From Thermoanaerobaculia bacterium (GTDB lineage Bacteria; Acidobacteriota; Thermoanaerobaculia; Multivoradales; UBA5704): a stretch of DNA of 64,000 nucleotides. Position numbers and translations under genes: made by a program. The stretch covers positions 24,460-88,459 of the forward strand of contig JBGAGQ010000021.1 of NCBI GenBank assembly GCA_044226625.1, read 5' to 3'. Positions 1-64,000 of this stretch are shown here, piece by piece. Numbering within the stretch: the stretch's first letter is position 1; every line of letters starts with the position of its first letter. The notes under the pieces are model-generated. The model saw only the letters and a list, made by a program, of their open reading frames with translations. It did no database searches and was not told where the DNA came from.

Positions 1-1285
1 TGCGGTCGGTTCTACCGTTGGTTCGATCGGGGGAGTCGAAGGAGTAGGTGTGGTCTTCCGAGCGAGTGAGGACCGGAGCCGAGTAGTCGGGGTCGCGCCG
101 CTCCGTCCGCGCAAGCGTGCTGATCCGGAGGTAGGCGAGCCGCCCCGCGATCGGGTTCTCGGGCGCAGCGTTCGCCGCCACCGCGATGCGCGCGTTGCCG
201 AGCCATTCGTCGGTGGACCGCGTGGCGTCATCCGTCCCTTCGACGACGGCGCCGTCGGAATTCGTGTCGATGCCGAACGAGGCCTGTAGGTCGACGATGC
301 CCGTTGCGATATCCACGTTCATGTTGGTGGCGTCGTTCAGGTAGGGAATCTGAGTCCCTGGGTAGAAGCGGGCTCGGGAGAGGACCGGCACCAGGTCACT
401 CGCGGGATCGGTCGGATCCGCGCGGTCCTCGCGGATGTAATACCGGTACTCCTCGAGGATTCCGATGTAGATCGCGCTCGTCAGCTGGGACGGTAGGTTG
501 AAGGCGCCCGGCGGCTGCAGGGTGCGGTACGCCGTCGGATAGGAGGTCGCGCCGCTCAGGTATTTCAGAGTGACGCCGTCCACCCCACCGGCGCAGGTGG
601 AGGCCATTTTTGTCGAGTTGACCGGATCGAGCTGAACCACGGCGTAGAACGCGGGATCGAGCGGGCTTACGAGGACCAACGCCTCGCGGCTCACCTTCGT
701 AGGGCTCGTCGCGTCGTCGATCAACTTCTGGAAAGGAGCCAGCGGCTGCGAGATCCCGGCGGGCGAGATCGCGCAGAGCTGGATCTCTCCATTCGTGGTC
801 GAAGCGGGATCGGAGTCGCTCGCCCCTCCGGTGGGGTTGGGGCCGTCGTCCCAACGTCGGAAAGTTCGCTTGTCGAGAGAATTGATCTGGAAGATCTGGG
901 ACGAGAACACCCCGCGCAGGGTGATCAGATCGGTACCCGAGAGGATCTTCGGGCTCGTAGCATCGGAAGGGATGACCGTCGCGGCGGTGCCCGTCACGTT
1001 GCTCCGCACCGAAATCGCGACACCGGTCGGCAGCGCGCTCCCGGCCTGGGTCGAGGGGATACCCCCGCGTCCCGCCATACGCGCCAGTCGCACCATGTCG
1101 TACTGGGCGATCCGGAGTGACTGCTGCATTTCGGCGATGCGCGTCTGTACCCGCGCCAGGCGATCGCTCAAATTGAACAGCTGGAGCATGATCAGCGTGA
1201 GGATCAGGGTTACGGCGAGCACGATTAAAAGCTCCACCACGGTGAAGCCGGCTCGCCGGCGGCGGGACGTACCCAAAGACTTCAT
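1..1285 (-). CDS. Prepilin-type N-terminal cleavage/methylation protein, PilW-like minor pilin (runs off the left edge)
   Basis: Not in the ORF track because no stop lies in the window. Manual translation from ATG 1285 gives MKSLGTSRRRRAG^FTVVELLIVLAVTLILTLIMLQLF...AEMQQSLRIAQYDMVRLARMAG, i.e. a class III signal with Glu+5 and the PilW-type 'R.AG' helix. GAGGAG RBS upstream. Confidence 0.85.
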   Translation of the reverse strand, partial: MKSLGTSRRRRAGFTVVELLIVLAVTLILTLIMLQLFNLSDRLARVQTRIAEMQQSLRIAQYDMVRLARMAGRGGIPSTQAGSALPTGVAISVRSNVTGTAATVIPSDATSPKILSGTDLITLRGVFSSQIFQINSLDKRTFRRWDDGPNPTGGASDSDPASTTNGEIQLCAISPAGISQPLAPFQKLIDDATSPTKVSREALVLVSPLDPAFYAVVQLDPVNSTKMASTCAGGVDGVTLKYLSGATSYPTAYRTLQPPGAFNLPSQLTSAIYIGILEEYRYYIREDRADPTDPASDLVPVLSRARFYPGTQIPYLNDATNMNVDIATGIVDLQASFGIDTNSDGAVVEGTDDATRSTDEWLGNARIAVAANAAPENPIAGRLAYLRISTLARTERRDPDYSAPVLTRSEDHTYSFDSPDRTNGRTDR

Positions 1286-1343
1286 CGGTCCGTTTCTCCT
1301 CGATCGTTTTCGCTAGATTGGCTTGCGTTCGGCCGATCCGGGC

Positions 1344-1889
1344 TCAATAGATCTTGATCGTGGACAAGGTGACCTTCTTGCTCAATCCGAGCAGCGCGAG
1401 GGCGGTCGTGGTGCCTGTCCTTCCCGGGGAGACCTCGATGTCGATCTGCCGCAACTGGGCCGGCGGGTTGACTCCTCCCGAGAGCAGGGTGGAGCAGCGG
1501 CCGTTGGTATACCCGGACAGGTCGCACTGGCGCACCGTCACTTTGCGGTTCCAGATCGGTTCCTCCGAGCCGAGGGTCGCGTTGTCGACCCATTGACTCT
1601 GGGACCCCGAGTAATACTGCGTGGTCACCAGCTCCGTGTTGCCGTTCGGCACCACGATCTCCGCGCTGTCGATCGGCAAATCCGCCAAGCGCTCGAGCTC
1701 GGATTTGGCCGCGTTCGTGAGCTGCGTGTATTGGTTCCCCGAGGAGTTGCTCATCGCCGACCGGGTGAAGATGGGGAGCAGCCCGAGCAGGATCACCAGC
1801 AGGATCCCGGCGGCGACCAGAACCTCGACGATCGAGAAGCCGCGTGCGCTTCGCGGACGTCTCTTGGAAATGTTCGACCTCGTATTCAC
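1344..1889 (-). CDS. Prepilin-type protein, PilV-like minor pilin
   Basis: RG^FSIVEVLVAAGILLVILLG class III signal with E+5; lies directly upstream of the PilW-like gene. Confidence 0.85.
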   Translation of the reverse strand: MNTRSNISKRRPRSARGFSIVEVLVAAGILLVILLGLLPIFTRSAMSNSSGNQYTQLTNAAKSELERLADLPIDSAEIVVPNGNTELVTTQYYSGSQSQWVDNATLGSEEPIWNRKVTVRQCDLSGYTNGRCSTLLSGGVNPPAQLRQIDIEVSPGRTGTTTALALLGLSKKVTLSTIKIY

Positions 1890-1946
1890 CGGCCCGTCTC
1901 CTGTTCGCTGGGTCCCACGTGGAACTTTGCCTGTTCCAAGCCATAG

Positions 1947-1962
1947 AGCAAGACGAGGGCCA
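1947..1962 (-). promoter_or_regulatory. sigma54 (-24/-12) promoter for the pilin cluster
   Basis: Minus strand reads TGGCCCTCGTCTTGCT = TGGC-N7-TTGCT, with GG and GC exactly 10 nt apart. It sits 58 bp upstream of the pilV-like start and next to a sigma54 activator gene. Confidence 0.75.
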
Positions 1963-2025
1963 TTCAGGGCAGCCTTGTGTTTGCCGTGGTTTACGTCGTG
2001 GAGGCGCGAGAATTCGCCACCGAGA

Positions 2026-2044
2026 TCGTTACGCTAGGTAACGA
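2026..2044. promoter_or_regulatory. Candidate enhancer (UAS) palindrome for the sigma54 activator
   Basis: Perfect inverted repeat TCGTTAC-N5-GTAACGA, about 65-80 bp upstream of the -24 element. Confidence 0.45.
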
Positions 2045-2051
2045 ATTTGCC

Positions 2052-3380
2052 TCAGCTTCTGTATCGAGGCACCCCTTCGAGGTCGAGCTCCTGAATCTTC
2101 CTCTGCAGCGAGCGGTAGCTGATGCCGAGTGCCTCGGCGGCACGCCGCTTGTCCCCCTCGGCGGCGAACAGCGCGCGCTCCAACCGCTCCCGCTCGCCGC
2201 GCGGCGGTTGGATCACGAGCCGCAGATCGGCGGCCCGAAGGACCGGTCCCGGGCAGAGGATCGACGCCCGTTCGAGCACGTTGCCGAGCTCCCGCACGTT
2301 GCCTGGCCAGGGTTCCTGAAAGAGAAGCTCCAGGGCGTCCGCAGCCAGGGCGAGCGGTTCCCTGTGATGGCGGCTGGCGATCTTCTCGATCAAGTGGCGG
2401 GCGAGCTCGGGAATGTCGCTCGCACGCTCCCGAAGCGGAGGCAGCTCGATGGGGAAAACGGCGAGGCGAAAGTAGAGATCGCTCCGGAAAGTCCCGGATG
2501 CGGACATCGCATCGAGGTCGCGGTTGGTCGCGGCGACCAGCCGGACGTCGGCTTTGAGAGGCATCCCGCCGCCCACCCGCTCGAACGCCCTCTCCTCCAG
2601 GACACGCAGCACCTTACCCTGAACCTCGGTCTTGAGCTCGCCGATCTCGTCGAGGAACAGGGTTCCTGATTTCGCGAGCTCGAAACGGCCGATCTGTCGG
2701 CGATCCGCGCCGGTGAAAGCTCCCCGCTCGTGCCCGAACAGCTCGTTCTCGATCAAGGATTCCGGGATCGCCGCGCAATTGACCGCGACGAAGGGTCCGG
2801 CGCGGCGAGGCGAGAGCGCGTGGACCGCCCGCGCGAAGAGCTCTTTGCCCGTGCCGCTCTCTCCCGTGAGCAAGACCGTGCTCTCTGTGGGGGCAACCCG
2901 CTCGAGCAGGCGCAACGCGGCGCGAAACCGCGGATGGGCGCCGATCAGGGGCGGCGCTCCCGGCGGGGCGAAGACGGGCGCGGGCTCCGCCCCGCGTGCT
3001 CCCCCGAGGGCGCGCTCGAGCAGACGCGCTAGATCGTCGATCTCGACCGGCTTTTCGAGGAAGTCGTAGGCCCCCTGTTTCATCGCCTCGACCGCGGTCG
3101 CCACCGTGCCGAAGCCGGTGAGCACGATTACCGGGGCGGCCGGCGCGGCCGCGCGCGCCGCGGCGAGGACCTCGAGGCCCGATCCATCCGGCAGCTTGAG
3201 ATCGGACAGAACCGCGGCGAAGGATCCTCGCTCGAGCAGCGCGCGGGCCCCCGTGACGTCCCCCGCGCTCGCCACCTCGTACCCTTCTTCGGCAAGCGCC
3301 GTCTCCAAAAGCCGCCGAAGCGACTCCTTGTCTTCGACCACCAAGAGCCGAGCCGAGGCGCGCGGCGGCTTCGGGCTCAC
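2052..3380 (-). CDS. sigma54-dependent NtrC/PilR-family response regulator (REC-AAA+-Fis HTH)
   Basis: REC domain (DLKLPD), Walker A GESGTGKE, ELFGHERGAFTGA, Walker B LFLDEIGE, WPGNVREL, C-terminal HTH (AAEALGISYRSL). Confidence 0.95.
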   Translation of the reverse strand: MSPKPPRASARLLVVEDKESLRRLLETALAEEGYEVASAGDVTGARALLERGSFAAVLSDLKLPDGSGLEVLAAARAAAPAAPVIVLTGFGTVATAVEAMKQGAYDFLEKPVEIDDLARLLERALGGARGAEPAPVFAPPGAPPLIGAHPRFRAALRLLERVAPTESTVLLTGESGTGKELFARAVHALSPRRAGPFVAVNCAAIPESLIENELFGHERGAFTGADRRQIGRFELAKSGTLFLDEIGELKTEVQGKVLRVLEERAFERVGGGMPLKADVRLVAATNRDLDAMSASGTFRSDLYFRLAVFPIELPPLRERASDIPELARHLIEKIASRHHREPLALAADALELLFQEPWPGNVRELGNVLERASILCPGPVLRAADLRLVIQPPRGERERLERALFAAEGDKRRAAEALGISYRSLQRKIQELDLEGVPRYRS

Positions 3381-4816
3381 GGGGTCTCCCGGAACGCCGC
3401 CACGGCCGCTTCGGCCAGCGCGCCGTCGTCTTCCGGATCGACGGTTCGAAGATCGAGGATCAGGCGTCCCTCGCGCAGATAGCCGACGACCGATTCCGGC
3501 CCGGCTCGCAACCGGCGCGCGAAGTCGGAATCGCCCGGAAGGGCGAGCGCCTCGCCGGGGATCGGCTCCTCAGGGGCGGATCCGCCGCCCAGGAAGGCCT
3601 CGGCCGGCACGATTTCGGCCGGCAGACCGGCGGCGCGGAGGCGTGTCGAAACCGACTCCAGGCGCAGGCGATGCGCCGCCGGATCGGGCCACAGCCGATC
3701 GATCGGCATTGGCGCGCCCGCCAGATGCAGGCGGAGCACCCCCTCGAGCGCCGCGAGCGCGGCCCGATCGGGGCGAAGCGCGCGATAGAGCGGATGCGCG
3801 GCGCACCGGGCGACCAGCTCGCGACGTCCAACCAGGATCCCCGCCTGAGGTCCGCCCAGAAGCTTGTCGCCGCTGCCGCAGCAAAGGTCGCAACCCGCAG
3901 CGATCAACCGCGAAAGGCTCGGGTGCGAGCGAATTTGCGGCTCCCCACGGGAGCGGAGCAGACCGCTGCCCTCATCCACCAGAACCGGCACTCCGCTGCG
4001 TTTTCCGAGCGCCGCGAGCTCTTCGGGGCTCACCGACGCCACGAATCCCGATTGCCGGAAGTTGCTCGGGAAGACCTTGAGGAGGAGCGCGGTCTCCACT
4101 CCGATCGACGCCTCGTAATCCGCGAGGCGGGTGCGGTTGGTGCTCCCCACCTCGACGAGGCGGGCGCCGGCCGCCGCCATGATCTCGGGGAGGCGGAAGG
4201 AGCCGCCGATCTCCACCAATTCCCCGCGCGAGACGACCACCTCGCGGCCGGCGGCGAGGGCGGCGAGCGAGAGGACGAGCGCCGCGGCGTTGTTGTTCAC
4301 CACGAGCGCCCCCTCGGCCCCGGTCGCGAGCGCAAGCAGACGCTCCACCCGTCCGTTGCGTCGTCCCCGCTTTCCGGTGGCCAGCTCGATCTCGAGATCG
4401 CATCCCGCGTCGAGCAGAGCGGGGAGGGCCGCCGCCACCGATTTGGGCAGCGGCGCGCGCCCGAGATTGGTATGGAGGAAGATGCCGGTCGCGTTGATCA
4501 ACCGGATCAGCGGAGGCCCGAGCTCGGCGAGGAGAGCGGCCTCGATGGCCTGGGGGAGAGACTCGATTAGGGCGTCCAGGTCTTGCGGGACCGACGCTCC
4601 GTCGGACCCGGTCCTTGATTCTTCCGATGCTCCGGTCGAAACCGCGCGCCGGACCGCCTCGACCGCGATCCGGGCTTGGACCGTCACGGGATCCCGCCCG
4701 TATAATGGAACGAGCCTCGCCACGCGCGAATCCGCGAGGAGGCGGTCGATCGAAGGGAGGCTCCGGCGGCGGTCGCCTTGCGCGCCCGAATCGACCTTGA
4801 GAGCCGTACAAGCCAT
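3377..4816 (-). CDS. selA: L-seryl-tRNA(Sec) selenium transferase
   Basis: Motifs INATGIFLHTNLGRAPL, VNNNAAA, SRGELVEIGGSFRLPEIM, EVGSTNRT and the PLP lysine SGDKLLGGPQAG. Start uncertain; ATG 4816 chosen. 4-bp overlap with the regulator. Confidence 0.92.
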   Translation of the reverse strand: MACTALKVDSGAQGDRRRSLPSIDRLLADSRVARLVPLYGRDPVTVQARIAVEAVRRAVSTGASEESRTGSDGASVPQDLDALIESLPQAIEAALLAELGPPLIRLINATGIFLHTNLGRAPLPKSVAAALPALLDAGCDLEIELATGKRGRRNGRVERLLALATGAEGALVVNNNAAALVLSLAALAAGREVVVSRGELVEIGGSFRLPEIMAAAGARLVEVGSTNRTRLADYEASIGVETALLLKVFPSNFRQSGFVASVSPEELAALGKRSGVPVLVDEGSGLLRSRGEPQIRSHPSLSRLIAAGCDLCCGSGDKLLGGPQAGILVGRRELVARCAAHPLYRALRPDRAALAALEGVLRLHLAGAPMPIDRLWPDPAAHRLRLESVSTRLRAAGLPAEIVPAEAFLGGGSAPEEPIPGEALALPGDSDFARRLRAGPESVVGYLREGRLILDLRTVDPEDDGALAEAAVAAFRETP

Positions 4817-4870
4817 GAGATCGTCCGTGGACCTCGAATCGTCCATTCCGCCGGGCATTGTAGGAGAGGT

Positions 4871-5512
4871 GTGAACCCCAAGCGAAACGCCACGCCCGTC
4901 CGCCCCGGCGCGGGATCTCCACCGGTTCAGCCCCGAGCGCGGAACGTCGGCGCGGCTGCCAAAGCCGTTTCGGTCTCCCATCAGGAGACCCTCGACCTGA
5001 TCGAGCACGATATCCAGCAGCTCCGGATCGACTGCGAGCGGTTCCTCTCCGGTGCGTTGCCCTTCCCTCCGGAGGAGTTGCGAACGCGGATCCAGAACCA
5101 GCTCAAGAGCCTCCGAAACGCCACCCTCCGATCCGCCGTCGAGGGCTTTCGTCTCGGGGTTCTCGAGGCGCGATACAACAGCTACAACGAGCTGTTCAAT
5201 CGGCGGGTTCGCGAGCGGGAGGAGGGGCGCCGCGCGGCCCGTGCCGCCGCGGCACCTCCCGCGCCGCAGATCGATCCTCGCCGAGGCATCGTCGTCGACG
5301 GCGCGGTCGATCCGCAGGCGGCCGAGGCGCTCTACCGCGCTCTCGGAGCTGGCGGGGGCGGCGGACCCCAGTTCGACCTCGCGTCGTTCAGCTCATACCT
5401 CGAACGCCAGACCGCCGCGTTGCGCGGCAAGACGGGTTGTGCCGCGGTCCAGTTTCGGCTGGCGGAAGAGGACGGCAAGCTCAAGCTCAAAGCGCGGCCG
5501 GTCACCGGGTGA
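4871..5512 (+). CDS. Hypothetical protein resembling the MXAN_5187 C-terminal domain family
   Basis: GTG 4871 after GGAGAGG. Helical N-terminal half; C-terminal 'LY...F..YL.RQ...LR.K.G...V.F.L.EEDGKLKLKA' pattern. Confidence 0.6.
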   Translation: MNPKRNATPVRPGAGSPPVQPRARNVGAAAKAVSVSHQETLDLIEHDIQQLRIDCERFLSGALPFPPEELRTRIQNQLKSLRNATLRSAVEGFRLGVLEARYNSYNELFNRRVREREEGRRAARAAAAPPAPQIDPRRGIVVDGAVDPQAAEALYRALGAGGGGGPQFDLASFSSYLERQTAALRGKTGCAAVQFRLAEEDGKLKLKARPVTG

Positions 5513-5591
5513 CCGCGGCCGATCGCCTTCCCCGGCACCAGCAAAGAAGCATAGATTCCATCGCGTCCGCCCATCGCCAAGGAGATTCACG

Positions 5592-6593
5592 TTGCGCAAA
5601 GCCATCTGGACCGTTCTCGCTCTTTCGCTCGCCGCGCTCGCCTCGGTGGCCGCGGGACCGCCCAACCTCACCCATGCGATCGAGACCCAGCAAAAGCTCG
5701 CGGCAGAGCGACCGGACGATCCGACCGTCGCCAACGATCTCGGCAACCTGCTCCAGCTGGCGAAGAGGTCGGACGAAGCGGAGGCCAATTACCGCCGGGC
5801 GATCGAGCTCGATCCAAAGCGGGCCTCGTTCCACTTCAACCTCGGTCTGGTGCTCGAGAAGCGGGGCGCGAACCGGGACGCCATGAAGGAGTACAAAACC
5901 GCCGTCGAGCTCGATCCCGGGCATGCCTGGGCGCATTACCAGATCGGCTCTCTGCTCGAGAAGAGCGGGCGGGACAATTCGGCGATCCGCTCCTACGCGC
6001 GGGCCTTCGCGCTCGACCCCCAGCTCGGTTTTTCCGAGGTGAACCCGAGCCTGATCGACAGCAAGCTGACCACGTCGGCGATGTTGCTGGCCTATCGGTC
6101 CGAAAATTCACAGACGCCGACCGCGGCGCGCTACGGCGATCCGCAGCACATCCGCAGCCTGCTGGTGCCGCCTCCCCCTGCAACTCCGGAGGAAACGGCG
6201 GCGGTCGAAGCCGATCCCGCGGCGGCTGCCACCAAGACCGGCAAGACCGCCGCACCCACCGTGTTGCGCCCTCAGAGCCTGCAGAACACGGGCAAGGCGG
6301 GCCAGGTGCAGCCTTCGGGCCGATCGGGCTCCAGCCGGGTCTACCCGCGCGGCGGCAATCCGGGCCTCCAAACCTGGACCCGTCCGGAGCCGGTCGAACC
6401 GCCGGTCTACGACGACGGAAGCGAGGAGGAGATTCCGATCGAAGGGGAAGAGCTCACCCCGCCCCCACCGCCCGCCCCGGGTTCCGTCTACTACAACCCG
6501 GGCCTGCCGAGCACCGGGCGCCTGGACCTGCGCCTGGTGCCCGGCCGGGCGCTCCGCCGCGGCGACTCGATTGCCCGCGCCGGGCGCGGTTGA
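5592..6593 (+). CDS. Secreted tetratricopeptide-repeat protein with Pro-rich disordered tail
   Basis: TTG 5592 after AAGGAG; signal peptide MRKAIWTVLALSLAALASVAA; TPRs (AEANYRRAIELDP, YKTAVELDP). Confidence 0.8.
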   Translation: MRKAIWTVLALSLAALASVAAGPPNLTHAIETQQKLAAERPDDPTVANDLGNLLQLAKRSDEAEANYRRAIELDPKRASFHFNLGLVLEKRGANRDAMKEYKTAVELDPGHAWAHYQIGSLLEKSGRDNSAIRSYARAFALDPQLGFSEVNPSLIDSKLTTSAMLLAYRSENSQTPTAARYGDPQHIRSLLVPPPPATPEETAAVEADPAAAATKTGKTAAPTVLRPQSLQNTGKAGQVQPSGRSGSSRVYPRGGNPGLQTWTRPEPVEPPVYDDGSEEEIPIEGEELTPPPPPAPGSVYYNPGLPSTGRLDLRLVPGRALRRGDSIARAGRG

Positions 6594-6826
6594 GACGATT
6601 GGACGGGAAGGGCACCGTTCCGCCCATGCCCTCCTCTCGGGACATCGCGTCTCCATCGAGCACCCTCGGGGCTTCTCCTGCCCCGAACGCCTCTAGAGCC
6701 GGAAACTGCGAAGAGCTGATGCGCACCTGCCCGAACTGCGGCAGTCGGCTCGCCGAGCGGAAGTGCAAGCTCTACTGTCCGGACCCGCGCTGCGGCTATT
6801 TTCTTTCCTGCGCCGACTACTACTGA
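6590..6826 (+). CDS. Small CPxCG zinc-ribbon protein
   Basis: CPNCG...CKLYCPDPRCGYFLSCADYY with six Cys. Start could be 6590 (TTGA overlap with the TPR gene), 6626 or 6719. Confidence 0.65.
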   Translation: MRRLDGKGTVPPMPSSRDIASPSSTLGASPAPNASRAGNCEELMRTCPNCGSRLAERKCKLYCPDPRCGYFLSCADYY

Positions 6827-6847
6827 TCGGCGTCCCGCCCGTCGCTC

Positions 6848-7522
6848 TCACTCTCGCCAGATCGCCACCTGGTCCAGCCTCTTTCTCTTGAGGTCCGGAA
6901 CCGTCGCATCGTGCGCCGCGAAGCCCACGGGAAAGAGGATGAACGGCTTTTCGTTGCTCGGACGATCCAAGATGCGCGAGAGAAACGCCATCGGGCTCGG
7001 CGTGTGGGTAAGGGTCGAGAGGCCCATCCGGTGGAGCGCCGTGATGAACAGTCCGCAGGCGATTCCCACGCTCTCCTTCGGGTAGTAATTCTTTCGCTTC
7101 GTGCCGTCGGGCCGACGGCCGAAGAGCTCCTCGAACACGACGACCAACCAGGGCGCGGTCTCGAGGAACGGTTTTTCCCAGGAGGTTCCGATCGGCGCGA
7201 GCGCTTCGAGCCACTCGGGCGGCATCCGGCCGCCGACGTAGCTTTCGTACTCCTCGGCCTCGGCCGCCTGCCGGATCTCTCGTTTGATCTCTGGGTCGGA
7301 GATGGCGACGAAGGTCCAGGGCTGCCGATGGGCGCCCGAAGGTGCCGTCGACGCGGTGCGGATCGCGAGCTCGATCGCCTCGCGCGCAACCGGCCGATCG
7401 GAAAAGAATCGAACGCTCCTGCGCCGGTCCATCTCGGCCAGGAACCGGCGACCTCGCTCGACCGAATCCTCTTCGGCCACCGGCTCGGGGTGGTAGGGGA
7501 TGTGACGGTATTCGGTCGTCAT
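6848..7522 (-). CDS. Nitroreductase-fold flavoprotein, iodotyrosine deiodinase (IYD)-like
   Basis: RRRSVRFFS, TAPSGAHRQPW, lid 'AEAEEYESY..RM..EW...L...GT...KPFL', THTPSPM, C-terminal VPDLKRK. These are IYD subgroup signatures. Confidence 0.85.
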   Translation of the reverse strand: MTTEYRHIPYHPEPVAEEDSVERGRRFLAEMDRRRSVRFFSDRPVAREAIELAIRTASTAPSGAHRQPWTFVAISDPEIKREIRQAAEAEEYESYVGGRMPPEWLEALAPIGTSWEKPFLETAPWLVVVFEELFGRRPDGTKRKNYYPKESVGIACGLFITALHRMGLSTLTHTPSPMAFLSRILDRPSNEKPFILFPVGFAAHDATVPDLKRKRLDQVAIWRE

Positions 7523-7569
7523 CGGCACGTCTCCGGTCGGGCACGGAGAGCCGGCCCGTTCAATCGAAT

Positions 7570-7612
7570 GCACGAACGCCCGGCGGGCATGCCTCGCCGG
7601 GCGTTCGCGTGC
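7570..7612. terminator. GC-rich hairpin after the DsbA gene (possible terminator or stabiliser)
   Basis: 13-bp perfect stem cgaacgcccggcg/cgccgggcgttcg; no U-tract. Confidence 0.4.
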
Positions 7613-7646
7613 TGCGGAACCGGGTTCGAGTCCCGGCCATCGAATC

Positions 7647-8741
7647 TTACTTGGCGGCGCCCTTGCGCTGCAGCTCGTCGTCGATCACCTTGGCGATGTC
7701 GGCGTACGGCACCGCGCCGGAGATGAACCGTCCGTTGACGAACAACGCGGGAGTGCCGGTCACGCCGGCTTCCGAGCCAGCCTTCAGGTCCTCGGCCACC
7801 TTCGGCGCGAACTTGCCACCATCGAGGCAGCTATTGAACTGATCGGCCTTCAAACCAAGACCCGCGGCCTTCTCCTTGAGTTTGTCGACGCCGAGCTCGT
7901 TCTGGTTGCCGAACATCGCGTTGTGCATCTCCCAGAACTTTCCCTGCTCGTCGGCGCACAGCGAGGCCTCGGCGGCCTTCTGGGCGAACTGGTGGAAGTT
8001 GAGCGGGAATTGACGGAAGACGATGCGTACCTTATCACCGTAGTTCGTCTTGACCTGCTCGACGGTCGGGTAGAGGCGCGAGCAGAACGGGCACTGGAAA
8101 TCGGAGAACTCGACGATGGTGACGGGAGCGGTCGCCGGGCCGGTCGCCGGACCGGTCGCCGCGACCTCGACCCGCATGGGCTCCAGGGTGTACTGGACGC
8201 CGTACTTGGTCTCGAGCTCGGTCGTGAACTTCTCCTTCGCCTCGGCCTGCCGCTGCTGGGAGAGGTAGTTTTTGATCTGGGGCGCGATCTGCTCCTTCGT
8301 CGTGCCCGGGGGGATGCGCGCCTTGTTCTCTTCGTAGAACGCATCGACCTCGGCGTCGGTCGGATCGACGACCTTGACGGCGCTCGCGAGGAACGCTTCC
8401 TTCGTCATGTTCTTCGCGGCAGCTTCCTTCTCGACCAAGGAGTCCTGGACCAGCTTGTGGAGCTGGGCATCCATCACGTCGTGCTTGCCCTTCTCGTACT
8501 CCGACTGACACTGCTTGAGGCGGAGCTCCAGCTGATCGAAATCGCTCGCCGAGTTCTTGCGGACATCGCCCGCAGTGACCGTCTTGTCCCCGTACTTCGC
8601 GACGACCTCGCTGTCGGGAATCTCCTTGGACGCCATTTTGGCATCCGACTTCTGGGCCGAGCAGGCCGGCATCCAGACGCCCGCGAGGACGAGGGCGGCG
8701 ACCCAGGCGCGGCGCAAGACCTTGCGATCCGTTCCGTTCAT
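7647..8741 (-). CDS. DsbA/thioredoxin-domain lipoprotein with SurA-like N-terminal helical domain
   Basis: Lipobox-like WMPA-C; EFSDFQCPFC active site; RQFPL; cis-Pro GVTGTP; FVNGR. Confidence 0.88.
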   Translation of the reverse strand: MNGTDRKVLRRAWVAALVLAGVWMPACSAQKSDAKMASKEIPDSEVVAKYGDKTVTAGDVRKNSASDFDQLELRLKQCQSEYEKGKHDVMDAQLHKLVQDSLVEKEAAAKNMTKEAFLASAVKVVDPTDAEVDAFYEENKARIPPGTTKEQIAPQIKNYLSQQRQAEAKEKFTTELETKYGVQYTLEPMRVEVAATGPATGPATAPVTIVEFSDFQCPFCSRLYPTVEQVKTNYGDKVRIVFRQFPLNFHQFAQKAAEASLCADEQGKFWEMHNAMFGNQNELGVDKLKEKAAGLGLKADQFNSCLDGGKFAPKVAEDLKAGSEAGVTGTPALFVNGRFISGAVPYADIAKVIDDELQRKGAAK

Positions 8742-8839
8742 CGTTCTTGACTCCTTGGTCAAAAGTTTCGGAAGAGCCCGAGGACGCTTCCGGAAGGTTT
8801 CCGCGCGAACAGGGCCCGAGACTGTAGCACAGCCCTTCA

Positions 8840-8855
8840 GGCAAGACTTGGGCCA
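8840..8855 (-). promoter_or_regulatory. sigma54 (-24/-12) promoter upstream of the DsbA gene
   Basis: Minus strand reads TGGCCCAAGTCTTGCC (GG-N10-GC), 13/16 identical to the pilin promoter, about 100 bp upstream of the start. Confidence 0.65.
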
Positions 8856-8968
8856 GCCCTTTCTGGCATGGCGGCCTCTCGGGCAGAGCCCCCAGGATTC
8901 AAGGTGCGCGCGAGGCTCGTGGGAGGGTCAAGGGGCCGAGCGCGCCCCGCTCCGTTCCGCGATCCGTC

Positions 8969-9520
8969 CTAGCCGGCCGGCTTCAGCAGGGCGTACAAGA
9001 AATTGTCGACTCGGGTCCCGTGAAGGCGAAAGTAGGAGCGGAGGATTCCCTCCTTCTCGAACCCGATACTTTCGAGCACCTTTTGGGAGGCGACGTTGTC
9101 CAGCGCGCAGCGCGCTTCCAGGCGCTCCAGCTGAGTTTTGGAGAACAGCTCACCCACCAGCAGACGGATCGCCCGCTTCATGATGCCTCGCCGCTGGTAA
9201 GGAGTCGACAACGCGTACCCCACCTCCGCCAGGCCGTGCTCCCAATTGTTGATGACGAGGGTAATCCATCCGGCCGGCTGCTGGCCAAGCTGGATCACCC
9301 ACTGGTATTTGTCGCCTCTCGCCCGGTAGAGATCCGACATCCTCTGGTGTACGAGATCCGACCGGAGCTGGGAGCTGGGCAGATCGTTGAGCGGCTGGAA
9401 ACGGCGGACCGCGGGCTCCGACCGCCAGAAGCGAAGGAGATCGGCGTCGCGCGGCGTCGCCGGGCGGAGCGTCACCTCGTCCGCAGCGGGCTCGGGTTCG
9501 CTCTTCTCCAAAGGTTGCAT
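8969..9520 (-). CDS. GNAT family N-acetyltransferase (RimJ/RimL type)
   Basis: AEVGYAL...QRRGIM, N.ASQKVLESIGFEKEG motifs; ATG 9520. Confidence 0.88.
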   Translation of the reverse strand: MQPLEKSEPEPAADEVTLRPATPRDADLLRFWRSEPAVRRFQPLNDLPSSQLRSDLVHQRMSDLYRARGDKYQWVIQLGQQPAGWITLVINNWEHGLAEVGYALSTPYQRRGIMKRAIRLLVGELFSKTQLERLEARCALDNVASQKVLESIGFEKEGILRSYFRLHGTRVDNFLYALLKPAG

Positions 9521-9534
9521 GGGGCGGTCTCGGG

Positions 9535-11064
9535 CTACGGCCTCGGTTCTTCCGCCGCGACGATCCGAGACTCGCGGCGTCCTCTCCACCGGGGCAAAGC
9601 CGACAGCAGGAACATATACGAGAAGCCCTGGAGGAAGAGGTAGAGGAACGGGATCGACATCCACATCCCGACGCGTAACGACCACACCGTGCAAGCGAAG
9701 AAATAAAGAGCGAACGCCCCTTCGAGCAGACCCGCCCCGCGCGACCCGCCCGCGCGATAGATCTTCTGGCGCCAGGGGTCTCCGACCCGCTCGATCCTGT
9801 ATTTCGGCGTGCGGTGGAAGGTGCCGCCGCGCCGAAACAAGCCGGAGAGCACGGCTCGGGCGTTGTTCAGCGAAAGTCCGATGCCCATGCCGAGAAGTGC
9901 GGGGAGGTAGCGCGCCTCGCGCCGCCAAGACGCGGGCCGGCTCCCCTCGGGATCGGCCGGTCGGACCCGCTGGCTGAGCAGATAGAAGACGACGACCGAC
10001 AGAGTGGCGAACAGGAACAGGGGCAGATCGACCCACAGGAGGAGCGCCAGGGGCGCGCCTCGGCGAAGGATCATCGCCGGGAAAATCAGCAGGGCGACCA
10101 GAACCATCAGCGCGTAGCTCGCGTTGTTGGTCAGGTGGACGAACGCCTCGAGCTTGGCGCGCATCGGCAGGGGTGCGCGCAGCACGGAGACGAGCAGTTT
10201 GCGGCCGGTTTGGATCGACCCTTTCGCCCACCGGTACTGTTGACTCTTGAACCCCTGGATATCGACCGGCAGCTCGGCGGGGACGTCGACTTCCGGAAGA
10301 TAGAGGAACCGCCAACCGGCGAGCTGGGCGCGGTACGAGAGATCCAGGTCTTCGGTCAGCGTGTCGTGCTGCCATCCGCCACCGTCGCGGATCGCTTCGC
10401 GCCGCCAGACGCCGGCCGTGCCGTTGAAGTTGAAGAAGCAACCTGTTCGGTTGCGCGCCGTGTGCTCGATCTGGAAATGGCCGTCGAGCAGGATCGCCTC
10501 GACCCGGGTGAGAAGCGAGAAGCTCCGGTTGATGTGGCTCCAACTCCCCTGGACCATGCCGATCTTCGGATCGGCGAAATACGGCACCGTCGCGAGCAGG
10601 AAATCGGAGCGAGGGACGAAATCCGCGTCGAAGATCGCAAGCAGCTCACCGCGGGCCACCTGGAGTCCCGAGGCGAGCGCTCCGGCCTTGAAACCCGACC
10701 GCTCGGTGCGATGGAGATGCTGGATCTCGAAGCCGCTCCCGCGGAGCTCTTCGACCTTTCGCGCGACGATCTCCGTCGTCTCATCGTTCGAATCGTCGAG
10801 CACTTGGATCTCCAGCCGGTCCCGCGGATAGTCGAGCGCGGCCACCGCGTCGATCAACCGGGAGGCGACATACATCTCGTTGTACAGTGGCAGCTGGACC
10901 GTTACCCAAGGCCATTCCGCGGGCGCCACGGGCCGGACGGCCGCGCGCTTGCGCGTGCGCAGGAAATCGATCACCAGGATCAAACGGTGAATGCCGTAGA
11001 GCGCCAAGATCCCGAGGATCAGGTAGTACGACCCGAGGAGGAGATGTGCCAGCGGTTGCCGCAT
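9535..11064 (-). CDS. Processive GT2 glycosyltransferase (cellulose synthase-like/CslA-type)
   Basis: VQLPLYNE, DDS, GFKAGAL, FDADF, TEDLDLS, QQYRW (D,D,D,QxxRW) plus TM helices. Confidence 0.92.
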   Translation of the reverse strand: MRQPLAHLLLGSYYLILGILALYGIHRLILVIDFLRTRKRAAVRPVAPAEWPWVTVQLPLYNEMYVASRLIDAVAALDYPRDRLEIQVLDDSNDETTEIVARKVEELRGSGFEIQHLHRTERSGFKAGALASGLQVARGELLAIFDADFVPRSDFLLATVPYFADPKIGMVQGSWSHINRSFSLLTRVEAILLDGHFQIEHTARNRTGCFFNFNGTAGVWRREAIRDGGGWQHDTLTEDLDLSYRAQLAGWRFLYLPEVDVPAELPVDIQGFKSQQYRWAKGSIQTGRKLLVSVLRAPLPMRAKLEAFVHLTNNASYALMVLVALLIFPAMILRRGAPLALLLWVDLPLFLFATLSVVVFYLLSQRVRPADPEGSRPASWRREARYLPALLGMGIGLSLNNARAVLSGLFRRGGTFHRTPKYRIERVGDPWRQKIYRAGGSRGAGLLEGAFALYFFACTVWSLRVGMWMSIPFLYLFLQGFSYMFLLSALPRWRGRRESRIVAAEEPRP

Positions 11065-12446
11065 CGTCAGGGGATTCCGATCTTAACCGTCCGAGCGAGC
11101 CGGCGAACCGTCGAGCTCCGGTCTGGCCCGCAGCACTGCCTCCGATCGCGACGAGCCTCGCTCTGCTCATCCTGTACGATCTCCCGCGGCATCCGGCTTT
11201 CACCCTGGTCGCGCTCGGGCTCGGGTCCATCGGCCTGGTTTTCTCGATCCGCCGGCTGAAGGCCACCCGAACCGCCTCCCTCTCCGGAACGATTCTGGGG
11301 GTCGCCGTCATCTCGCGGCTCCTCTTGATCGCCCTCCCCCCCTCGCTCTCCGACGACGCGTTTCGATACCTATGGGACGGACGCGTGGCCGCGGCCAGAT
11401 TCAACCCGTATCAGGAGGCACCTGATTCCCCCGGTCTCGTTCCGCTGCGCGACGAGCTCTGGCGCCGGCTGCCGCATCGGACCGTTCCGACGGTCTACCC
11501 ACCGCTCGGTCTGACCGCCTTCGGCTTGGCGGCGCGATCGCCGTTCCCGCTGTCGACGTGGAAGCTCATCGCCGCGGCGGCGGACCTCGCCGCCTGCGCT
11601 CTGCTGCTCGCGCTCGCCCGCCAAACCGGGGCGGACGAGGCGCGCGTCGCCTGGTATGCCTGGAATCCGCTCGTCCTGCTCGAAACCGCGGGGATGGGAC
11701 ATGTCGACCCGCTCGGCGTCGCCGCAACGATCGCCGCAGTCCTCATGATCAGTCGAGGCCCACGACGAGCGGCGGCTGCCGGGGTGGCTGCCGCCGCGGG
11801 CGTTCTGGCGAAGCTCGCTCCGCTCGCGGCCCTTCCCCTCTGGGCACGCAGGAGCGGCCGGCCCCGGCTTTTTCTTCTCGCCGCGCTCGGGCTTTCGGGC
11901 CTGGCGTTCTTCCCCGTGGTAAGGGCGACCGGCGGCTTCCCGCCCGGCCTCGCGATCTACGGCCTCTCCTGGGAATGGAACGGGCCACTCTACGAGCCGC
12001 TATGGCGCTCGCTCGAAGCAATCGGAATCGGGCCGGCCGTGCACGGGGCTCTGGACAGGATCAAGAGTTGGACCGAGTGGTGGACGTTTTGGAATCGCTT
12101 CTACCCTTACGCCTACCCGCGGTTCCTGGCGAAGCTCGTGCTCGCCGGGCTGGCACTCGGGGCGATCGCCGCGTCGCTGCGTGAGACCGATGCGGTCCGG
12201 GGAACGGGCCGCCTGTTCGGCCGGCTGGCGCTCGCCTCGGCGACGTTCTATCCCTGGTATCTCCTTTGGGTCCTGCCGTGGGCGGCCCTCCGCGAGGAAC
12301 GGTCTTGGTTGCTACTCGCGGCGCTCCTTCCTCTCTCCTACGTCCCCGGGTTGTTCGGAGTACCGCTCTGGCCCTGGGTCTACCTCGCGATCTGGGGTCC
12401 TTTCGCCCTCTCGGCCCTGCTCGAACGACCATGGTCGCGCTTCTGA
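11046..12446 (+). CDS. GT-C-like multi-pass membrane glycosyltransferase (GT87/DUF2029-like)
   Basis: SDDAFRYLWDG, NPY, TVYPP, YAWNPL, GHVD and YPWY motifs with many TM segments. Start uncertain. Confidence 0.75.
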   Translation: MPAVAASSGDSDLNRPSEPANRRAPVWPAALPPIATSLALLILYDLPRHPAFTLVALGLGSIGLVFSIRRLKATRTASLSGTILGVAVISRLLLIALPPSLSDDAFRYLWDGRVAAARFNPYQEAPDSPGLVPLRDELWRRLPHRTVPTVYPPLGLTAFGLAARSPFPLSTWKLIAAAADLAACALLLALARQTGADEARVAWYAWNPLVLLETAGMGHVDPLGVAATIAAVLMISRGPRRAAAAGVAAAAGVLAKLAPLAALPLWARRSGRPRLFLLAALGLSGLAFFPVVRATGGFPPGLAIYGLSWEWNGPLYEPLWRSLEAIGIGPAVHGALDRIKSWTEWWTFWNRFYPYAYPRFLAKLVLAGLALGAIAASLRETDAVRGTGRLFGRLALASATFYPWYLLWVLPWAALREERSWLLLAALLPLSYVPGLFGVPLWPWVYLAIWGPFALSALLERPWSRF

Positions 12447-13204
12447 CTCTCTCCTATCGTGGCGCGGCGTACGCCGGCTGGCAGCGGCAGGACAACGCGC
12501 TCGCCGTCCAGCAGGTGGTAGAAGAAGCCCTAGGGCGCCTGCTCCAGCTCTCCCCCGACCAGACCGTTCGGATCGTCGGCGCGAGCAGAACCGACGCTGG
12601 GGTCCACGCCCGCGGGCAGCGCGCCCACCTCGATCTCGCGGCGCTCGGGCGGCCGGATTTCCCGCTCCGCGGTCTGGTCCACGGCACGAACCACAATCTG
12701 CCGGAGGACGTGCGCGTGCTCTCGGCGCGCGAGGTTCCCGACGGGTTCCATGCGCGGAAGTCGGCCGTTTCCAAGCAGTACAGCTATCGTCTGAGCCGGG
12801 CACCCATTCTTTCGCCGCTCGACGCGCCGTTCGCGCTGAAGATCTCTCCGGGAGTCGATCTCGATCGGATGAACCGGGCGGCTGCTGCGCTCCTAGGACG
12901 GCACGACTTCACCGCCTTCACCCTGGCCGGGGCCGCGCCCGGAGATCGCCACCGCGAAATCTACGCCGCCCGCTGGGAGGAGGCCGGGGAGGAGCTGATC
13001 TTCCGCGTCGAGGGGGAAGGGTTCCTTCGGGGCATGGTGCGAGGCCTCGTTGGCACGATGATCGAGGTCGGCCTCGGCGACCGGACCGTCGAGAACTTCG
13101 AGCGCCTGCTCACCGGAGCGCCGCGCGAAGAGGCGGGAATGACCGCTCCAGCCCACGCGCTGGTGCTCGAGTGGGTTCGCTACCCCGACCCCGCCCTCGG
13201 TTGA
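12431..13204 (+). CDS. truA: tRNA pseudouridine(38-40) synthase
   Basis: GWQRQ, ASRTDAGVHARGQ, FHAR, HDFTAF, FLRGMVR and TAPAHAL motifs. Confidence 0.95.
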   Translation: MVALLTLSYRGAAYAGWQRQDNALAVQQVVEEALGRLLQLSPDQTVRIVGASRTDAGVHARGQRAHLDLAALGRPDFPLRGLVHGTNHNLPEDVRVLSAREVPDGFHARKSAVSKQYSYRLSRAPILSPLDAPFALKISPGVDLDRMNRAAAALLGRHDFTAFTLAGAAPGDRHREIYAARWEEAGEELIFRVEGEGFLRGMVRGLVGTMIEVGLGDRTVENFERLLTGAPREEAGMTAPAHALVLEWVRYPDPALG

Positions 13205-13209
13205 AGGGA

Positions 13210-13680
13210 TTAGGGATCGACGGTCAGGGAGAGCTCGCGGCGGAACGTCTCTTTCCCCTCGGGGCCGATGCGCACCACCACCCGCGCGGCACCCGCCGGC
13301 CAGTCGGCGCTCGGCGCGGTAAAGGAAACGTGGGTTTCGCCGCCGATCACGGTCGTCCACTGCTCCGCGGCGACTCCGCCCGGCCCGGTCCAGCTTGCCG
13401 TGACGGTGGTGCCTGGAAGGAGATCCCCCGATTCGACGGCGAGCAGGATCGGGGTGCCCCGGCGAAACGTCGTCGCCTGATCGGACGTCTGGATCGAGCC
13501 ATCGGGAGAGAACAGCTTTCCGGCCGAAACCTCCCGCGCCGGCTCGGGATCGAGGAAGGAATCGGCGTCGGGCGCCGCGGGGCGAGATTTGGGTGCTTCG
13601 GCGTGTGGCTCGGTGGCCGCTTTCGGCCCGCATCCGAGGAACGCAAACAGGGCGAGAAGGGGGAGAACCCGCGTCGACAC
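13210..13680 (-). CDS. Hypothetical lipoprotein
   Basis: Lipobox FLG-C after a hydrophobic stretch; beta-rich Ig-like C-terminus; co-oriented downstream of cysQ. Confidence 0.65.
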   Translation of the reverse strand: MSTRVLPLLALFAFLGCGPKAATEPHAEAPKSRPAAPDADSFLDPEPAREVSAGKLFSPDGSIQTSDQATTFRRGTPILLAVESGDLLPGTTVTASWTGPGGVAAEQWTTVIGGETHVSFTAPSADWPAGAARVVVRIGPEGKETFRRELSLTVDP

Positions 13681-13709
13681 GTGCGGATTCTCCCACGACT
13701 TTCTCGAAC

Positions 13710-14501
13710 CTATCCCTGGTCCGTCCGCCGAGCGATCTCCGCCTGAATCTGCGGCATTAGAACAGGGCTCGCGGCGAGCAGACGGGTGAGCTTCGGCCGG
13801 GGACGGTTAAAACGCTCTTCGTCAGGAGAACCGCCGACGATTGTCCCGCCGGCCGAGAGCACCAGAGCGACGCCCGCCGCCACGTCCCACTCGTGCTTGG
13901 GCACGAGGGTCCAGGTCGCGTCGGCAAGCCCGGCCGCGACCAGCCCGAGCTTGTAGGCGACGGAGCCCAGGGGGCGGACTTCGATCGGCGATTCGCGGAA
14001 CGCCTCCCATTGACCGCGGCCGACCTCGCTCCGGCTGGCGAGCACGACCGCTCCGGCCAGCTCGGTCCGCTGCGAGATCGCCGCCGGACGGCCGTTCAGC
14101 GTCACGCCATGGCCGAGGGCGCCGAGAATCAGCTCACCCGTCGCTGGGTTCAAGATCCCCCCAGCGACGGGCCGCCCCTCCTCGACCAGTCCGACGGAAA
14201 CCGACCACTCCGGAAGGCCCATGACGAACTCCTTCGTCCCGTCGAGCGGATCGACTACCCAGACTCGACGCGCCGAAAGCCGAGCGGGATCATCGAGCGT
14301 CTCTTCGGAAAGCCACCCTTCTCCATCCCTTGGGAGCATCTCCTTGAGCAAGCTGTCGACCGCGGTGTCAGCTTCGGTAACCGGGTCTCCGCCGGATTTG
14401 CGCCGTGCGTCGACGTCTCCCGGCGTGAATCGAGCCAGGAGTTCGCGCGCACCGGCCAACGCGGCTTCGATGCGCGCGAGCTCCGATTCGTAACCGGGCA
14501 T
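13710..14501 (-). CDS. cysQ: 3'(2'),5'-bisphosphate nucleotidase CysQ / inositol monophosphatase family
   Basis: PVTEAD, LSEE, WVVDPLDGTKEF, EWDVAAG; coupled to sat-cysC. Confidence 0.85.
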   Translation of the reverse strand: MPGYESELARIEAALAGARELLARFTPGDVDARRKSGGDPVTEADTAVDSLLKEMLPRDGEGWLSEETLDDPARLSARRVWVVDPLDGTKEFVMGLPEWSVSVGLVEEGRPVAGGILNPATGELILGALGHGVTLNGRPAAISQRTELAGAVVLASRSEVGRGQWEAFRESPIEVRPLGSVAYKLGLVAAGLADATWTLVPKHEWDVAAGVALVLSAGGTIVGGSPDEERFNRPRPKLTRLLAASPVLMPQIQAEIARRTDQG

Positions 14502-16273
14502 CAGCGCTCCCCGCGGGCGCCGATGTAGCCCTCCTTCTCGAGGTAGAGCAGGATTTCCTGCGCCGCCTCGTCGGGGGAGATCCCCTGCGTGTCGATCGCG
14601 AGCTCGGCATCCGTCGGAGCTTCGTACGGGTCGGAAATCCCGGTGAACTCTTTGACGATCCCGGCCCGGGCCTTTGCGTAGAGACCCTTGCGGTCCCGGC
14701 TCTCGCAGACCTCGAGCGAGGTCGCGACGTGGACCAGCGCGAAGCCTCCCATCGGCGCGATCATCGCCCGCACCTCTTTGCGCACCGCGTCGTACGGAGC
14801 GATCGGCGCGCAGATCGCGATACCCCCGTTCTTGGTGATCTCGGAGGCCACGTAACCGATGCGCCGGATGTTGATGTCGCGGTGTTCTTTGGAGAAGTTG
14901 AGCTCGGACGAGAGGTGCTTCCGCACCACGTCGCCGTCGAGGAGGGTGACCGGCCGCCCTCCCATCTCGAGGAGCTTGACCAGCAGCGCGTTGGCGATCG
15001 TCGACTTACCGGAGCCCGAGAGGCCGCTCATGAAGATCGTGAAGCCTTGCGCCTTCCGCGGCGGATGGGTGCGGCGCAGCTCGGCCGCCACCTCCGGGAA
15101 AGTGAACCAGGCGGGGATTTCCAAACCCTCGGTCAAACGGCGGCGAAGCTCCGTGCCCGAAAGGTCGAGAGCCCGCGAGCCCTCGGGAATCTGATCGTCG
15201 GGGAAATAGCTGTCGCGATCCTCGACGTAAACCAGGGCCTGGAAGGGCACCATCTCGACCCCCAGCTCCTGGGCGTGCGCCTTGAGGAGATCCTGGGCGT
15301 CGTAAGGACCGTAGAACGGCTTACCGGTCGAGTCCTTGCCCGGACCGGCGTGGTCGCGTCCCACGATGAAGTGGGTGCAACCATGGTTCTTGCGCACGAT
15401 CGCGTGGAGCAGCGCCTCGCGCGGACCCGCCATCCGCATCGCCAGGTTGAGCAGGGCGAGCATCGCGGTCTGCTGGGGATAGCGGTCGAAGATCGCCTGA
15501 TAACAACGCACCCGCGTGTAGTGGTCGAGGTCGCCCGGCTTCGTCATGCCGACCACCGGGTGGACGAGCAAGTTCGCCTGCGCGTCGCGTGCGGCGCGAA
15601 GGGTGAGCTCGAAATGGGCGCGGTGCATGGGATTCCGGGTCTGGAACGCCACCACCCGACGCCAACCGCGGCGAGCGAAGGAGGCGCGCACCTCGGCGGG
15701 GGACAGGCGCATCGTCCGGTAGTCGTAGTGGGTCGGTAGCTGGAGCGCCTCGATCCGGCCGCCGACGAAGACCGGGTTCGAGCGATGGATCAGCTGCGCC
15801 GCGCCCGGGTGGAGCTTGTCGGTCGTGCCGAACGCCTGGGCCGCCAGCTTCTCGCGATCCGGCCGCCAGATGTCCTCGACGTGGAGGGCGGCAAGCATCA
15901 CCCCTTCAGGATCGCGGAGCGCGAGCATCCCGCCGACCGTGAGCTTCTCGGCGAGCGCCTCCGGCACGTCCAGGTTGATCGGCAAGGGGAAGATCAAACC
16001 CGCGCCGGGGCCGGTCGCGAGGCGCATGCTCTCGCCCACCGATTCGGTGTCCGCCCGATTCATGAAGCCGGTAAGGGGCGAGAACGAACCGTTCGCGAGC
16101 AGCTCGAGATCACAAATCTGCCGGGCATCGAGATCGAGCGACGGCCAATCGCGCGACGCCTCTTTCAGCTCAGAGGCGCGTTCGGGAGAGACGACGAGGT
16201 CGACCAGCGTGCCGCCGTGCGGCGGAATCAAATGGTCGGTGGCTCCAGACGACGTGGAAGGAGAAGAACTCAT
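14501..16273 (-). CDS. sat: Bifunctional sulfate adenylyltransferase / adenylylsulfate kinase
   Basis: PHGG, AFQTRNPMHRAH, GPREA, HFIVGRDHAG, followed by an APS kinase P-loop GLSGSGKST, LDGD and RDRKGLY. ATG 16273. Confidence 0.95.
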   Translation of the reverse strand: MSSSPSTSSGATDHLIPPHGGTLVDLVVSPERASELKEASRDWPSLDLDARQICDLELLANGSFSPLTGFMNRADTESVGESMRLATGPGAGLIFPLPINLDVPEALAEKLTVGGMLALRDPEGVMLAALHVEDIWRPDREKLAAQAFGTTDKLHPGAAQLIHRSNPVFVGGRIEALQLPTHYDYRTMRLSPAEVRASFARRGWRRVVAFQTRNPMHRAHFELTLRAARDAQANLLVHPVVGMTKPGDLDHYTRVRCYQAIFDRYPQQTAMLALLNLAMRMAGPREALLHAIVRKNHGCTHFIVGRDHAGPGKDSTGKPFYGPYDAQDLLKAHAQELGVEMVPFQALVYVEDRDSYFPDDQIPEGSRALDLSGTELRRRLTEGLEIPAWFTFPEVAAELRRTHPPRKAQGFTIFMSGLSGSGKSTIANALLVKLLEMGGRPVTLLDGDVVRKHLSSELNFSKEHRDINIRRIGYVASEITKNGGIAICAPIAPYDAVRKEVRAMIAPMGGFALVHVATSLEVCESRDRKGLYAKARAGIVKEFTGISDPYEAPTDAELAIDTQGISPDEAAQEILLYLEKEGYIGARGER

Positions 16274-16500
16274 GACCGAAGGAAACCTCGCTCTGGGAAG
16301 GGAGACGGTAATCGAAACGGTCCGGAGGACGGACCGGTTGGGAGCTGGCGATCGGCGGTACCACGGGGTCTCAGCCGCCGTGTTGATTCCGCCACGTACC
16401 AGAGTGCAGGAAATGCCCCCAGCCGGGACCGAAAGGCCGGAAACGATCCGGCTCGATCGCAGCCGCGTCCCGAATCCGACGGTTTGAGTCTGCGTTGAGC

Positions 16501-17151
16501 CTAGGGGCTCGCCGGCGAGGGATTGGGATCCTCGTCGGTAACGATCGCGGTCGTGGTGAACAGCGGGCCGAACACCGCCCGCTTCTGCCAGAACGCGACG
16601 ACGCAGGTGCGGCAGAGATCGTCGGCATGCAAAACGCCCCGGGCGTCGATGCGGGAAACGATGCCGTCGCACAGGAAGCCGAGCACGGACCGGCGGTTCT
16701 GGGGCTGGGCGGTTTCGCCGATCACGAGGTTCTCGGCAAGGCCGAGTTCTTTCTCCGTGAGCGGCACCTTGCAATCCTGCTTGTCCTTTACCGCGACCTC
16801 GGCGATCTTGGAACGGGAGATCTCCTTGCCGTCAGGCATGACGACCGCGCCGTAGTACTCGACCCGCTCGTTCCGCCGCTCCGGCTTGGGCAACACCGTC
16901 CAATAGCGCCCTTCCCCCTTGGCCACCATGGGAACGTAGTAGTTGCCACCTCGATCCTTCCAGCGGAAATAGAGCCGGACCGCCGACCCGCCGAGCTCCT
17001 GGGAAACTCGGGCCGTGATCACTCCGTTGTCCTCCATCGGCAGGCAGGCGGTCGAATCGACGGTGATCATCGGCACCTGCGCTCGAGCCGCCGCGGCGAT
17101 GGCGAAGAGGGTCACGAAGGCGCGCGTCGTTTTCATCGGGTCGATTTTCAT
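16501..17151 (-). CDS. Hypothetical secreted protein
   Basis: Signal peptide (FVTLFAIAAAARA); Ig-like 'VRLYFR...YY' segment; several Cys. Confidence 0.65.
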   Translation of the reverse strand: MKIDPMKTTRAFVTLFAIAAAARAQVPMITVDSTACLPMEDNGVITARVSQELGGSAVRLYFRWKDRGGNYYVPMVAKGEGRYWTVLPKPERRNERVEYYGAVVMPDGKEISRSKIAEVAVKDKQDCKVPLTEKELGLAENLVIGETAQPQNRRSVLGFLCDGIVSRIDARGVLHADDLCRTCVVAFWQKRAVFGPLFTTTAIVTDEDPNPSPASP

Positions 17152-17231
17152 GGACCGGTCTCCAAACCTACAGATTCCTTGACGTTAGCTCCGAAACAAA
17201 AGCGGCGTCAAGCGGGACGTTGGGCGTCGGG

Positions 17232-18599
17232 TCAAGAGCCCTCTTCGCGCAGGATCTTTTTCGTGTATTCATCGACGAACGGCGAAGGCTGAAGGTTCGG
17301 CAGTGAGCGCTTGAGGATCGAAGCCGCTCCCGAGCGGTCGCCCGATTCGAACAGCGAGACGGCGAAGTAGAACAGCAGCTCCGGTCGATCGTCTCCCGGG
17401 TCTCCCGAGCGGCGGAAATAGCTCGCCGCCTCGGCCCAGCGCGAATTGCGATAGGCGGCCTCGGCCATCGTCAACTGCGCCTCCCGCCAGTCCGGATGGG
17501 CATCGGCGAGCTTCTTCGCCATGTCGCGAGCGCGCTTCAGGTCGCGGCTCGGCGCCTCGGGACCCAGGAGCTCGCGGACCTTCGGCAATGCCGCCCGTTC
17601 AGCGGCGGTCGGCTCGGGGGCGGAGGCAGGGGCGCCGGGCCGAGGGGACTTCGCGGGTACCGCCCCGGGCGCTGTGGCCGGAACCTTCGCCGTGGCCGGA
17701 GCATCGGCTCCTTCCGCCGGCATCTGGCGAACCAAGCGTGAGATCTCCTTGTCGTCGCGCAGGGCCTGAGGAAGGGACGCCACAAAGGAACGAGCGTCGC
17801 TCCAGCTCTTTCTCTCGACCAGACAGCCGAGGCGCGCGGCGGCAGGAGTAGCGAACTGGCTCGTCTCGGCGCAGCCCGCGAGGTCGACGAGCGCCTCCTG
17901 GCAAGAGCCGAGGCGCGCCTGGGCGAGACCGCGCAGACAGACGGCTCGCGGTTCGCCGGGCGCGAGACCCAGGGCGGCCTGAGCGGCGGTCAGGGCGACC
18001 GCCGGTCGTCCCTCCGCGACCTCCAAGCGCCCCAGCAGAATCCTCCAGGTGGGGTTCCTCGGCTCGGCGGCGATTCGCTTCTCGAGCTCCTCGCGCCGCG
18101 CCCGAGGGGGCATCGCCTCCACTTTCGCCGCATCTTTTTGGGCCAGTAACCGGGAGAAGACGGGCGACGCGGCCAGCACCTCCGCCGGGATGCGCGCCGC
18201 GGCCTGCTGCTCGAACGCACTCCGCACCGCGGTCGGTAAGTCCGCTTGCGAATAGCCCGAGAAGCCGCTTTCGACCTCGACCAGTCGGCGAAACGTCTCG
18301 CGGAAACCGTCGCCGTCGCCGCTCTGCGCCTGAGCCACCGCGAGCCGGGCGAGGCAGCCTCCGAGTGGCTTCGGCTCGTCGAGCAGACCGAAACAGGCGA
18401 GCTGCAACCACCGGGCCGCGGTCGCGTAGTCGGCGCGGTCGTAGGCCTGGACGCCGTCGGAGTAAAGGCTCAGGTAGAACGGATCGACCGCCGCCCGCCC
18501 GGCCCTAGGGGTACTGAGAAGCGAAATGGCGGCGATCGCCACGATCCCGGCGAACCTCTCAAAACGCACGGCGCGCGGCGCTTCGCCCCGGCGGCTCAT
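17232..18599 (-). CDS. Secreted TPR-containing protein of the polysaccharide export operon
   Basis: ATG 18599 overlaps the phosphatase stop; signal peptide and TPR-like helical repeats. Confidence 0.7.
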   Translation of the reverse strand: MSRRGEAPRAVRFERFAGIVAIAAISLLSTPRAGRAAVDPFYLSLYSDGVQAYDRADYATAARWLQLACFGLLDEPKPLGGCLARLAVAQAQSGDGDGFRETFRRLVEVESGFSGYSQADLPTAVRSAFEQQAAARIPAEVLAASPVFSRLLAQKDAAKVEAMPPRARREELEKRIAAEPRNPTWRILLGRLEVAEGRPAVALTAAQAALGLAPGEPRAVCLRGLAQARLGSCQEALVDLAGCAETSQFATPAAARLGCLVERKSWSDARSFVASLPQALRDDKEISRLVRQMPAEGADAPATAKVPATAPGAVPAKSPRPGAPASAPEPTAAERAALPKVRELLGPEAPSRDLKRARDMAKKLADAHPDWREAQLTMAEAAYRNSRWAEAASYFRRSGDPGDDRPELLFYFAVSLFESGDRSGAASILKRSLPNLQPSPFVDEYTKKILREEGS

Positions 18600-19375
18600 C
18601 GAACCTCGCGGCGCAAGGCGGGGGCCACCCGTCCGGCGGTCGTCAGCCCGTCGAGCGGTCGGTCGGCGACCACCGCCTTGGGGTTCAAGTCGAAGATTTG
18701 TTCCGCGATCTCGTCGCCGTAGCGCGCCTCGACCAAACGCCGCGCGCGGGAAAGCCCCGGAGGGCGCCGTGCGGTGCCGTGCGCATCGCTCGCGACGAAA
18801 TGGACAAGTCCGACATCCAACAAGCGATGGACGTCGGCCTGCGCGCGTCGTCCGAACTCGCCGGTCAGGCTCATCGCGGTCACCTGCACCGCGGCACCCA
18901 GGCCCACCAGGCGGGCGACCAGATCGGGCTCGTCGGCGAGCCACGGGATCAGCTCGGGGTGCGCAAGGATCGGCCGCCAACCGGAGACCGAGAGCTCGTG
19001 GATCAGCTCGTAGGTGTCGCGCGGCAAGGCGTCGACGTCGAGCTCGAGGAGCAGCCAACGAGACCGTGCAAGCGGTAGGACGCCGCATCCCTCGCCAGGG
19101 GCGGCCATGAACTCGTCGAGGAACCGGCGGTCGACGTGGATCTCCCCCCCGGGAAAGAGCGCGATCTCGCGGCCAACCTCGCGCTCGATCCTCTCGCGCA
19201 GGGTGTCGAGCAACTCGAGGTCGTCGTTCCACCAGCTGCCGCGGCGTTGATGAGGAGTCGCCACCAATCCCGTGCAGCCGTCGATCACGGCCTGCCGGCA
19301 CATGGCGACCGCCTCGGCGAAATTCTCCGCCCCGTCGTCGATGCCGGGCAGAAAGTGGGTGTGCAGGTCGATCAT
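18596..19375 (-). CDS. CpsB/CapC-family PHP tyrosine phosphatase
   Basis: MIDLHTHFLPGIDDG, ATPH, AHPE and ASDAH metal ligands; adjacent to wzc. Confidence 0.92.
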   Translation of the reverse strand: MIDLHTHFLPGIDDGAENFAEAVAMCRQAVIDGCTGLVATPHQRRGSWWNDDLELLDTLRERIEREVGREIALFPGGEIHVDRRFLDEFMAAPGEGCGVLPLARSRWLLLELDVDALPRDTYELIHELSVSGWRPILAHPELIPWLADEPDLVARLVGLGAAVQVTAMSLTGEFGRRAQADVHRLLDVGLVHFVASDAHGTARRPPGLSRARRLVEARYGDEIAEQIFDLNPKAVVADRPLDGLTTAGRVAPALRREVR

Positions 19376-19393
19376 AGAGCGAAGAGCGAGGCG

Positions 19394-21697
19394 TCAGACC
19401 GCCTGAGCCTCCTTTTCGTAGCCACCATACGATTCGTAGTACCGGGTCTTCCGACCGTACCGCGCCGCCTCCGACCGATGGCGGTTCAGCACGACACCCA
19501 GGATGCGAAGCTCGGCCATGCGCAGACGCTCCGCACAATCCTTGGCGTCGACCCGCGTGACCTTGCCCGCGCGGAAGGTGAGGACCAGCCCGTCGGACAG
19601 CGCGCCGACGATCGTTGCGTCGGTGACCGCGAGCGACGGCGGGGTATCGACGATCACATAGTCGAAACGAGAGCGCATGGCGTTCAGCCATTCGCGCATT
19701 CGGTCGGACGACAAGAGCTCGGACGGGTTTGGCGGGATCGGCCCCGAGGGGATCAGCCAGAGATTCGGCACGCCGGTTTCGGTGAACACCGCCTCGGGCT
19801 CGACCGCGCCAGTGAGCTGGTTGACCAGCCCCGTCCGATTCGAGACTCGGAACACCTGGTGCATGCGCGGCTTGCGCAGGTCGGCGTCGACGATCAGTAC
19901 CCGACGGCCGAGCTGGGCGAGAACCACCCCGAGGTTCGAAGCGGTGGCGGTTTTGCCCTCCCCCGCCGACGCCGAAGTGACCGCGATCACCTTGAGCTCC
20001 TCGGCGGTCGACAGCAGCAGCGAGGTGCGTAGCGAACGGTAGACCTCCGAGATCGGGGAGCGAGGCCGCTCGTGCGGCACCAGCTCAATCTGCTCCCGCT
20101 CTCCGACCGCCGCGCGCTCCCTTTCGGCCCCCGACTTGCCCCCGCCTTTGCCTCCCTCGGAAGCCTTCGCTCGGCGGCTTCCCTTCTTCAGGTCGACGCC
20201 ATAGCCATATCCGTAGCCATAGGCGCGCCCGGTTTCCGAGATGTCGGGCACCACCGCGAGCGTCGGCAGCTTGAGACGGCGCTCGATCTCCTCCGGAGAC
20301 TTGATCGTCCGGTCGAGGAACTCGATCAGGAACGCGATACCCACGCCGAGCAACAAACCGAACAACAACCCATAGGTGACGTCCTGCCGCAGCGAAGGCC
20401 GGAACGGTCCGCCGGGAAGGAGCGCGGAGTCGATGATCCGGATGTTGGAGTCCCGGGTTCCCTGGAGACGCGCCGCGACCTCGGTCTCGGACTGTTTCTT
20501 GAGCAGCTCGTCGAACATCTGCCGGCGAGTCTCGATCTCCACCTTGAGGTTCGTGTACTCGACCGCCGCCGAGCTCTGATTGATCGCCTCGCCCTTGGTC
20601 CTCTCGACCTCGGCGCCGAGCGTCTGCTCCTGCCGTGAGGCGGTCTGGTACTCGGCGAACGCGTCGCTGCGCGCCCTCGCGCCCATCTCCTCGATGACCG
20701 AACGGAGATGCTGCTGCCCTTTGTCGATCTCCGCCTTGAGCGAGACCATGGCCGGCCAGTCGGGCTTGTAGGTTTTGAGCTTGGTCTCGTACTCGCGCTC
20801 CAGCTTGAGCTGGTTCGAACGGAGCTCGGAGACCACGCCTCCGCCAAGGCTGTCGGCCACCGAATCCTTCGCCGCGAGCTGCAGCTCGTGGTACCGCGCC
20901 TCCTTCTCGATCCGCAGACGCTTGGCACCCAGGTAGTCGCTGTTGAGCGTCTCCAGGCGCTTGAGCACGTCGTTCGACGCCGGATCGACACCTCCCACGA
21001 TGTCGCTCGTGCGGCTGAACTTCTGGAGCTCGTTCTCTTTCTGTTGGATCTCGGCCTTGAGCGTCTCGATCTGCGAGGAGAGGAACGACGAAGCCTTGCC
21101 CGCCGATGTGTAGCGGTCTTCGATCCCGAGATCGATGTAGGCCTCGGCGAAAGCGTTCGCGACCCGGGCGGCGTACGCGGGGTCTTTCGACCGATAGCCG
21201 ATCCGGACCAGCGAGGTGCCGCGGATGGGGTCGACCGCGAGCCCCCCGAGCAGACCCTGGGCGGCCGCACCCAGGGCCGCCGCGTCATCCGCCGCGCTCG
21301 CGGGCGCCGCCCGCGGACCGGCACCCGCGCTCGGCCCATCGCCGCGGACGTGCGTGAGGTCGAGGTTGCGCACCACGCGCTCGGCCAGGCCGCGGCTACG
21401 CAAGAGCTCGTACTGGGTGGGGTAGAACTCGATGTTCCAATAGTTGTCCCAGGTGTTCTGATCCGAGAGGACCGGCGCCGCGCTCTTGCGTTCGATCTGC
21501 ACCGTGGCGGTCGCCATGTACTCCTTCGGCGTCACCAGGTAATGGGCGATTCCCAGGGCGAGAAACGTCGCGGCGCAAGCGCCGATCAGCCGCCAATGGC
21601 GGCGCAGCATGCCGATGTATTCGGCGATGTCGAACTCGGATTCCGCTGGCTCTTCGACCAGATCGAGAGCCGGATCCCGATACGGCAGATTTTTCAA
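19394..21697 (-). CDS. wzc: Polysaccharide co-polymerase / BY-kinase (Wzc/GumC family)
   Basis: Two TM helices flanking a coiled-coil periplasmic region; Walker A GEGKT, DADLRKP, PPNPSELL, DTPP; C-terminal Tyr cluster. Confidence 0.93.
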   Translation of the reverse strand: MKNLPYRDPALDLVEEPAESEFDIAEYIGMLRRHWRLIGACAATFLALGIAHYLVTPKEYMATATVQIERKSAAPVLSDQNTWDNYWNIEFYPTQYELLRSRGLAERVVRNLDLTHVRGDGPSAGAGPRAAPASAADDAAALGAAAQGLLGGLAVDPIRGTSLVRIGYRSKDPAYAARVANAFAEAYIDLGIEDRYTSAGKASSFLSSQIETLKAEIQQKENELQKFSRTSDIVGGVDPASNDVLKRLETLNSDYLGAKRLRIEKEARYHELQLAAKDSVADSLGGGVVSELRSNQLKLEREYETKLKTYKPDWPAMVSLKAEIDKGQQHLRSVIEEMGARARSDAFAEYQTASRQEQTLGAEVERTKGEAINQSSAAVEYTNLKVEIETRRQMFDELLKKQSETEVAARLQGTRDSNIRIIDSALLPGGPFRPSLRQDVTYGLLFGLLLGVGIAFLIEFLDRTIKSPEEIERRLKLPTLAVVPDISETGRAYGYGYGYGVDLKKGSRRAKASEGGKGGGKSGAERERAAVGEREQIELVPHERPRSPISEVYRSLRTSLLLSTAEELKVIAVTSASAGEGKTATASNLGVVLAQLGRRVLIVDADLRKPRMHQVFRVSNRTGLVNQLTGAVEPEAVFTETGVPNLWLIPSGPIPPNPSELLSSDRMREWLNAMRSRFDYVIVDTPPSLAVTDATIVGALSDGLVLTFRAGKVTRVDAKDCAERLRMAELRILGVVLNRHRSEAARYGRKTRYYESYGGYEKEAQAV

Positions 21698-22533
21698 AAA
21701 AAGGACTCCTTCGCCACCAGCACGTCTCCTTCGAGCAACGCGATGTCCTGATCCTTCCCCGCGAGGATCCGCTTGTAATCGGCCGTGATCTCACGCGGCC
21801 CACCGGCAGTCCGCTTGATCGTCACGCGGCTCGCCGCGCGATCCGTGAGGCCGCCGGCCCGCGCGATCGCCGCGAGCAGGGTAATCCGGTCGGTGCTCTT
21901 GAACTCCAGAGCCCCCGGCCGGGCCACCTCGCCAAGACAGTAGATCGTCACCTGGACCGCGGTCGGGACGTTGATCAGGTCGCTCGCCAGGATCGGGATG
22001 TTGACCCGCGGGTCGGCGCGTACCAGGAGATCGGTGACGTCGATCGCAACCTGGTCAGAAAGCCCGTTGTCCGCCTTGCGCAAGACGTAGATCCGGTTGC
22101 CGTGGTTCTCGGTCAGACCGCCGGCGGCGGTCAGCGCTTCGATCAGCGTCCAGCGTCCCGAGAATGCCAAATTTCCCGGGCTCTTGACGGCGCCGATCAC
22201 CGAAATCGGCCGCGAGCGGAATTCCGTGACCTCGATCGAGGTGGACGCGCGCTGAACGTATTTCGCCTCGAGCAGCGCCTTCAGGCGAGCCGCCAGCTCT
22301 TCCTCAGTCAACCCTCCCGCGGGCACGTCGCCGATCAGCGGCAGGTTGATCGTGCCGTTTTCATTCACCCGGCGATCGACGTTTAGCTCCGGAACCTCAT
22401 AGACCTGCACGCGAAGAAGGTCTTTCGGACCGATGCGGTAGCCCGGGTTTTTCGACTGGGCGCCAGCGATCGTCGCCCAGAACGCGAGGGCGAGAAACGA
22501 CAGCAAGAAAGGCGTCCGTAAGGTCTGGCGCAT
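21694..22533 (-). CDS. wza: Polysaccharide export OPX protein (PES + SLBB domains), short form
   Basis: YRIGPKD...G.INLPLIG PES motif and two SLBB repeats; ends KESFF with no long amphipathic OM helix. Confidence 0.88.
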   Translation of the reverse strand: MRQTLRTPFLLSFLALAFWATIAGAQSKNPGYRIGPKDLLRVQVYEVPELNVDRRVNENGTINLPLIGDVPAGGLTEEELAARLKALLEAKYVQRASTSIEVTEFRSRPISVIGAVKSPGNLAFSGRWTLIEALTAAGGLTENHGNRIYVLRKADNGLSDQVAIDVTDLLVRADPRVNIPILASDLINVPTAVQVTIYCLGEVARPGALEFKSTDRITLLAAIARAGGLTDRAASRVTIKRTAGGPREITADYKRILAGKDQDIALLEGDVLVAKESFF

Positions 22534-22748
22534 GGTCGACCGGATCGTGTCTATTGCATTCTCGGGCGCATTATCAGGCGCATCGGCGCTTCACGGGTTT
22601 CGGGCGCGCGATCGAAGGGTTGGGGGCGCGGGACTCGGCATCCTTGGCATTGTGCCGCAAACCTGACGTTTCAATTCAAATTCTATGCCCGAATCTCCCC
22701 GAACGCCAAAAGATGCGGGGGCGATTTGCACCAGCGACCACCCCTCGC

Positions 22749-24071
22749 CTACCAACCCGTTTCACCTCCGCGAAATGTGATGCCGGCGCCCACCGTCGTG
22801 ACCGTGCGGTCGAAGCCCGGCAGATCCGACGTCAAATCGAGCCGGCTGAACCGCAGACCGAGGGAGGACGCCCGTCCGGTCACCAGATCGAGCGAAGCGC
22901 CGTACGCGAGGAGATCGTCGCGCCGCTCCGGCGTGCCCGGGGTCGCCACCTGGTAGTCGTTGCGCCCGGTTTCGACGAAAACGCGGGCGGAGGTCCGCGA
23001 GCTCGCCTTGAACTCGAGTGCCCCGCCGATCCGATCGTCCTTCAGGTAGGAGTAGCCGGAAGCGAGCGTGTAGACGATCCCCCGGCTTCCGTAGACGAAG
23101 CTCGTGAGGCGATGACCGATGTCGAAACCCGCCGTGAGCTTCGCGGTGGTCGAATCGAACGGCACAAAGCTGGAGCCCGGCCGTGGGTCCGCCGAGCGGG
23201 AAGCGATCTCGATATCGAAGAAACGACGGTCGTTCTGCTGGCGCAACTGGAGGAACGGTGAGGTGCCCTCGCTCGAACGGTCCACGCTGCCGGGGGATTT
23301 GACGAAGTCGATGATCGCGCGCTCCGCCCCGAGACCGATCGAAAAACCGCGCGGCAGGCTGTAACGCGCGCCGGCTCGCACGAGGGTCTCGTCGCGATCG
23401 AAACGGTCGAACGGCGCCTCGCCCGCGGCCAACGAAACGTCGGTGCGCAAGGCGACCTCGTCAGCCCCCGCGAAGACGGAGATCCGATCCGTGACCTGGA
23501 GATCGAGAAGCACCGCACCTCGTGTGACCTTCGGCCGGGCGAGGATTGCGACCTCCGGAGAGAGGAATGCCTGCTCGGCCGTCCGCTCGCCGGTCGCCTG
23601 GACCGTGAGGCGATTGAAGAATGCGAAGGCCCCGACGCCGTAACGCCCGCCGAGGCGCCGGCGATCCGCGGTCTTCTGCCACCAGACGTATTCGGGCAGC
23701 GCGCGCACGACCCAGTAGACCTTGGGGCCGGTATGGAAATACGCCCGGACGCCCGCGCCCATCGACGCCGTGATGTCGCCTTCTTTGCCGCCCCCGCTCT
23801 CGCCGAACGCGTTGTCGACGTATTGGATGTCGCGAAGCTCCCACCAGGGAGCGATTTTCACCGGACCGAGATGCCATCGGGCCTCGTCAGCCGCCTTGTC
23901 GAGCTGACCCTTCCGATCAGCGGGCGGCTGAACCACCCCCCCCGGAGGTTTATACTCGTCGAATTGCGCCAATACAGGGGCCGCGCTCGACGCCGCTCCG
24001 AAGAAAACGAGGAGAGCGAGCAGACGGCCGAACGGCCGGCGGTTCGGGGTTTGGAGCTCTTGCACGGCCAC
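22749..24071 (-). CDS. Outer-membrane beta-barrel protein associated with polysaccharide export
   Basis: Signal peptide, alternating amphipathic beta-strands, terminal strand TVGAGITF; directly upstream of wza. Confidence 0.72.
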   Translation of the reverse strand: MAVQELQTPNRRPFGRLLALLVFFGAASSAAPVLAQFDEYKPPGGVVQPPADRKGQLDKAADEARWHLGPVKIAPWWELRDIQYVDNAFGESGGGKEGDITASMGAGVRAYFHTGPKVYWVVRALPEYVWWQKTADRRRLGGRYGVGAFAFFNRLTVQATGERTAEQAFLSPEVAILARPKVTRGAVLLDLQVTDRISVFAGADEVALRTDVSLAAGEAPFDRFDRDETLVRAGARYSLPRGFSIGLGAERAIIDFVKSPGSVDRSSEGTSPFLQLRQQNDRRFFDIEIASRSADPRPGSSFVPFDSTTAKLTAGFDIGHRLTSFVYGSRGIVYTLASGYSYLKDDRIGGALEFKASSRTSARVFVETGRNDYQVATPGTPERRDDLLAYGASLDLVTGRASSLGLRFSRLDLTSDLPGFDRTVTTVGAGITFRGGETGW

Positions 24072-24131
24072 CTCCGACCCCGGATCTCAACCGGCGGCCG
24101 GCCGCCCGGGCGTCTTGGGAACGATCTTCTG

Positions 24132-25613
24132 ATGATACGCCAAGCGGAATGGCTGGTGGCCGGTGCGCTCGCGCTCCTCCTGATCTGGGCGCCCATCCCC
24201 TTCGGCAGCGTGACCCCGATCGCCGAGGCGACGCTCTCGATCGCCGTCTTCCTGATCTTCGCGCTGTCGCTCGCGGGAGCCGAGGCGCCCGGAGCTCTCC
24301 GGCGCTCCGTCTGGCCGATCGGCGCGCTCGTCGGCATCGGCTTCTGGGGGACGCTCCAGGCGCTGCCTTGGCCGCGAGCGTTTGCCCGGCTCGTCTCGCC
24401 GGAGCACGTCCGGCTGTTCGACTCCGCCCGCCAGCTACTGGGCTTGCCCTCCGGATCCGTCCCGCTCTCGCTTTCGGCCGGAGAGTCGTTGCGGACAGCG
24501 CTCGCTTTCGCGGTCGCCGCGGCGGCCTTTCTTGCCGCCGCGGCTTGCGGGCGCGACCGGAGGCATCGCCGCCTGCTCGCCTTCGGGCTGGTCGCCTCGG
24601 CGATTTTCCAGGTGCTCTACGGCGCCCGGCGCTGGTTCGCCCACTCGAACGAGATCTGGGGTCGCGAGGTCCCAGGGACGAGCGAGCGCCTGCGCGGCAC
24701 CTTCGTCAATCCGAACCACCTGGCGTTCTTCCTAGGCCTCGCCCTGCCGGCCGTGTTCGCCTGGGGATGGTGGTCGTTCCGCCGGGCGCGCGAGGAGATC
24801 CAGATCGAACGGCGGGTGCTTCTCCTGGCGCCACCGATCATCGTCTGGCTGCTCCTGTTCTCGGGTCTCGCCTTCACCGGCTCCCGCGCGGGAATGCTCG
24901 CTTCGTTGATCGCGGTGGTGGCCCAGGGCGCCCTTCTCGCGGCAGGGGAGAAGAAGCGCCGCTGGATCGCCGCCGGCGCCCTCGCCGCGGCGACCGGGCT
25001 GATCGTGGTCGCGGCGATCGGCCGCCAGGAGGGTCTCGGGCGTCTGATCGGCCTGTCGAGCGGCGCGGGCGCGCGGATCGAAGCCTGGCGCGCGACGCTC
25101 GAGCTGATCCGCCGTTTCCCCTTCGCGGGGAGCGGCCTGGGCTCGTTTCGCGAGGCGTTTCCCCTCGTCCAGCCCGCGTCCCTCCCGGGAACCTGGCGCC
25201 ACGCCCATAGCGATCTGCTGGAGCTGCTTGCGACCGCCGGGGTGATCGGCGCCGTATTGGGCGGCATCGCACTCGTCCGGCTGGTTCCACGCCTGCTCTC
25301 CGTTTTCCACCGGGGGCGGCGCTCGGAGGACCGGGCGGCCGCGCTCGCGGCGTTCGGCGCTCTATGCGCCGCAGGGCTTCATGAGCTGGTCGACTTCAGC
25401 TTGACCCTTCCGGCCAACAGCTTGGCCGCCGCGGTCCTATTCGGCGCGGCCCTCTCCAGCCGGCGGAGCGAGAAGGCGCACCGCGGCGGGCGGAACGGGG
25501 CCGCCGTTGATCGACGCGAGCTCGAACAGATGAAGACCCGGCGAGATTCGGACCGGGACCTTGAGCGTCTCGTGGGACGTTGCGACGAAGGTGCCGACGA
25601 AGCTTCCGTCTAA
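24132..25613 (+). CDS. O-antigen ligase/Wzy_C family membrane protein
   Basis: GTFVNPNHLA, TGSRAG, R...W, GSGLGSF, HAHSD motifs. Confidence 0.88.
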   Translation: MIRQAEWLVAGALALLLIWAPIPFGSVTPIAEATLSIAVFLIFALSLAGAEAPGALRRSVWPIGALVGIGFWGTLQALPWPRAFARLVSPEHVRLFDSARQLLGLPSGSVPLSLSAGESLRTALAFAVAAAAFLAAAACGRDRRHRRLLAFGLVASAIFQVLYGARRWFAHSNEIWGREVPGTSERLRGTFVNPNHLAFFLGLALPAVFAWGWWSFRRAREEIQIERRVLLLAPPIIVWLLLFSGLAFTGSRAGMLASLIAVVAQGALLAAGEKKRRWIAAGALAAATGLIVVAAIGRQEGLGRLIGLSSGAGARIEAWRATLELIRRFPFAGSGLGSFREAFPLVQPASLPGTWRHAHSDLLELLATAGVIGAVLGGIALVRLVPRLLSVFHRGRRSEDRAAALAAFGALCAAGLHELVDFSLTLPANSLAAAVLFGAALSSRRSEKAHRGGRNGAAVDRRELEQMKTRRDSDRDLERLVGRCDEGADEASV

Positions 25614-27023
25614 CCGGATCTCGACGACGGCGCTCCCCGTGTCGAAGCTCGGGACCTCGACCGAGATCCCGGCGGCGGTCCGCGAGGCGACCAGCTCCAG
25701 CCGGAGGCGTCCGCGCCGTTCCACCCAGGCCCCCGCCGACCACGTCTCGGCCGACCGCAGACGGAGGCTGTCGGAATTCGGGGGCTCGTCGAGGGGGGGC
25801 AACGGTACGGCGAAATCTCCGCCGGCTTGACGCTCGAGGCTCCGAGCGAGCTCGTCGTCCCCCGCGGCGCGGGCCACGGACGCCGCCTTCGCCGGATCCC
25901 CCTCTCCCGACAGCCTCGCGAGACGGGAGAGCGACGCCGAGCCGATGGGACAACGGCCATACCGGCAACGGTCGAGGATCCAATCGAGCGATTCGGCCAG
26001 CGATTTGGCGGTCGCCACGCCCACTCGGCCGGCGGGGCTCTCGTCGAGCGCCCGGGCGAGCAGCGTCTCGCCGGAATCGGAGTCACCGGCCTGGGCGACC
26101 ACCGCGAGATAGCGCTCGCGGCCGCCGTCCACGTTACCGCGCCGTACCTCGCGCCTCGCTTCCTCCAGGGTCACCGAAAGGCGGCCGGAGAGCGCATGCC
26201 GAAACCGAACGCGTGCATCCCGCATCGCCTGCCAATCGCGGCGTTGAGCATAGACCTCACGAGCCAGTGCCCAGGCGTCCGGATCCTCCGGGATCGCGGT
26301 GAAGGCGAGGCGACGATCCCCGGCCGCGGCCAACCACGCGGGCAAGAGATCCTGACGCGCGTACAGGTCGGCCAGGCTGCGGCGAATCAGCCCGAGCGCG
26401 ACCCGACGTTTCTCTGGCGACAGCACGGGCCAGAGGCGAGTATAGGCGTGGGCGAGCAACACCTCGGGCTCGAACCGCCCCGGAGCGAGCTGCCGGGCGA
26501 CCTCCATCGGCGCTTCCCAATCGCGAAACTTCCGGATCAACCGATCGTCCTCCGTTCGAAGACGGCCGACGAATGTGGCGCCGCCGATCACCAGGGGGCC
26601 CTCCCAGGCGGCCGGCCGCGCGGCGAACGAGCTCGCGGCCCTCTCCGACGCGGCAGCCATCCGGCGCGCGCTCGCGGCGGCGTCCGACCGGGCGGCGGGC
26701 GAGCCGGGGGCAACGTCGGGTGGCCGGCGCGAGAGCTCCGCTGCGAAGACACCCCGTGCGGCGCGCAGCCGCACGCGCAGCGGATCGGCCTCGCGATCGA
26801 CCTCGGCGAAGAGGCGCTCTGGCAGTTCGAGCGTCGAGCCCGCGAGAAACTCGCGAGCACGCTCCTGCTCCGCGAGCCAAACTCGCGCTGAAAACGCCGA
26901 CGCCACAGCGAGGCCGAGCGCCGTCAGGGCCAGCGCGGCTCGAAGCGCGCCCAAGCTGGGGTACCGATCGGCGGGAAGGCCGGCACCGGACGAAGATCTC
27001 GAAGAGGAAGCCGGGAAGGGCAT
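25437..27023 (-). CDS. Hypothetical membrane-anchored helical-repeat protein
   Basis: N-terminal TM, TPR-like helices, C-terminal beta domain; converges on and overlaps the ligase gene by 177 bp. Confidence 0.6.
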   Translation of the reverse strand: MPFPASSSRSSSGAGLPADRYPSLGALRAALALTALGLAVASAFSARVWLAEQERAREFLAGSTLELPERLFAEVDREADPLRVRLRAARGVFAAELSRRPPDVAPGSPAARSDAAASARRMAAASERAASSFAARPAAWEGPLVIGGATFVGRLRTEDDRLIRKFRDWEAPMEVARQLAPGRFEPEVLLAHAYTRLWPVLSPEKRRVALGLIRRSLADLYARQDLLPAWLAAAGDRRLAFTAIPEDPDAWALAREVYAQRRDWQAMRDARVRFRHALSGRLSVTLEEARREVRRGNVDGGRERYLAVVAQAGDSDSGETLLARALDESPAGRVGVATAKSLAESLDWILDRCRYGRCPIGSASLSRLARLSGEGDPAKAASVARAAGDDELARSLERQAGGDFAVPLPPLDEPPNSDSLRLRSAETWSAGAWVERRGRLRLELVASRTAAGISVEVPSFDTGSAVVEIRLDGSFVGTFVATSHETLKVPVRISPGLHLFELASINGGPVPPAAVRLLAPPAGEGRAE

Positions 27024-27051
27024 GGGATTTGACGTCGCTATAGTAACGAAG

Positions 27052-27483
27052 ATGCACTTCGCCCCTTCATCCCTTCTTCGGCGCGCGACGACGGGCGCCC
27101 GATCCGCTCACTGGCTGTCCGGCGCGGCCGGAGTCGTGGTCGGCGCACTCCTCCTCGCTCCGGCTCCGTCGGGGCCTCCAGCCTGGATCGCCGAACAGAT
27201 GCCGAGCTTTCTGGTCAGCCAAATCGACAAAGCCGTTCACGTCGGCCTCTTTTTCGCCCTCGCCGGGATCTGGTTCCGCTCGTTCGAGCGCCTGCCCGGC
27301 TGGCGTCGGCCGGTCGCCATGGCGGTGGGGCTCGCAGTCGGATACGGCGTGCTGCTGGAGCTTCTGCAGGGTCTCACCCCCGACCGGGCTCCATCGCTGG
27401 CCGATGCTCTGGCCGATCTGTTCGGGGCGTCGCTGCTCGGACTGCTCGCGTGGCGATTCCATCGGCCTCAGGAGTCGACGTGA
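27052..27483 (+). CDS. VanZ family membrane protein
   Basis: DKAVH...F, ELLQ...P.R..S..D..AD..G signature. Confidence 0.85.
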   Translation: MHFAPSSLLRRATTGARSAHWLSGAAGVVVGALLLAPAPSGPPAWIAEQMPSFLVSQIDKAVHVGLFFALAGIWFRSFERLPGWRRPVAMAVGLAVGYGVLLELLQGLTPDRAPSLADALADLFGASLLGLLAWRFHRPQEST

Positions 27484-28721
27484 GGCGGGCTGGGATCCGC
27501 TTCACCCCGCCTCACCTCGCGAGAGAGCTCGCCGTCCCGCTCGCTTGGATCCTTTCCCGCGCCTTCGGCCCTCCGCCCGCGCCGACGACCCAGCCGGTGC
27601 CGCTTCCCGCTCCCGAAACGGCGGTTCGGCTCGCTCGCCGGCTGGGCGTCTCGGCACGGATCGCGGCTCGGAACGACCGCGCGCGGCTCGTCGCGGAGCT
27701 CGGTGAGCCGGCCGCGGCCCTCCAATCCGACCTGCGCCAAAACGCGGCGGAGAACTTGCGGCTCGGTGCCGCTCTGGGCGCAGTCGCGGCGGCAAGCGCC
27801 CAGGCGGGAATCCCGATCGCTTTCCTCAAATATGCCGCACTCGACCTCTCCGGCTTCCTGTCCCGTTCCGGACGGAGCGCCTCGGACCTCGACGTGCTCG
27901 CGCCTGAGGGACGCGAGGGCGAGCTCTCCGGAGCGCTCGCCGATGCCGGCTTCGCGATCTCGCGCACCCCGGGCTACGAGCACCAGCTCCCTCCGCAGAT
28001 CCATCCCCAGCTTGGCGCACTCGAAGTCCATCGGATCGTCCTCGGCGTCCGGCCGAACCGGGAAACCGGCGACCGCCGCTCGGCGACGCTCGAGACCTTG
28101 CTTGCCTCCGGCCTCCTCCGCCGGGTCGACACTTTGCCGGGGGTGGTCTATCTGCCGGTCCCCGACATTCTCGCGGCCCACGCGATCGTTCACGGGATCG
28201 GCCAGCACGGATTCGAGCCGTCCGCCTATCCGGCGCTCCGGACGTTCGCCGACCTGCTCGATCTCGGAGTGAACGGCGACTCTGGTGCGGTCCGGAGGCT
28301 GCGCCTCGCCGGCTGGCTTGCCGAAGACGTGGCCGAAGAGGAGCTCGAGGCGGTCGCCGATCTCTGCGCGGGGCTCGGCTCAGGGAACGTTCAAGCGGTA
28401 ATGGCCGGGGACGGCCCTTCCTCACGTTTGCTCCGGCATGCGCTGGCGGGGCGCCTCGATACCGATTATGAGAGCGCTCTGAAGCTCTCGCTCCTCGCAC
28501 CCCGGCCGACCGAGCGGAGCCCCCTCGGCCGCAAGGGCGCGGCCCTGGTCGCCGCTCTCTTTCCTCCCGCCGACCAGCTCGACGCGATCTACGGCCCACC
28601 GTCCGGCCCCCTGGGACGCTTCGGCCGTCGGCTCTATCGCCCGCTCGATCTCCTCGCCCGGGCCGCCCGGAGCGCGGGTCGCTCGCGCCGCCTTGGCCGG
28701 GTCGATCGATCCGACCGTTGA
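27480..28721 (+). CDS. Uncharacterised nucleotidyltransferase family protein (NTP_transf_5-like)
   Basis: FLKYAAL...R..SDLDVL and LEVH motifs; GTGA overlap with the VanZ gene. Confidence 0.75.
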   Translation: MRRAGIRFTPPHLARELAVPLAWILSRAFGPPPAPTTQPVPLPAPETAVRLARRLGVSARIAARNDRARLVAELGEPAAALQSDLRQNAAENLRLGAALGAVAAASAQAGIPIAFLKYAALDLSGFLSRSGRSASDLDVLAPEGREGELSGALADAGFAISRTPGYEHQLPPQIHPQLGALEVHRIVLGVRPNRETGDRRSATLETLLASGLLRRVDTLPGVVYLPVPDILAAHAIVHGIGQHGFEPSAYPALRTFADLLDLGVNGDSGAVRRLRLAGWLAEDVAEEELEAVADLCAGLGSGNVQAVMAGDGPSSRLLRHALAGRLDTDYESALKLSLLAPRPTERSPLGRKGAALVAALFPPADQLDAIYGPPSGPLGRFGRRLYRPLDLLARAARSAGRSRRLGRVDRSDR

Positions 28722-28869
28722 TCCCATCGCCGACCCGCTCTTGGGCCGAGAGTGGTACCACCTGCGCCGGAGAGTCCCGGAGGTTGGGGGAGCCAAACCG
28801 CAGGACCGGCGGGATGGGTGAGACCGGGAAATCGGGGGACCAGGAAACGCTGCGATAGCATCGGACCGC

Positions 28870-30150
28870 ATGAAACCCGCTTCCGCCACCGCTCCGGCCG
28901 CCCCTCCGCTCGCGGTCGTCGCGATGTGGGGGTTGATCTACGCAGTGCCGCTTCTCGTGATTCCGGGGCTCCACGAGTCGTTCCGGGCGCCGAAACTCCT
29001 CCTCGGCGAGCTCCTCGCTCTCATCACGCTCCTCGGTCTCGTCTTCGTGCTCCGGGGCCGCACCCTCGATTGGCGCACGGCCTGGAAGCGCCCCGAGATC
29101 CTCGCCTCCGCCCCGCTCCTGATCCTGTCCGCCGTAAGCCTCGCGACCACCGCCCACCCGCTCCACGTTCGAGCCGCGCTCTGGAGCTTGACCCTGGGAA
29201 TCGCCTGTCTGGTCGGATGGACATCCGGCTTCGATCGCGCGCAGAAGGAGCGCTTCCTCGAGGGATCGCTCCTCCCGGCCACCCTCTGCGCTTTGCTCGC
29301 GATCCTTCAATTCCATCAGCTTTGGGAACCGCTCCGTTTCGCCGGCATCGCCTACGACTCGCGATTGGGCGTCACCGCGCTCGCGGGTAATCCCGGCGAT
29401 CTCGGCGCCTTCCTCGTGCTCCCATGCCTGATCGGGTTCTGGTATCTGCCGCGGCTTGCCGGGCGGCGTCGAATCGTCGTGGCGATCGAGACCGGTCTCT
29501 GCCTCTACGCCCTGGTCGCGTCGCAGACCCTGGCCGCGCTGGTCGCCCTGGGAGTAGGCACCCTGACGTTCGCCGCGGGAAGCCTGCCGCGCCGGCGGCT
29601 GGCGCTGGGGCTCACCGCACTCCTGATCCTCGGCTCCATCGCGCTGATCGGGGTGCCACCTCTTCGCCAACGGGTCGCCGGAAAGCTCCAATCGGTCTCC
29701 GCTGGCAATTGGAATGCCCTCCTCACCGGCCGGCTCGACGGCTGGCGCGCCGCGCTCTGGATGTGGAGGGAGAACCCCTGGACGGGTGTAGGGCACGGTG
29801 CCTACCGGCCCGAGTTCGTGCCCGCAAAGCTCGCGCTCGCCCAATCCGGAACGCGATTCTTCGAGGAGCACAACCAGCCGGTGTTCGGCAACGCTCACAA
29901 CGAATTTCTGGAGGTCGCCGCCGATCTAGGCTGGCCAGGAGTCCTGGCCCTCGCCTGGGGTCTGGGGGTCCTCGGCTACGTCGCCTTCCGTCGCGCCCAC
30001 GGCGAGCCGCGCGATCGGGCGTTTTTCCACGCCGGCCTCGCCTCGTTCGCTCTTCTCTCGGCCGCGTACTTTCCGTTCCGCATCGCCCTGGTGGCGTTCC
30101 CCGCGCTGCTCTTCATAGCCTGGGGGCTCGACGCCGGGGAGGAGGTCTGA
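28870..30150 (+). CDS. O-antigen ligase/Wzy_C family membrane protein (possible O-oligosaccharyltransferase)
   Basis: F..PK, GNPG, R...W, GVGHGAY, NAHNEFLE motifs; multi-TM. Confidence 0.85.
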   Translation: MKPASATAPAAPPLAVVAMWGLIYAVPLLVIPGLHESFRAPKLLLGELLALITLLGLVFVLRGRTLDWRTAWKRPEILASAPLLILSAVSLATTAHPLHVRAALWSLTLGIACLVGWTSGFDRAQKERFLEGSLLPATLCALLAILQFHQLWEPLRFAGIAYDSRLGVTALAGNPGDLGAFLVLPCLIGFWYLPRLAGRRRIVVAIETGLCLYALVASQTLAALVALGVGTLTFAAGSLPRRRLALGLTALLILGSIALIGVPPLRQRVAGKLQSVSAGNWNALLTGRLDGWRAALWMWRENPWTGVGHGAYRPEFVPAKLALAQSGTRFFEEHNQPVFGNAHNEFLEVAADLGWPGVLALAWGLGVLGYVAFRRAHGEPRDRAFFHAGLASFALLSAAYFPFRIALVAFPALLFIAWGLDAGEEV

Positions 30151-30669
30151 ATGCCGCGAAAAAAAGGACCTCCTCGGGCGCCTGAAGCCGCCAAGGGCGG
30201 TGGTTCCCCGGCTCGCCGGCCTGCGGCGGGAGCCCTGTTCTGGGTCGCGCTGGTCCTCCTGAGCGCCGCTCTCGCGGGCCAAATCCGGCTCACCGTGTCT
30301 CGCCTCGGCGCCAGCCGTGCGCTCGACCAGGTCGAGCGCCGCTCGAAAGCCGCACTGTCGGTCGGGCGATCGTCGCGGACCCTCTTCGCGGAAAACCTGC
30401 AGCTGCTCCGTCGGGCCGCCCGCCTCGACCCCCTCGAGCCGGGAATCCCCATCGCCCGTGGCGCCCAGCACCTTCTTCTCGGCAGCGCCGAAGCCGCCGA
30501 AGAGGCCTATATCGAGGCCCTTCATCTAGAACCGCGGCCCGAGATTTATCTGAACCTCGGCCGCGCCCAACTCCTCGCCGGTACTCCGGACGCGGCGCGC
30601 CAGAGCTTCTCGACCGCGACGAAGCTCGACCCTCACCTCGCGCCCTACATTCCCCCTGCCGGCCGATAG
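30151..30669 (+). CDS. Membrane-anchored TPR protein
   Basis: One TM then TPRs (AYIEALHLEPRPEIYLNLGRA); abuts the ligase stop codon. Confidence 0.72.
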   Translation: MPRKKGPPRAPEAAKGGGSPARRPAAGALFWVALVLLSAALAGQIRLTVSRLGASRALDQVERRSKAALSVGRSSRTLFAENLQLLRRAARLDPLEPGIPIARGAQHLLLGSAEAAEEAYIEALHLEPRPEIYLNLGRAQLLAGTPDAARQSFSTATKLDPHLAPYIPPAGR

Positions 30670-30830
30670 GAGCCCCCGCCCCCGCCAAACCGGGCGCTTC
30701 CGCTCGCATAGATTCCCAGGTATATTCCAAAATTGGGGTGGCATCTCGGCGCGTCGGCCGGCCGCCCCGGAAAATCGTTCTTCGCAGCCGGAACCGACGC
30801 CGCCTCGAATCGGGGCAATGAGGAGGCTTC

Positions 30831-32345
30831 ATGAAGCGTTATGCCGTCTTCACCGCTTGGCTCTTCCCGTTTTTTCTGAGCGCGGTCGCCGGAGCTACGA
30901 CGTTCAAGATGATGAGCGACGGACGTTTGGCCGACACCTCTTCGATGATCGCCCAAGTGCGGGTCACGGCGGTCGAGGCCTCGCCGGAGGCGCGGACCCC
31001 GAGCACCGACTACCTGGTCGAAATCGAAAAGCTGGTCAAAGGATTCGCGCCGGGCAGCACCTTCGTGGTTCGCGTTCCGGGGGGGATGGGTAGCGACGGA
31101 ATCGGCTTGAAGATATGGGGAGCCCCCAAGTTCCGTGCCGGGGAGCGCGCCTTGCTCTTCCTCGCGCCACACGCCGAAGACGGCACATATCGGGTGGTCC
31201 AGATGATGCTCGGCGCTTTCCACATCGTCGAAAAGGCGGGCGCGCGGTACGCGATTCGCGATCTCGCCGGCACGCAGGAGCTGGTCGGCGACTCGTTGCA
31301 TCCGGGCGCGGACCGGCCGCGCAGCCTTCCGAGTTTCGTCCGCTGGTTGGAAGATCGCAGCGCCGGCCGAGAGAGGGCCGCGGATTACTACGCTCCCGTC
31401 GGAGGCGACAAAGGGCTCGAGGGGAATTTCACCTTCCTCCTGCCTGACGATGGGATCGCGATCCGCTGGTTCCGGTTCGACACCGGGCTCTCCGTCCGCT
31501 GGCGCGTCCACCAGGCCGGGCAGGCGGGAATTCCAGTCTCTCTTGCGCTCGGATCGCTCACGGTCGCGACCAATGCTTGGAACTCCGACTCCTCCTCGAA
31601 CATCAATTACGTGGTCGATGGCACGACCTCCGCGAGCAACGGTCTCGGACGCTCCGACGACACGAACACCGTTCTGTTCAACGATCCGAGCCATCAGGTC
31701 GAGGGGAGCTTCGACTGCGACAGCGGCGGGGTGATCGCGGCCGGCGGTCCGTTCTTCTTCGACTCGACCCGCGACTACCGCGGCACGCGGTATCACGAGG
31801 CGGTCGAGGCTGACATCGTGACCAACGACGGGACGGACTGCTTCTTCGGTAGCGATCCGAAGATCATCGAGGAGATCTTCGGACACGAGCTCGGCCACAC
31901 GCTGGGCCTTGGGCACTCCCGCGAGCGCCAGGCGCTCATGTTCGCCAACGCCCACGCCGACGCCCGGGGTGCGAGTTTGAACCCAGACGACCGGGCCGCC
32001 GTGGCGGTGCTCTACGGCGACGGCTCGACGCAGCCGCCCCCGCCTCCGCCTCCGCCGGACGGGCTCAAGGCGCCGAGCCAGGTCAAGGCGAAGATTCTCT
32101 CCTCGATCAGCGTCATGCTCACTTGGAAGGACAACGCGACTGTCGAAGAGAAGATCCTCGTCGAGCGCAAGAGGATCGGCGGTAGCTGGCGCCAGGTCCT
32201 GGAGCTGCCTCCCAATTCGACCACGGCGAAGGTCACCGGCCTCACCCCCGGCAAGCCCTTCGCCTTCCGCTTGCGGGCTAAGAAGGGCACCTCCTTCTCG
32301 CCATATAGCGAGACGGTGCGTACGGCGAACCTGCCGCCGCGCTGA
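30831..32345 (+). CDS. Secreted matrixin-family (metzincin) metalloprotease with fibronectin type III domain
   Basis: GAGGAGG RBS, signal peptide, HELGHTLGLGH zinc motif, Met-turn ALM, poly-Pro linker, FN3 (LTWKDN...GLTPG..FRLRA). Confidence 0.9.
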   Translation: MKRYAVFTAWLFPFFLSAVAGATTFKMMSDGRLADTSSMIAQVRVTAVEASPEARTPSTDYLVEIEKLVKGFAPGSTFVVRVPGGMGSDGIGLKIWGAPKFRAGERALLFLAPHAEDGTYRVVQMMLGAFHIVEKAGARYAIRDLAGTQELVGDSLHPGADRPRSLPSFVRWLEDRSAGRERAADYYAPVGGDKGLEGNFTFLLPDDGIAIRWFRFDTGLSVRWRVHQAGQAGIPVSLALGSLTVATNAWNSDSSSNINYVVDGTTSASNGLGRSDDTNTVLFNDPSHQVEGSFDCDSGGVIAAGGPFFFDSTRDYRGTRYHEAVEADIVTNDGTDCFFGSDPKIIEEIFGHELGHTLGLGHSRERQALMFANAHADARGASLNPDDRAAVAVLYGDGSTQPPPPPPPPDGLKAPSQVKAKILSSISVMLTWKDNATVEEKILVERKRIGGSWRQVLELPPNSTTAKVTGLTPGKPFAFRLRAKKGTSFSPYSETVRTANLPPR

Positions 32346-32467
32346 GACCTCGATCTCGAAGCGGGGCGGCATGGCCGCCCCGCTTCCGCTTCCTTCCCTT
32401 CTCTTTCGTAGAATCTCCGGATCCCGTCGAACGGCGGGAACAAGGCTTTCCCTTCCCGAGACTTTCG

Positions 32468-33850
32468 ATGCCTGAAACCCATCCGTTCCCCCTCGCGTTC
32501 GAAGGGGGGCCCACGCCGCTCCTGCTCGCGCTTTTCGATCAGACGCCGGTCATCGACGGAGCACGGCTCGAGATCCACAGTTCCGACGACATGTTGCATC
32601 ATTTCCTCTGGAACTACGGGGAGGACGGGCGCGGCTGGCAGCGGGAGCAAGCCTTGTCGGCCTACTTCCGTTCCGGCCTCGCGATCTGGGAACGAGAGCG
32701 GCAGATCCTCGAATGGCGCTTCGGCGATCCGTCCCGAGTAGGCGAAGTCCTCGACTTCGCGAGCGGTTACGGACGGGCGACCCGCTTCATGGTCCACGAC
32801 CTCGGCGGCAAGAGGGTCTGGGCGGCCGAGATCGATCCGGAGGCGGTTCGCTTTCAGGAGGAAGCGCTCGGCGCTCAAGCCCTGCTCTCCACGCCGATAC
32901 CGGAGGATTTTGAATGCCCCCGGCGGTTTTCCGCCGTCCTCGTCTCGTCGCTCTTCACCCATCTCCCCGAGCCGACCTTCCGCCGGTGGCTCGCCCGGCT
33001 GTGGTCGCTCGTCGAACCGGGAGGCCTTCTCGCGTTCAGCGTCCACGGCGAGCACCTGCTCCCCCCGGGTGCCGAGCTCGGAGACAACGGGCTCCACTTC
33101 GTCGCGCAAAGCGAGAGTCGCCTCCTCGACACCGACATCTACGGCAGCACCTGGGTAAACGAATCGTTCGTTCGCTCGCTCCTGGGCGAGATCGCCCCAG
33201 GCGCTTCCGCGGCGCTCTTTCCGCGCGGCCTGGCGAACTTCCAGGACCTTTGGATCGTCGTCGACGCTCCGAACCTCGATTTCTCTTCGCTCGATCTCAG
33301 GGCGCCGCTCGAGGGATTCGTCGAGACCTGCCGCTTCGAGCCTCCCTTCTTGCGGCTCGCCGCCTGGGCGGCCGATCGTTCGACCGGGCGGCCTCCGGTC
33401 GAGGCGCGGCTCTCGGCGGGCGGACGGCTCATCGCCTCGACCCGCGACTTCGAGTCTCGCCCGGAGGTTCGCGAGCTGTTCCCCAACGAAACCGTCGCCG
33501 CGGTCGGTTTCCGGCTCGAAGCCCCCTGGCCGGCAGATCTCCTTCGCGCCTCGACACCGATCGAGCTGCAGGTGGTCGACGCCGACGGCGTTTCGAGCAC
33601 TCTCTTGTCGGCACCCTGCGAGAGCGCGCTGCTCCGCGCGGCTCGGTTCGATGCCTGGCTCAACGCCCGCCACCTGGAAGCGGAGCAAGCCAGGATCGCC
33701 GCCGAGCGCGCGGCAGAACGGGAACGGGCGGAACGGACCGAGCGAGAGCTGCGAACGCAGATCGAGGGCATGCGAGCCAGCCGATTCTGGAAGTTGCGCG
33801 ACCGGTGGTTCGCCGTGAAACGAGGATTGGGGCTTACGAACGAGACGTAG
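32468..33850 (+). CDS. Class I SAM-dependent methyltransferase with C-terminal coiled coil
   Basis: VLDFASGYGR motif I and SLFTHL; C-terminal coiled coil ending SRFWKLR, as in glycan-modifying methyltransferases. Confidence 0.82.
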   Translation: MPETHPFPLAFEGGPTPLLLALFDQTPVIDGARLEIHSSDDMLHHFLWNYGEDGRGWQREQALSAYFRSGLAIWERERQILEWRFGDPSRVGEVLDFASGYGRATRFMVHDLGGKRVWAAEIDPEAVRFQEEALGAQALLSTPIPEDFECPRRFSAVLVSSLFTHLPEPTFRRWLARLWSLVEPGGLLAFSVHGEHLLPPGAELGDNGLHFVAQSESRLLDTDIYGSTWVNESFVRSLLGEIAPGASAALFPRGLANFQDLWIVVDAPNLDFSSLDLRAPLEGFVETCRFEPPFLRLAAWAADRSTGRPPVEARLSAGGRLIASTRDFESRPEVRELFPNETVAAVGFRLEAPWPADLLRASTPIELQVVDADGVSSTLLSAPCESALLRAARFDAWLNARHLEAEQARIAAERAAERERAERTERELRTQIEGMRASRFWKLRDRWFAVKRGLGLTNET

Positions 33851-33860
33851 AATCGAATCG

Positions 33861-34721
33861 ATGGCGCCATCGCGGGTCGAAGAAGTCCTGGCCGAAACCG
33901 AGCGCTCCCTCAAGGTTTGGGGGCGGCTCGGCCTCTGCCAAATCGTCCGCTCGGAAGGCTCGACTCCCGGCAAAGTCGGCTGGAAGCTCCTAGTCCGACC
34001 GGACGGCGGCGCGACCGGAAATCTGGGCGGCGGAGCCTTCGAGGCCATGGTCCGCACGGATGCCCTCGCCAAGCTCGAGGGTTCCGGCGCATCTGAAATC
34101 AAGCGCTACTACTTCACCGAGGAGGCGAAGAAGGGCGAACCGACCGGCATGGTCTGCGGCGGGATGGCCGAGGTGTTCCTCGAGGTGGTCGAGGCAGCTC
34201 CCTTGCTCGTCGTTTGCGGGGGCGGACCGGTCGGCCAGGCGCTCGCCCGCGCCGGCGCGCTCGCCGGTTTCGACTTGCTGATCGCCGATGACCGGGAGGA
34301 ATTTAGGAATCCGGAGCTCTTTCCGGCCGGCAGCGAATTTGCTGCGGTCGACCGCGACTATGCGACCGATTTCCTCGCCCCGCACCTTCGTCGAAAGCTT
34401 TTCGTCGCGATCGTCTCCCGTTGTTGGGAGACCGACTCCGCCGCCCTGTCTGCCCTGCTCCGCGCCGCGCCCGAGCGCCTGGCGTACGTCGGCCTGATGG
34501 GCAGCCGACGGAAGATCGAGCGGGTCAAACGCGAGGTGGCCACCCGGGGCGGCGATCTCGCACGGATCGACCTGCGCGCGCCGATCGGCCTGCCGATCGG
34601 CGGCGATTCACCCGGGGAAATCGCGATCTCGATCGTCGCCGAGATGGTCCGCGACCGATATACGCACGACGAACATCGAGCCGGAACGCCCGACCTGGAG
34701 TTCCTCGCACCGAATGCGTAA
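33861..34721 (+). CDS. xdhC: XdhC/CoxI family molybdenum cofactor insertion chaperone
   Basis: GSTPGKVG, GNLGGG, GMVCGG, YVGLMGSRRK, APIGLPIGGDSPGEIAISI. Confidence 0.9.
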   Translation: MAPSRVEEVLAETERSLKVWGRLGLCQIVRSEGSTPGKVGWKLLVRPDGGATGNLGGGAFEAMVRTDALAKLEGSGASEIKRYYFTEEAKKGEPTGMVCGGMAEVFLEVVEAAPLLVVCGGGPVGQALARAGALAGFDLLIADDREEFRNPELFPAGSEFAAVDRDYATDFLAPHLRRKLFVAIVSRCWETDSAALSALLRAAPERLAYVGLMGSRRKIERVKREVATRGGDLARIDLRAPIGLPIGGDSPGEIAISIVAEMVRDRYTHDEHRAGTPDLEFLAPNA

Positions 34722-36573
34722 GGTCTTTCTCACCTTTTTTTTCGCCGCCTGTCTCGGCGATCTCGGCCAGCCTGTTGCCGCGCTGGACGCGACGGCGACC
34801 GAGGCAATCGAACGGCCGGCAGGTTTCTCCTTTTGGCAGAGGCTCCCTCTCGAAGGGGCCGATGTGCGATCGCTCGCGATCGAACCAGGGAACCCCGATC
34901 GGTTCCTCGCCGGCACTTCCGCCGGCCAGGTCTACCGGAGCGAGGACGGCGGCTCGACCTGGAGCGACGCGGGTCCCTCCCTTCCATTCCCCGGCTGGGT
35001 GGTCAGCTCCCTCCGTTTCGAGCACCAGGGAAGCTCCTCGCCGCCGCGGATCTGGGTCGGTCTCTGGGGAATCTGGAGCGGCGGTCACGTCGCCTCGTCG
35101 GACGATCTCGGCCGGACCTGGGCCTCGCGCAGCGGCGACCTGCCCGATCTTCCCGTCTACGCCATCGCTCCGGTTCCGGGTGAGGAGGGGCGTGTCTACG
35201 CCGCGACGGGTCAAGGGGTGTGGGGAACCGTGGACGGCGGCAAGACCTGGCGCCCGCTCACGCGGGCGCTCCCCGAGATCGGCAAGGTCACGAGCCTCCT
35301 GGTGGATCCCGAGAGGCCGGGCACGGTCTACGCGGGAACTTGGCGTCAGGCGTACCGTAGCGACGATGCCGGCGCCACGTGGCAAGGCATCTTCGACGGC
35401 ATGGTGCTCGACTCGGAGGTTTTCACCCTCACGCCTGGCCGAGAATCGGGCGAGATCTGGGCCTCCACCTGCGGCTGGGTCTACCGCACCGGGAACCGCG
35501 GCATCGGCTGGCGCCGGTACGAGCAGGGACTCGGCGAACGGCGGACGCCGAGCTTCGCGGTCCTGCCGGACGGTCGCCTGCTCGCCGGCACCGTGGCCGG
35601 TGCCTACCTATCCTCAGACGGAGGGCTGTCATGGAAGCTCGCTTCCGACCCGGCGCTGTCGATCCTGGCGATCGCCGTCGATCCGGCCCGGCCGGATCGA
35701 ATCGTGCTCGGCACGGAAGGGTCCGGGATCTGGATCTCCTCGGGCGACTCCTTTCACCCCGCCAACCGGGGTCTCGGCAACCTCCGCATCGGAGCTCTTG
35801 CCGCGAGCCCCGGCGAGCTCTTGGTCGCGGTCAACCAGGCCGGCCCCTCCTCGGGGCTTTACGTCTCCCGGGACGGCGGCCGAACCTTTCCCGGATTCGT
35901 CCCCCTTCCCACCGTTCTCGACCTGGCGCTTGACGGCACCAGCGCGTTCGCGGCGACCGAGCGCGGCCTCTTCGAACGCCAGGGCTCCGATTGGCGACGC
36001 CGACCCGAACTCGGCGAACGGCGGGTAGATCGGGTTTCAAAGATCGGCGGGCGCACCTTGGCCCGGACCGAGTCCGGCCTGTTCGAGCTGACCCGTACCA
36101 AGGACGGGAAGGAGCGTTTCGAGCCGCTGCTCGGTAAATCCGTGCCCCGCTCCGCCGTGCTCTGGTCGGGAGCCCTCTGGGGAAGCGACGATCGGTCGAT
36201 CTTCCGTTTAGAGGCCGGCAAGCGCACTCCCGTGGCCACGCCGTTCTCCGGGGGCCGTCTGGAGCGCACGAGCGCCGGACTTCTCTACTCCGGCGCGGGC
36301 GGCGCCTGGATTCGGACCGCCCCCGCGCAGGAGTGGATCGAGCTCGCCCAGAACGCCTCCCGAGCGTTTCCGACCGGCGACGATCGGCTCGCGGCCGTCG
36401 TAGCGACGGGCGACACGGCCTACCTGCTGGACCGAGGGAACGACCCCTCCCGCCCAGAGCTCCGTCCTCTCACGCTTCCGTTTCCCGTCCGTGACCTGAC
36501 GGCGGCACGAATCGTCGAGGGGCGGCTCCTCCTCGGGACCTCCGGCTACGGCGTACAGGCGGCCGCGCCCTAG
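34714..36573 (+). CDS. Secreted BNR/Asp-box repeat beta-propeller protein
   Basis: Repeated S.D.G.TW Asp boxes (SEDGGSTW, SDDLGRTW, SDDAGATW, SSDGGLSW). Confidence 0.85.
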   Translation: MRKVFLTFFFAACLGDLGQPVAALDATATEAIERPAGFSFWQRLPLEGADVRSLAIEPGNPDRFLAGTSAGQVYRSEDGGSTWSDAGPSLPFPGWVVSSLRFEHQGSSSPPRIWVGLWGIWSGGHVASSDDLGRTWASRSGDLPDLPVYAIAPVPGEEGRVYAATGQGVWGTVDGGKTWRPLTRALPEIGKVTSLLVDPERPGTVYAGTWRQAYRSDDAGATWQGIFDGMVLDSEVFTLTPGRESGEIWASTCGWVYRTGNRGIGWRRYEQGLGERRTPSFAVLPDGRLLAGTVAGAYLSSDGGLSWKLASDPALSILAIAVDPARPDRIVLGTEGSGIWISSGDSFHPANRGLGNLRIGALAASPGELLVAVNQAGPSSGLYVSRDGGRTFPGFVPLPTVLDLALDGTSAFAATERGLFERQGSDWRRRPELGERRVDRVSKIGGRTLARTESGLFELTRTKDGKERFEPLLGKSVPRSAVLWSGALWGSDDRSIFRLEAGKRTPVATPFSGGRLERTSAGLLYSGAGGAWIRTAPAQEWIELAQNASRAFPTGDDRLAAVVATGDTAYLLDRGNDPSRPELRPLTLPFPVRDLTAARIVEGRLLLGTSGYGVQAAAP

Positions 36574-36656
36574 GCTTCCGTCACCTCCGGTCCGCTCAAG
36601 ACGGCCCGGTTCTCTCGAAACACACCCGAGACGCCTCGATCGGAACGAAAACGGGG

Positions 36657-36678
36657 CGCAACTCTCCCCGAAGTTGCG
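36657..36678. promoter_or_regulatory. Candidate operator palindrome upstream of the small secreted peptide gene
   Basis: Perfect inverted repeat CGCAACT-N8-AGTTGCG in the intergenic region. Confidence 0.35.
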
Positions 36679-36784
36679 ACGAGAGGAAAAATGAGTCTTT
36701 TCCGAGCACCCCTGCCTCACTCTTAGAGGTACGGGCGGCCCCTCATCCTGAAAGACAGGAAGCGAGCGGAAGCCGTCTCGAAAG

Positions 36785-37075
36785 GTGCTCGGGATGGTCC
36801 GACGAACCATCGTCTTCGCTTCATCCTTCCTGGCTTCGTTTCTCTTGCTCTCGACCTCGGTCGCCCAGGCTCGGCAGGAGCCCGTGGAGTCCCGTTCCGT
36901 TCGCGAGACGATCTCCCTCCGCTCCGTGCTCGAATCCATCTCGACCGGCCTGTCCGATCTGCTGCGCATCCCGATCGGTCTGTTCGCGCATCACGGGGTC
37001 ACGACCGACCCCAACGGACAGTCGCTCTCGATGCCCCAGTTCGACGGCGGGCCGAAGGCGCCCCGCGCCCGCTGA
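36785..37075 (+). CDS. Small secreted protein (~93-96 aa) with a HGVTTDPNG motif near the C-terminus
   Basis: Signal peptide MVRRTIVFASSFLASFLLLSTSVAQA^, an amphipathic helix, then HHGVTTDPNG; followed by its own intrinsic terminator. Confidence 0.65.
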   Translation: MLGMVRRTIVFASSFLASFLLLSTSVAQARQEPVESRSVRETISLRSVLESISTGLSDLLRIPIGLFAHHGVTTDPNGQSLSMPQFDGGPKAPRAR

Positions 37076-37112
37076 CGATATCCCTCCAGCTCTCGGGATG
37101 AGGTCGCCTCTG

Positions 37113-37147
37113 GGCGGAGCCCAATTTGCCGGACTCCGCCTTTTTTT
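37113..37147 (+). terminator. Rho-independent terminator
   Basis: GGCGGAG...CTCCGCC stem followed by T7. Confidence 0.8.
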
Positions 37148-37222
37148 GTCCCGGATGAGCCTTCGCCGCTCACCTCGTCAAGATAAGGCTTCAGCTCTGG
37201 TGGGTTCGCGAAAGGACGCCGA

Positions 37223-38575
37223 ATGAACGATATGCATCTGAGTCGGGAGATTCTGCGCGCCATCGCATCCGGCGACCTTCCTCCTCGAACCCTGCTCGAC
37301 ATCGCTCTTCCCCACCTTCTCGACCTCTGTCCGAACTGCGCTTCCGAATGGGAGGCCTACCAGCGAGAGCTCCGATCGACCAACGGAAGTTTTTCGCGAA
37401 CCCTCACCATCCTCCCCACCCTCCTCGAGCGAGAGCTGCCCAAGGCCCGCGCCGAGGAGCGTCAGGCGCGCCAGGATCTCAGCGAATTGGTGCGGATGCC
37501 CGAAGCGAAGCGGATGGGGCGCGTCCGCCGGTCGTATCGGCGTTTTCGGACCTCGGCACTCGCCCAGTTGTTGATCGAGGAATGTCGGAAACGCCTGCCG
37601 TCGGCCCCTCGGGAGGCGCGCCATTTCGCTGAGCTCGCCCGCGAGGTCGCAAATCAGCTCTCCGAATCGCCGGTCGCGCGCGAGCTCCAAGCTCTCACGC
37701 TCGGCGAGGTGGCCAACGCCGTCCGCGCCGAGGGCGACCTGCCGCAAAGCGATCGGCTGTTCCGCCAGGTTCGCCACCTCACCATCGTCGGTGGGGTAAC
37801 CGATCCGGAGATCCTGGCGCGCCTGGACTCTCTCGAAGGCTCGCTTCGCTCGGACCAATGCCGTTTCCGCGAGGCCGAAGAGGTTCTGGAACGGGCGAGG
37901 TTCCATTACGACCTGCTCGGCGATCGCACCGCGACCGGTCGAGTCCAGATGCAGCTCGCCAACGTCTACCACCATCGGGGCGAGACCGCGCGCGCCGTGC
38001 GCCTGGGAACCGAGGCTCTCGGCCATTTCGACCCCGAAAGCGACCTCTGGCTCTATCTCGCCGCGCGCCGCAACTTGGCTACCTACCTCGCCGGCGCGGG
38101 ACGGAGAGAAGAGGCGCTCACGATCCTGGACGAGGACGAGGACCGGCACCGAGATCTCGGCGAGCCGCTCCTACAGATTCGCTATACGTGGCTCCGCGGA
38201 AAGATCGCGCTCGACCAGGGGGAGATAGAAGACGCGGTCCGTTGCCTCACCGCGGTTCGCGACGTCTTCACGAAGGCAGAGAACGGCTTCGACGCCGCAC
38301 TCGCCTCGTTGGACCTTGCCCAGGCCTACCTTGCGGCCGGCCGCCCCGCCGAGACGAAACGGATCGCCTCCGACATCGTGCCGATGTTCGAGGCCAACGA
38401 GGTGCATCGGGAAGCGCTGGCCGCGCTCCTCCTCTTCCGGGACGCCGCGGAGCGCGAAAGCCTCACGGCCTCCTGGCTGCGCGATCTCGGCGCCTTCCTC
38501 GAAGCCTCCCGCAGCAACCGCTCCCTGCGCTTCGAGCCGAACCGGCGAACCGGCCGGCCTCGGGTCAAATCCTGA
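37223..38575 (+). CDS. Cytoplasmic TPR-repeat protein with N-terminal H-x4-C-x2-C (zinc anti-sigma-like) motif
   Basis: MHLSRE...[10 protein letters not shown] followed by about 7 TPR-like helix pairs; no signal peptide. Confidence 0.75.
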
Positions 38576-41135
38576 CGCCCCGCAGCCGCAGCGCGTTGCC
38601 GATCACCGAAACCGAAGAGAACGACATCGCCGCGCTCGCGACGATCGGCGAGAGGAGCAGGCCGAACGCCGGGTAGAGGATCCCCGCGGCGAGCGGAACG
38701 CCGAGAAGGTTGTAGGCGAAGGCGAAAACCAGGTTCTGCCGGATGTTCCGCATCGTCGCGTGCGACAGACGCCGGGCGCGGACGATCGCACCGAGATCGC
38801 CTCCCATCAAGGTCACGCTCGCGCTCTCGACCGCCACGTCGGAGCCCGTGGCGAGCGCCAGGCCCACCTCCGCCCGGGCGAGCGCCGGGGCGTCGTTGAC
38901 GCCATCGCCCGCCATCGCAACGCGGCGCCCGGCCGCCTGGAGGCGCTCGATCTCCTTCGCCTTCCCCTCGGGCAGCACCTCGGCGATCACCTCGGCGATC
39001 CCGAGCTCGCGCGCTACCGCCTCGGCCGTGGCCCGGGAATCGCCCGTGAGCATGACCAGCCGGAGACCCTCCTGCCGGAGCGCCGCTAGCGCCGCCGGGG
39101 TGGAAGGTCGAATCGGATCGGCGATCCCGAGCAGCCCGAGGACGCGACCGCCCCGGATCACCGCGACCACCGTGCGGCCGCCGGCTCGGAGCGCGGCCGC
39201 CGGCTCGTCGAACGACGATCCGAGCTCGCTCTCCGCTACGCCGAGCTCCTTGGCCAACAACCGGTTTCCCAGGGCGACCTCGGTTCCCGAGAGCATCCCC
39301 GAGACGCCGCGACCCGAGAGGGCTCGGAAGCTCTCGATTTTCGGCGGATCGATTCCGCGCTCGGCGGCGCCGGCAAGAATCGCGGCGGCGAGCGGGTGCT
39401 CGCTGCCCCGTTCCAATCCGGCCGCGACGGAGAGCAGATCCCGTTCGTCGATCCCGGGCGCCGGTCGGATCTCGACCAGCCGAGGCTTCCCCTCCGTCAA
39501 GGTCCCGGTCTTGTCCATCACCAGCGTGTCGACTTTTTCGAGGGTCTCGAGCGCGGCGGCGTCCCGGAAGAGGACTCCCGACCGGGCTCCCCGGCCGGTT
39601 CCGACCATCACCGACATGGGTGTTGCGAGGCCCAATGCGCAAGGGCAGGCGATGATGACCACCGCTACGGCGTTGACCAGGGCATAGGCAAACCGCGGCT
39701 CGGGCCCCACCGTGAGCCAAATCAAGAAGGTGAACACCGCCACGGCGACCACGGCCGGAACGAACCAGGCGGCCACCCGGTCGGCCAACCGCTGGATCGG
39801 CGCGCGGCTTCGCTGTGCCTCGCCGACCAGCCGGACGATCTGCGCGAGCACGGTGTCTTGGCCGATCCGCTCCGCGCGGAAGACGAAGCTCCCGGAGCCG
39901 TTCACCGTGCCGCCGACCACCTTGGCCCCTGGCTCCTTTTCGACCGGGATCGGCTCGCCCGACAGGAGCGACTCGTCGACCGAGCTCATCCCCTCCTCGA
40001 CCGTTCCGTCGACCGGCACCTTTTCGCCCGGCCGGACGCGTAGGCGGTCGCCGACGTGGATCGCGGTGATTTCCACCTCCTCGTCGCGCCCATCGACGCC
40101 GACTCGAAGCGCGGTCTTGGGTGAAAGGCCGAGCAGAGCGCGGATGGCCGCCCCGGTCGAACGGCGTGCGCGCAGCTCCAAGACCTGGCCGACCAAGACC
40201 AGCGCCGTGATCACCGCCGCCGCTTCGAAATAGAGAGGCGGACGCCCGCCGTGGCCGGAGGCGGCCACCCCCGCGGGCAACCAGCGCGGAAACAGCACGG
40301 CGACGAGGCTATAAAGATAGGCCGCTCCAGTGCCGAGGGCGATCAGGGTGAACATGTTCGGGCTGCGATAGCGGATCGAGTCCTTGGCTCGGACGAAAAA
40401 CGGCCATCCTCCCCAAAGGACCACCGGCGTGGCGAGGGCCAGTTGCAGCCAGGCCACCCAGCCACCATGAAGGGCGGAGACTCCCGCCATGCCCACCATC
40501 TCGATCACGAGAAGAGGAAGGGCGAGGATGGCGCTGCCGATCAACCGGCGTTGCATGTCCAGCAACTCGGGGTCGGGACCTTCCTCCAGGGTCGGCACCA
40601 TCGGCTCGAGCGCCATGCCGCAGAGCGGGCACGAGCCCGGTGCGTCGCGCACGACCTCCGGATGCATCGGGCAGGTCCACTTGGCACCCGGCGGAGCCGG
40701 CTCGGCGACGGCTTCGCTTCTCGGCGCGAGGAATTTGCCGGGATCCTTTTCGAACTTCTCCCGGCACCCCGCGCTGCAGAAGTAGTAGGTCATTCCGCCC
40801 AGCTCGGTGCGGTGCTTGGCCGTCGCGGGATCGACGGTCATTCCGCACACCGGATCCACCACTTTCTCGGCTTGAGCCTGAGCTGCAGGCTTGTCGAGGT
40901 ATTTGCCGGGGTCCTTTTCGAACTTCTCTCGGCATCCCGCGCTGCAGAAGAAGTAGGTCTTTCCGTCCAGCTCGGTGCGGTGCTTGGCCGTCGCGGGGTT
41001 CACGGTCATTCCGCACACGGGATCGAGAGCTTTCTCGGGTGTTGTCGGCGCCGCGTGCTCGCCGTGGCAGCAGGACTTCTCGGAAGTGGAGTGGGAGGCG
41101 GTTTGGTGTTCGTCCATGGGAGGGTCCGTGGCCAT
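38565..41135 (-). CDS. copA: Cu(I)/Ag(I)-translocating P1B-type ATPase with two YHS domains and a heavy-metal-binding domain
   Basis: [26 protein letters not shown] and MxxSS motifs; WTCPMHPE...CPLCGM; two DPVCGM YHS repeats. Confidence 0.93.
40729..41024 (-). repeat. Internal tandem duplication of the YHS domain (168-bp period)
   Basis: [43 protein letters not shown] versus [43 protein letters not shown]; highly similar at DNA level. Confidence 0.9.
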
Positions 41136-41239
41136 GCTATCCGGGTGGTTTCGATAGGGGAAACCCGGTCGGCTTCTCCGTTTGTTCCCGCACGGACCGG
41201 CGACCTGCCTTGACCCGGCGACGACGGCTCGTTCGCCCG

Positions 41240-41277
41240 AAAACGAAAAGCCCGGCGATTCGTGGATCGCCGGGCTT
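41240..41277 (-). terminator. Rho-independent terminator after the CsgG-family gene
   Basis: 12-bp stem AAGCCCGGCGAT/ATCGCCGGGCTT running into TTTTCGTTTT on the minus strand. Confidence 0.75.
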
Positions 41278-41303
41278 CTCGAAGCTTAGTTCTCCAGCCG
41301 TTC

Positions 41304-41930
41304 TTACAGGTCGGCAGCCTTCAAGCTGGCCGTGAGCTGCTGGATGCAGGGCTTCATGACCTTGTCGAACATCCGGTCGTCGTCCACGCCGCCGCCGAAA
41401 CCCCCGACGAAGACCTTGGAGCTCGACTCTTCCGCACGCGCCTCGTCGGCCCACAGGATCTCACCGGTCGAGGTGTCGATCAGGCGGGCGTTCATCGCCG
41501 CGACGAAGGTTTTCTTGCCGACCGAGAAGCCGGGCAGGCCGCCGATGCCCGGGCCGTGGGCGCTCTTGTCGGTCGTTCCGTACTCGGTGACCGAGCCGGT
41601 CAAGAGATAGTTGACGCCGATGAGCTTGCCGACCTTGATCGCCTGCTTGGGATCCACGTCACCCGAGAGGGTGAGGTTCTTTTCCTGCATCAGGGCGTCG
41701 AGCTGCTCGCGCTCCATGACCCGGAATTTGCCGCTCTTGACCAGCTCGGTGACGAAAACGTCCTGAGCCGCCTCGGCTCCGCCGTGGAACCACCACTGGT
41801 TGTCGGCCTTGTTCTTGAACTCGAGGACGGCGATCTTCGGCTTGGAGCTCTTGTCGGCCGCCGAAACGAGGTTCGGGGCGATCGCGGCCGCGACCAATGC
41901 GCCGACGAGCCACAGGGACGTGCGCTTCAT
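41304..41930 (-). CDS. CsgG/HfaB family protein
   Basis: Signal peptide, IAVLEF, LVKSGKFRVMEREQLD, G.L.GV.YLL.GSVTE, RLIDTSTGEI. Confidence 0.85.
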   Translation of the reverse strand: MKRTSLWLVGALVAAAIAPNLVSAADKSSKPKIAVLEFKNKADNQWWFHGGAEAAQDVFVTELVKSGKFRVMEREQLDALMQEKNLTLSGDVDPKQAIKVGKLIGVNYLLTGSVTEYGTTDKSAHGPGIGGLPGFSVGKKTFVAAMNARLIDTSTGEILWADEARAEESSSKVFVGGFGGGVDDDRMFDKVMKPCIQQLTASLKAADL

Positions 41931-42069
41931 GTTCAGTGACCTCCTTCGAGAGGATCCCCTGCCCGGGGACCCGTTGGATCGCCCGCAATCGGAGCCGCGT
42001 TGGGGCGTTCCTAACAGGCGCGGCTCGAGTGCAAAACGTTACAACCCATTCTAGCGCGTTTCGACTCCC

Positions 42070-44358
42070 TCAGAAGCTGTCCCGGGCCGGCCGTAGAGCC
42101 GCCTCGCGCTCCTGGGCGTCGACCACGCAGATAGCCGCCATGTTGACGATGTCCTGAACCTCGAGCCCCGGCTGGAGGACGTGGACCGGCCGCGCGAGAC
42201 CGAGCAACACCGGGCCGATCGCCTCGGCGCCCGCGAGGCGCCAAACCAACTTATAGGCGATGTTGGCGGATTGGAGCTCGGGAAAGATCAGGACGTTCGC
42301 GGGCTTCGACAGCCGGCTCCAGGGGTAGATCTCGGTGAGGATCTCCTCGAGGATCGCGGTGTCCGCCTGCATCTCGCCGTCGACTTCGAGGTCGGGCGCC
42401 TCTTCGCGGAGGATCTCCACCGCGCGCCGCACTTTCCGCGCCGCGGCGTGGCTGTTCGAGCCGAAGTTCGAAAAGGAGAGCATGGCGACCCGCGGCTCGA
42501 TCTGGAACCGCCGCGCGAACTCGACCGTGAGACGGGCGATCTCGGCGAGCCCTTCGGCCGTCGGATCGATGTTGACCGTCGTGTCGGCGAAGACGAACAC
42601 GCGGTGCTTGAGGATCAGGAGGTAGGCGCCGCAGATCCGCCGGACGCCCGGCCGCAGGTCGATGATCTGAAGCGCCGGCCGGATCGTCTCGGGGTACGAC
42701 TGGGTCATGCCCGAGATCAGCCCGTCGGCGTCGCCCTGATCGACCATCATGGCGCCGAAGTAGTTGCGCTGGCGCATCCGCTTGAACGCCTCTTCCCGGG
42801 TGATTCCCTCGCGCCGGCGCAGCTCGTGGTAGCGCTCGGCGTAAGCGCCGAAGGTCTCCGAGCTCTCGTTGTGGAGGATGGTCAACCGCTCTTCGGCGAG
42901 ATCGAGCTCGGCCAGGCGCGGAGCGATGACCTCGCGCCGAGCGAGCAGGACAGGGTGGGCGATCCCTTCGTCGACCAGGATCTTCGCCGCGCGGAGGATC
43001 TTCTCGTGCTCCCCCTCGGGGAAGACGATCCGCTTCGGTTTGCGCTTGGCCTGGTCGATCAGGCCGCGCATCAGCTCGAGCCGGCGGGAGATCAGGGTTT
43101 CGAGCCGACGCTCGTACGCGGCGAAGTCGGCGATCGGAACCCGTGCGACGCCGCTTTCGACCGCGGCCGCGGCCACCGCCGGCGGCACGGTCAGGAGGAC
43201 GCGGTGGTCGAGCGGCTTGGGGATCAGATAGTCGCGGCCGAAGCGGAGCGCTTCCAATCCATACGCCTTGAGGACCGAGTCCGGCACGTCCTCCCGGGCG
43301 AGAGCCGCGAGAGCTCGGACGGCGGCAAGCTTCATCGGAAGGTTGATGTCGGTCGCCCGGACGTCGAGCGCGCCCCGGAACAGAAACGGAAATCCGAGCA
43401 CGTTGTTGACCTGATTCGGATAGTCGCTCCGACCGGTCGCGACGATCGCATCGGGGCGCTCGGCACGGACGTCCTCATAGCCGATCTCCGGATCCGGATT
43501 CGCCATCGCGAAAACGACCGGATCGGCGGCCATGCCGCGAATCATCTCGCGCGTCACGACCCCTCCGACCGACAGGCCGACGAAGACATCGGCCCCCCGC
43601 AGCGCCTCGCCGAGCGTCCGGAGCCCCGTTTCGCGCGCGAAGGCCGCTTTGTATGGGTCCATCTCCTCCGCCCGGCCGGCATAGACGACCCCGTGCCGGT
43701 CGCAGATCAGGATGTTCTCCCGCCGGGCGCCGAGCTCCAGGTAGAGCGCGGCGCACGAGAGCGCGGCGGCGCCCGCGCCGGAAAAAACGATCTTCGCCTC
43801 TTCGATCCGTTTGCCCGCCACCTCGAGCGCGTTGAGCAGGGCGGCGCCCGAGATGATCGCGGTGCCGTGCTGGTCGTCGTGGAAGACCGGAATGCTCATC
43901 GCGGCCTTCAGGCGCCGCTCGATTTCGAAACACTCCGGCGCCCGGATGTCCTCCAGGTTGATGCCCCCGAAACTCGGCTCGAGCAGCTTCACCGTGCGTA
44001 CGAACTCATCCGGGTCCTCGGTCGCCACCTCCAGGTCGAAGACGTCGATGTCCGCGAAGCGCTTGAACAGGACGCCCTTGCCCTCCATCACCGGTTTCCC
44101 CGCGAGAGCGCCGATGTTCCCCAAACCCAGAACGGCCGTGCCGTTGCTGATCACCGCGACCAGATTTCCCTTGTTGGTGTACTCGTAGGCGAGCAGGGGA
44201 TCCCCCTGGATCTCCTTGCATGGATAAGCGACGCCGGGGCTATAGGCGAGCGATAGATCGCGCTGTGTGGCGGTGGGCTTGGTCGGGACGACCTCGGTCT
44301 TTCCCTTCCGCCCTGTGGAGTGGTAGAGGAGAGCGTCTTCCCGGGTGACTTTTCTCAC
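42070..44358 (-). CDS. maeB: NADP-dependent malic enzyme with phosphotransacetylase domain
   Basis: [45 protein letters not shown]; C-terminal PTA domain (DGEMQAD). Confidence 0.96.
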
Positions 44359-44416
44359 GGCTCCCGGATTCTACAGATCCGGCGTCGCGCGCGCTGGAGG
44401 GCCGATCGCTCCGGCC

Positions 44417-44902
44417 TCAGCCGCGGGATTGGCGCGAGAGGAGAACCTCTTCGAAGACCATGCGGTAAACGCCGAGCAGGTCGTCGAAGATCCGCTTGAA
44501 ACCGATCTCCAGCGATTCCGATCGCCCCGGTACGTCGAGGAAGGCCGGGAGCAAAACTCCTTGCTCTTCTCGAAGATCGGCGAGCAGGCGATCCTCGTCG
44601 ACGTCTCCGCCCCCTGCAGTTCCCCCGCGTCCGGTTCGGCCGGGCTCGGCGGTCGCCGCCAAGCGCTTCAGGCTCGCCGAGCGTCTATCCACGAGGTGGA
44701 GGGTGTAGAAGAACTGGAAGTATTCGATGCCGAGCGATTCCAGGAGCCGTTCGAGCGTTTCGAGCTTCGGCAGGCGGCCGTTCTCGTATTTCGACAGCTG
44801 GCTCTTGCTGATCCCCGCATCCTTGGCGACCTGGCCCTGGCTCTGGCCACGGAGCTCGCGCAAGAGGCGCAGTGTCAAACCGAGGTGACGGAACATCTCC
44901 AT
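44417..44902 (-). CDS. XRE-family HTH transcriptional regulator (paralog A)
   Basis: LRLLRELRGQSQGQVAKDAGISKSQLSKYENG. Confidence 0.88.
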   Translation of the reverse strand: MEMFRHLGLTLRLLRELRGQSQGQVAKDAGISKSQLSKYENGRLPKLETLERLLESLGIEYFQFFYTLHLVDRRSASLKRLAATAEPGRTGRGGTAGGGDVDEDRLLADLREEQGVLLPAFLDVPGRSESLEIGFKRIFDDLLGVYRMVFEEVLLSRQSRG

Positions 44903-44908
44903 GCCGAA

Positions 44909-44967
44909 AATCTATCCGGCACAGGTGATCGAATTCAAGCCTAAGTCATTCAAAAAGAATCACTTAC
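44909..44967 (-). promoter_or_regulatory. Leaderless sigma70-type promoter plus conserved upstream box (XRE A)
   Basis: GTAAGTGATTCTTTTTGAATGACTTA-N3-TTGAAT-N18-TAGATT-N6-ATG. Confidence 0.7.
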
Positions 44968-45157
44968 GGACCTTCGTGCGGAGCCGTTTGCGGCGCTTTT
45001 TAGCAGAGATCGACGACTAACCCTCCAATCAGATGATTCGTTCCGACAACAAAAAGCGAGAATCGCGAAACGAAACGACATCGTGACGGCCAGCGGCTGG
45101 GTTCCGGATTTGCGCCATTCCGGGGCTCTGCGAGCGTCGATTTCCGTGCCGAGGAAC

Positions 45158-45610
45158 CTACGAGAGAGGCGGGGGAACCGCTTCGGAGCGCGCCACGACG
45201 CGGAAGAAGACGACGTACTCGCCCAGCTCCAAGGCGCCCTGGGCCAGCGAGTCCGGTCGCTCGAGGGCGGCTCGAACGAACGAATCGAACCGATCGAGAG
45301 TCTGCCGCAGGGAGTCCGACAAAGGCTCGGGTGACTCGAGCTTCGGCAGACCGGTCGGTTTCTCGCGCCCCCGGATCGCGCTGTGCTCGGCCTCGACCAA
45401 GTCGTAACGCCGGAAGAACTCTTTCCGCCCGACGGCGAGAGCATCGAGGATCTTCGCGAGCGTGCTGAACGTCGCCTCCTGCCGACCGTTCTCGATCCGC
45501 GAGAGCTGGCCCTTTCCCACCTTCGCCTCCTGACCGAGCGCGGAGAGGGTCTTCTTCTTCTCCTTGCGTAGCCGGCGCAGCGTCTCCCCGAGATGTTCGA
45601 ACGTCTCCAC
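45158..45610 (-). CDS. XRE-family HTH transcriptional regulator (paralog B)
   Basis: LRRLRKEKKKTLSALGQEAKVGKGQLSRIENG. Confidence 0.88.
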   Translation of the reverse strand: METFEHLGETLRRLRKEKKKTLSALGQEAKVGKGQLSRIENGRQEATFSTLAKILDALAVGRKEFFRRYDLVEAEHSAIRGREKPTGLPKLESPEPLSDSLRQTLDRFDSFVRAALERPDSLAQGALELGEYVVFFRVVARSEAVPPPLS

Positions 45611-45616
45611 CTCTTG

Positions 45617-45675
45617 AATCTATCCGGCATAGCGACGCGATTGCAAACGTAAGTTCTTTGCTATGAGTGACTTGC
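45617..45675 (-). promoter_or_regulatory. Leaderless sigma70-type promoter plus conserved upstream box (XRE B)
   Basis: GCAAGTCACTCATAGCAAAGAACTTA-N3-TTGCAA-N18-TAGATT-N6-GTG. Confidence 0.7.
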
Positions 45676-45870
45676 AAAGACTTCATTCGTTCTCTTCGAC
45701 GGAAAAATCAACCGCTGCGAAGAACCTGCTCGATGGTTTGTGAGGGCTTGTGCGAAAGAAGTTCTGGCCTGCGAAACGATTCGAACGCACCGAATCTTCT
45801 CGCACGGCGATCCGCCGGCTCGCTTTCCGACCTGTCGGCGCGCCTCGCGCGCCGATTTTCGCCGTCGGGT

Positions 45871-46425
45871 CTACTCTTCGAAGAGGTCGAGGCTCTTGCG
45901 CTCGAGGTCGAGAAGCCAGCGCTTCTTCTTCTCGCCCGCGATGAAACTGCCGGCCCCGGATTTATGGGTGACCACCCGGTGGCACGGGATGAGGATCGGG
46001 ATCGGATTCTCGTGGAGGATCGACAGCACCTGCCGGTAGGCGTCCGGCCGCCCCGCGGCCTCGGCGATGCTCGAATAGGTGCGCGTCTTGCCGTAACCGA
46101 CTTTGGCGGTCTCGCGCAGAACCCGCCGGGCGAATCCGCTGACGCCCGAGGGGCCGAGGTCGAAATCGACGTCCAGCTTGCGGCGCGCTCCCGCGAAGTA
46201 CTCCGCGAGGCTGCCGAAAATCTCGTCCAGGGTATCGGACTCGTCCACGTCGTGGAGCGGCCGATAGGCCGTCCGAGCCTTCCGATCCGGCACGATGACG
46301 AGACCGGTGATCACCGAGCCGCAGAGGTCGACGCCCAGTGAACCGATCGGCGATGGCATCAAGACCCGTAGCGGCTCGTACGGCACCGGTGGGTCGCCCA
46401 CGCCCACGACTTGAACCTCTGGCAT
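45871..46425 (-). CDS. ogt: Methylated-DNA--protein-cysteine methyltransferase
   Basis: SPIG, EYFAG, GKTRTYS.IA, NPIPILIPCHRVV active site. Confidence 0.9.
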   Translation of the reverse strand: MPEVQVVGVGDPPVPYEPLRVLMPSPIGSLGVDLCGSVITGLVIVPDRKARTAYRPLHDVDESDTLDEIFGSLAEYFAGARRKLDVDFDLGPSGVSGFARRVLRETAKVGYGKTRTYSSIAEAAGRPDAYRQVLSILHENPIPILIPCHRVVTHKSGAGSFIAGEKKKRWLLDLERKSLDLFEE

Positions 46426-46603
46426 GGATTCAAAGGTTAACACGGCCGGCGCGGAGGTCGGCAAGGCCCCTCGGGACACGAATCTTCGACGAAGCTCCTC
46501 GGTTTCTCTCGGGAAAACATCGATGTCGGGGGCGAGAAAAGAGTTGGCACAGAGGCATCCCCCGCCCCCTTCCGTTGTCGTCGCCGACAACCTCGTCACT
46601 GGC

Positions 46604-46662
46604 GCAAGATACTCATCACAAAAGACTTAGCGTTGCCAAACGAGGACTTTCGCGAGTAGATT
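46604..46662 (+). promoter_or_regulatory. Near-leaderless sigma70-type promoter plus conserved upstream box (XRE C)
   Basis: GCAAGATACTCATCACAAAAGACTTA-N3-TTGCCA-N18-TAGATT-N8-GTG. Confidence 0.7.
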
Positions 46663-46670
46663 CCGCCATC

Positions 46671-47150
46671 GTGCAATCCTCGACATTCGCCTGGGTGGGA
46701 GAGACCCTCCGCCGCGTCCGCAAGGAAAAAGGCAAGACCCTTTCCGAGCTCGCGGCGGTCGCGAAGGTCGGCAAAGGGCAGCTGTCGCGGATCGAAACCG
46801 GCAAACAGGAGATCACCCTCGGCACCTTGGCGAAGGTTCTCTCCGCCTACGGGCTCTCGCGCCAGGAGTTCTTTCGCCGCTACGACCTGGTCGAAACCGG
46901 CGAGCTCGACCGCTCGCGCGAGGCGCCGCGCGCGGCGCTCCCGACCGACCCACTCCGCTGGACCGAACGGATGCGGGAGTCGATCGGCCGGATCGAGACC
47001 TTCCTCGCCAACGCCGCCCACGACGTCCGTCCGCTCGCCCAAGGCGGCTTCGAAGCCGGGGAATACGTGGTGTTGTTCCGCGTCCTACCGCGCGCCGCGG
47101 TCGCCGCGGAGGATGGCGCCGCGCCGGACGAGCCGGAAGAACCGAAGTAG
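46671..47150 (+). CDS. XRE-family HTH transcriptional regulator (paralog C)
   Basis: LRRVRKEKGKTLSELAAVAKVGKGQLSRIETG; close paralog of B, sharing EFFRRYDLVE and LAQG..E.GEYVV.FRV. Confidence 0.88.
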   Translation: MQSSTFAWVGETLRRVRKEKGKTLSELAAVAKVGKGQLSRIETGKQEITLGTLAKVLSAYGLSRQEFFRRYDLVETGELDRSREAPRAALPTDPLRWTERMRESIGRIETFLANAAHDVRPLAQGGFEAGEYVVLFRVLPRAAVAAEDGAAPDEPEEPK

Positions 47151-47164
47151 CTCGCCCCGAGCGT

Positions 47165-47197
47165 AAAAAAACGGGCGCCCTCCGAAGAAGGCGCCCG
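47165..47197 (-). terminator. Rho-independent terminator (PEGA gene; between convergent genes)
   Basis: CGGGCGCC/GGCGCCCG stem with T7 on the minus strand. Confidence 0.8.
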
Positions 47198-47225
47198 CTC
47201 GATTCCGAATCCGAGAACGGCTGGT

Positions 47226-48395
47226 CTACTCGCCGCTCTTTTCCAGCTCGATCTCGATCTCCTGCTCGCCGCCCGGACGGATCGTCACCGTCTGCTCGGC
47301 GCCGCGCCGGCCCGGACGGACCACCGAAATCCGGTGCTGTCCGGCGTCGACCAGGAGGCCCTGGCGGAGACGGGCGATCTCCTCGGCAGTGCCGACGAAC
47401 CGGCCGTCAAGGTAGACCGAGGCGTCGTCGGGCTCGATCGAAAGGCGCAACCGGCCCTGCTCCTCGCCGACCTCGATTCGCGAGTCGTCGTCCTCATCCA
47501 CCGTATTTCGGCGGCGGTCGCGGTACGCGCGGTCGCGGTCGATCCGATCGGCACGCTCCCGCTCGTCGGAGATCCGGGTATCGCGCCGCTCGTGGGTCTT
47601 GGTCACGAGGTCTTCAGGACGGACCGAGGCACCGGGTACCAGCCGGTCTCCCACGTCCACCGTCAATCCCGGATAGATCGTGTACTGGCGCGCGAGCGTC
47701 TGGTAGCCGTCGCGGAAGAAGACGAGGTCGTAGGTTCCCTTGTCCAACCAGAGGTAGGTCGGGAAGCCGTCGAAGTCGTCCACCGTACCGATGTACTGAC
47801 CGTCCAGCCAGACCTGGGTGTCCCCCGGCCAGATGTCCAGGTCCAGAGCGCCCTGGTCGTCTTCGTAGCCGTAACGGCGTCCGTAACCGTAGCCCCCGTA
47901 GCCGTAGGGATACGGATCGCCCCACCCCCAGCCCCAGCCCCACCAGCCCCACCACGGGTTCGAATAGGGGCCGTAATACCCGCGGCCGTAACCGTAGTGA
48001 CCGCCGCCGTGGCCGCCATGGCCATGGTCGCCGCCCCGGCTGCCGCGGTCATGCCATTCGCCGCGGCCGCCACCCGGAGAGCTGGAGCGCGGCTGCGCGG
48101 TCCAACCGCCGCCGGTCGAGCCGGAGCTCGAGCCGGAGCCCGGGCTGGCGCTCTGGCCGCCGGACGACGTGCCGCCCGAGCTTCCGCCGGAACCGCCGCC
48201 AGAATTCCAGTTGCCGCGGTCGCCGCCCGGCTCGGAGCGCGCGTGCACGGCCTCGCCAGCCGAGCCGTCGCTGTGCCCATGGGACTGCGCCGCGATCGGC
48301 GCGGCCGCGAGCCCGAGCGCCACGAACAACGCGAGACCCCACGAAGGGGCGCGGCGGGCGCCTTCTGCGCCTGGTTCTCGAGTTGAAACTGTCAT
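47226..48395 (-). CDS. Secreted PEGA-domain protein with Gly/Ser and Gly/Tyr/Trp low-complexity regions
   Basis: Signal peptide; two PEGA domains (P.D.QVWLDGQYIG, P.DASVYLDGRFVG). Confidence 0.85.
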   Translation of the reverse strand: MTVSTREPGAEGARRAPSWGLALFVALGLAAAPIAAQSHGHSDGSAGEAVHARSEPGGDRGNWNSGGGSGGSSGGTSSGGQSASPGSGSSSGSTGGGWTAQPRSSSPGGGRGEWHDRGSRGGDHGHGGHGGGHYGYGRGYYGPYSNPWWGWWGWGWGWGDPYPYGYGGYGYGRRYGYEDDQGALDLDIWPGDTQVWLDGQYIGTVDDFDGFPTYLWLDKGTYDLVFFRDGYQTLARQYTIYPGLTVDVGDRLVPGASVRPEDLVTKTHERRDTRISDERERADRIDRDRAYRDRRRNTVDEDDDSRIEVGEEQGRLRLSIEPDDASVYLDGRFVGTAEEIARLRQGLLVDAGQHRISVVRPGRRGAEQTVTIRPGGEQEIEIELEKSGE

Positions 48396-49339
48396 CGAAC
48401 TTCTCCTCGGGCCGTTCCGTCACCGTCGACCCAAGCACGGTGGAGACCCTTGATGTAATGAAACCTTAGGACTTCCTCCCACGCTTTGGGGAGGGATACC
48501 GGCCAATTTTGCAAAGCGCGGACCAGCCGTTCCAACCGGCGTTGACGGGCTGCGGGAGGGAGCGGCGGGGGCCCTCCGGCGCCCACCCCGACGAACGGCC
48601 CGAGCTCCGGGTGAAGACGATAGAAGACGACGCCGCAATACCCCGCCTTCTCCTGCCGCAGGGAAAAGCGGCCGAGGTCGGTCGGATGGTCGTGAGCGAC
48701 CGTCGCCCGGCGCTCGTAGGTGAGCCGCAAGCCCTTCTTCTTCATCCGATAGGCGACTTCGATGTCCTCCCAAGCGGGATAGGGAAAACGGAGGTCGAAC
48801 GGCTCGGCTCGGAGCAGCTCGCGGGAGAGCGAGAGGTTCGAGGTGTAGAAGAAATTGAACGGCACGTCCTCCGGATCGTCGATCAGCGCGTAGCCGAACT
48901 GCAGGCCCTGCTCGTTGATGTAGCGCAGGAACGGATTCAGCCGCATGCGCGGATGCCAGCCGGTGTAGCCGATCACCGCGTGGAGTGGATCGTCGCCGCG
49001 GCGGCGATGGGCTGCGCGATGCGCCGCGAGCCATCCGGGGGCGGGGACGGTGTCGTCACCCAGAAAGGCCACCCAGGGCGCCGCCGCGGCCTCGACTCCG
49101 GCGTTCCGCGCCGCCGCGGGACCCTGATTCTCCTGGCGGAGCTGGCGGAACGGGATGGAGCCCCCTGACGCCTCGCGGCTGAGCAGGAAATCCGGCGTCG
49201 CGTCGGTCGAGCCGTCGTCGACCACCAGGATCTCGAACGGCGGCGCACCCTGCTGCCCTTCGAGCGCCGCGAGGACCTCCGGCAGCACGTCCATCCGGTT
49301 GTACGTGGGCACCACGACGGAGACCTCGGGCGTCGCCAT
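48392..49339 (-). CDS. GT2 family glycosyltransferase
   Basis: VSVVVPTYNR, VVDDGSTD, NQGPAAARNAG, FLGDD, WED; ATG 49339. Confidence 0.9.
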   Translation of the reverse strand: MATPEVSVVVPTYNRMDVLPEVLAALEGQQGAPPFEILVVDDGSTDATPDFLLSREASGGSIPFRQLRQENQGPAAARNAGVEAAAAPWVAFLGDDTVPAPGWLAAHRAAHRRRGDDPLHAVIGYTGWHPRMRLNPFLRYINEQGLQFGYALIDDPEDVPFNFFYTSNLSLSRELLRAEPFDLRFPYPAWEDIEVAYRMKKKGLRLTYERRATVAHDHPTDLGRFSLRQEKAGYCGVVFYRLHPELGPFVGVGAGGPPPLPPAARQRRLERLVRALQNWPVSLPKAWEEVLRFHYIKGLHRAWVDGDGTARGEVR

Positions 49340-49372
49340 GGCCTCGAGCTTACTGCGGGTTACCATGGGCCG

Positions 49373-50605
49373 GTGAGCCTCGACCCGTCCACCGCCCGGT
49401 TCGCCGAGGAGCTCACAGAGCGGCTCGAAGCGGCCCGCCCGGCCCTCGCCGCCCTGCCCGACGATCGGCTCGTCGCCGCCTGGAGCGAAACGGTCGAGGC
49501 CTTTCTGGATCCGCGGAGCATCGAGCGCCAAGCGCTCGATTCGTTCCTCCTTCCGGCGAGCCGACTTTCCCGCGCGGGTCTCGAGGCCGCGCTCGGTGCG
49601 GTATTGGGCGGCGTCCGCGAAGAGCCCTTCCGCGCGCTCGTCTCCGCCGCCCGGGAGCGTCCAGCGGAGGCTCCCGGCTTCGTCTTCGCGATCCTCGCCG
49701 GCAATCTTCCGGGGCTCGCCGTTCAGCCGCTCTCCGCCGCGGTCGCCCTGCGGCGCCCCGCGCTGCTCAAATCTTCCTCCGCCGAGCCCTCGTTCGCCCC
49801 GGCGTTCGTCGCAGCGCTCGTCGGTCGCGAGCCGGCATTCTCCGCCTATGCCGCCGCGACCTGGACCGGCGGCGATCGCCGGATCGAGGATCCGCTCTTC
49901 GCGCAGGCCGCCCGCGTGCTGGCCTACGGCGACCAGCGAACCCTGGACGATCTCGCCGCGCGCATACCGGACAAGCTCTTCGGCTACGGCCCAAAAGCGA
50001 GCCTCGGGATCGTGGGGGCGGTCGACCCCCGCGACCTGCCCGCCCTCGCCGCGGGGGTAGCGCGCGACGTCGCCCTGTTCGACCAACGCGGCTGCCTTTC
50101 GATCGGCTCGGTTTACACGAGCCTTCCCCTCGATGGCGCGATCGAGCTCGCGCGGGCGATCGCCGCCGAGCTGGGTCGTCTGGCGACGCTCTGGCCGCCG
50201 GGGCCGACCGACCCGCGGACCCTCGCCGCCGTCCAGCAGCTGCGCTTGGCGGCCGATCTTCGTGGGGTCCGCCGGTTCGGCGCGGCGCTTCGGGAGGGAA
50301 CGGTGTTGGTCGAGGCCGATCCGCGGTTCGCCCCGTCCCCGGGGGGGCGGACGGTCCCCGTCCAACCGCTCGACGAGCTGGCCCGAATCCCCGACCTGCT
50401 CGAGCCCTGGGCCGGAGCCATTCAGGGAGCCGCCCTGGCCGGCGCGGACGCCGAGGCGCTTCGCCCCGCGCTCGCCGCGCTCGGCGTTTCGCGTTTCGCT
50501 CCGCCCGGCGAGCTGCAGCGCCCCGACGCCTCTTGGCACAACGGCGGCGTCCATCCGTTGGACGCCCTGCTCGGCGGTGCGCGGGGAAGCGCCGCGAGAG
50601 CTTAG
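49373..50605 (+). CDS. Acyl-CoA reductase, LuxC-like
   Basis: ILAGN.P, LLKSSS, AYG, YGPKAS, FDQRGCLS catalytic Cys, GVSRF...G.LQ.P...WHNGG. Confidence 0.8.
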   Translation: MSLDPSTARFAEELTERLEAARPALAALPDDRLVAAWSETVEAFLDPRSIERQALDSFLLPASRLSRAGLEAALGAVLGGVREEPFRALVSAARERPAEAPGFVFAILAGNLPGLAVQPLSAAVALRRPALLKSSSAEPSFAPAFVAALVGREPAFSAYAAATWTGGDRRIEDPLFAQAARVLAYGDQRTLDDLAARIPDKLFGYGPKASLGIVGAVDPRDLPALAAGVARDVALFDQRGCLSIGSVYTSLPLDGAIELARAIAAELGRLATLWPPGPTDPRTLAAVQQLRLAADLRGVRRFGAALREGTVLVEADPRFAPSPGGRTVPVQPLDELARIPDLLEPWAGAIQGAALAGADAEALRPALAALGVSRFAPPGELQRPDASWHNGGVHPLDALLGGARGSAARA

Positions 50606-50651
50606 AGCGGCCGGAGGCGGTTTCGGGGCCCCTCGGTCTATGCTTCCCGCC

Positions 50652-51554
50652 ATGCAGACCACCGAGGGTTTCGTGTTCGTCCGTCCGGGGCTCCACCTGT
50701 ATTACCGCACGGTGGGCGACGGGCCGGAGGTCGTCCTGATTCCGAACGCGAACTGGCTCTCCGAGCTGCTCACGCCGCTCGCCGCGGGGAGGACTCTGCT
50801 GTTCTACGACCCTAGGAGCCGGGGCCGGTCGAGCGCGGTGTCCGATCCGCGCCAGCTCTCGCTCGAGGCCGACGTCGAGGACCTCGAGGCGGTCCGGCGC
50901 TTTTTCGGCGTCGAACGGCTGTCGCTCCTCGGCAGCAGCTACCACGCGGCGATCGCCGCCCAATACGCGATCGAGAATCCCGGGCGGATCGAGCGCGTGG
51001 CGCTGGTCTGTCCGATCACGCCGCGGATTCCGGGCGAGTGGGCCCAGGAGCTTCCCGCGCCCGAGATCCTGATCTACCCGCCCGGCGTGCCGAAGCTCGA
51101 GGCGCTGCGGCAGGCTGAGGTCGATCGGCTCGACCCGGTCGCCTTTTGCCACGCCTGGTTTTCTCACTTCCTGCTGCCGGCCCAGCTCAGCGATCCCGGG
51201 TCGATCGAGCGTTTCCCGCTCGCGGACGTCGCGGCCTTTCCGAACGAGTGGCCCCAGCACACCATGCCGCTCTACTTCCGCGACATCGTGCCGAAAATGG
51301 GCCGCTGGGATTTCCGTCCGGGATTGGCCCGGCTCGCGGCGCCGCTCCTGGTGATCCAGGGGACCGACGATCTCGTGCCGGTCCAGGCGTCGGAGGAGTG
51401 GGCGGCCCATGCGCCCGAGGCGCGCTTCCTATCGATCGAAGAGGCCGGCCATCATCCCTACCTCGAAACGCCGGACGAGCTCTTCCCCGCGATGGAGACG
51501 TTTCTGTCGGGCCGCTGGCCCACGGCCGCGAAGGTCGGTCGCCGCGCCGCTTGA
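50652..51554 (+). CDS. Alpha/beta hydrolase (proline iminopeptidase-like)
   Basis: YDPRSRGRS, D.EAVR..FG.ER..LLGSSYH nucleophile elbow, GTDD acid, AGHHPYLE His. Confidence 0.85.
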   Translation: MQTTEGFVFVRPGLHLYYRTVGDGPEVVLIPNANWLSELLTPLAAGRTLLFYDPRSRGRSSAVSDPRQLSLEADVEDLEAVRRFFGVERLSLLGSSYHAAIAAQYAIENPGRIERVALVCPITPRIPGEWAQELPAPEILIYPPGVPKLEALRQAEVDRLDPVAFCHAWFSHFLLPAQLSDPGSIERFPLADVAAFPNEWPQHTMPLYFRDIVPKMGRWDFRPGLARLAAPLLVIQGTDDLVPVQASEEWAAHAPEARFLSIEEAGHHPYLETPDELFPAMETFLSGRWPTAAKVGRRAA

Positions 51555-51587
51555 AGCTCGATCCGGGAGCGAATCTCTAAGGGTTCG

Positions 51588-52604
51588 CTACCGGACCTCG
51601 AACGGGTAGTCGCCGACTTTGCGGCTCCGGCCATCGGCATTCGTCGACAGGATGACCCGATAGCGACCCTTGCCGAGCTTCGACGGATGGAGCAGGAAGG
51701 TAATGCCGCCCTGGGTCTTGTCGAAGCGGGCGGAGCTCGAAAACACCTTGCCTCCCGCATTGCGCACTTCGAGCTCGTAGCGGTCGGCCGGCGACTCTCC
51801 TTCGTCCAGGGCGGGATCGAGGATCAGCAAGAGGTTGTCGTTCTTCGCGGAAAACGGCTGGACCGACTCCTCGAGCCCTCCCCGGGCTACGTCGGACGAA
51901 AGGGCCTCGACGAGCACGTTGCCGCTGCCGAAATCGGCCACCGCCTCGGCCGCTCCGCCCGGCGCCGTGGCTGCCGTGGACGCTGGAGCTCCGCTTTCGG
52001 TCCCGCCGGCCGCGGGCCGCTCCGCCAGCCGGCGCTCGAGCTCCCGCGACTCGGTGCGCAGCCGCTCGGCTTCTTTCTGCGTCGCGGCCTGTTGCGCTTC
52101 GGCCGAAACCACCTGCGCTCCTAGCGACCGGCGCGCCGTTTCGCTGTTCATCCAGCCCGACAGCGCGACGACTCCGCCGAGCGCGGCGGCGAGCGCCGAG
52201 ACCTGCCAGGTCCGCAAGGCACGACGCGGGACGACCATGGGCATCGGAGCGGGGCCCGATGCGGCGCGAACGTTGGGCCGCAGCAGGACCACGTCCGGCT
52301 CCTCGGCGAGGCGACGGCTGGTTCGGATCAGCTCGAGCTCGGCCGAGCACTCGGCGCAGTCTTCGAGATGGCGCTCGATCAGGCCGCTGTCCAGCCCCTC
52401 GGGTGTCCGATCCCAGGCGTAGTCGACCAACGCTTCCGACGGCACGTGGGCGGAGAAGATGCGATAACCGAGACGGGTCTCCTCGAGCGCGGCACGGCAG
52501 GCGACGCAATCGGCCAGATGGCCGTGGATCTCCGCCCGCTCCGTCGGGTCGAGGGAGCCGTTCAAGTACCAGGGCAGACGCTCGATGGCTTCATCGCAGA
52601 TCAT
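51588..52604 (-). CDS. Membrane-bound anti-sigma factor with two zf-HC2 (ZAS) motifs
   Basis: MICDEAIERLPWY...HLADCVAC and H.PSEALVDY...HLEDCAEC, then a TM helix, coiled coil and C-terminal beta domain. ATG 52604 fits the RBS better than 52610. Confidence 0.85.
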   Translation of the reverse strand: MICDEAIERLPWYLNGSLDPTERAEIHGHLADCVACRAALEETRLGYRIFSAHVPSEALVDYAWDRTPEGLDSGLIERHLEDCAECSAELELIRTSRRLAEEPDVVLLRPNVRAASGPAPMPMVVPRRALRTWQVSALAAALGGVVALSGWMNSETARRSLGAQVVSAEAQQAATQKEAERLRTESRELERRLAERPAAGGTESGAPASTAATAPGGAAEAVADFGSGNVLVEALSSDVARGGLEESVQPFSAKNDNLLLILDPALDEGESPADRYELEVRNAGGKVFSSSARFDKTQGGITFLLHPSKLGKGRYRVILSTNADGRSRKVGDYPFEVR

Positions 52605-53247
52605 TCGCATTCCCTCCGCCCTTGATAGGCGCGGTCCGCGCCGATCCGTTACCGCGGACGCCCGCGAGCAACTGGGATCGCACGCGCGTCGCCTTCTCCC
52701 GGCAGCGCAGGACGCGCACGCGGAGGGTTCCTTCGGAGACCGACATCCGGTCGCTCATCTCCCGGTAGGAGGCGCCGGAGGCCAGCATCCGCCACATCGA
52801 ACGGCATTCGTCCGGGACCCGGTCGAGCACTCGGATCAGCAGGTCGCGGTCGACCCCCACCTCCGCCGCGCCGGGGCCGGGGGCGAGCGGCTGCTCGGAG
52901 CTCGAGAGGGCTTCCAGGTCTTCCGTCGGCTTACGGCTCAAGGCCCGGACCTGATCGACACAGGTGTGCGAGACCACCCGAAACAGGTAGGTCTTGAGGC
53001 TCGAGTCGCCGTTGAACCGCCCCTGGCCGAGCAGGCGGGTGATCTCCAGGCGGACGTCCTGGAGCAGATCGTCCCATCGATGGGCCAAGCGGCGCCGGAA
53101 CGGCCAGGCCGCCCGCGCGATCCAGCCGTCGATGGTGCGGATCGCCTGGCGATCGCCGGCGAGATACCGCTGCGCCAGATCCGTCTCGTCGTCGGCCGCG
53201 GTCCGCGAGATCCAGGACAGAGGCCGGAGCGCTTCATCGAAAGCCAT
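52591..53247 (-). CDS. ECF RNA polymerase sigma factor (copy 2)
   Basis: Region 2 DDLLQDV...F.G.SSLKTYLFRVVSHTCVD; region 4 SYREMSDRMSVSEGTLRVRVLRCR. Confidence 0.92.
   Translation of the reverse strand: MAFDEALRPLSWISRTAADDETDLAQRYLAGDRQAIRTIDGWIARAAWPFRRRLAHRWDDLLQDVRLEITRLLGQGRFNGDSSLKTYLFRVVSHTCVDQVRALSRKPTEDLEALSSSEQPLAPGPGAAEVGVDRDLLIRVLDRVPDECRSMWRMLASGASYREMSDRMSVSEGTLRVRVLRCREKATRVRSQLLAGVRGNGSARTAPIKGGGNANDLR
52626..52653 (-). promoter_or_regulatory. Putative ECF promoter inside the 3' end of sigma copy 2, facing the anti-sigma gene
   Basis: GGTAAC-N15-GCGCCTA ending 22 nt before the downstream ATG; identical boxes and spacing at 53269-53296. Confidence 0.55.
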
Positions 53248-53854
53248 TCGCAGTTCCTCCGCGGCGTTTAGGCGCGGAAGCGCTCTCGATGTTACCGACC
53301 CGCTCCATCGGCGGCACGCCGAGCAGCTCGGCCCGGGCGGTCGTCGCCTTCTCGCGACAGCGAAGGACGCGCACCCGGAGCGTTCCCTCGGCGACCGTGA
53401 GCCGGTCGCCCATCTCCTTATAGGACATCCCCGCGGCGAGCATGCGCCACAGGTTCCGGCAGTCGTAGGGAACGCGGTCGAGGACGCGGAGCAGGAGGTC
53501 CCGCTCGACGCGGGTCTCGGCGGCGCTCGGGCCTTCGGAATGCGGTTGCTCGGCCCCGTCGAGCTCGTCCAGGTCCTCCCACTTGTGCTTGTTCTGCGCC
53601 CGCACCTGGTCGAGGCAGGTATGCGACACGACCCGCCAGAGGTAGGTCTTCAGGCTCGAGTCGCCGCGGAACTTCCCCTGCCCGAGAAGGCGGGTGACCT
53701 CCAGGCGGATCTCCTGGAGCACGTCGTCCCAGCGGTGGGCGAGGCGGCGCTGATAGGGCCAAGCCGCACGGGCGATCCAACCGTCGATCGTCGAGATGGA
53801 GGAGCGCTCGCCTCCCAGGAATCCACGGACGACCTCCTCATCCTCCCCTTGCAT
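53234..53854 (-). CDS. ECF RNA polymerase sigma factor (copy 1)
   Basis: AAGGAGG RBS and ATG 53854; IDGWIARAAWP..RRLAHRWDD, SSLKTYLWRVVSHTC, EGTLRVRVLRCREKAT; close paralog of copy 2. Confidence 0.92.
   Translation of the reverse strand: MQGEDEEVVRGFLGGERSSISTIDGWIARAAWPYQRRLAHRWDDVLQEIRLEVTRLLGQGKFRGDSSLKTYLWRVVSHTCLDQVRAQNKHKWEDLDELDGAEQPHSEGPSAAETRVERDLLLRVLDRVPYDCRNLWRMLAAGMSYKEMGDRLTVAEGTLRVRVLRCREKATTARAELLGVPPMERVGNIESASAPKRRGGTANGFR
53269..53296 (-). promoter_or_regulatory. Putative ECF promoter inside the 3' end of sigma copy 1, facing sigma copy 2
   Basis: GGTAAC-N15-GCGCCTA; the boxes are conserved between paralogs while the spacer has diverged. Confidence 0.55.
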
Positions 53855-53987
53855 GCTTCCGGGCGCCTCCTTTGACCGCTCGATCTTAGCCGCAAACGGC
53901 GGGGCTTCCGAGGCATCCCGGACTACAATCGGCTGCGGCGACCGAAGGTTCGAGCTTCGCGGTCCCTTCCCCTCTCGTGGAGCCGAA

Positions 53988-56900
53988 GTGACCCAAGACT
54001 TCCTCCCCGCCGTCCTCCGACGCGCACCGAACGCCCGGCGCATCGGTCGGCGTCTACGGCGTGCGATCCTCCTCGGCGCTTGGATCGGATGCGTCGCCGC
54101 GGCAGCCGAGACGATCGAGCCGGTCCGGATCGCCGTCGGGCAGAGCGTCGAGATCGAGCTCTCGGCGGGCGTGCCACGCTCTTTTGACCTCGAGGTCGGC
54201 GCGGGCGAATACGTCCAGGTCGTTTTTTCGCCCAGGCCGGGGATCTCGATCCGGGCGTCTCTCGAAGATCCTGCCCAACGCACGGTCGCAAGCGCGGAGA
54301 TCGCCGCCACCCAGGTGCTCTGCGGCATCACGGACTCCGCGGGACTCGCGACGCTTTCGATCGAGCTCGCTCCGGCGAGCGCCCCCGGCCGGCTCACGGT
54401 GGAGCGCGAGATCGGCCGCCCGGCGCGTCCGGGCGATCCGGACCACTGCGCGGGCGACCGCGCGTACTGGCAAGGTCGAGCCGCGGAGCGACGGGGTGAG
54501 ATCGCCGCGGCGCTCGAGGGCTACGAAAGCGCGCTCGCGAGCTACCGAAAGGCGGACGACCTCGCCGGCCAGGTCCAGGCGCTCTTCCGCTCCGGCCGGG
54601 CCCTCGGCGCCCGCGGCGGGCCGGGCGACGACGCGCGCGAACGGACGATGTACGACCAGGCCCTCCCTCTCGCCGAGCGGCTTGCCGACCTCGCGTCGAC
54701 CGATCTTCCGGCCGCGAGCGCCTGCGCGAACCTCTGGGGCACCGTCGGCCGGCTCCATCTGGAACGCGGCGACTCCGACGGCGCGCAAGCCTTCTACGAC
54801 CGGGCGGTCGCGGTGGCGCGGGCCTGGCCGGACGACCTCGACCTCCCTTCCCGTCTCAAGTACATGGCCGACGCGGCCCGGCAGGCGGGCGATCGGTCCG
54901 CCGCGTCGGCGGGCTATCTCGAGACGCTCGCGCTCGCCGGGAAGAATCCAGTGCTCGCCGCGCAGGCGGAGATCGGCCTCGGCCAGATCGCCGATCGTTT
55001 GGAAGAGGCGCTCGCCCATTTCGACGTCGCCGCGGCCTCCGTGCCGGAGAGCCTCGAGATCGCGTTCCTCACCCGCCACGAGCGGTGCGTGGCGCTCTCG
55101 CGTTTCGGCGCCCTCGGCGAGGCGCTCCAGGAATGCCAGACCGCCCTCCTCCTCGCCTGCGCGACGTCGGGCGCGAAAGGCAACGAGGCCGCGAGCCTCA
55201 ACAACCTCGGCAGCCTCTACGTCGACCTCGGCTCCTACGACAAGGCGGCCGCGCAATTCGAGCAGGCCGAGACGTTCTTCCGCTCGTTCGGCGAGACCGG
55301 CAACGCCGGCGACGCGCTGTTGAACCGGGGGATCGCCGAGGTCGCGCTCGGCCGGTTCGATCCGGCGGAGAAGCGTCTGGAAGAGGCGCTCGCGATCGCG
55401 CGGGACGGGCATGACGACCGGAGCCAGGGCGTTGCGCTCGTCCAGCTCGGCCGTTGGGATCTGCTGCGGCCGAACGGCGATCCGGAACGGGCGCGCGGCC
55501 GGCTGTCCGAGGCGCTCGAGCTCGCCACCCGAACCCGCGCGGCCGATCTCGAAGCCGACGCCCGGCTGGAGCTTTCCTCGGCGCTCGACCGCCTCGGCCG
55601 GTCCGACGAAGCGCTCGCGGAGCTCGAAACCGCCTCCGGGCTCGCCGCCACGCTCCAGGATCCGATCCGGCAGTCGGCCGTGCTCACCCGCCGCGCCGAG
55701 ATCCTGCTCGACCGTGGCGCGCTCGACGCCGCCCTCGCGGCGATCGACGAGGCGGTGCGGAAAGTCGACGCTCTGCGCGCCGAGGCGACCTCGGGCTTTC
55801 GCGCCTCGTTCCTCGCCCGACGACGCCGGACGTTCGAGCTACAGGTCGAGATCCTGATGCGGCTCCACGAGGCGAAGCCGGGTGAGGGATACGACGTTCG
55901 GGCTTTCGAGGCGAGCGAGTCGGCCCGCGCGCGCAGCCTCCTCGACCTGCTCGCCGAACGTCGAGCCGGCGGCGAGGCCGTTGCGGCGCGGGCGCTTTCG
56001 GCGTCGCAGATCCGCGCCGCGCTCGGGCCGGGCGAGCTGCTGCTCGAATTCCTCCGCTCCCAGGACGCGACCTTTCTCTTCGCGGTGCGCAGCGAATCGC
56101 TCGCCGCGTTTCGCCTCGACGCCCGAGCGATCGGCGGGACGCTGCGCAACTTCACCGGCGCGCTCGCCGATCCGCGCAGCCTCGCGCCCGGCCTCCGCCT
56201 CGCCGGCTCGAAGCTCTACCGCGCGCTGCTCGGACCGGTGGACGGCCCGATCGCGGAAGCCCGGAGACTGATCGTCGCGGCGGACGGCGATCTCTACGAC
56301 CTGCCTTTCGAGACCCTGGTCGCACCCGTTCGGGCCGACGCCGCGGCCGGTTTTCTGATCGAGCGGCTGCCGATCTCCTACGTCCCCTCGGCGAGCATTC
56401 TCGCCCGGTTGGGCGACCTGCCGCTTCGGGAGGGACCCGACTTCGTCGGTTTCGCCGCTCCGAATCCGGGCGGAGGGCTGCCCGCCTTGCCCAAGGTGGA
56501 GGACGAGGTCCTGCGAATCGCCGCCCTGTTCCCCGGCCGCAGCCGCACGTTTCTCGGCGCAGAGGCGACGGAAGGCCGGTTTCGCGCCGAGCTGCCCGCG
56601 GTCGGCACGGCCAAGCGCCTACATTTCGCGGCCCACGGCTATCTTTCGGAAGATCCCGAGCAGATGGGCATCCACCTTTCCCCCGATCCGGCGCGAAGGG
56701 GCGACGGCCTCCTCCAGGCGTTCGAAATCCTCGGGCTCGACCTCCACGCCGACCTGGTGGTGCTCTCCGCCTGCGAGACCGCCCGAGGCCAGCGGGTGCC
56801 CGGCGAGGGAACCCTCGGCCTGCCGCGCGCCTTTTTCTATGCCGGGGCGAAGAGCGTCGTGGTGAGCCTCTGGCGGGCGGAAGACCGCGCGACCGCCGCC

Positions 56901-57044
56901 CTCATGGAGTCGTTCTACCGCGCCCTTGCCGGCGGGGCCGACAAGGCCGAGGCGCTCCGCCGGGCCAAGCTCGATCGCCTCGCCGTCGGCGACGTCCCGC
57001 GCCAGTGGGCGCCGTTCGTTCTGGTCGGCTCGCCGGTGCGGTAA
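53988..57044 (+). CDS. Secreted TPR-CHAT (caspase HetF-associated) protease
   Basis: GTG 53988 after GGAG; Arg-rich n-region and hydrophobic signal; beta-rich N-domain; many TPRs; CHAT dyad LHFAAHG and LVVLSACET; VVSLW and WAPF motifs. Confidence 0.9.
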   Translation: MTQDFLPAVLRRAPNARRIGRRLRRAILLGAWIGCVAAAAETIEPVRIAVGQSVEIELSAGVPRSFDLEVGAGEYVQVVFSPRPGISIRASLEDPAQRTVASAEIAATQVLCGITDSAGLATLSIELAPASAPGRLTVEREIGRPARPGDPDHCAGDRAYWQGRAAERRGEIAAALEGYESALASYRKADDLAGQVQALFRSGRALGARGGPGDDARERTMYDQALPLAERLADLASTDLPAASACANLWGTVGRLHLERGDSDGAQAFYDRAVAVARAWPDDLDLPSRLKYMADAARQAGDRSAASAGYLETLALAGKNPVLAAQAEIGLGQIADRLEEALAHFDVAAASVPESLEIAFLTRHERCVALSRFGALGEALQECQTALLLACATSGAKGNEAASLNNLGSLYVDLGSYDKAAAQFEQAETFFRSFGETGNAGDALLNRGIAEVALGRFDPAEKRLEEALAIARDGHDDRSQGVALVQLGRWDLLRPNGDPERARGRLSEALELATRTRAADLEADARLELSSALDRLGRSDEALAELETASGLAATLQDPIRQSAVLTRRAEILLDRGALDAALAAIDEAVRKVDALRAEATSGFRASFLARRRRTFELQVEILMRLHEAKPGEGYDVRAFEASESARARSLLDLLAERRAGGEAVAARALSASQIRAALGPGELLLEFLRSQDATFLFAVRSESLAAFRLDARAIGGTLRNFTGALADPRSLAPGLRLAGSKLYRALLGPVDGPIAEARRLIVAADGDLYDLPFETLVAPVRADAAAGFLIERLPISYVPSASILARLGDLPLREGPDFVGFAAPNPGGGLPALPKVEDEVLRIAALFPGRSRTFLGAEATEGRFRAELPAVGTAKRLHFAAHGYLSEDPEQMGIHLSPDPARRGDGLLQAFEILGLDLHADLVVLSACETARGQRVPGEGTLGLPRAFFYAGAKSVVVSLWRAEDRATAALMESFYRALAGGADKAEALRRAKLDRLAVGDVPRQWAPFVLVGSPVR

Positions 57045-57175
57045 CCTTTGGCAACGATCGACCGCCCAAGGCAGTGACGCCATTTCAGGGGTTCGCGAAC
57101 TTACGGATCGGCCATTTGGGCCGCCGTGACGTGGACCCCGCCTTGCCAGACATTTCCAAAGGGAGGACGCACACC

Positions 57176-57670
57176 ATGCCCGTCGACAACGACACCGGAG
57201 GCGGCACCCAGTACACCATCACCCACCCCCGTCCGGTCGCCCCGCCGCCCGGAGACATCGCGGCCGCCATCGCGACCGGGGTGGCCGCCGCCATCCAGCT
57301 CTATACGATTTTCGGCACGTCCGGCGATCCCTCGGGGGCGCAGATCACCGCTGTCGTGGCGACTCTCCTGGGATTCCTGATCCTGGTCGTCACCATCATC
57401 CAGAACGGCGTGAGCCAGGACGTGGTGCTCGACATCCCGAGCGACCCGGCCGCCTGGACGGAGCTCAAGCCCCAGCAAAAGGGGGGCAACATACCGAACG
57501 GCATCGTGGCGACCGATATGATCCTGTTCCGGGATCCGGACACCTCCAACGGGATGAAGATCCAGACCACGGCCGGCGGGGTTTCGACCACCGCGACGAC
57601 CGTGCATCTCGTCCTGCTCGAGTCGCGGGACCCCTCGAACAAGCCGAAGTACACCTGCACCTTCACCTGA
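57176..57670 (+). CDS. Hypothetical protein with hydrophobic hairpin, downstream of the CHAT gene
   Basis: GGAGG RBS and ATG 57176; GC3-rich coding pattern; hydrophobic stretches IAAAIATGVAAAIQLY and AVVATLLGFLILVVTII. Confidence 0.7.
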   Translation: MPVDNDTGGGTQYTITHPRPVAPPPGDIAAAIATGVAAAIQLYTIFGTSGDPSGAQITAVVATLLGFLILVVTIIQNGVSQDVVLDIPSDPAAWTELKPQQKGGNIPNGIVATDMILFRDPDTSNGMKIQTTAGGVSTTATTVHLVLLESRDPSNKPKYTCTFT

Positions 57671-57768
57671 TCCGCACCGGTTCAGCAGGGGAAGACGACC
57701 CCGCTCCCCTCGGTTATAGTCCCCGACTTCGTTTTGGCGGGATCTAGACTGAACCCGAGGGGAGCCGT

Positions 57769-59901
57769 ATGTCCGAGTCGTCCCAACTGATGCGCAAGCT
57801 GCACGAGCTCGCGCAGAACCTCTGGTGGTGCTGGCGGCCGGAGATCCGCTCGATCTTTCGCGAGCTCGCCCCGGAAACCTGGAAAGCCGTCTACCACAAT
57901 CCGGTCGCCCTCCTGCATCGCCTCGACGACGCGAGCGTCGCGCGGCGGGTCTCGTCCCTCGAGATGCAGACCCGGATCGACCAGGCGCACCGGCTCCTCA
58001 CCGAATACCTGCGCGGCGGAGACGGCTGGGGTGCCGTCCACGCCTCGGCGCTGCTCGCCCGGCCGGTCGCCTATTTCTCGGCCGAGTTCGGTCTCCATCA
58101 GTCGATCCCGATCTATTCCGGCGGTCTGGGCGTCCTCGCGGGCGACCACCTGAAGAGCCTGAGCGACCTCGGCGTCCCGGTGGTCGGCGTCGGCCTGCTC
58201 TACCATCAGGGCTACGTCCACCAGCTCATCGACGCGTCGGGCGACCAGCAGGATCATTACGAGCCGGTCGACTCGGGGCTGCTGCCGATCTCGCCGATCG
58301 AGGGCCTCGACGGTCAGCCGGTGCGAGTCGAGGTCGAGCTGCCGGGCCGGACGGTCAAGCTCCGCCTCTGGCGGGTCGAGGTCGGCCGCTGCACGCTCCT
58401 CCTGCTCGACGCGCGCGACGACGAAAACGACGAGGCGGACCGCTCGCTCACCGACCGGCTCTACGGCGGCGACACGGAGACCCGCATCCAGCAGGAGGTG
58501 CTGCTCGGGGTCGGCGGCTGCCGCGCGCTCGCCGCGATCGGCGTCCACCCCTCCGTGCTCCACCTGAACGAGGGGCATTCGGCGTTCGCCCTGCTCGAAA
58601 AGGCCCATCAGATCGCGGCGAACCAGGGGCTCTCGGCCAAGGAGGCCCTGCGCGAGGTGGCCGCGATGTCGGTCTTCACCACGCACACCCCCGTCGAGGC
58701 AGGGCACGACCGGTTCGACCCGGAGCTCGCCGCGCGCTACCTCGAGCCGCTGTTCCCCGCGCTCGGGCTCACCCCGCAGCAACTGGTCGACCTCGGCCTC
58801 GAAAAGCCGGCGGAAGCGGACTCGCTGTTCTGCCCGACCGCCCTCGCGCTCCAGCTGACGCGCCGGGCGAACGGCGTCTCGGCCCTCCACGGCCGGGTGT
58901 CGCGCAAGATGTGGCACCACCTCTACCCCGCGAAGAGCGAGGAGGAGGTGCCGATCGGCCACATCACGAACGGCGTCCACGTCCGCACTTGGATCGCCTC
59001 GGCGATGCACCAACTGCTGGTGCGCCACGTCGGCTCCGACTGGACCGAAAAGATGGCGCATCGCGACCTCTGGGACCGGATCGAAGCGGTGCCGGACGCC
59101 GAGCTCTGGGAGGTCCACCAGGTTCTCAAAGGCAGGATGGTGGAATTCGTCCGCGGCCGCCTCGCCGAGCGGCGATTGCGATTGAGCCTCCCCGAGCCGA
59201 CGGAGATCCCGCTCGGCGCGGAGGTGCTCACGCTCGGTTTCGCCCGCCGTTTCGCCACCTACAAGCGCGCGGACCTCCTACTGTCCGATCTCGACCGTCT
59301 CGCCCGTCTGGTGGGCGACCCCGCACGGCCGATCCAGATCGTCTACGCGGGCAAAGCCCATCCGCGCGATGCCGCGGGCAAGGATCTGGTTCGCAAGGTT
59401 TCGGAGCTCGAAAACGATCCCCGCTTCGCCGGCCGCGTCGTCCTGGTCGAGAACTACTCGATGCACGTCGCCCGGCAGCTCGTGCAAGGGGTGGACGTCT
59501 GGGTGAACACCCCCCGGCGCCCCTACGAAGCCTGCGGCACGAGCGGCCAGAAATGCATCCTGAACGGCGTGCTGAACCTGTCCATCCTGGACGGCTGGTG
59601 GGCCGAGGCGTTCGACGGAGCGAACGGCTTCGCGATCGGCCACGGCGAGAGCCACAAAGACCCCGAGATCCAAGACGCCCGCGACGCCGAGTCGCTCTAC
59701 GAAGTCCTCGAGCGCCAGGTGGTCCCCCTCTACTACCACCGCAACGACGAGGGAATCCCACGCGCCTGGATCGCCCGCATCAAGCGCGCCATCCACACCA
59801 TGGCCTGGCGCTTCAACGCCGACCGCATGGTGAGGGACTACGTCGAGGAGTGCTACCTGCCGGCCGCGGGCGGCTCGACGTGCCGGATGCCGGGGCGGTA
59901 G
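57769..59901 (+). CDS. glgP: Alpha-glucan (glycogen/maltodextrin) phosphorylase
   Basis: AYFSAEFG, YSGGLGVLAGD, HLNEGH, GFARRFATYKR, EACGTSGQK PLP site. Confidence 0.96.
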   Translation: MSESSQLMRKLHELAQNLWWCWRPEIRSIFRELAPETWKAVYHNPVALLHRLDDASVARRVSSLEMQTRIDQAHRLLTEYLRGGDGWGAVHASALLARPVAYFSAEFGLHQSIPIYSGGLGVLAGDHLKSLSDLGVPVVGVGLLYHQGYVHQLIDASGDQQDHYEPVDSGLLPISPIEGLDGQPVRVEVELPGRTVKLRLWRVEVGRCTLLLLDARDDENDEADRSLTDRLYGGDTETRIQQEVLLGVGGCRALAAIGVHPSVLHLNEGHSAFALLEKAHQIAANQGLSAKEALREVAAMSVFTTHTPVEAGHDRFDPELAARYLEPLFPALGLTPQQLVDLGLEKPAEADSLFCPTALALQLTRRANGVSALHGRVSRKMWHHLYPAKSEEEVPIGHITNGVHVRTWIASAMHQLLVRHVGSDWTEKMAHRDLWDRIEAVPDAELWEVHQVLKGRMVEFVRGRLAERRLRLSLPEPTEIPLGAEVLTLGFARRFATYKRADLLLSDLDRLARLVGDPARPIQIVYAGKAHPRDAAGKDLVRKVSELENDPRFAGRVVLVENYSMHVARQLVQGVDVWVNTPRRPYEACGTSGQKCILNGVLNLSILDGWWAEAFDGANGFAIGHGESHKDPEIQDARDAESLYEVLERQVVPLYYHRNDEGIPRAWIARIKRAIHTMAWRFNADRMVRDYVEECYLPAAGGSTCRMPGR

Positions 59902-60104
59902 GTAGGGATTGGGTCGAAGGAGCCGCCATGACGCTCGACGCCAGGAAGCCAAGTAGGCAACGGGCGATCCTGTGAGGTGCATGCTCGGCCCAAAAGGCAC
60001 GCGGACGAAACTTCGCGCTGTTGCCTTGGCGAAAGCGACCTGACTCGACGGATTAGATTCCTGTGTCCGTGCCGCGTTAGGATCCCTCAAGAGGGAGGTA
60101 CCCA

Positions 60105-60341
60105 ATGACAGACTGGCGAGAACCTTTGATCTCCGATTCGAGCGTCTGCGGTGGCCAGATCGTCGCGAACGGCACCCGGGTGCTCCTGACCAACATCCTC
60201 GACAGCCTGGCTGAAGGCGCCTCACGGGCGGAGATTCTCGCCAGCTTCCCCTCGCTGCGCGCCGAGCACATCGATGCCGCACTGACTTATGCGGCCGAAC
60301 TGGCGAGAGAGGAATCCCTGCTCCCCCTGGCGTCGCGGTGA
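60105..60341 (+). CDS. DUF433-family antitoxin
   Basis: VCGG....GTRV....IL..LAEG.S..EIL..FP.L..E.I.AAL.YAA. Confidence 0.9.
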   Translation: MTDWREPLISDSSVCGGQIVANGTRVLLTNILDSLAEGASRAEILASFPSLRAEHIDAALTYAAELAREESLLPLASR

Positions 60342-60691
60342 AGTTCAAGATCGACGAGAACTTGCCTTCGGAACTCGCCGAGCGGTTTCGAGAGATCGGC
60401 GAAGAAGCCGACACGGTGGTGGCCGAGGGGCTCGCTGGCGCGCCGGATTCGAAGATCGTGGAAGAGGTTCGGCGCGAAGGCAGGATCTTAGTGAGGTTAG
60501 ACAAGGGACTCGGCGATCTTCGGTCTCGAAGCGCGGAAGAACCTGCGGTGGTCCTGATTCGGTTTCCGTCCGCTGGCCGCAGGGCTCTCCTCGATTTCAT
60601 GACGCCGCTGCTGCCTAGTCTCACGCTTCGATTGCGAACCGGTGGGTACCGTGTCCTGGTCGTCAGCGAACGCGGAATGAGGGCCCGCTGA
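60338..60691 (+). CDS. DUF5615/PIN-like (VapC45-type) toxin
   Basis: MKFKIDENLP, GL.G..D..I, EGRIL...DK..GDL; GTGA overlap with the antitoxin. Confidence 0.85.
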   Translation: MKFKIDENLPSELAERFREIGEEADTVVAEGLAGAPDSKIVEEVRREGRILVRLDKGLGDLRSRSAEEPAVVLIRFPSAGRRALLDFMTPLLPSLTLRLRTGGYRVLVVSERGMRAR

Positions 60692-60766
60692 TTCGCTAAG
60701 CTCCCCCGACAGATCGCTTCGTTGCCGAACCTCCGAAGGAAACCGAAACGCTCCCTCAATCATGGA

Positions 60767-61444
60767 ATGCCCTCAGCGGCTCGAGACGCGCTCGCCCCCG
60801 GGAAGGCGTTTTCAGGATCGGACGCGGGCTAGCCCTGGTCTTGGCGCTCGTCGCAACCGTCCTCACCTTCGGCTGGCGAACCGCCGGGGTGGCGATCGAC
60901 GACTTCTACATCACCTATCGGTACGCCCTCAATCTGGCCGAGGGCCACGGATTCGTTTTCAACCTGGGGGACAAGGTGTTCGGTCCTTACCAATCCAGGC
61001 CTGGCGCTGCTGCTCTCGGGGCTTCACGTGCTGACTCGTGCGCCCGTCGAAATCCTGCCGACGTGGGTCTTCGGAGCGGCACTCCTCGCGCTCGTGGCTC
61101 TCCTCGCGGCGGGAGCGAGAGTTTCGGATCGGCGGAGCGAGATTCTCGCCGGAGGTCTCCTCCTCGCCTCCTCTTTCGTGTGGAAAGCTCAAGGCTCCGA
61201 GGTTTCGCTGGCTTTGGCCCTCCTGCAGCTGCCGCGACAGAAGGCTTACGGAGAGGCCGCGCTCTGGATCCGCGATCTTTCGGGCGCCGATCGTCTGCCA
61301 GCCCTGGCTTACCGCGAAGCCGCGCGTTTTCCCAAACCCGACGGCGCCGGAGCTGTGATCGCTTTTCAGAGCCTACCCGGAGCTTCCGTTCCGCCGCCGC
61401 GAGCACGGGCCGCAGGCTCCAAGCGTTTTGCACCGCTGCATTGA
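60767..61444 (+). pseudogene. Frameshifted, truncated GT-C-like membrane protein
   Basis: DDFYITYRYALNLAEGHGFVFNLGDKVFG continues as LTNPGLALLLSGLHVLT only after removing 1 nt at ~60986. The product is far shorter than multi-TM members and has no clean in-frame start. Confidence 0.65.
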
Positions 61445-61835
61445 CACTACGCACCGGTGCGCGGACACTACGCACCGCTCCCTAGCGCGCGAGAACCGGG
61501 CCACCGAGCACGAACAGCAGTTACCAGAGCACAAACCGGGCTGCGCGAACACGAAACACCGGTCCCGAGGGTCCGGGGAGCACTGCGTGGAGCGGCGGTA
61601 CCGGTTCGTAGCGGTCGCGGACCGTTGTGTAGCGCCCGCGCCCCTGGAATTTGATCTCGCGAGGTGGTGCGTAGCGTCCGCGCACCAGTGCGTAGTGTCT
61701 TTGCACCGGTGCGTAGTGTCCTTTCAGGAGTGCGTAGCGTTCGGGGAGAAGGTTCCGGACGGTGGGAACCGGGGTTTCGTTCGGTGGCTCCGGTGCGGCG
61801 AATCTGGGAACCGATGCCTCGGTCTCCAGCGCAGC
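61430..61835. repeat. Degenerate 21-bp periodic array containing a long inverted repeat
   Basis: Units tgcattgacactacgcaccgg, tgcgcggacactacgcaccgc ... tgcgtagcgtccgcgcaccag, tgcgtagtgtctttgcaccgg, tgcgtagtgtcctttcaggag. 61443-61476 is the reverse complement of 61666-61699 at 32/34. Confidence 0.8.
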
Positions 61836-62006
61836 AGCGGTGCGTTTGCGGACCGATTTCCCGGACGCGCGGACGGGCTGCCTGGATCTGGTCACCCCGG
61901 CAGCCCGTCACTACATGGGAGCTTTGTGCTCGCGCTTTGGTCCTAGCGCTCTTGTTCTCGCGCTCTTGTGCTCGAATCCAACGACACGCGAGCCGCGATG
62001 GCGAAC

Positions 62007-62486
62007 TTACGGGCGGCAGATCATTCCTTCGGCCGTGCCCTCGCCGAGGCCGTTCGCGAACACTCCCGTCGCGGTGATCGTTCCGGTCGCCCCGGCGTAG
62101 ATTCCGGTTCCACCGACCACCGTGTCGACCTCTCCGAAGTTTCCGTCGCCCACCAGCTCCAGGACGATCGCGTCCTTCGTGTACAGGTCGCCGCCGCGCA
62201 GGTGAATGGTGTTGTCGCCGGTGAGCAGCGCGACGTGGGTCGAATTGGGATCGACCGGATCGACGATCGGCGCGAAGCTCTGGCCGATGAAATCGGACGT
62301 TCCGGAGAGCGAACCGCGCAGCTCGCCGCCCGCGCAGAGGGCGATCGGCGAGGTGCAGCCCGGCTCGGTCGAGGCCGCGAGGGTTACGCGGTAATGGACG
62401 CGATGGCAGCGGGGGGAGTCGGCGTGGGCGGCGGCCGAGACGAGGACGAGAGAGGCGAAGGCATAGGCGTAGCCACGGATCTTCAT
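62007..62486 (-). CDS. Secreted dirigent/allene-oxide-cyclase-like beta-barrel protein
   Basis: Signal peptide (SAAAHA^D); VVGGTGIYAGATG motif; four Cys; AAAGGA RBS. Confidence 0.7.
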   Translation of the reverse strand: MKIRGYAYAFASLVLVSAAAHADSPRCHRVHYRVTLAASTEPGCTSPIALCAGGELRGSLSGTSDFIGQSFAPIVDPVDPNSTHVALLTGDNTIHLRGGDLYTKDAIVLELVGDGNFGEVDTVVGGTGIYAGATGTITATGVFANGLGEGTAEGMICRP

Positions 62487-62730
62487 TAAAGAGTTCCTTT
62501 CGAGGTCGCGCTTGGCGACGAATCGCTGGGTTCGGTTTGTGCGCGGCGGAGCCGCGCCGCGGACTGCGTTGCGATCCGTACTGTGCCGATCGAAAGGAAA
62601 GGGTTACGGCTGATTCGAGCGCCGAGACGGAACATGCCGGAGCGCCGCGGTTTTCGTTACGGGTTCGAACGCGGGAGACCGGGCGCCGGACCGTCCTCCC
62701 GCGTTCGTAGTCACTCGATCGACGTCCGGT

Positions 62731-63482
62731 CTAGTGGACCATCGCGTGATCCATGCCGGCCCCGTCGCGTTCGATGTTGCGGCCGATGCCGTGCGTCCGC
62801 ATGTTGATCTTGAAGGTCAAGGTGTTCAGGTTGCCCGGCACCCGTACCTTGGTCCCGCCCGTATAGCTTCCGAGCGTCGCCCGGCCGGGGGTCGAGAGGT
62901 CGTAGGCCTTGGCGCGAGCAGAGAGAGATCGAGAAGGCTCGCCTGTCCGGCGGTGCCCGGAGGGCGGTCCCAGCGGAAGATCGTCTCCCGGTTGACGTCG
63001 TAAGTGACCTCCACGACGTCCGGCGGAAGACCCGGATCGAGGATGCTCGCGTGACCCACCACGTTCTGATAGCGCAGGTCGAGATGCTGGTCGTCCCGGC
63101 CGTCGAACCAGGTGGTCTCCGACATCTTCACTCCCGGCGGCAGCTTGAGCCCCGGAACGTCCTCCGGAATGCGGATTTGCGCAGGGCTCATCGAGTAGCT
63201 GGTGGTCGTGGTCGTTGTGGTCGTCGTGTGGCCCATCGAATCGGTCGTGGTCGTCGTCGTGGTGGTCGTCGTGCAGACCTTCTTCTTGTCGTCTCCGAAG
63301 AATCGGTCCCAGAGCCAGACGGCTCCCGTCGCGATCGTAGTCACCGCGGCTCCCACGACGATCACGGTGGTGACGGTGACCGGTTCGTCCGCTTTCGCGG
63401 CACGCGGTGGGGCGCACAGGGCGAGCATGGTGAACATCAGAGAGACGGCGACGATGCGGCGATACTTGTTGAAACTGGCCAT
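62731..63482 (-). pseudogene. Secreted Thr-rich protein interrupted by a 2-nt frameshift in a (CT)4 run
   Basis: AAGGAG RBS, ATG 63482, signal peptide. The frame turns to junk after LLDLS; deleting one CT at 62920-62927 gives ARAKAYDLSTPGRATLGSYTGGTKVRVPGNLNTLTFKINM...MVH* ending at 62731. Confidence 0.65.
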
Positions 63483-63568
63483 TCTTCGTTCTCCTTTTGG
63501 GTACGACGGAAAGGCGCGGCCCGTCGCCGGCGCGATCGAACCGCGCGGAAAAACCGCAGGGTTGATCG

Positions 63569-64000
63569 CTACCCCTGGATGAAATAGCCGAAGTACTGCC
63601 GGCTCCATTTCTGGACCGTCACGGTCGGGTTCGAGCACAGGGGCTTCGCGCGCAGCACGCGTACCTGGGCGAGGCCGACGGGGCAGGTCTGCGGGATCAC
63701 CACGTCGAGATGCTTGCCGTCGGTGCCCACCGGGGAGGTGGTCGCCTGCTCGCAGATCACGCCGCCCGCGAAGCGGAACTGAACTTTCACGACGCCTGTG
63801 AGCTCCACCCCTTCGAGTCGGATCTTGGCGCGACGGATCGAGCCGACGCGCGGCCAGATCTCGGTGACCACCGGGCGGCCCGGGTCGGCGGGGAGGTCGT
63901 TACGCCAGAACGTGACGCGATCGGAGAACGGATCGTTGGCGAGATCGAGGTCTCCGTCCTGATCGACGTCCAACGCGACGAGATCCTGCGAATCGGTGGA
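63569..64000 (-). CDS. C-terminus of an FG-GAP/VCBS-repeat protein with IPT/TIG-like domain (runs off the right edge)
   Basis: DVDQDGDLDL FG-GAP motif; P.VTEIWP..G......LEG..L TIG-like segment. Confidence 0.7.
   Translation of the reverse strand, partial: STDSQDLVALDVDQDGDLDLANDPFSDRVTFWRNDLPADPGRPVVTEIWPRVGSIRRAKIRLEGVELTGVVKVQFRFAGGVICEQATTSPVGTDGKHLDVVIPQTCPVGLAQVRVLRAKPLCSNPTVTVQKWSRQYFGYFIQG

Follow-up and report, generated by a model that had tools for sequence, protein, structure and literature searches.

A TPR-CHAT protease gene linked to ECF sigma and membrane anti-sigma genes: a possible two-polypeptide counterpart of the DdvA switch

Can a caspase-like protease outside the inner membrane control sigma factors inside it? 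The question is raised by a locus in which genes for two tandem ECF sigma paralogs and a membrane anti-sigma factor diverge from the gene for a large TPR-CHAT protein that carries an export signal. We analysed this locus together with its surroundings, the whole stretch of 64,000 nucleotides that is referred to here as the window. The module, at 51588-57670, consists of the anti-sigma, sigA and sigB genes on the minus strand followed by the CHAT gene and a small gene on the plus strand, and all five genes were confirmed (Table 1). Thus, the gene content described in the sequence-only reading, namely sigma paralogs, an anti-sigma factor with two HxxxCxxC motifs, a divergent, signal-peptide-bearing TPR-CHAT protein of about 1000 residues and a small downstream gene, is borne out by profile matches and motif searches, with some starts corrected, that of the small gene among them. 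Because the genes overlap (sigB and sigA by 14 nt), sigB, sigA and the anti-sigma gene form a single operon. No match to a sigma-70-type consensus was found within 51000-58200, and the divergent intergenic region yielded no ECF promoter motif. The same reading held the window to be free of Cas genes, and indeed, PADLOC run on its 51 long ORFs gave no Cas or defence match beside the locus, and the window contains no CRISPR-like array. No further sigma, ZAS or CHAT copy occurs elsewhere in the window.

Table 1. Features of the locus, in positions of the window
Feature	Position	Strand	Details
Single-pass anti-sigma factor	51588..52610	-	340 aa; homologues begin at M3 = 52604
Predicted periplasmic Ig-like beta-sandwich, aa 232-340	51591..51917	-	AlphaFold model, Foldseek
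ZAS-like domain 2, aa 55-88	52347..52448	-	ligands H55, H81, C85, C88; motif search
ZAS domain 1, aa 5-39	52494..52598	-	Pfam zf-HC2; ligands C5, H31, C35, C38
ECF sigma paralog A (sigA)	52591..53247	-	218 aa; overlaps anti-sigma gene; TIGR02937
ECF sigma paralog B (sigB)	53234..53854	-	206 aa from ATG; TIGR02937
Divergent intergenic region	53855..53987	.	133 nt, by sequence reading; presumed promoters of both transcription units
Predicted exported beta-sandwich/TPR/CHAT caspase-like protease	53988..57044	+	1018 aa; Pfam, start context, model
Small membrane protein, two hydrophobic helices	57176..57670	+	164 aa; ATG 57176 after GGGAGG; GC3 0.90

Both sigma factors match the NCBIfam sigma70-ECF profile (56.0 bits for sigA and 66.4 for sigB; cut-off 42.9) and fall narrowly below the Pfam Sigma70_r2 cut-off of 24 (23.2 and 23.5 bits). 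The paralogs are 63% identical across 204 aa, and the best solved relatives of sigB are ECF sigma factors (E 1e-7). In the anti-sigma factor, the first zinc domain matches Pfam zf-HC2 with 41.6 bits (cut-off 22.2), and the second HxxxCxxC motif lies at residues 81-88. The two 50-aa halves are 36% identical across 47 aa (E 7e-6) and the second half alone stays under the Pfam threshold (13.8 bits, E 0.063); judged from these alignments, the second domain looks like a degenerate internal duplicate of the first. Each of the zinc-ligand positions in the two domains is at least 90% conserved among 23 homologues. The implication that two ZAS domains go with two sigma factors did not survive comparison: the double motif is also present in loci L004, L007 and L008, each with a single sigma gene, and the presence of a double zinc finger does not depend on twin sigmas. 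The single sigma factors of L007 and L008 are closer to sigB (phmmer E 1e-77 and 4e-75) than to sigA (1e-70 and 2e-62).

C-terminal to its cytoplasmic tandem zinc fingers, the anti-sigma factor has a disordered linker (residues 104-131), then a helix containing the membrane span (132-197), a second disordered linker rich in Pro and Ala (198-231) and the Ig-like beta-sandwich. Evidence for a membrane helix comes from a moderately hydrophobic stretch that starts at residue 136 (best 19-aa window KD 1.46), from the modelled helix and from W135, A139-A142 and L144, which are invariant in the 23 homologues. In the AlphaFold model, the Ig-like block has a pLDDT of about 77-90 and the linker 198-231 is below 50; this linker may be the region of cleavage. 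Foldseek returned only generic Ig-like matches for the model. Among solved proteins, RsiW is the best sequence match to the anti-sigma family (E 0.002), and the N-terminal domain of DdvA scores E 0.35.

The CHAT reading frame spans 53796..57044, and its likely start is a GTG preceded by GGAG 5 nt ahead, which yields a product identical to a database protein (P0001). A signal-like segment (residues 1-40) is followed by a beta-sandwich (45-145), a TPR superhelix (150-660) and the CHAT domain (672-1018), with Pfam matches to CHAT (211.8 bits) and, at six stretches, to TPR_12. The N-terminus resembles a signal peptide, being RR-rich and continuing with AILLGAWIGCVAAAA (15-aa window KD 2.16), and a hydrophobic N-terminal stretch of this kind is found in 91 of the 120 listed CHAT homologues; PF13490 is absent from the precomputed Pfam annotation of all 120. 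The His/Cys dyad read from the motifs LHFAAHG and LSACET is present, with H883 encoded at 56634-56636 and C929 at 56772-56774. For the structure model (pLDDT 87.9, pTM 0.79), Foldseek ranked DdvA first in the PDB (8rw5, E 9e-18 over about 930 columns; 8rot_A, 7e-17), followed by separase and Csx29; searched alone against PDB sequences, the CHAT domain gave no match. DdvA of Myxococcus xanthus is a transmembrane ZAS anti-sigma factor fused to a periplasmic TPR-CHAT, with DdvS as its ECF sigma (structures 8ROT, 8RW5 and 8RLZ; PMC11506125).

If the protease and the anti-sigma factor work together, their genes should not be neighbours in this window only. The survey of CHAT neighbourhoods proposed in the sequence-only reading covered 79 distant loci from public genomes, with CHAT proteins 26-44% identical to that of the window, and it revealed that linkage to ECF sigma and anti-sigma genes is both strong and widespread. 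In 25 of the 79 loci, a sigma-profile match is found no more than 1.5 kb from the CHAT gene, and among the 52 loci whose sequence extends 1.5 kb or more to either side, 20 are linked; 23 of the 25 linked sigma ORFs match Pfam Sigma70_r2, and an anti-sigma gene usually stands beside the sigma gene. The density of sigma matches, 25 in 202,333 bp near CHAT genes against 6 in 380,944 bp at distances above 3 kb, corresponds to an 8-fold enrichment (Poisson P ~1e-14). The Acidobacteriota loci are linked in 14 of 17 cases, and linked loci occur in 7 other named phyla as well. The linkage persists through rearrangement, in three gene orders: sigma, anti-sigma, CHAT; CHAT, sigma, anti-sigma; and the divergent layout of the window, seen again in L007 and L008, where the sigma and anti-sigma relatives score phmmer E 1e-32 to 1e-77. 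The comparative data support a functional module. Such genomes are rich in ECF sigmas and TPR-CHATs (739 CHAT homologues at E≤1e-3 among 8000 scored) and the two units of the window lie on opposite strands, so that an ordinary ECF/ZAS pair might have come to stand by chance beside one of many Acidobacteriota TPR-CHAT genes; however, given the enrichment, the recurrent divergent layout and the contigs shared by close relatives, this explanation is already disfavoured and appears highly improbable. The length of the longest contig is common to homologues of the anti-sigma, CHAT and small proteins in two cases (57595 and 11346), and to those of CHAT and the anti-sigma factor in another (109047).

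The predicted compartments point in the same direction. Among 19 systems, 12 combine a membrane anti-sigma factor with a CHAT protein that has a signal peptide, 7 combine a soluble anti-sigma factor with a CHAT protein lacking one, and none is discordant, as anticipated by the claim that the anti-sigma C-terminal part and the CHAT protein share a compartment. Because the exported and cytoplasmic labels can be placed on the CHAT-domain tree with as few as 2 changes, this agreement amounts to a few independent events rather than 19. Between the membrane and soluble anti-sigma classes, the C-terminal domains align with an hhalign probability of 4%, at which homology is not demonstrable, and no docking domain common to the two classes is shown.

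Based on the linkage, the compartment matching and the identity of the nearest solved structure, we tentatively favour, at a little short of an even chance, the view that the locus encodes a split DdvA-like switch made of two polypeptides, with the exported protease acting on that part of the anti-sigma factor which lies in the periplasm. Gene content, domains, the dyad and the export and membrane signals are the other observations from which this view starts. We infer from them physical contact between the two proteins, cleavage and its direction, a site-2 step, a signal, and roles for the second sigma and the small protein. Under this model, the five-gene module would carry envelope signals to transcription. 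At rest, the zinc-finger domains would keep the ECF sigma or sigmas bound in the cytoplasm, and the separately encoded beta-sandwich/TPR/CHAT protein would serve as periplasmic sensor and protease. Upon an envelope or extracellular signal, it would act on the periplasmic part of the anti-sigma factor, most likely by cutting the disordered linker that joins the membrane-proximal helix to the Ig-like domain and that, given its low model confidence, would be an accessible stretch. Such site-1 cleavage would license intramembrane (site-2) proteolysis and hence sigma release.

Much as RseB does with RseA, the CHAT protein might instead bind the periplasmic domain and act as co-sensor or protector, shielding the anti-sigma factor from a different site-1 protease or exposing it, with the dyad serving autoprocessing or nothing. 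TPR arrays are protein-binding scaffolds, the folded Ig-like domain could be bound, and, in DdvA, the bulky TPR-CHAT sterically blocks RseP (PMC11506125). However, the dyad is retained in 85 of the 87 CHAT ORFs of related loci (30 of 31 in sigma-linked loci) and is invariant in 26 homologues, which argues for selection on catalysis and makes a purely non-proteolytic role quite unlikely.

Somewhat more weight, although we still consider it unlikely, attaches to the possibility that the CHAT protein is an output of the system and not its input. The ZAS domains of RsrA/ChrR-type anti-sigma factors can also be switched by redox, with no protease needed. The sigma/anti-sigma pair could likewise sense the signal itself, through zinc-finger redox or another site-1 protease, with CHAT and its small partner as regulon members: an envelope protease made in response, whose targets would be the small membrane protein or other proteins of the periplasm or surface. 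In co-directional operons, CHAT often follows the sigma and anti-sigma genes, spaced by -7 to 68 nt; it could then be simply a co-transcribed output and, being co-transcribed, would be autoregulated. The flanks of exported-class loci often encode secreted or surface proteins (collagen-repeat, PKD/T9SS, M23 peptidase, L,D-transpeptidase), and 54 of the 79 CHAT loci, including 23 of the 25 from Bacteroidota, have no sigma gene nearby, so that TPR-CHAT proteins clearly have further jobs. The small protein also fits this scenario. It has 7 homologues, 5 of which match the five closest CHAT homologues in the length of the longest contig (11346, 57595, 33635, 4680 and 7463), and its N-terminus is conserved (MPVxNDTxxGTxYT..RPRP). 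Only 8 representatives exist in 1.84 billion proteins, with no Pfam or NCBIfam match and no Atlas lead. Judged by gene neighbourhood, it is conserved as the downstream companion of CHAT in the closest clade, and it could be the true substrate or partner of the protease. Against an output role, DdvA joins ZAS, membrane helix and TPR-CHAT in one chain, which places CHAT in the sensing part of a switch, the compartments of CHAT and the anti-sigma C-terminus agree in all 19 systems, and the linked loci share no other conserved gene.

Several known systems resemble the proposed split switch. In type III-E CRISPR, Csx29 reportedly cleaves Csx30, which is bound to an ECF-like sigma. Craspase, which combines Cas7-11 with the TPR-CHAT protein Csx29 (PMC10028731), shares with the locus a caspase-like protease genetically tied to an ECF-type sigma and its sigma-binding inhibitor. 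The kinship with Csx29 that had been suggested holds at the level of the fold (8eey_B, E 5e-15) but not beyond it (NCBIfam CAS_III-E sigma model, 25.9 bits; cut-off 100). Unlike craspase, the window has no Cas7-11, CRISPR array or other Cas match, its inhibitor is a membrane ZAS anti-sigma factor rather than Csx30, and the export signal on its CHAT protein excludes activation by a cytoplasmic, RNA-guided Cas7-11.

In the actinobacterial ECF54 group, the ECF gene is conserved beside genes for a TPR-bearing CHAT protein and a CarboxypepD_reg-like protein (Huang et al. 2015, via PMC7826278); the latter source describes the group as confined to Actinobacteria and lacking an anti-sigma factor. Among our loci, the cytoplasmic class (for example L073 from Rubrobacter, L042, L062 and L078) shows this gene order, in which a soluble CarboxypepD_reg-like protein separates sigma from CHAT, whereas the window, part of an Acidobacteriota-like genome, combines a membrane ZAS anti-sigma factor with an exported CHAT protein. 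The flanking genes that were scanned include no subtilase.

Regulated intramembrane proteolysis of single-pass anti-sigma factors is well established (RseA/DegS/RseP, RsiW/PrsW/RasP and the self-cleaving RsgI), with site-1 steps carried out by a serine protease, a metalloprotease or autoproteolysis. The anti-sigma factor of the window resembles these proteins in being single-pass, with a sigma-binding domain on the cytoplasmic side and, outside the membrane, a domain of the kind whose removal starts the cascade. In contrast to those systems, the site-1 role would fall to a clan-CD caspase-like CHAT protein with a TPR sensor, encoded beside its putative substrate.

The closest parallel is DdvA-DdvS, and the idea of such a switch is therefore not as novel as it had seemed: a DdvA fusion with proposed site-1 cleavage by its CHAT domain, followed by RseP, is already on record and is the best structural match (PMC11506125). 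The DdvA report also states that DdvA without its TPR-CHAT is lost in an RseP-dependent manner, that the H862A and C907A variants behave like the wild type in unperturbed cells, that phage Mx4 triggered no DdvA cleavage, and that fused forms, the sole target of the search, occur in Myxococcota and one Comamonas (PMC11506125). Both systems comprise an ECF sigma, an N-terminal zinc anti-sigma domain of the CHCC type, a single membrane helix and a TPR-CHAT with a His/Cys dyad in the periplasm, and for both the proposed order is CHAT site-1 cleavage and then RseP. Sequence similarity to DdvA is undetectable, and no CBASS or CRISPR island adjoins the locus of the window. In the window, the exported TPR-CHAT is encoded separately and does not form the C-terminus of the anti-sigma factor, which has an Ig-like periplasmic domain of its own and a second ZAS repeat, and the locus adds a second sigma paralog and a small membrane partner gene. 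The split form in the window would thus represent a two-piece version of the recently described DdvA-type switch from envelope to expression.

The five genes described from the sequence alone, namely twin ECF sigma factors (sigA and sigB), a membrane anti-sigma factor, a divergently transcribed TPR-CHAT gene and a small gene behind it, are present in the window, where they form two divergent units across 51588-57670. Because sigB overlaps sigA and sigA overlaps the anti-sigma gene, these three genes make up a single operon. The estimate of about 1000 aa for the CHAT protein also held, given that translation from the GTG at 53988 reproduces a database protein, P0001, with 100% identity and coverage. 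The G+C content of the window is ~0.62-0.73, and, where an organism is named, homologues of the CHAT protein or the anti-sigma stem from Acidobacteriota/Thermoanaerobaculia metagenome-assembled genomes (MAGs). Within 51000-58200, we found no sigma-70-type consensus site and 4 terminator-like sites compared to 3.3 expected; no ECF promoter motif could be derived by eye from L007 and L008, the sole loci for comparison (here and below, L-handles denote distant CHAT loci from public genomes).

Genes of the locus and segments of the predicted protein models (gene positions in the window, segment positions in the protein)
Feature	Position	Strand	Remarks
sigB	53234..53854	-	ATG start read in the sequence; 206-218 aa range for both sigmas
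sigA	52591..53247	-	overlapped by sigB over 14 nt
anti-sigma gene	51588..52610	-	homologues begin at M3; overlapped by sigA
divergent intergenic region			133 nt, between sigB and the TPR-CHAT gene
TPR-CHAT gene	ORF opens 53796; GTG 53988	+	GGAG 5 nt upstream of GTG; 1018 aa
small gene	57176..57670	+	GGGAGG ribosome-binding site; GC3 0.90, like adjoining genes
anti-sigma model	aa 1-103		helices
anti-sigma model	aa 104-131		disordered stretch
anti-sigma model	aa 132-197		one long helix, containing the conserved hydrophobic WQxxALAAALGGV segment
anti-sigma model	aa 198-231		Pro/Ala-rich disordered linker
anti-sigma model	aa 232-340		beta-sandwich; generic Ig-like folds only in Foldseek
CHAT protein model			N-terminal helix across a hydrophobic signal-like segment
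CHAT protein model	aa 45-145		beta-sandwich
CHAT protein model	aa 150-660		TPR superhelix
CHAT protein model	aa 672-1018		CHAT domain with caspase-like beta sheet

Both sigma factors score above the cut-off of NCBIfam TIGR02937 (56.0 bits for sigA and 66.4 for sigB, cut-off 42.9), which places them among the ECF (group 4) sigma-70 factors, and marginally below that of Pfam Sigma70_r2 (23.2 and 23.5 bits, respectively; cut-off 24); their nearest solved relatives are ECF sigmas (E 1e-7). The two are 63% identical to each other, and because sigB is nearer than sigA to the single sigmas of L004, L007 and L008, sigA seems to be the duplicate that arose later or evolves faster.

The first ZAS domain of the anti-sigma matches PF13490 (zf-HC2) with 41.6 bits against a cut-off of 22.2, the predicted ligands being C5, H31, C35 and C38. 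A second HxxxCxxC motif lies at aa 81 and is preceded by a His at a distance of 26 residues, which reproduces the spacing of the first copy; the two halves are 36% identical, and all eight putative zinc-ligand positions are at least 90% conserved among 23 homologues. Searched alone, the second copy remains sub-threshold (Pfam 13.8 bits, E 0.063) while keeping the motif and the ligand spacing, and it looks like a degenerate, ZAS-like copy of the first. The pairing of a double ZAS with twin sigmas, as implied by the sequence-only reading, does not hold, and one ZAS per sigma was rejected as a general rule, given that L004, L007 and L008 carry the double motif while their flanks contain just one sigma gene. 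The model of the anti-sigma has a pLDDT of 75.4, and the Ig-like matches that Foldseek returned for it were phage connector/baseplate proteins, CD47 and ephrin.

The CHAT protein carries a predicted caspase-like domain of clan CD that is detected with high significance (PF12770, 211.8 bits, E 1.9e-62). Its His/Cys dyad is indeed intact: H883 and C929 are invariant across 26 homologues, and the dyad is retained in 85 of 87 CHAT ORFs of related loci. Searches of PDB sequences with the whole protein or its profile yielded TPR proteins only, and those with the CHAT domain alone yielded no match. The structural model (pLDDT 87.9, pTM 0.79), when compared to the PDB with Foldseek, ranked DdvA of Myxococcus first (8rw5, E 9e-18; 8rot_A, E 7e-17), followed by human separase and Csx29. 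Mutants in the dyad of DdvA have no phenotype in unperturbed cells, and no trigger is known (PMC11506125). We consider it quite improbable that the CHAT protein acts as a non-proteolytic co-sensor. A predicted complex of CHAT aa 172-1018 with anti-sigma aa 190-340, built from our own alignments, scored 0.01 against a mark of 0.32 and weighs neither way. The proposed export of the CHAT protein is borne out to the extent of a signal-like N-terminus: a hydrophobic stretch occurs within the first 70 residues in 91 of the 120 listed homologues, and several of those lacking it begin inside the beta-sandwich and, by eye, look truncated. All such signal-peptide-like assignments, here and below, come from hydropathy windows and by-eye reading.

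A CHAT alignment scan of a species-representative genome collection yielded at least 79 loci from many phyla, with 26-44% identity; relatives of the window protein with 62-66% identity are not among these 79 listed loci. When profiles from the window sigmas and the first ZAS domain were iterated over all ORFs of the listed loci, 25 of the 79 had a sigma match no more than 1.5 kb from the CHAT gene, as did 20 of the 52 whose flanks extend for at least 1.5 kb to either side. There were 25 matches in 202 kb near CHAT compared to 6 in 381 kb more than 3 kb away, an 8-fold enrichment (Poisson P ~1e-14), so that the ECF and anti-sigma linkage that the sequence-only reading called for is indeed recovered in other genomes. 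Linked loci include 14 of the 17 from Acidobacteriota and only 2 of the 25 from Bacteroidota, and also occur among the listed Chloroflexota, Actinomycetota, Verrucomicrobiota, Binatota, Aminicenantota and Bacillota. Mere chance adjacency of the CHAT and sigma genes appears very improbable. Of the 25 sigma ORFs, 23 were confirmed with Pfam. The candidate anti-sigma ORFs number 19: zf-HC2 is matched at E<=1e-3 by 7 of them, others have the motif only, and two show a CarboxypepD_reg-like C-terminus. The gene orders encountered are sigma > anti-sigma > CHAT with gaps of -7 to 68 nt, CHAT > sigma > anti-sigma, and, in L007 and L008, the divergent order of the window.

Several of these loci show peculiarities of their own. 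Two MAG modules contain genes with apparent frameshifts (L043, 6080-6450; L067, 5559-6178), and in L067 the anti-sigma is divided into two ORFs. In L077 (3603-11993), three tandem TPR-CHAT genes follow one sigma/anti-sigma pair, and the N-terminal stretch of the first CHAT protein looks by eye like a class III nucleotidyl cyclase. In L078 (4481-6782), ~2.3 kb of unrelated ORFs, one of them encoding a 297-aa zinc-ribbon protein that is transposase-like by eye, separates the sigma gene from the anti-sigma/CHAT pair and has apparently been inserted into the operon. Downstream of CHAT in L001, L004, L018, L021 and L033, the genes often code for products that are secreted or sit on the cell surface (collagen-repeat proteins, a PKD/T9SS-sorting protein, an M23 peptidase, an L,D-transpeptidase and a CarboxypepD_reg protein), and no defence genes were seen in the annotated flanks of these five modules.

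The small protein has no Pfam or NCBIfam family and no Atlas lead, and a profile search of 1.84 billion representatives retrieved 8 proteins. Its homologues accompany the five closest CHAT homologues, and the gene was not found in any of the 79 listed distant loci; hence, as far as such searches tell, this part of the module is confined to one clade. In L007, the small ORF 3' of CHAT is unrelated to it (hhalign probability 0.1%). Among close relatives, the longest-contig figures 57595 and 11346 recur for CHAT, anti-sigma and small-protein homologues alike, 109047 among those of the CHAT protein and the anti-sigma, and 33635, 4680 and 7463 among those of the CHAT protein and the small protein, which is indirect evidence of shared contigs. 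We regard as fairly unlikely the alternative that the CHAT protein, with its small membrane partner, is an output of the sigmas.

The compartments of the anti-sigma and the CHAT protein could both be assessed, from hydropathy windows and by-eye reading, in 19 systems, and none was discordant. In 12 (the window, L001, L003, L004, L007, L008, L018, L021, L030, L033, L043 and L055), an anti-sigma with a membrane helix is combined with a signal-peptide-like CHAT protein, the signal peptide of L043 lying in another frame owing to an apparent frameshift; in the other 7 (L042, L062, L064, L071, L073, L077 and L078), a soluble anti-sigma is combined with a CHAT protein lacking a signal peptide. Because the exported/cytoplasmic label needs only 2 changes on the CHAT-domain tree, this is a consistent pattern rather than 19 independent tests. 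A docking domain shared by the two anti-sigma classes was considered and dropped, as comparison of the C-terminal domains of the membrane class (A4) and the soluble class (A5) with hhalign gave a probability of 4% and showed no homology.

The cytoplasmic triplets, to which L067 can be added, consist of an ECF sigma, a soluble anti-sigma-like protein and a TPR-CHAT protein that lacks a signal peptide. In the soluble protein, HxxxCxxC is present at the N-terminus or missing; its other features are a common L-x-F-D-S...P...G-V-R motif and a small beta domain, which is CarboxypepD_reg-like in L042 and L078. In three loci from Acidobacteriota/Verrucomicrobiota (L059, 5338-8822; L076, 5710-9236; L060, ~5023-9134), the genes for the sigma and a cytoplasmic TPR-CHAT protein are direct neighbours, without an intervening anti-sigma ORF. 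A DdvA-like fusion was ruled out for these loci, their CHAT N-termini lacking both HxxxCxxC and a hydrophobic segment.

The absence of CRISPR from the window was confirmed: PADLOC, applied to its 51 long ORFs, found no Cas or defence models near the locus, and Tandem Repeats Finder found no CRISPR-like array or repeats. The only strong PADLOC matches in the window are RtcR/PspF-type CARF-AAA-HTH models over the AAA+ part of a 442-aa ORF (2052-3380, minus strand; E 6e-106), which resembles a sigma-54 activator and is probably an ordinary one rather than a defence gene. A 168-bp unit repeated 1.9 times with 89% matches (40727-41038) lies within the minus-strand ORF 38565-41135. The locus has ordinary flanking genes, whose products are a GT2 glycosyltransferase, a PEGA-domain protein, an alpha/beta hydrolase and an alpha-glucan phosphorylase; upstream of the glycosyltransferase gene are those for an XRE-type HTH protein (46338-47150) and the PEGA-domain protein (47226-48395), with no evident link to the module.

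Taken together, the linkage, the compartment matching, the conserved dyad and the precedent of a natural fusion support a functional coupling of CHAT with the sigma/anti-sigma pair, which we hold to be highly probable, whereas the direction and the proteolytic nature of this coupling are what we infer. Under the mechanism we propose, the exported TPR-CHAT protein would sense something in the envelope and act on the periplasmic part of the anti-sigma, and this action would start regulated proteolysis that frees one or both sigmas. That the locus is such a split DdvA-like switch is the reading with the best support, and we give the whole mechanism slightly less than an even chance. Considerably more tentative, and in our view rather doubtful, is the general proposition that TPR-CHAT caspase-like proteases are dedicated, phylum-spanning gatekeepers of ECF sigmas that come in two compartment-matched forms, each cutting the adjoining anti-sigma, with DdvA, ECF54 and Csx29/Csx30/sigma as special cases or offshoots of one ancient principle. 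If so, the two forms would be an exported CHAT with a membrane anti-sigma and a cytoplasmic CHAT with a soluble one, and the window locus would be a natural split version whose protease and substrate lend themselves to separate study. Should the coupling prove proteolytic, the site-1 proteases known from transmembrane signalling in bacteria would gain a caspase-like family, and a conceptual link would arise to the CRISPR-associated CHAT/sigma axis.

Full-text literature searches turned up no study of an exported TPR-CHAT that stands alone and is accompanied by an ECF/anti-sigma pair. The closest known system is DdvA, in which the TPR-CHAT is the periplasmic part of a ZAS anti-sigma; the authors propose signal-induced CHAT cleavage of the linker in trans, followed by RseP, and DdvA without TPR-CHAT is degraded in an RseP-dependent manner (PMC11506125). 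Like DdvA, the window locus combines an apparently extracytoplasmic-type TPR-CHAT fold, as suggested by the top Foldseek match and the putative signal, with an adjacent ECF sigma gene. However, DdvA is a single polypeptide (ZAS, membrane helix, periplasmic TPR-CHAT), whereas the window genes are separate and on opposite strands, and PF13490 is missing from all 120 listed CHAT homologues. The DdvA type is dimeric, with an active site that lacks three helices. DdvA also controls an adjacent CBASS/CRISPR-Cas defence island, whereas beside the window locus neither a defence match nor an array was found. The key step in DdvA, site-1 cleavage by CHAT, is so far a proposal, in part owing to the fusion of protease and substrate in a single polypeptide and to the lack of a known signal; in a natural two-gene version, protease and anti-sigma can be separately expressed, mutated and titrated. 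The published search covered fused forms only and recovered them almost exclusively in Myxococcota, with one Comamonas (PMC11506125); the ECF/anti-sigma/TPR-CHAT triplets recorded here, from at least 8 named phyla, are more widely distributed than reported.

Type III-E craspase comprises Cas7-11/gRAMP, a CRISPR array and a cytoplasmic Csx29, whereas the window CHAT protein has a putative export signal, the PADLOC scan of 51 window ORFs gave no Cas match, and no CRISPR-like repeats were found; the NCBIfam model CAS_III-E_sigma scores 25.9 bits against a cut-off of 100. Caspase/ECF/TPR neighbourhoods of another kind, with EACC2/DUF1822, are mentioned in a 2021 eLife survey (PMC8195603). In the accessible part of the ECF reclassification, CHAT is mentioned only in the context of ECF54, an actinobacterial group said to have no anti-sigma, and, in supplement entries up to at least ECF290, 'CHAT domain' occurs under ECF54 only (PMC7826278). 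That context includes a CarboxypepD_reg protein at +1, a subtilase and a nearby CHAT-TPR protein, whereas the window module has neither subtilase nor CarboxypepD_reg and does have a membrane ZAS anti-sigma with named homologues in Acidobacteriota/Thermoanaerobaculia. It is the cytoplasmic triplets that resemble the ECF54 context, and, by analogy, this resemblance suggests that the '+1' protein of ECF54 may be its anti-sigma.
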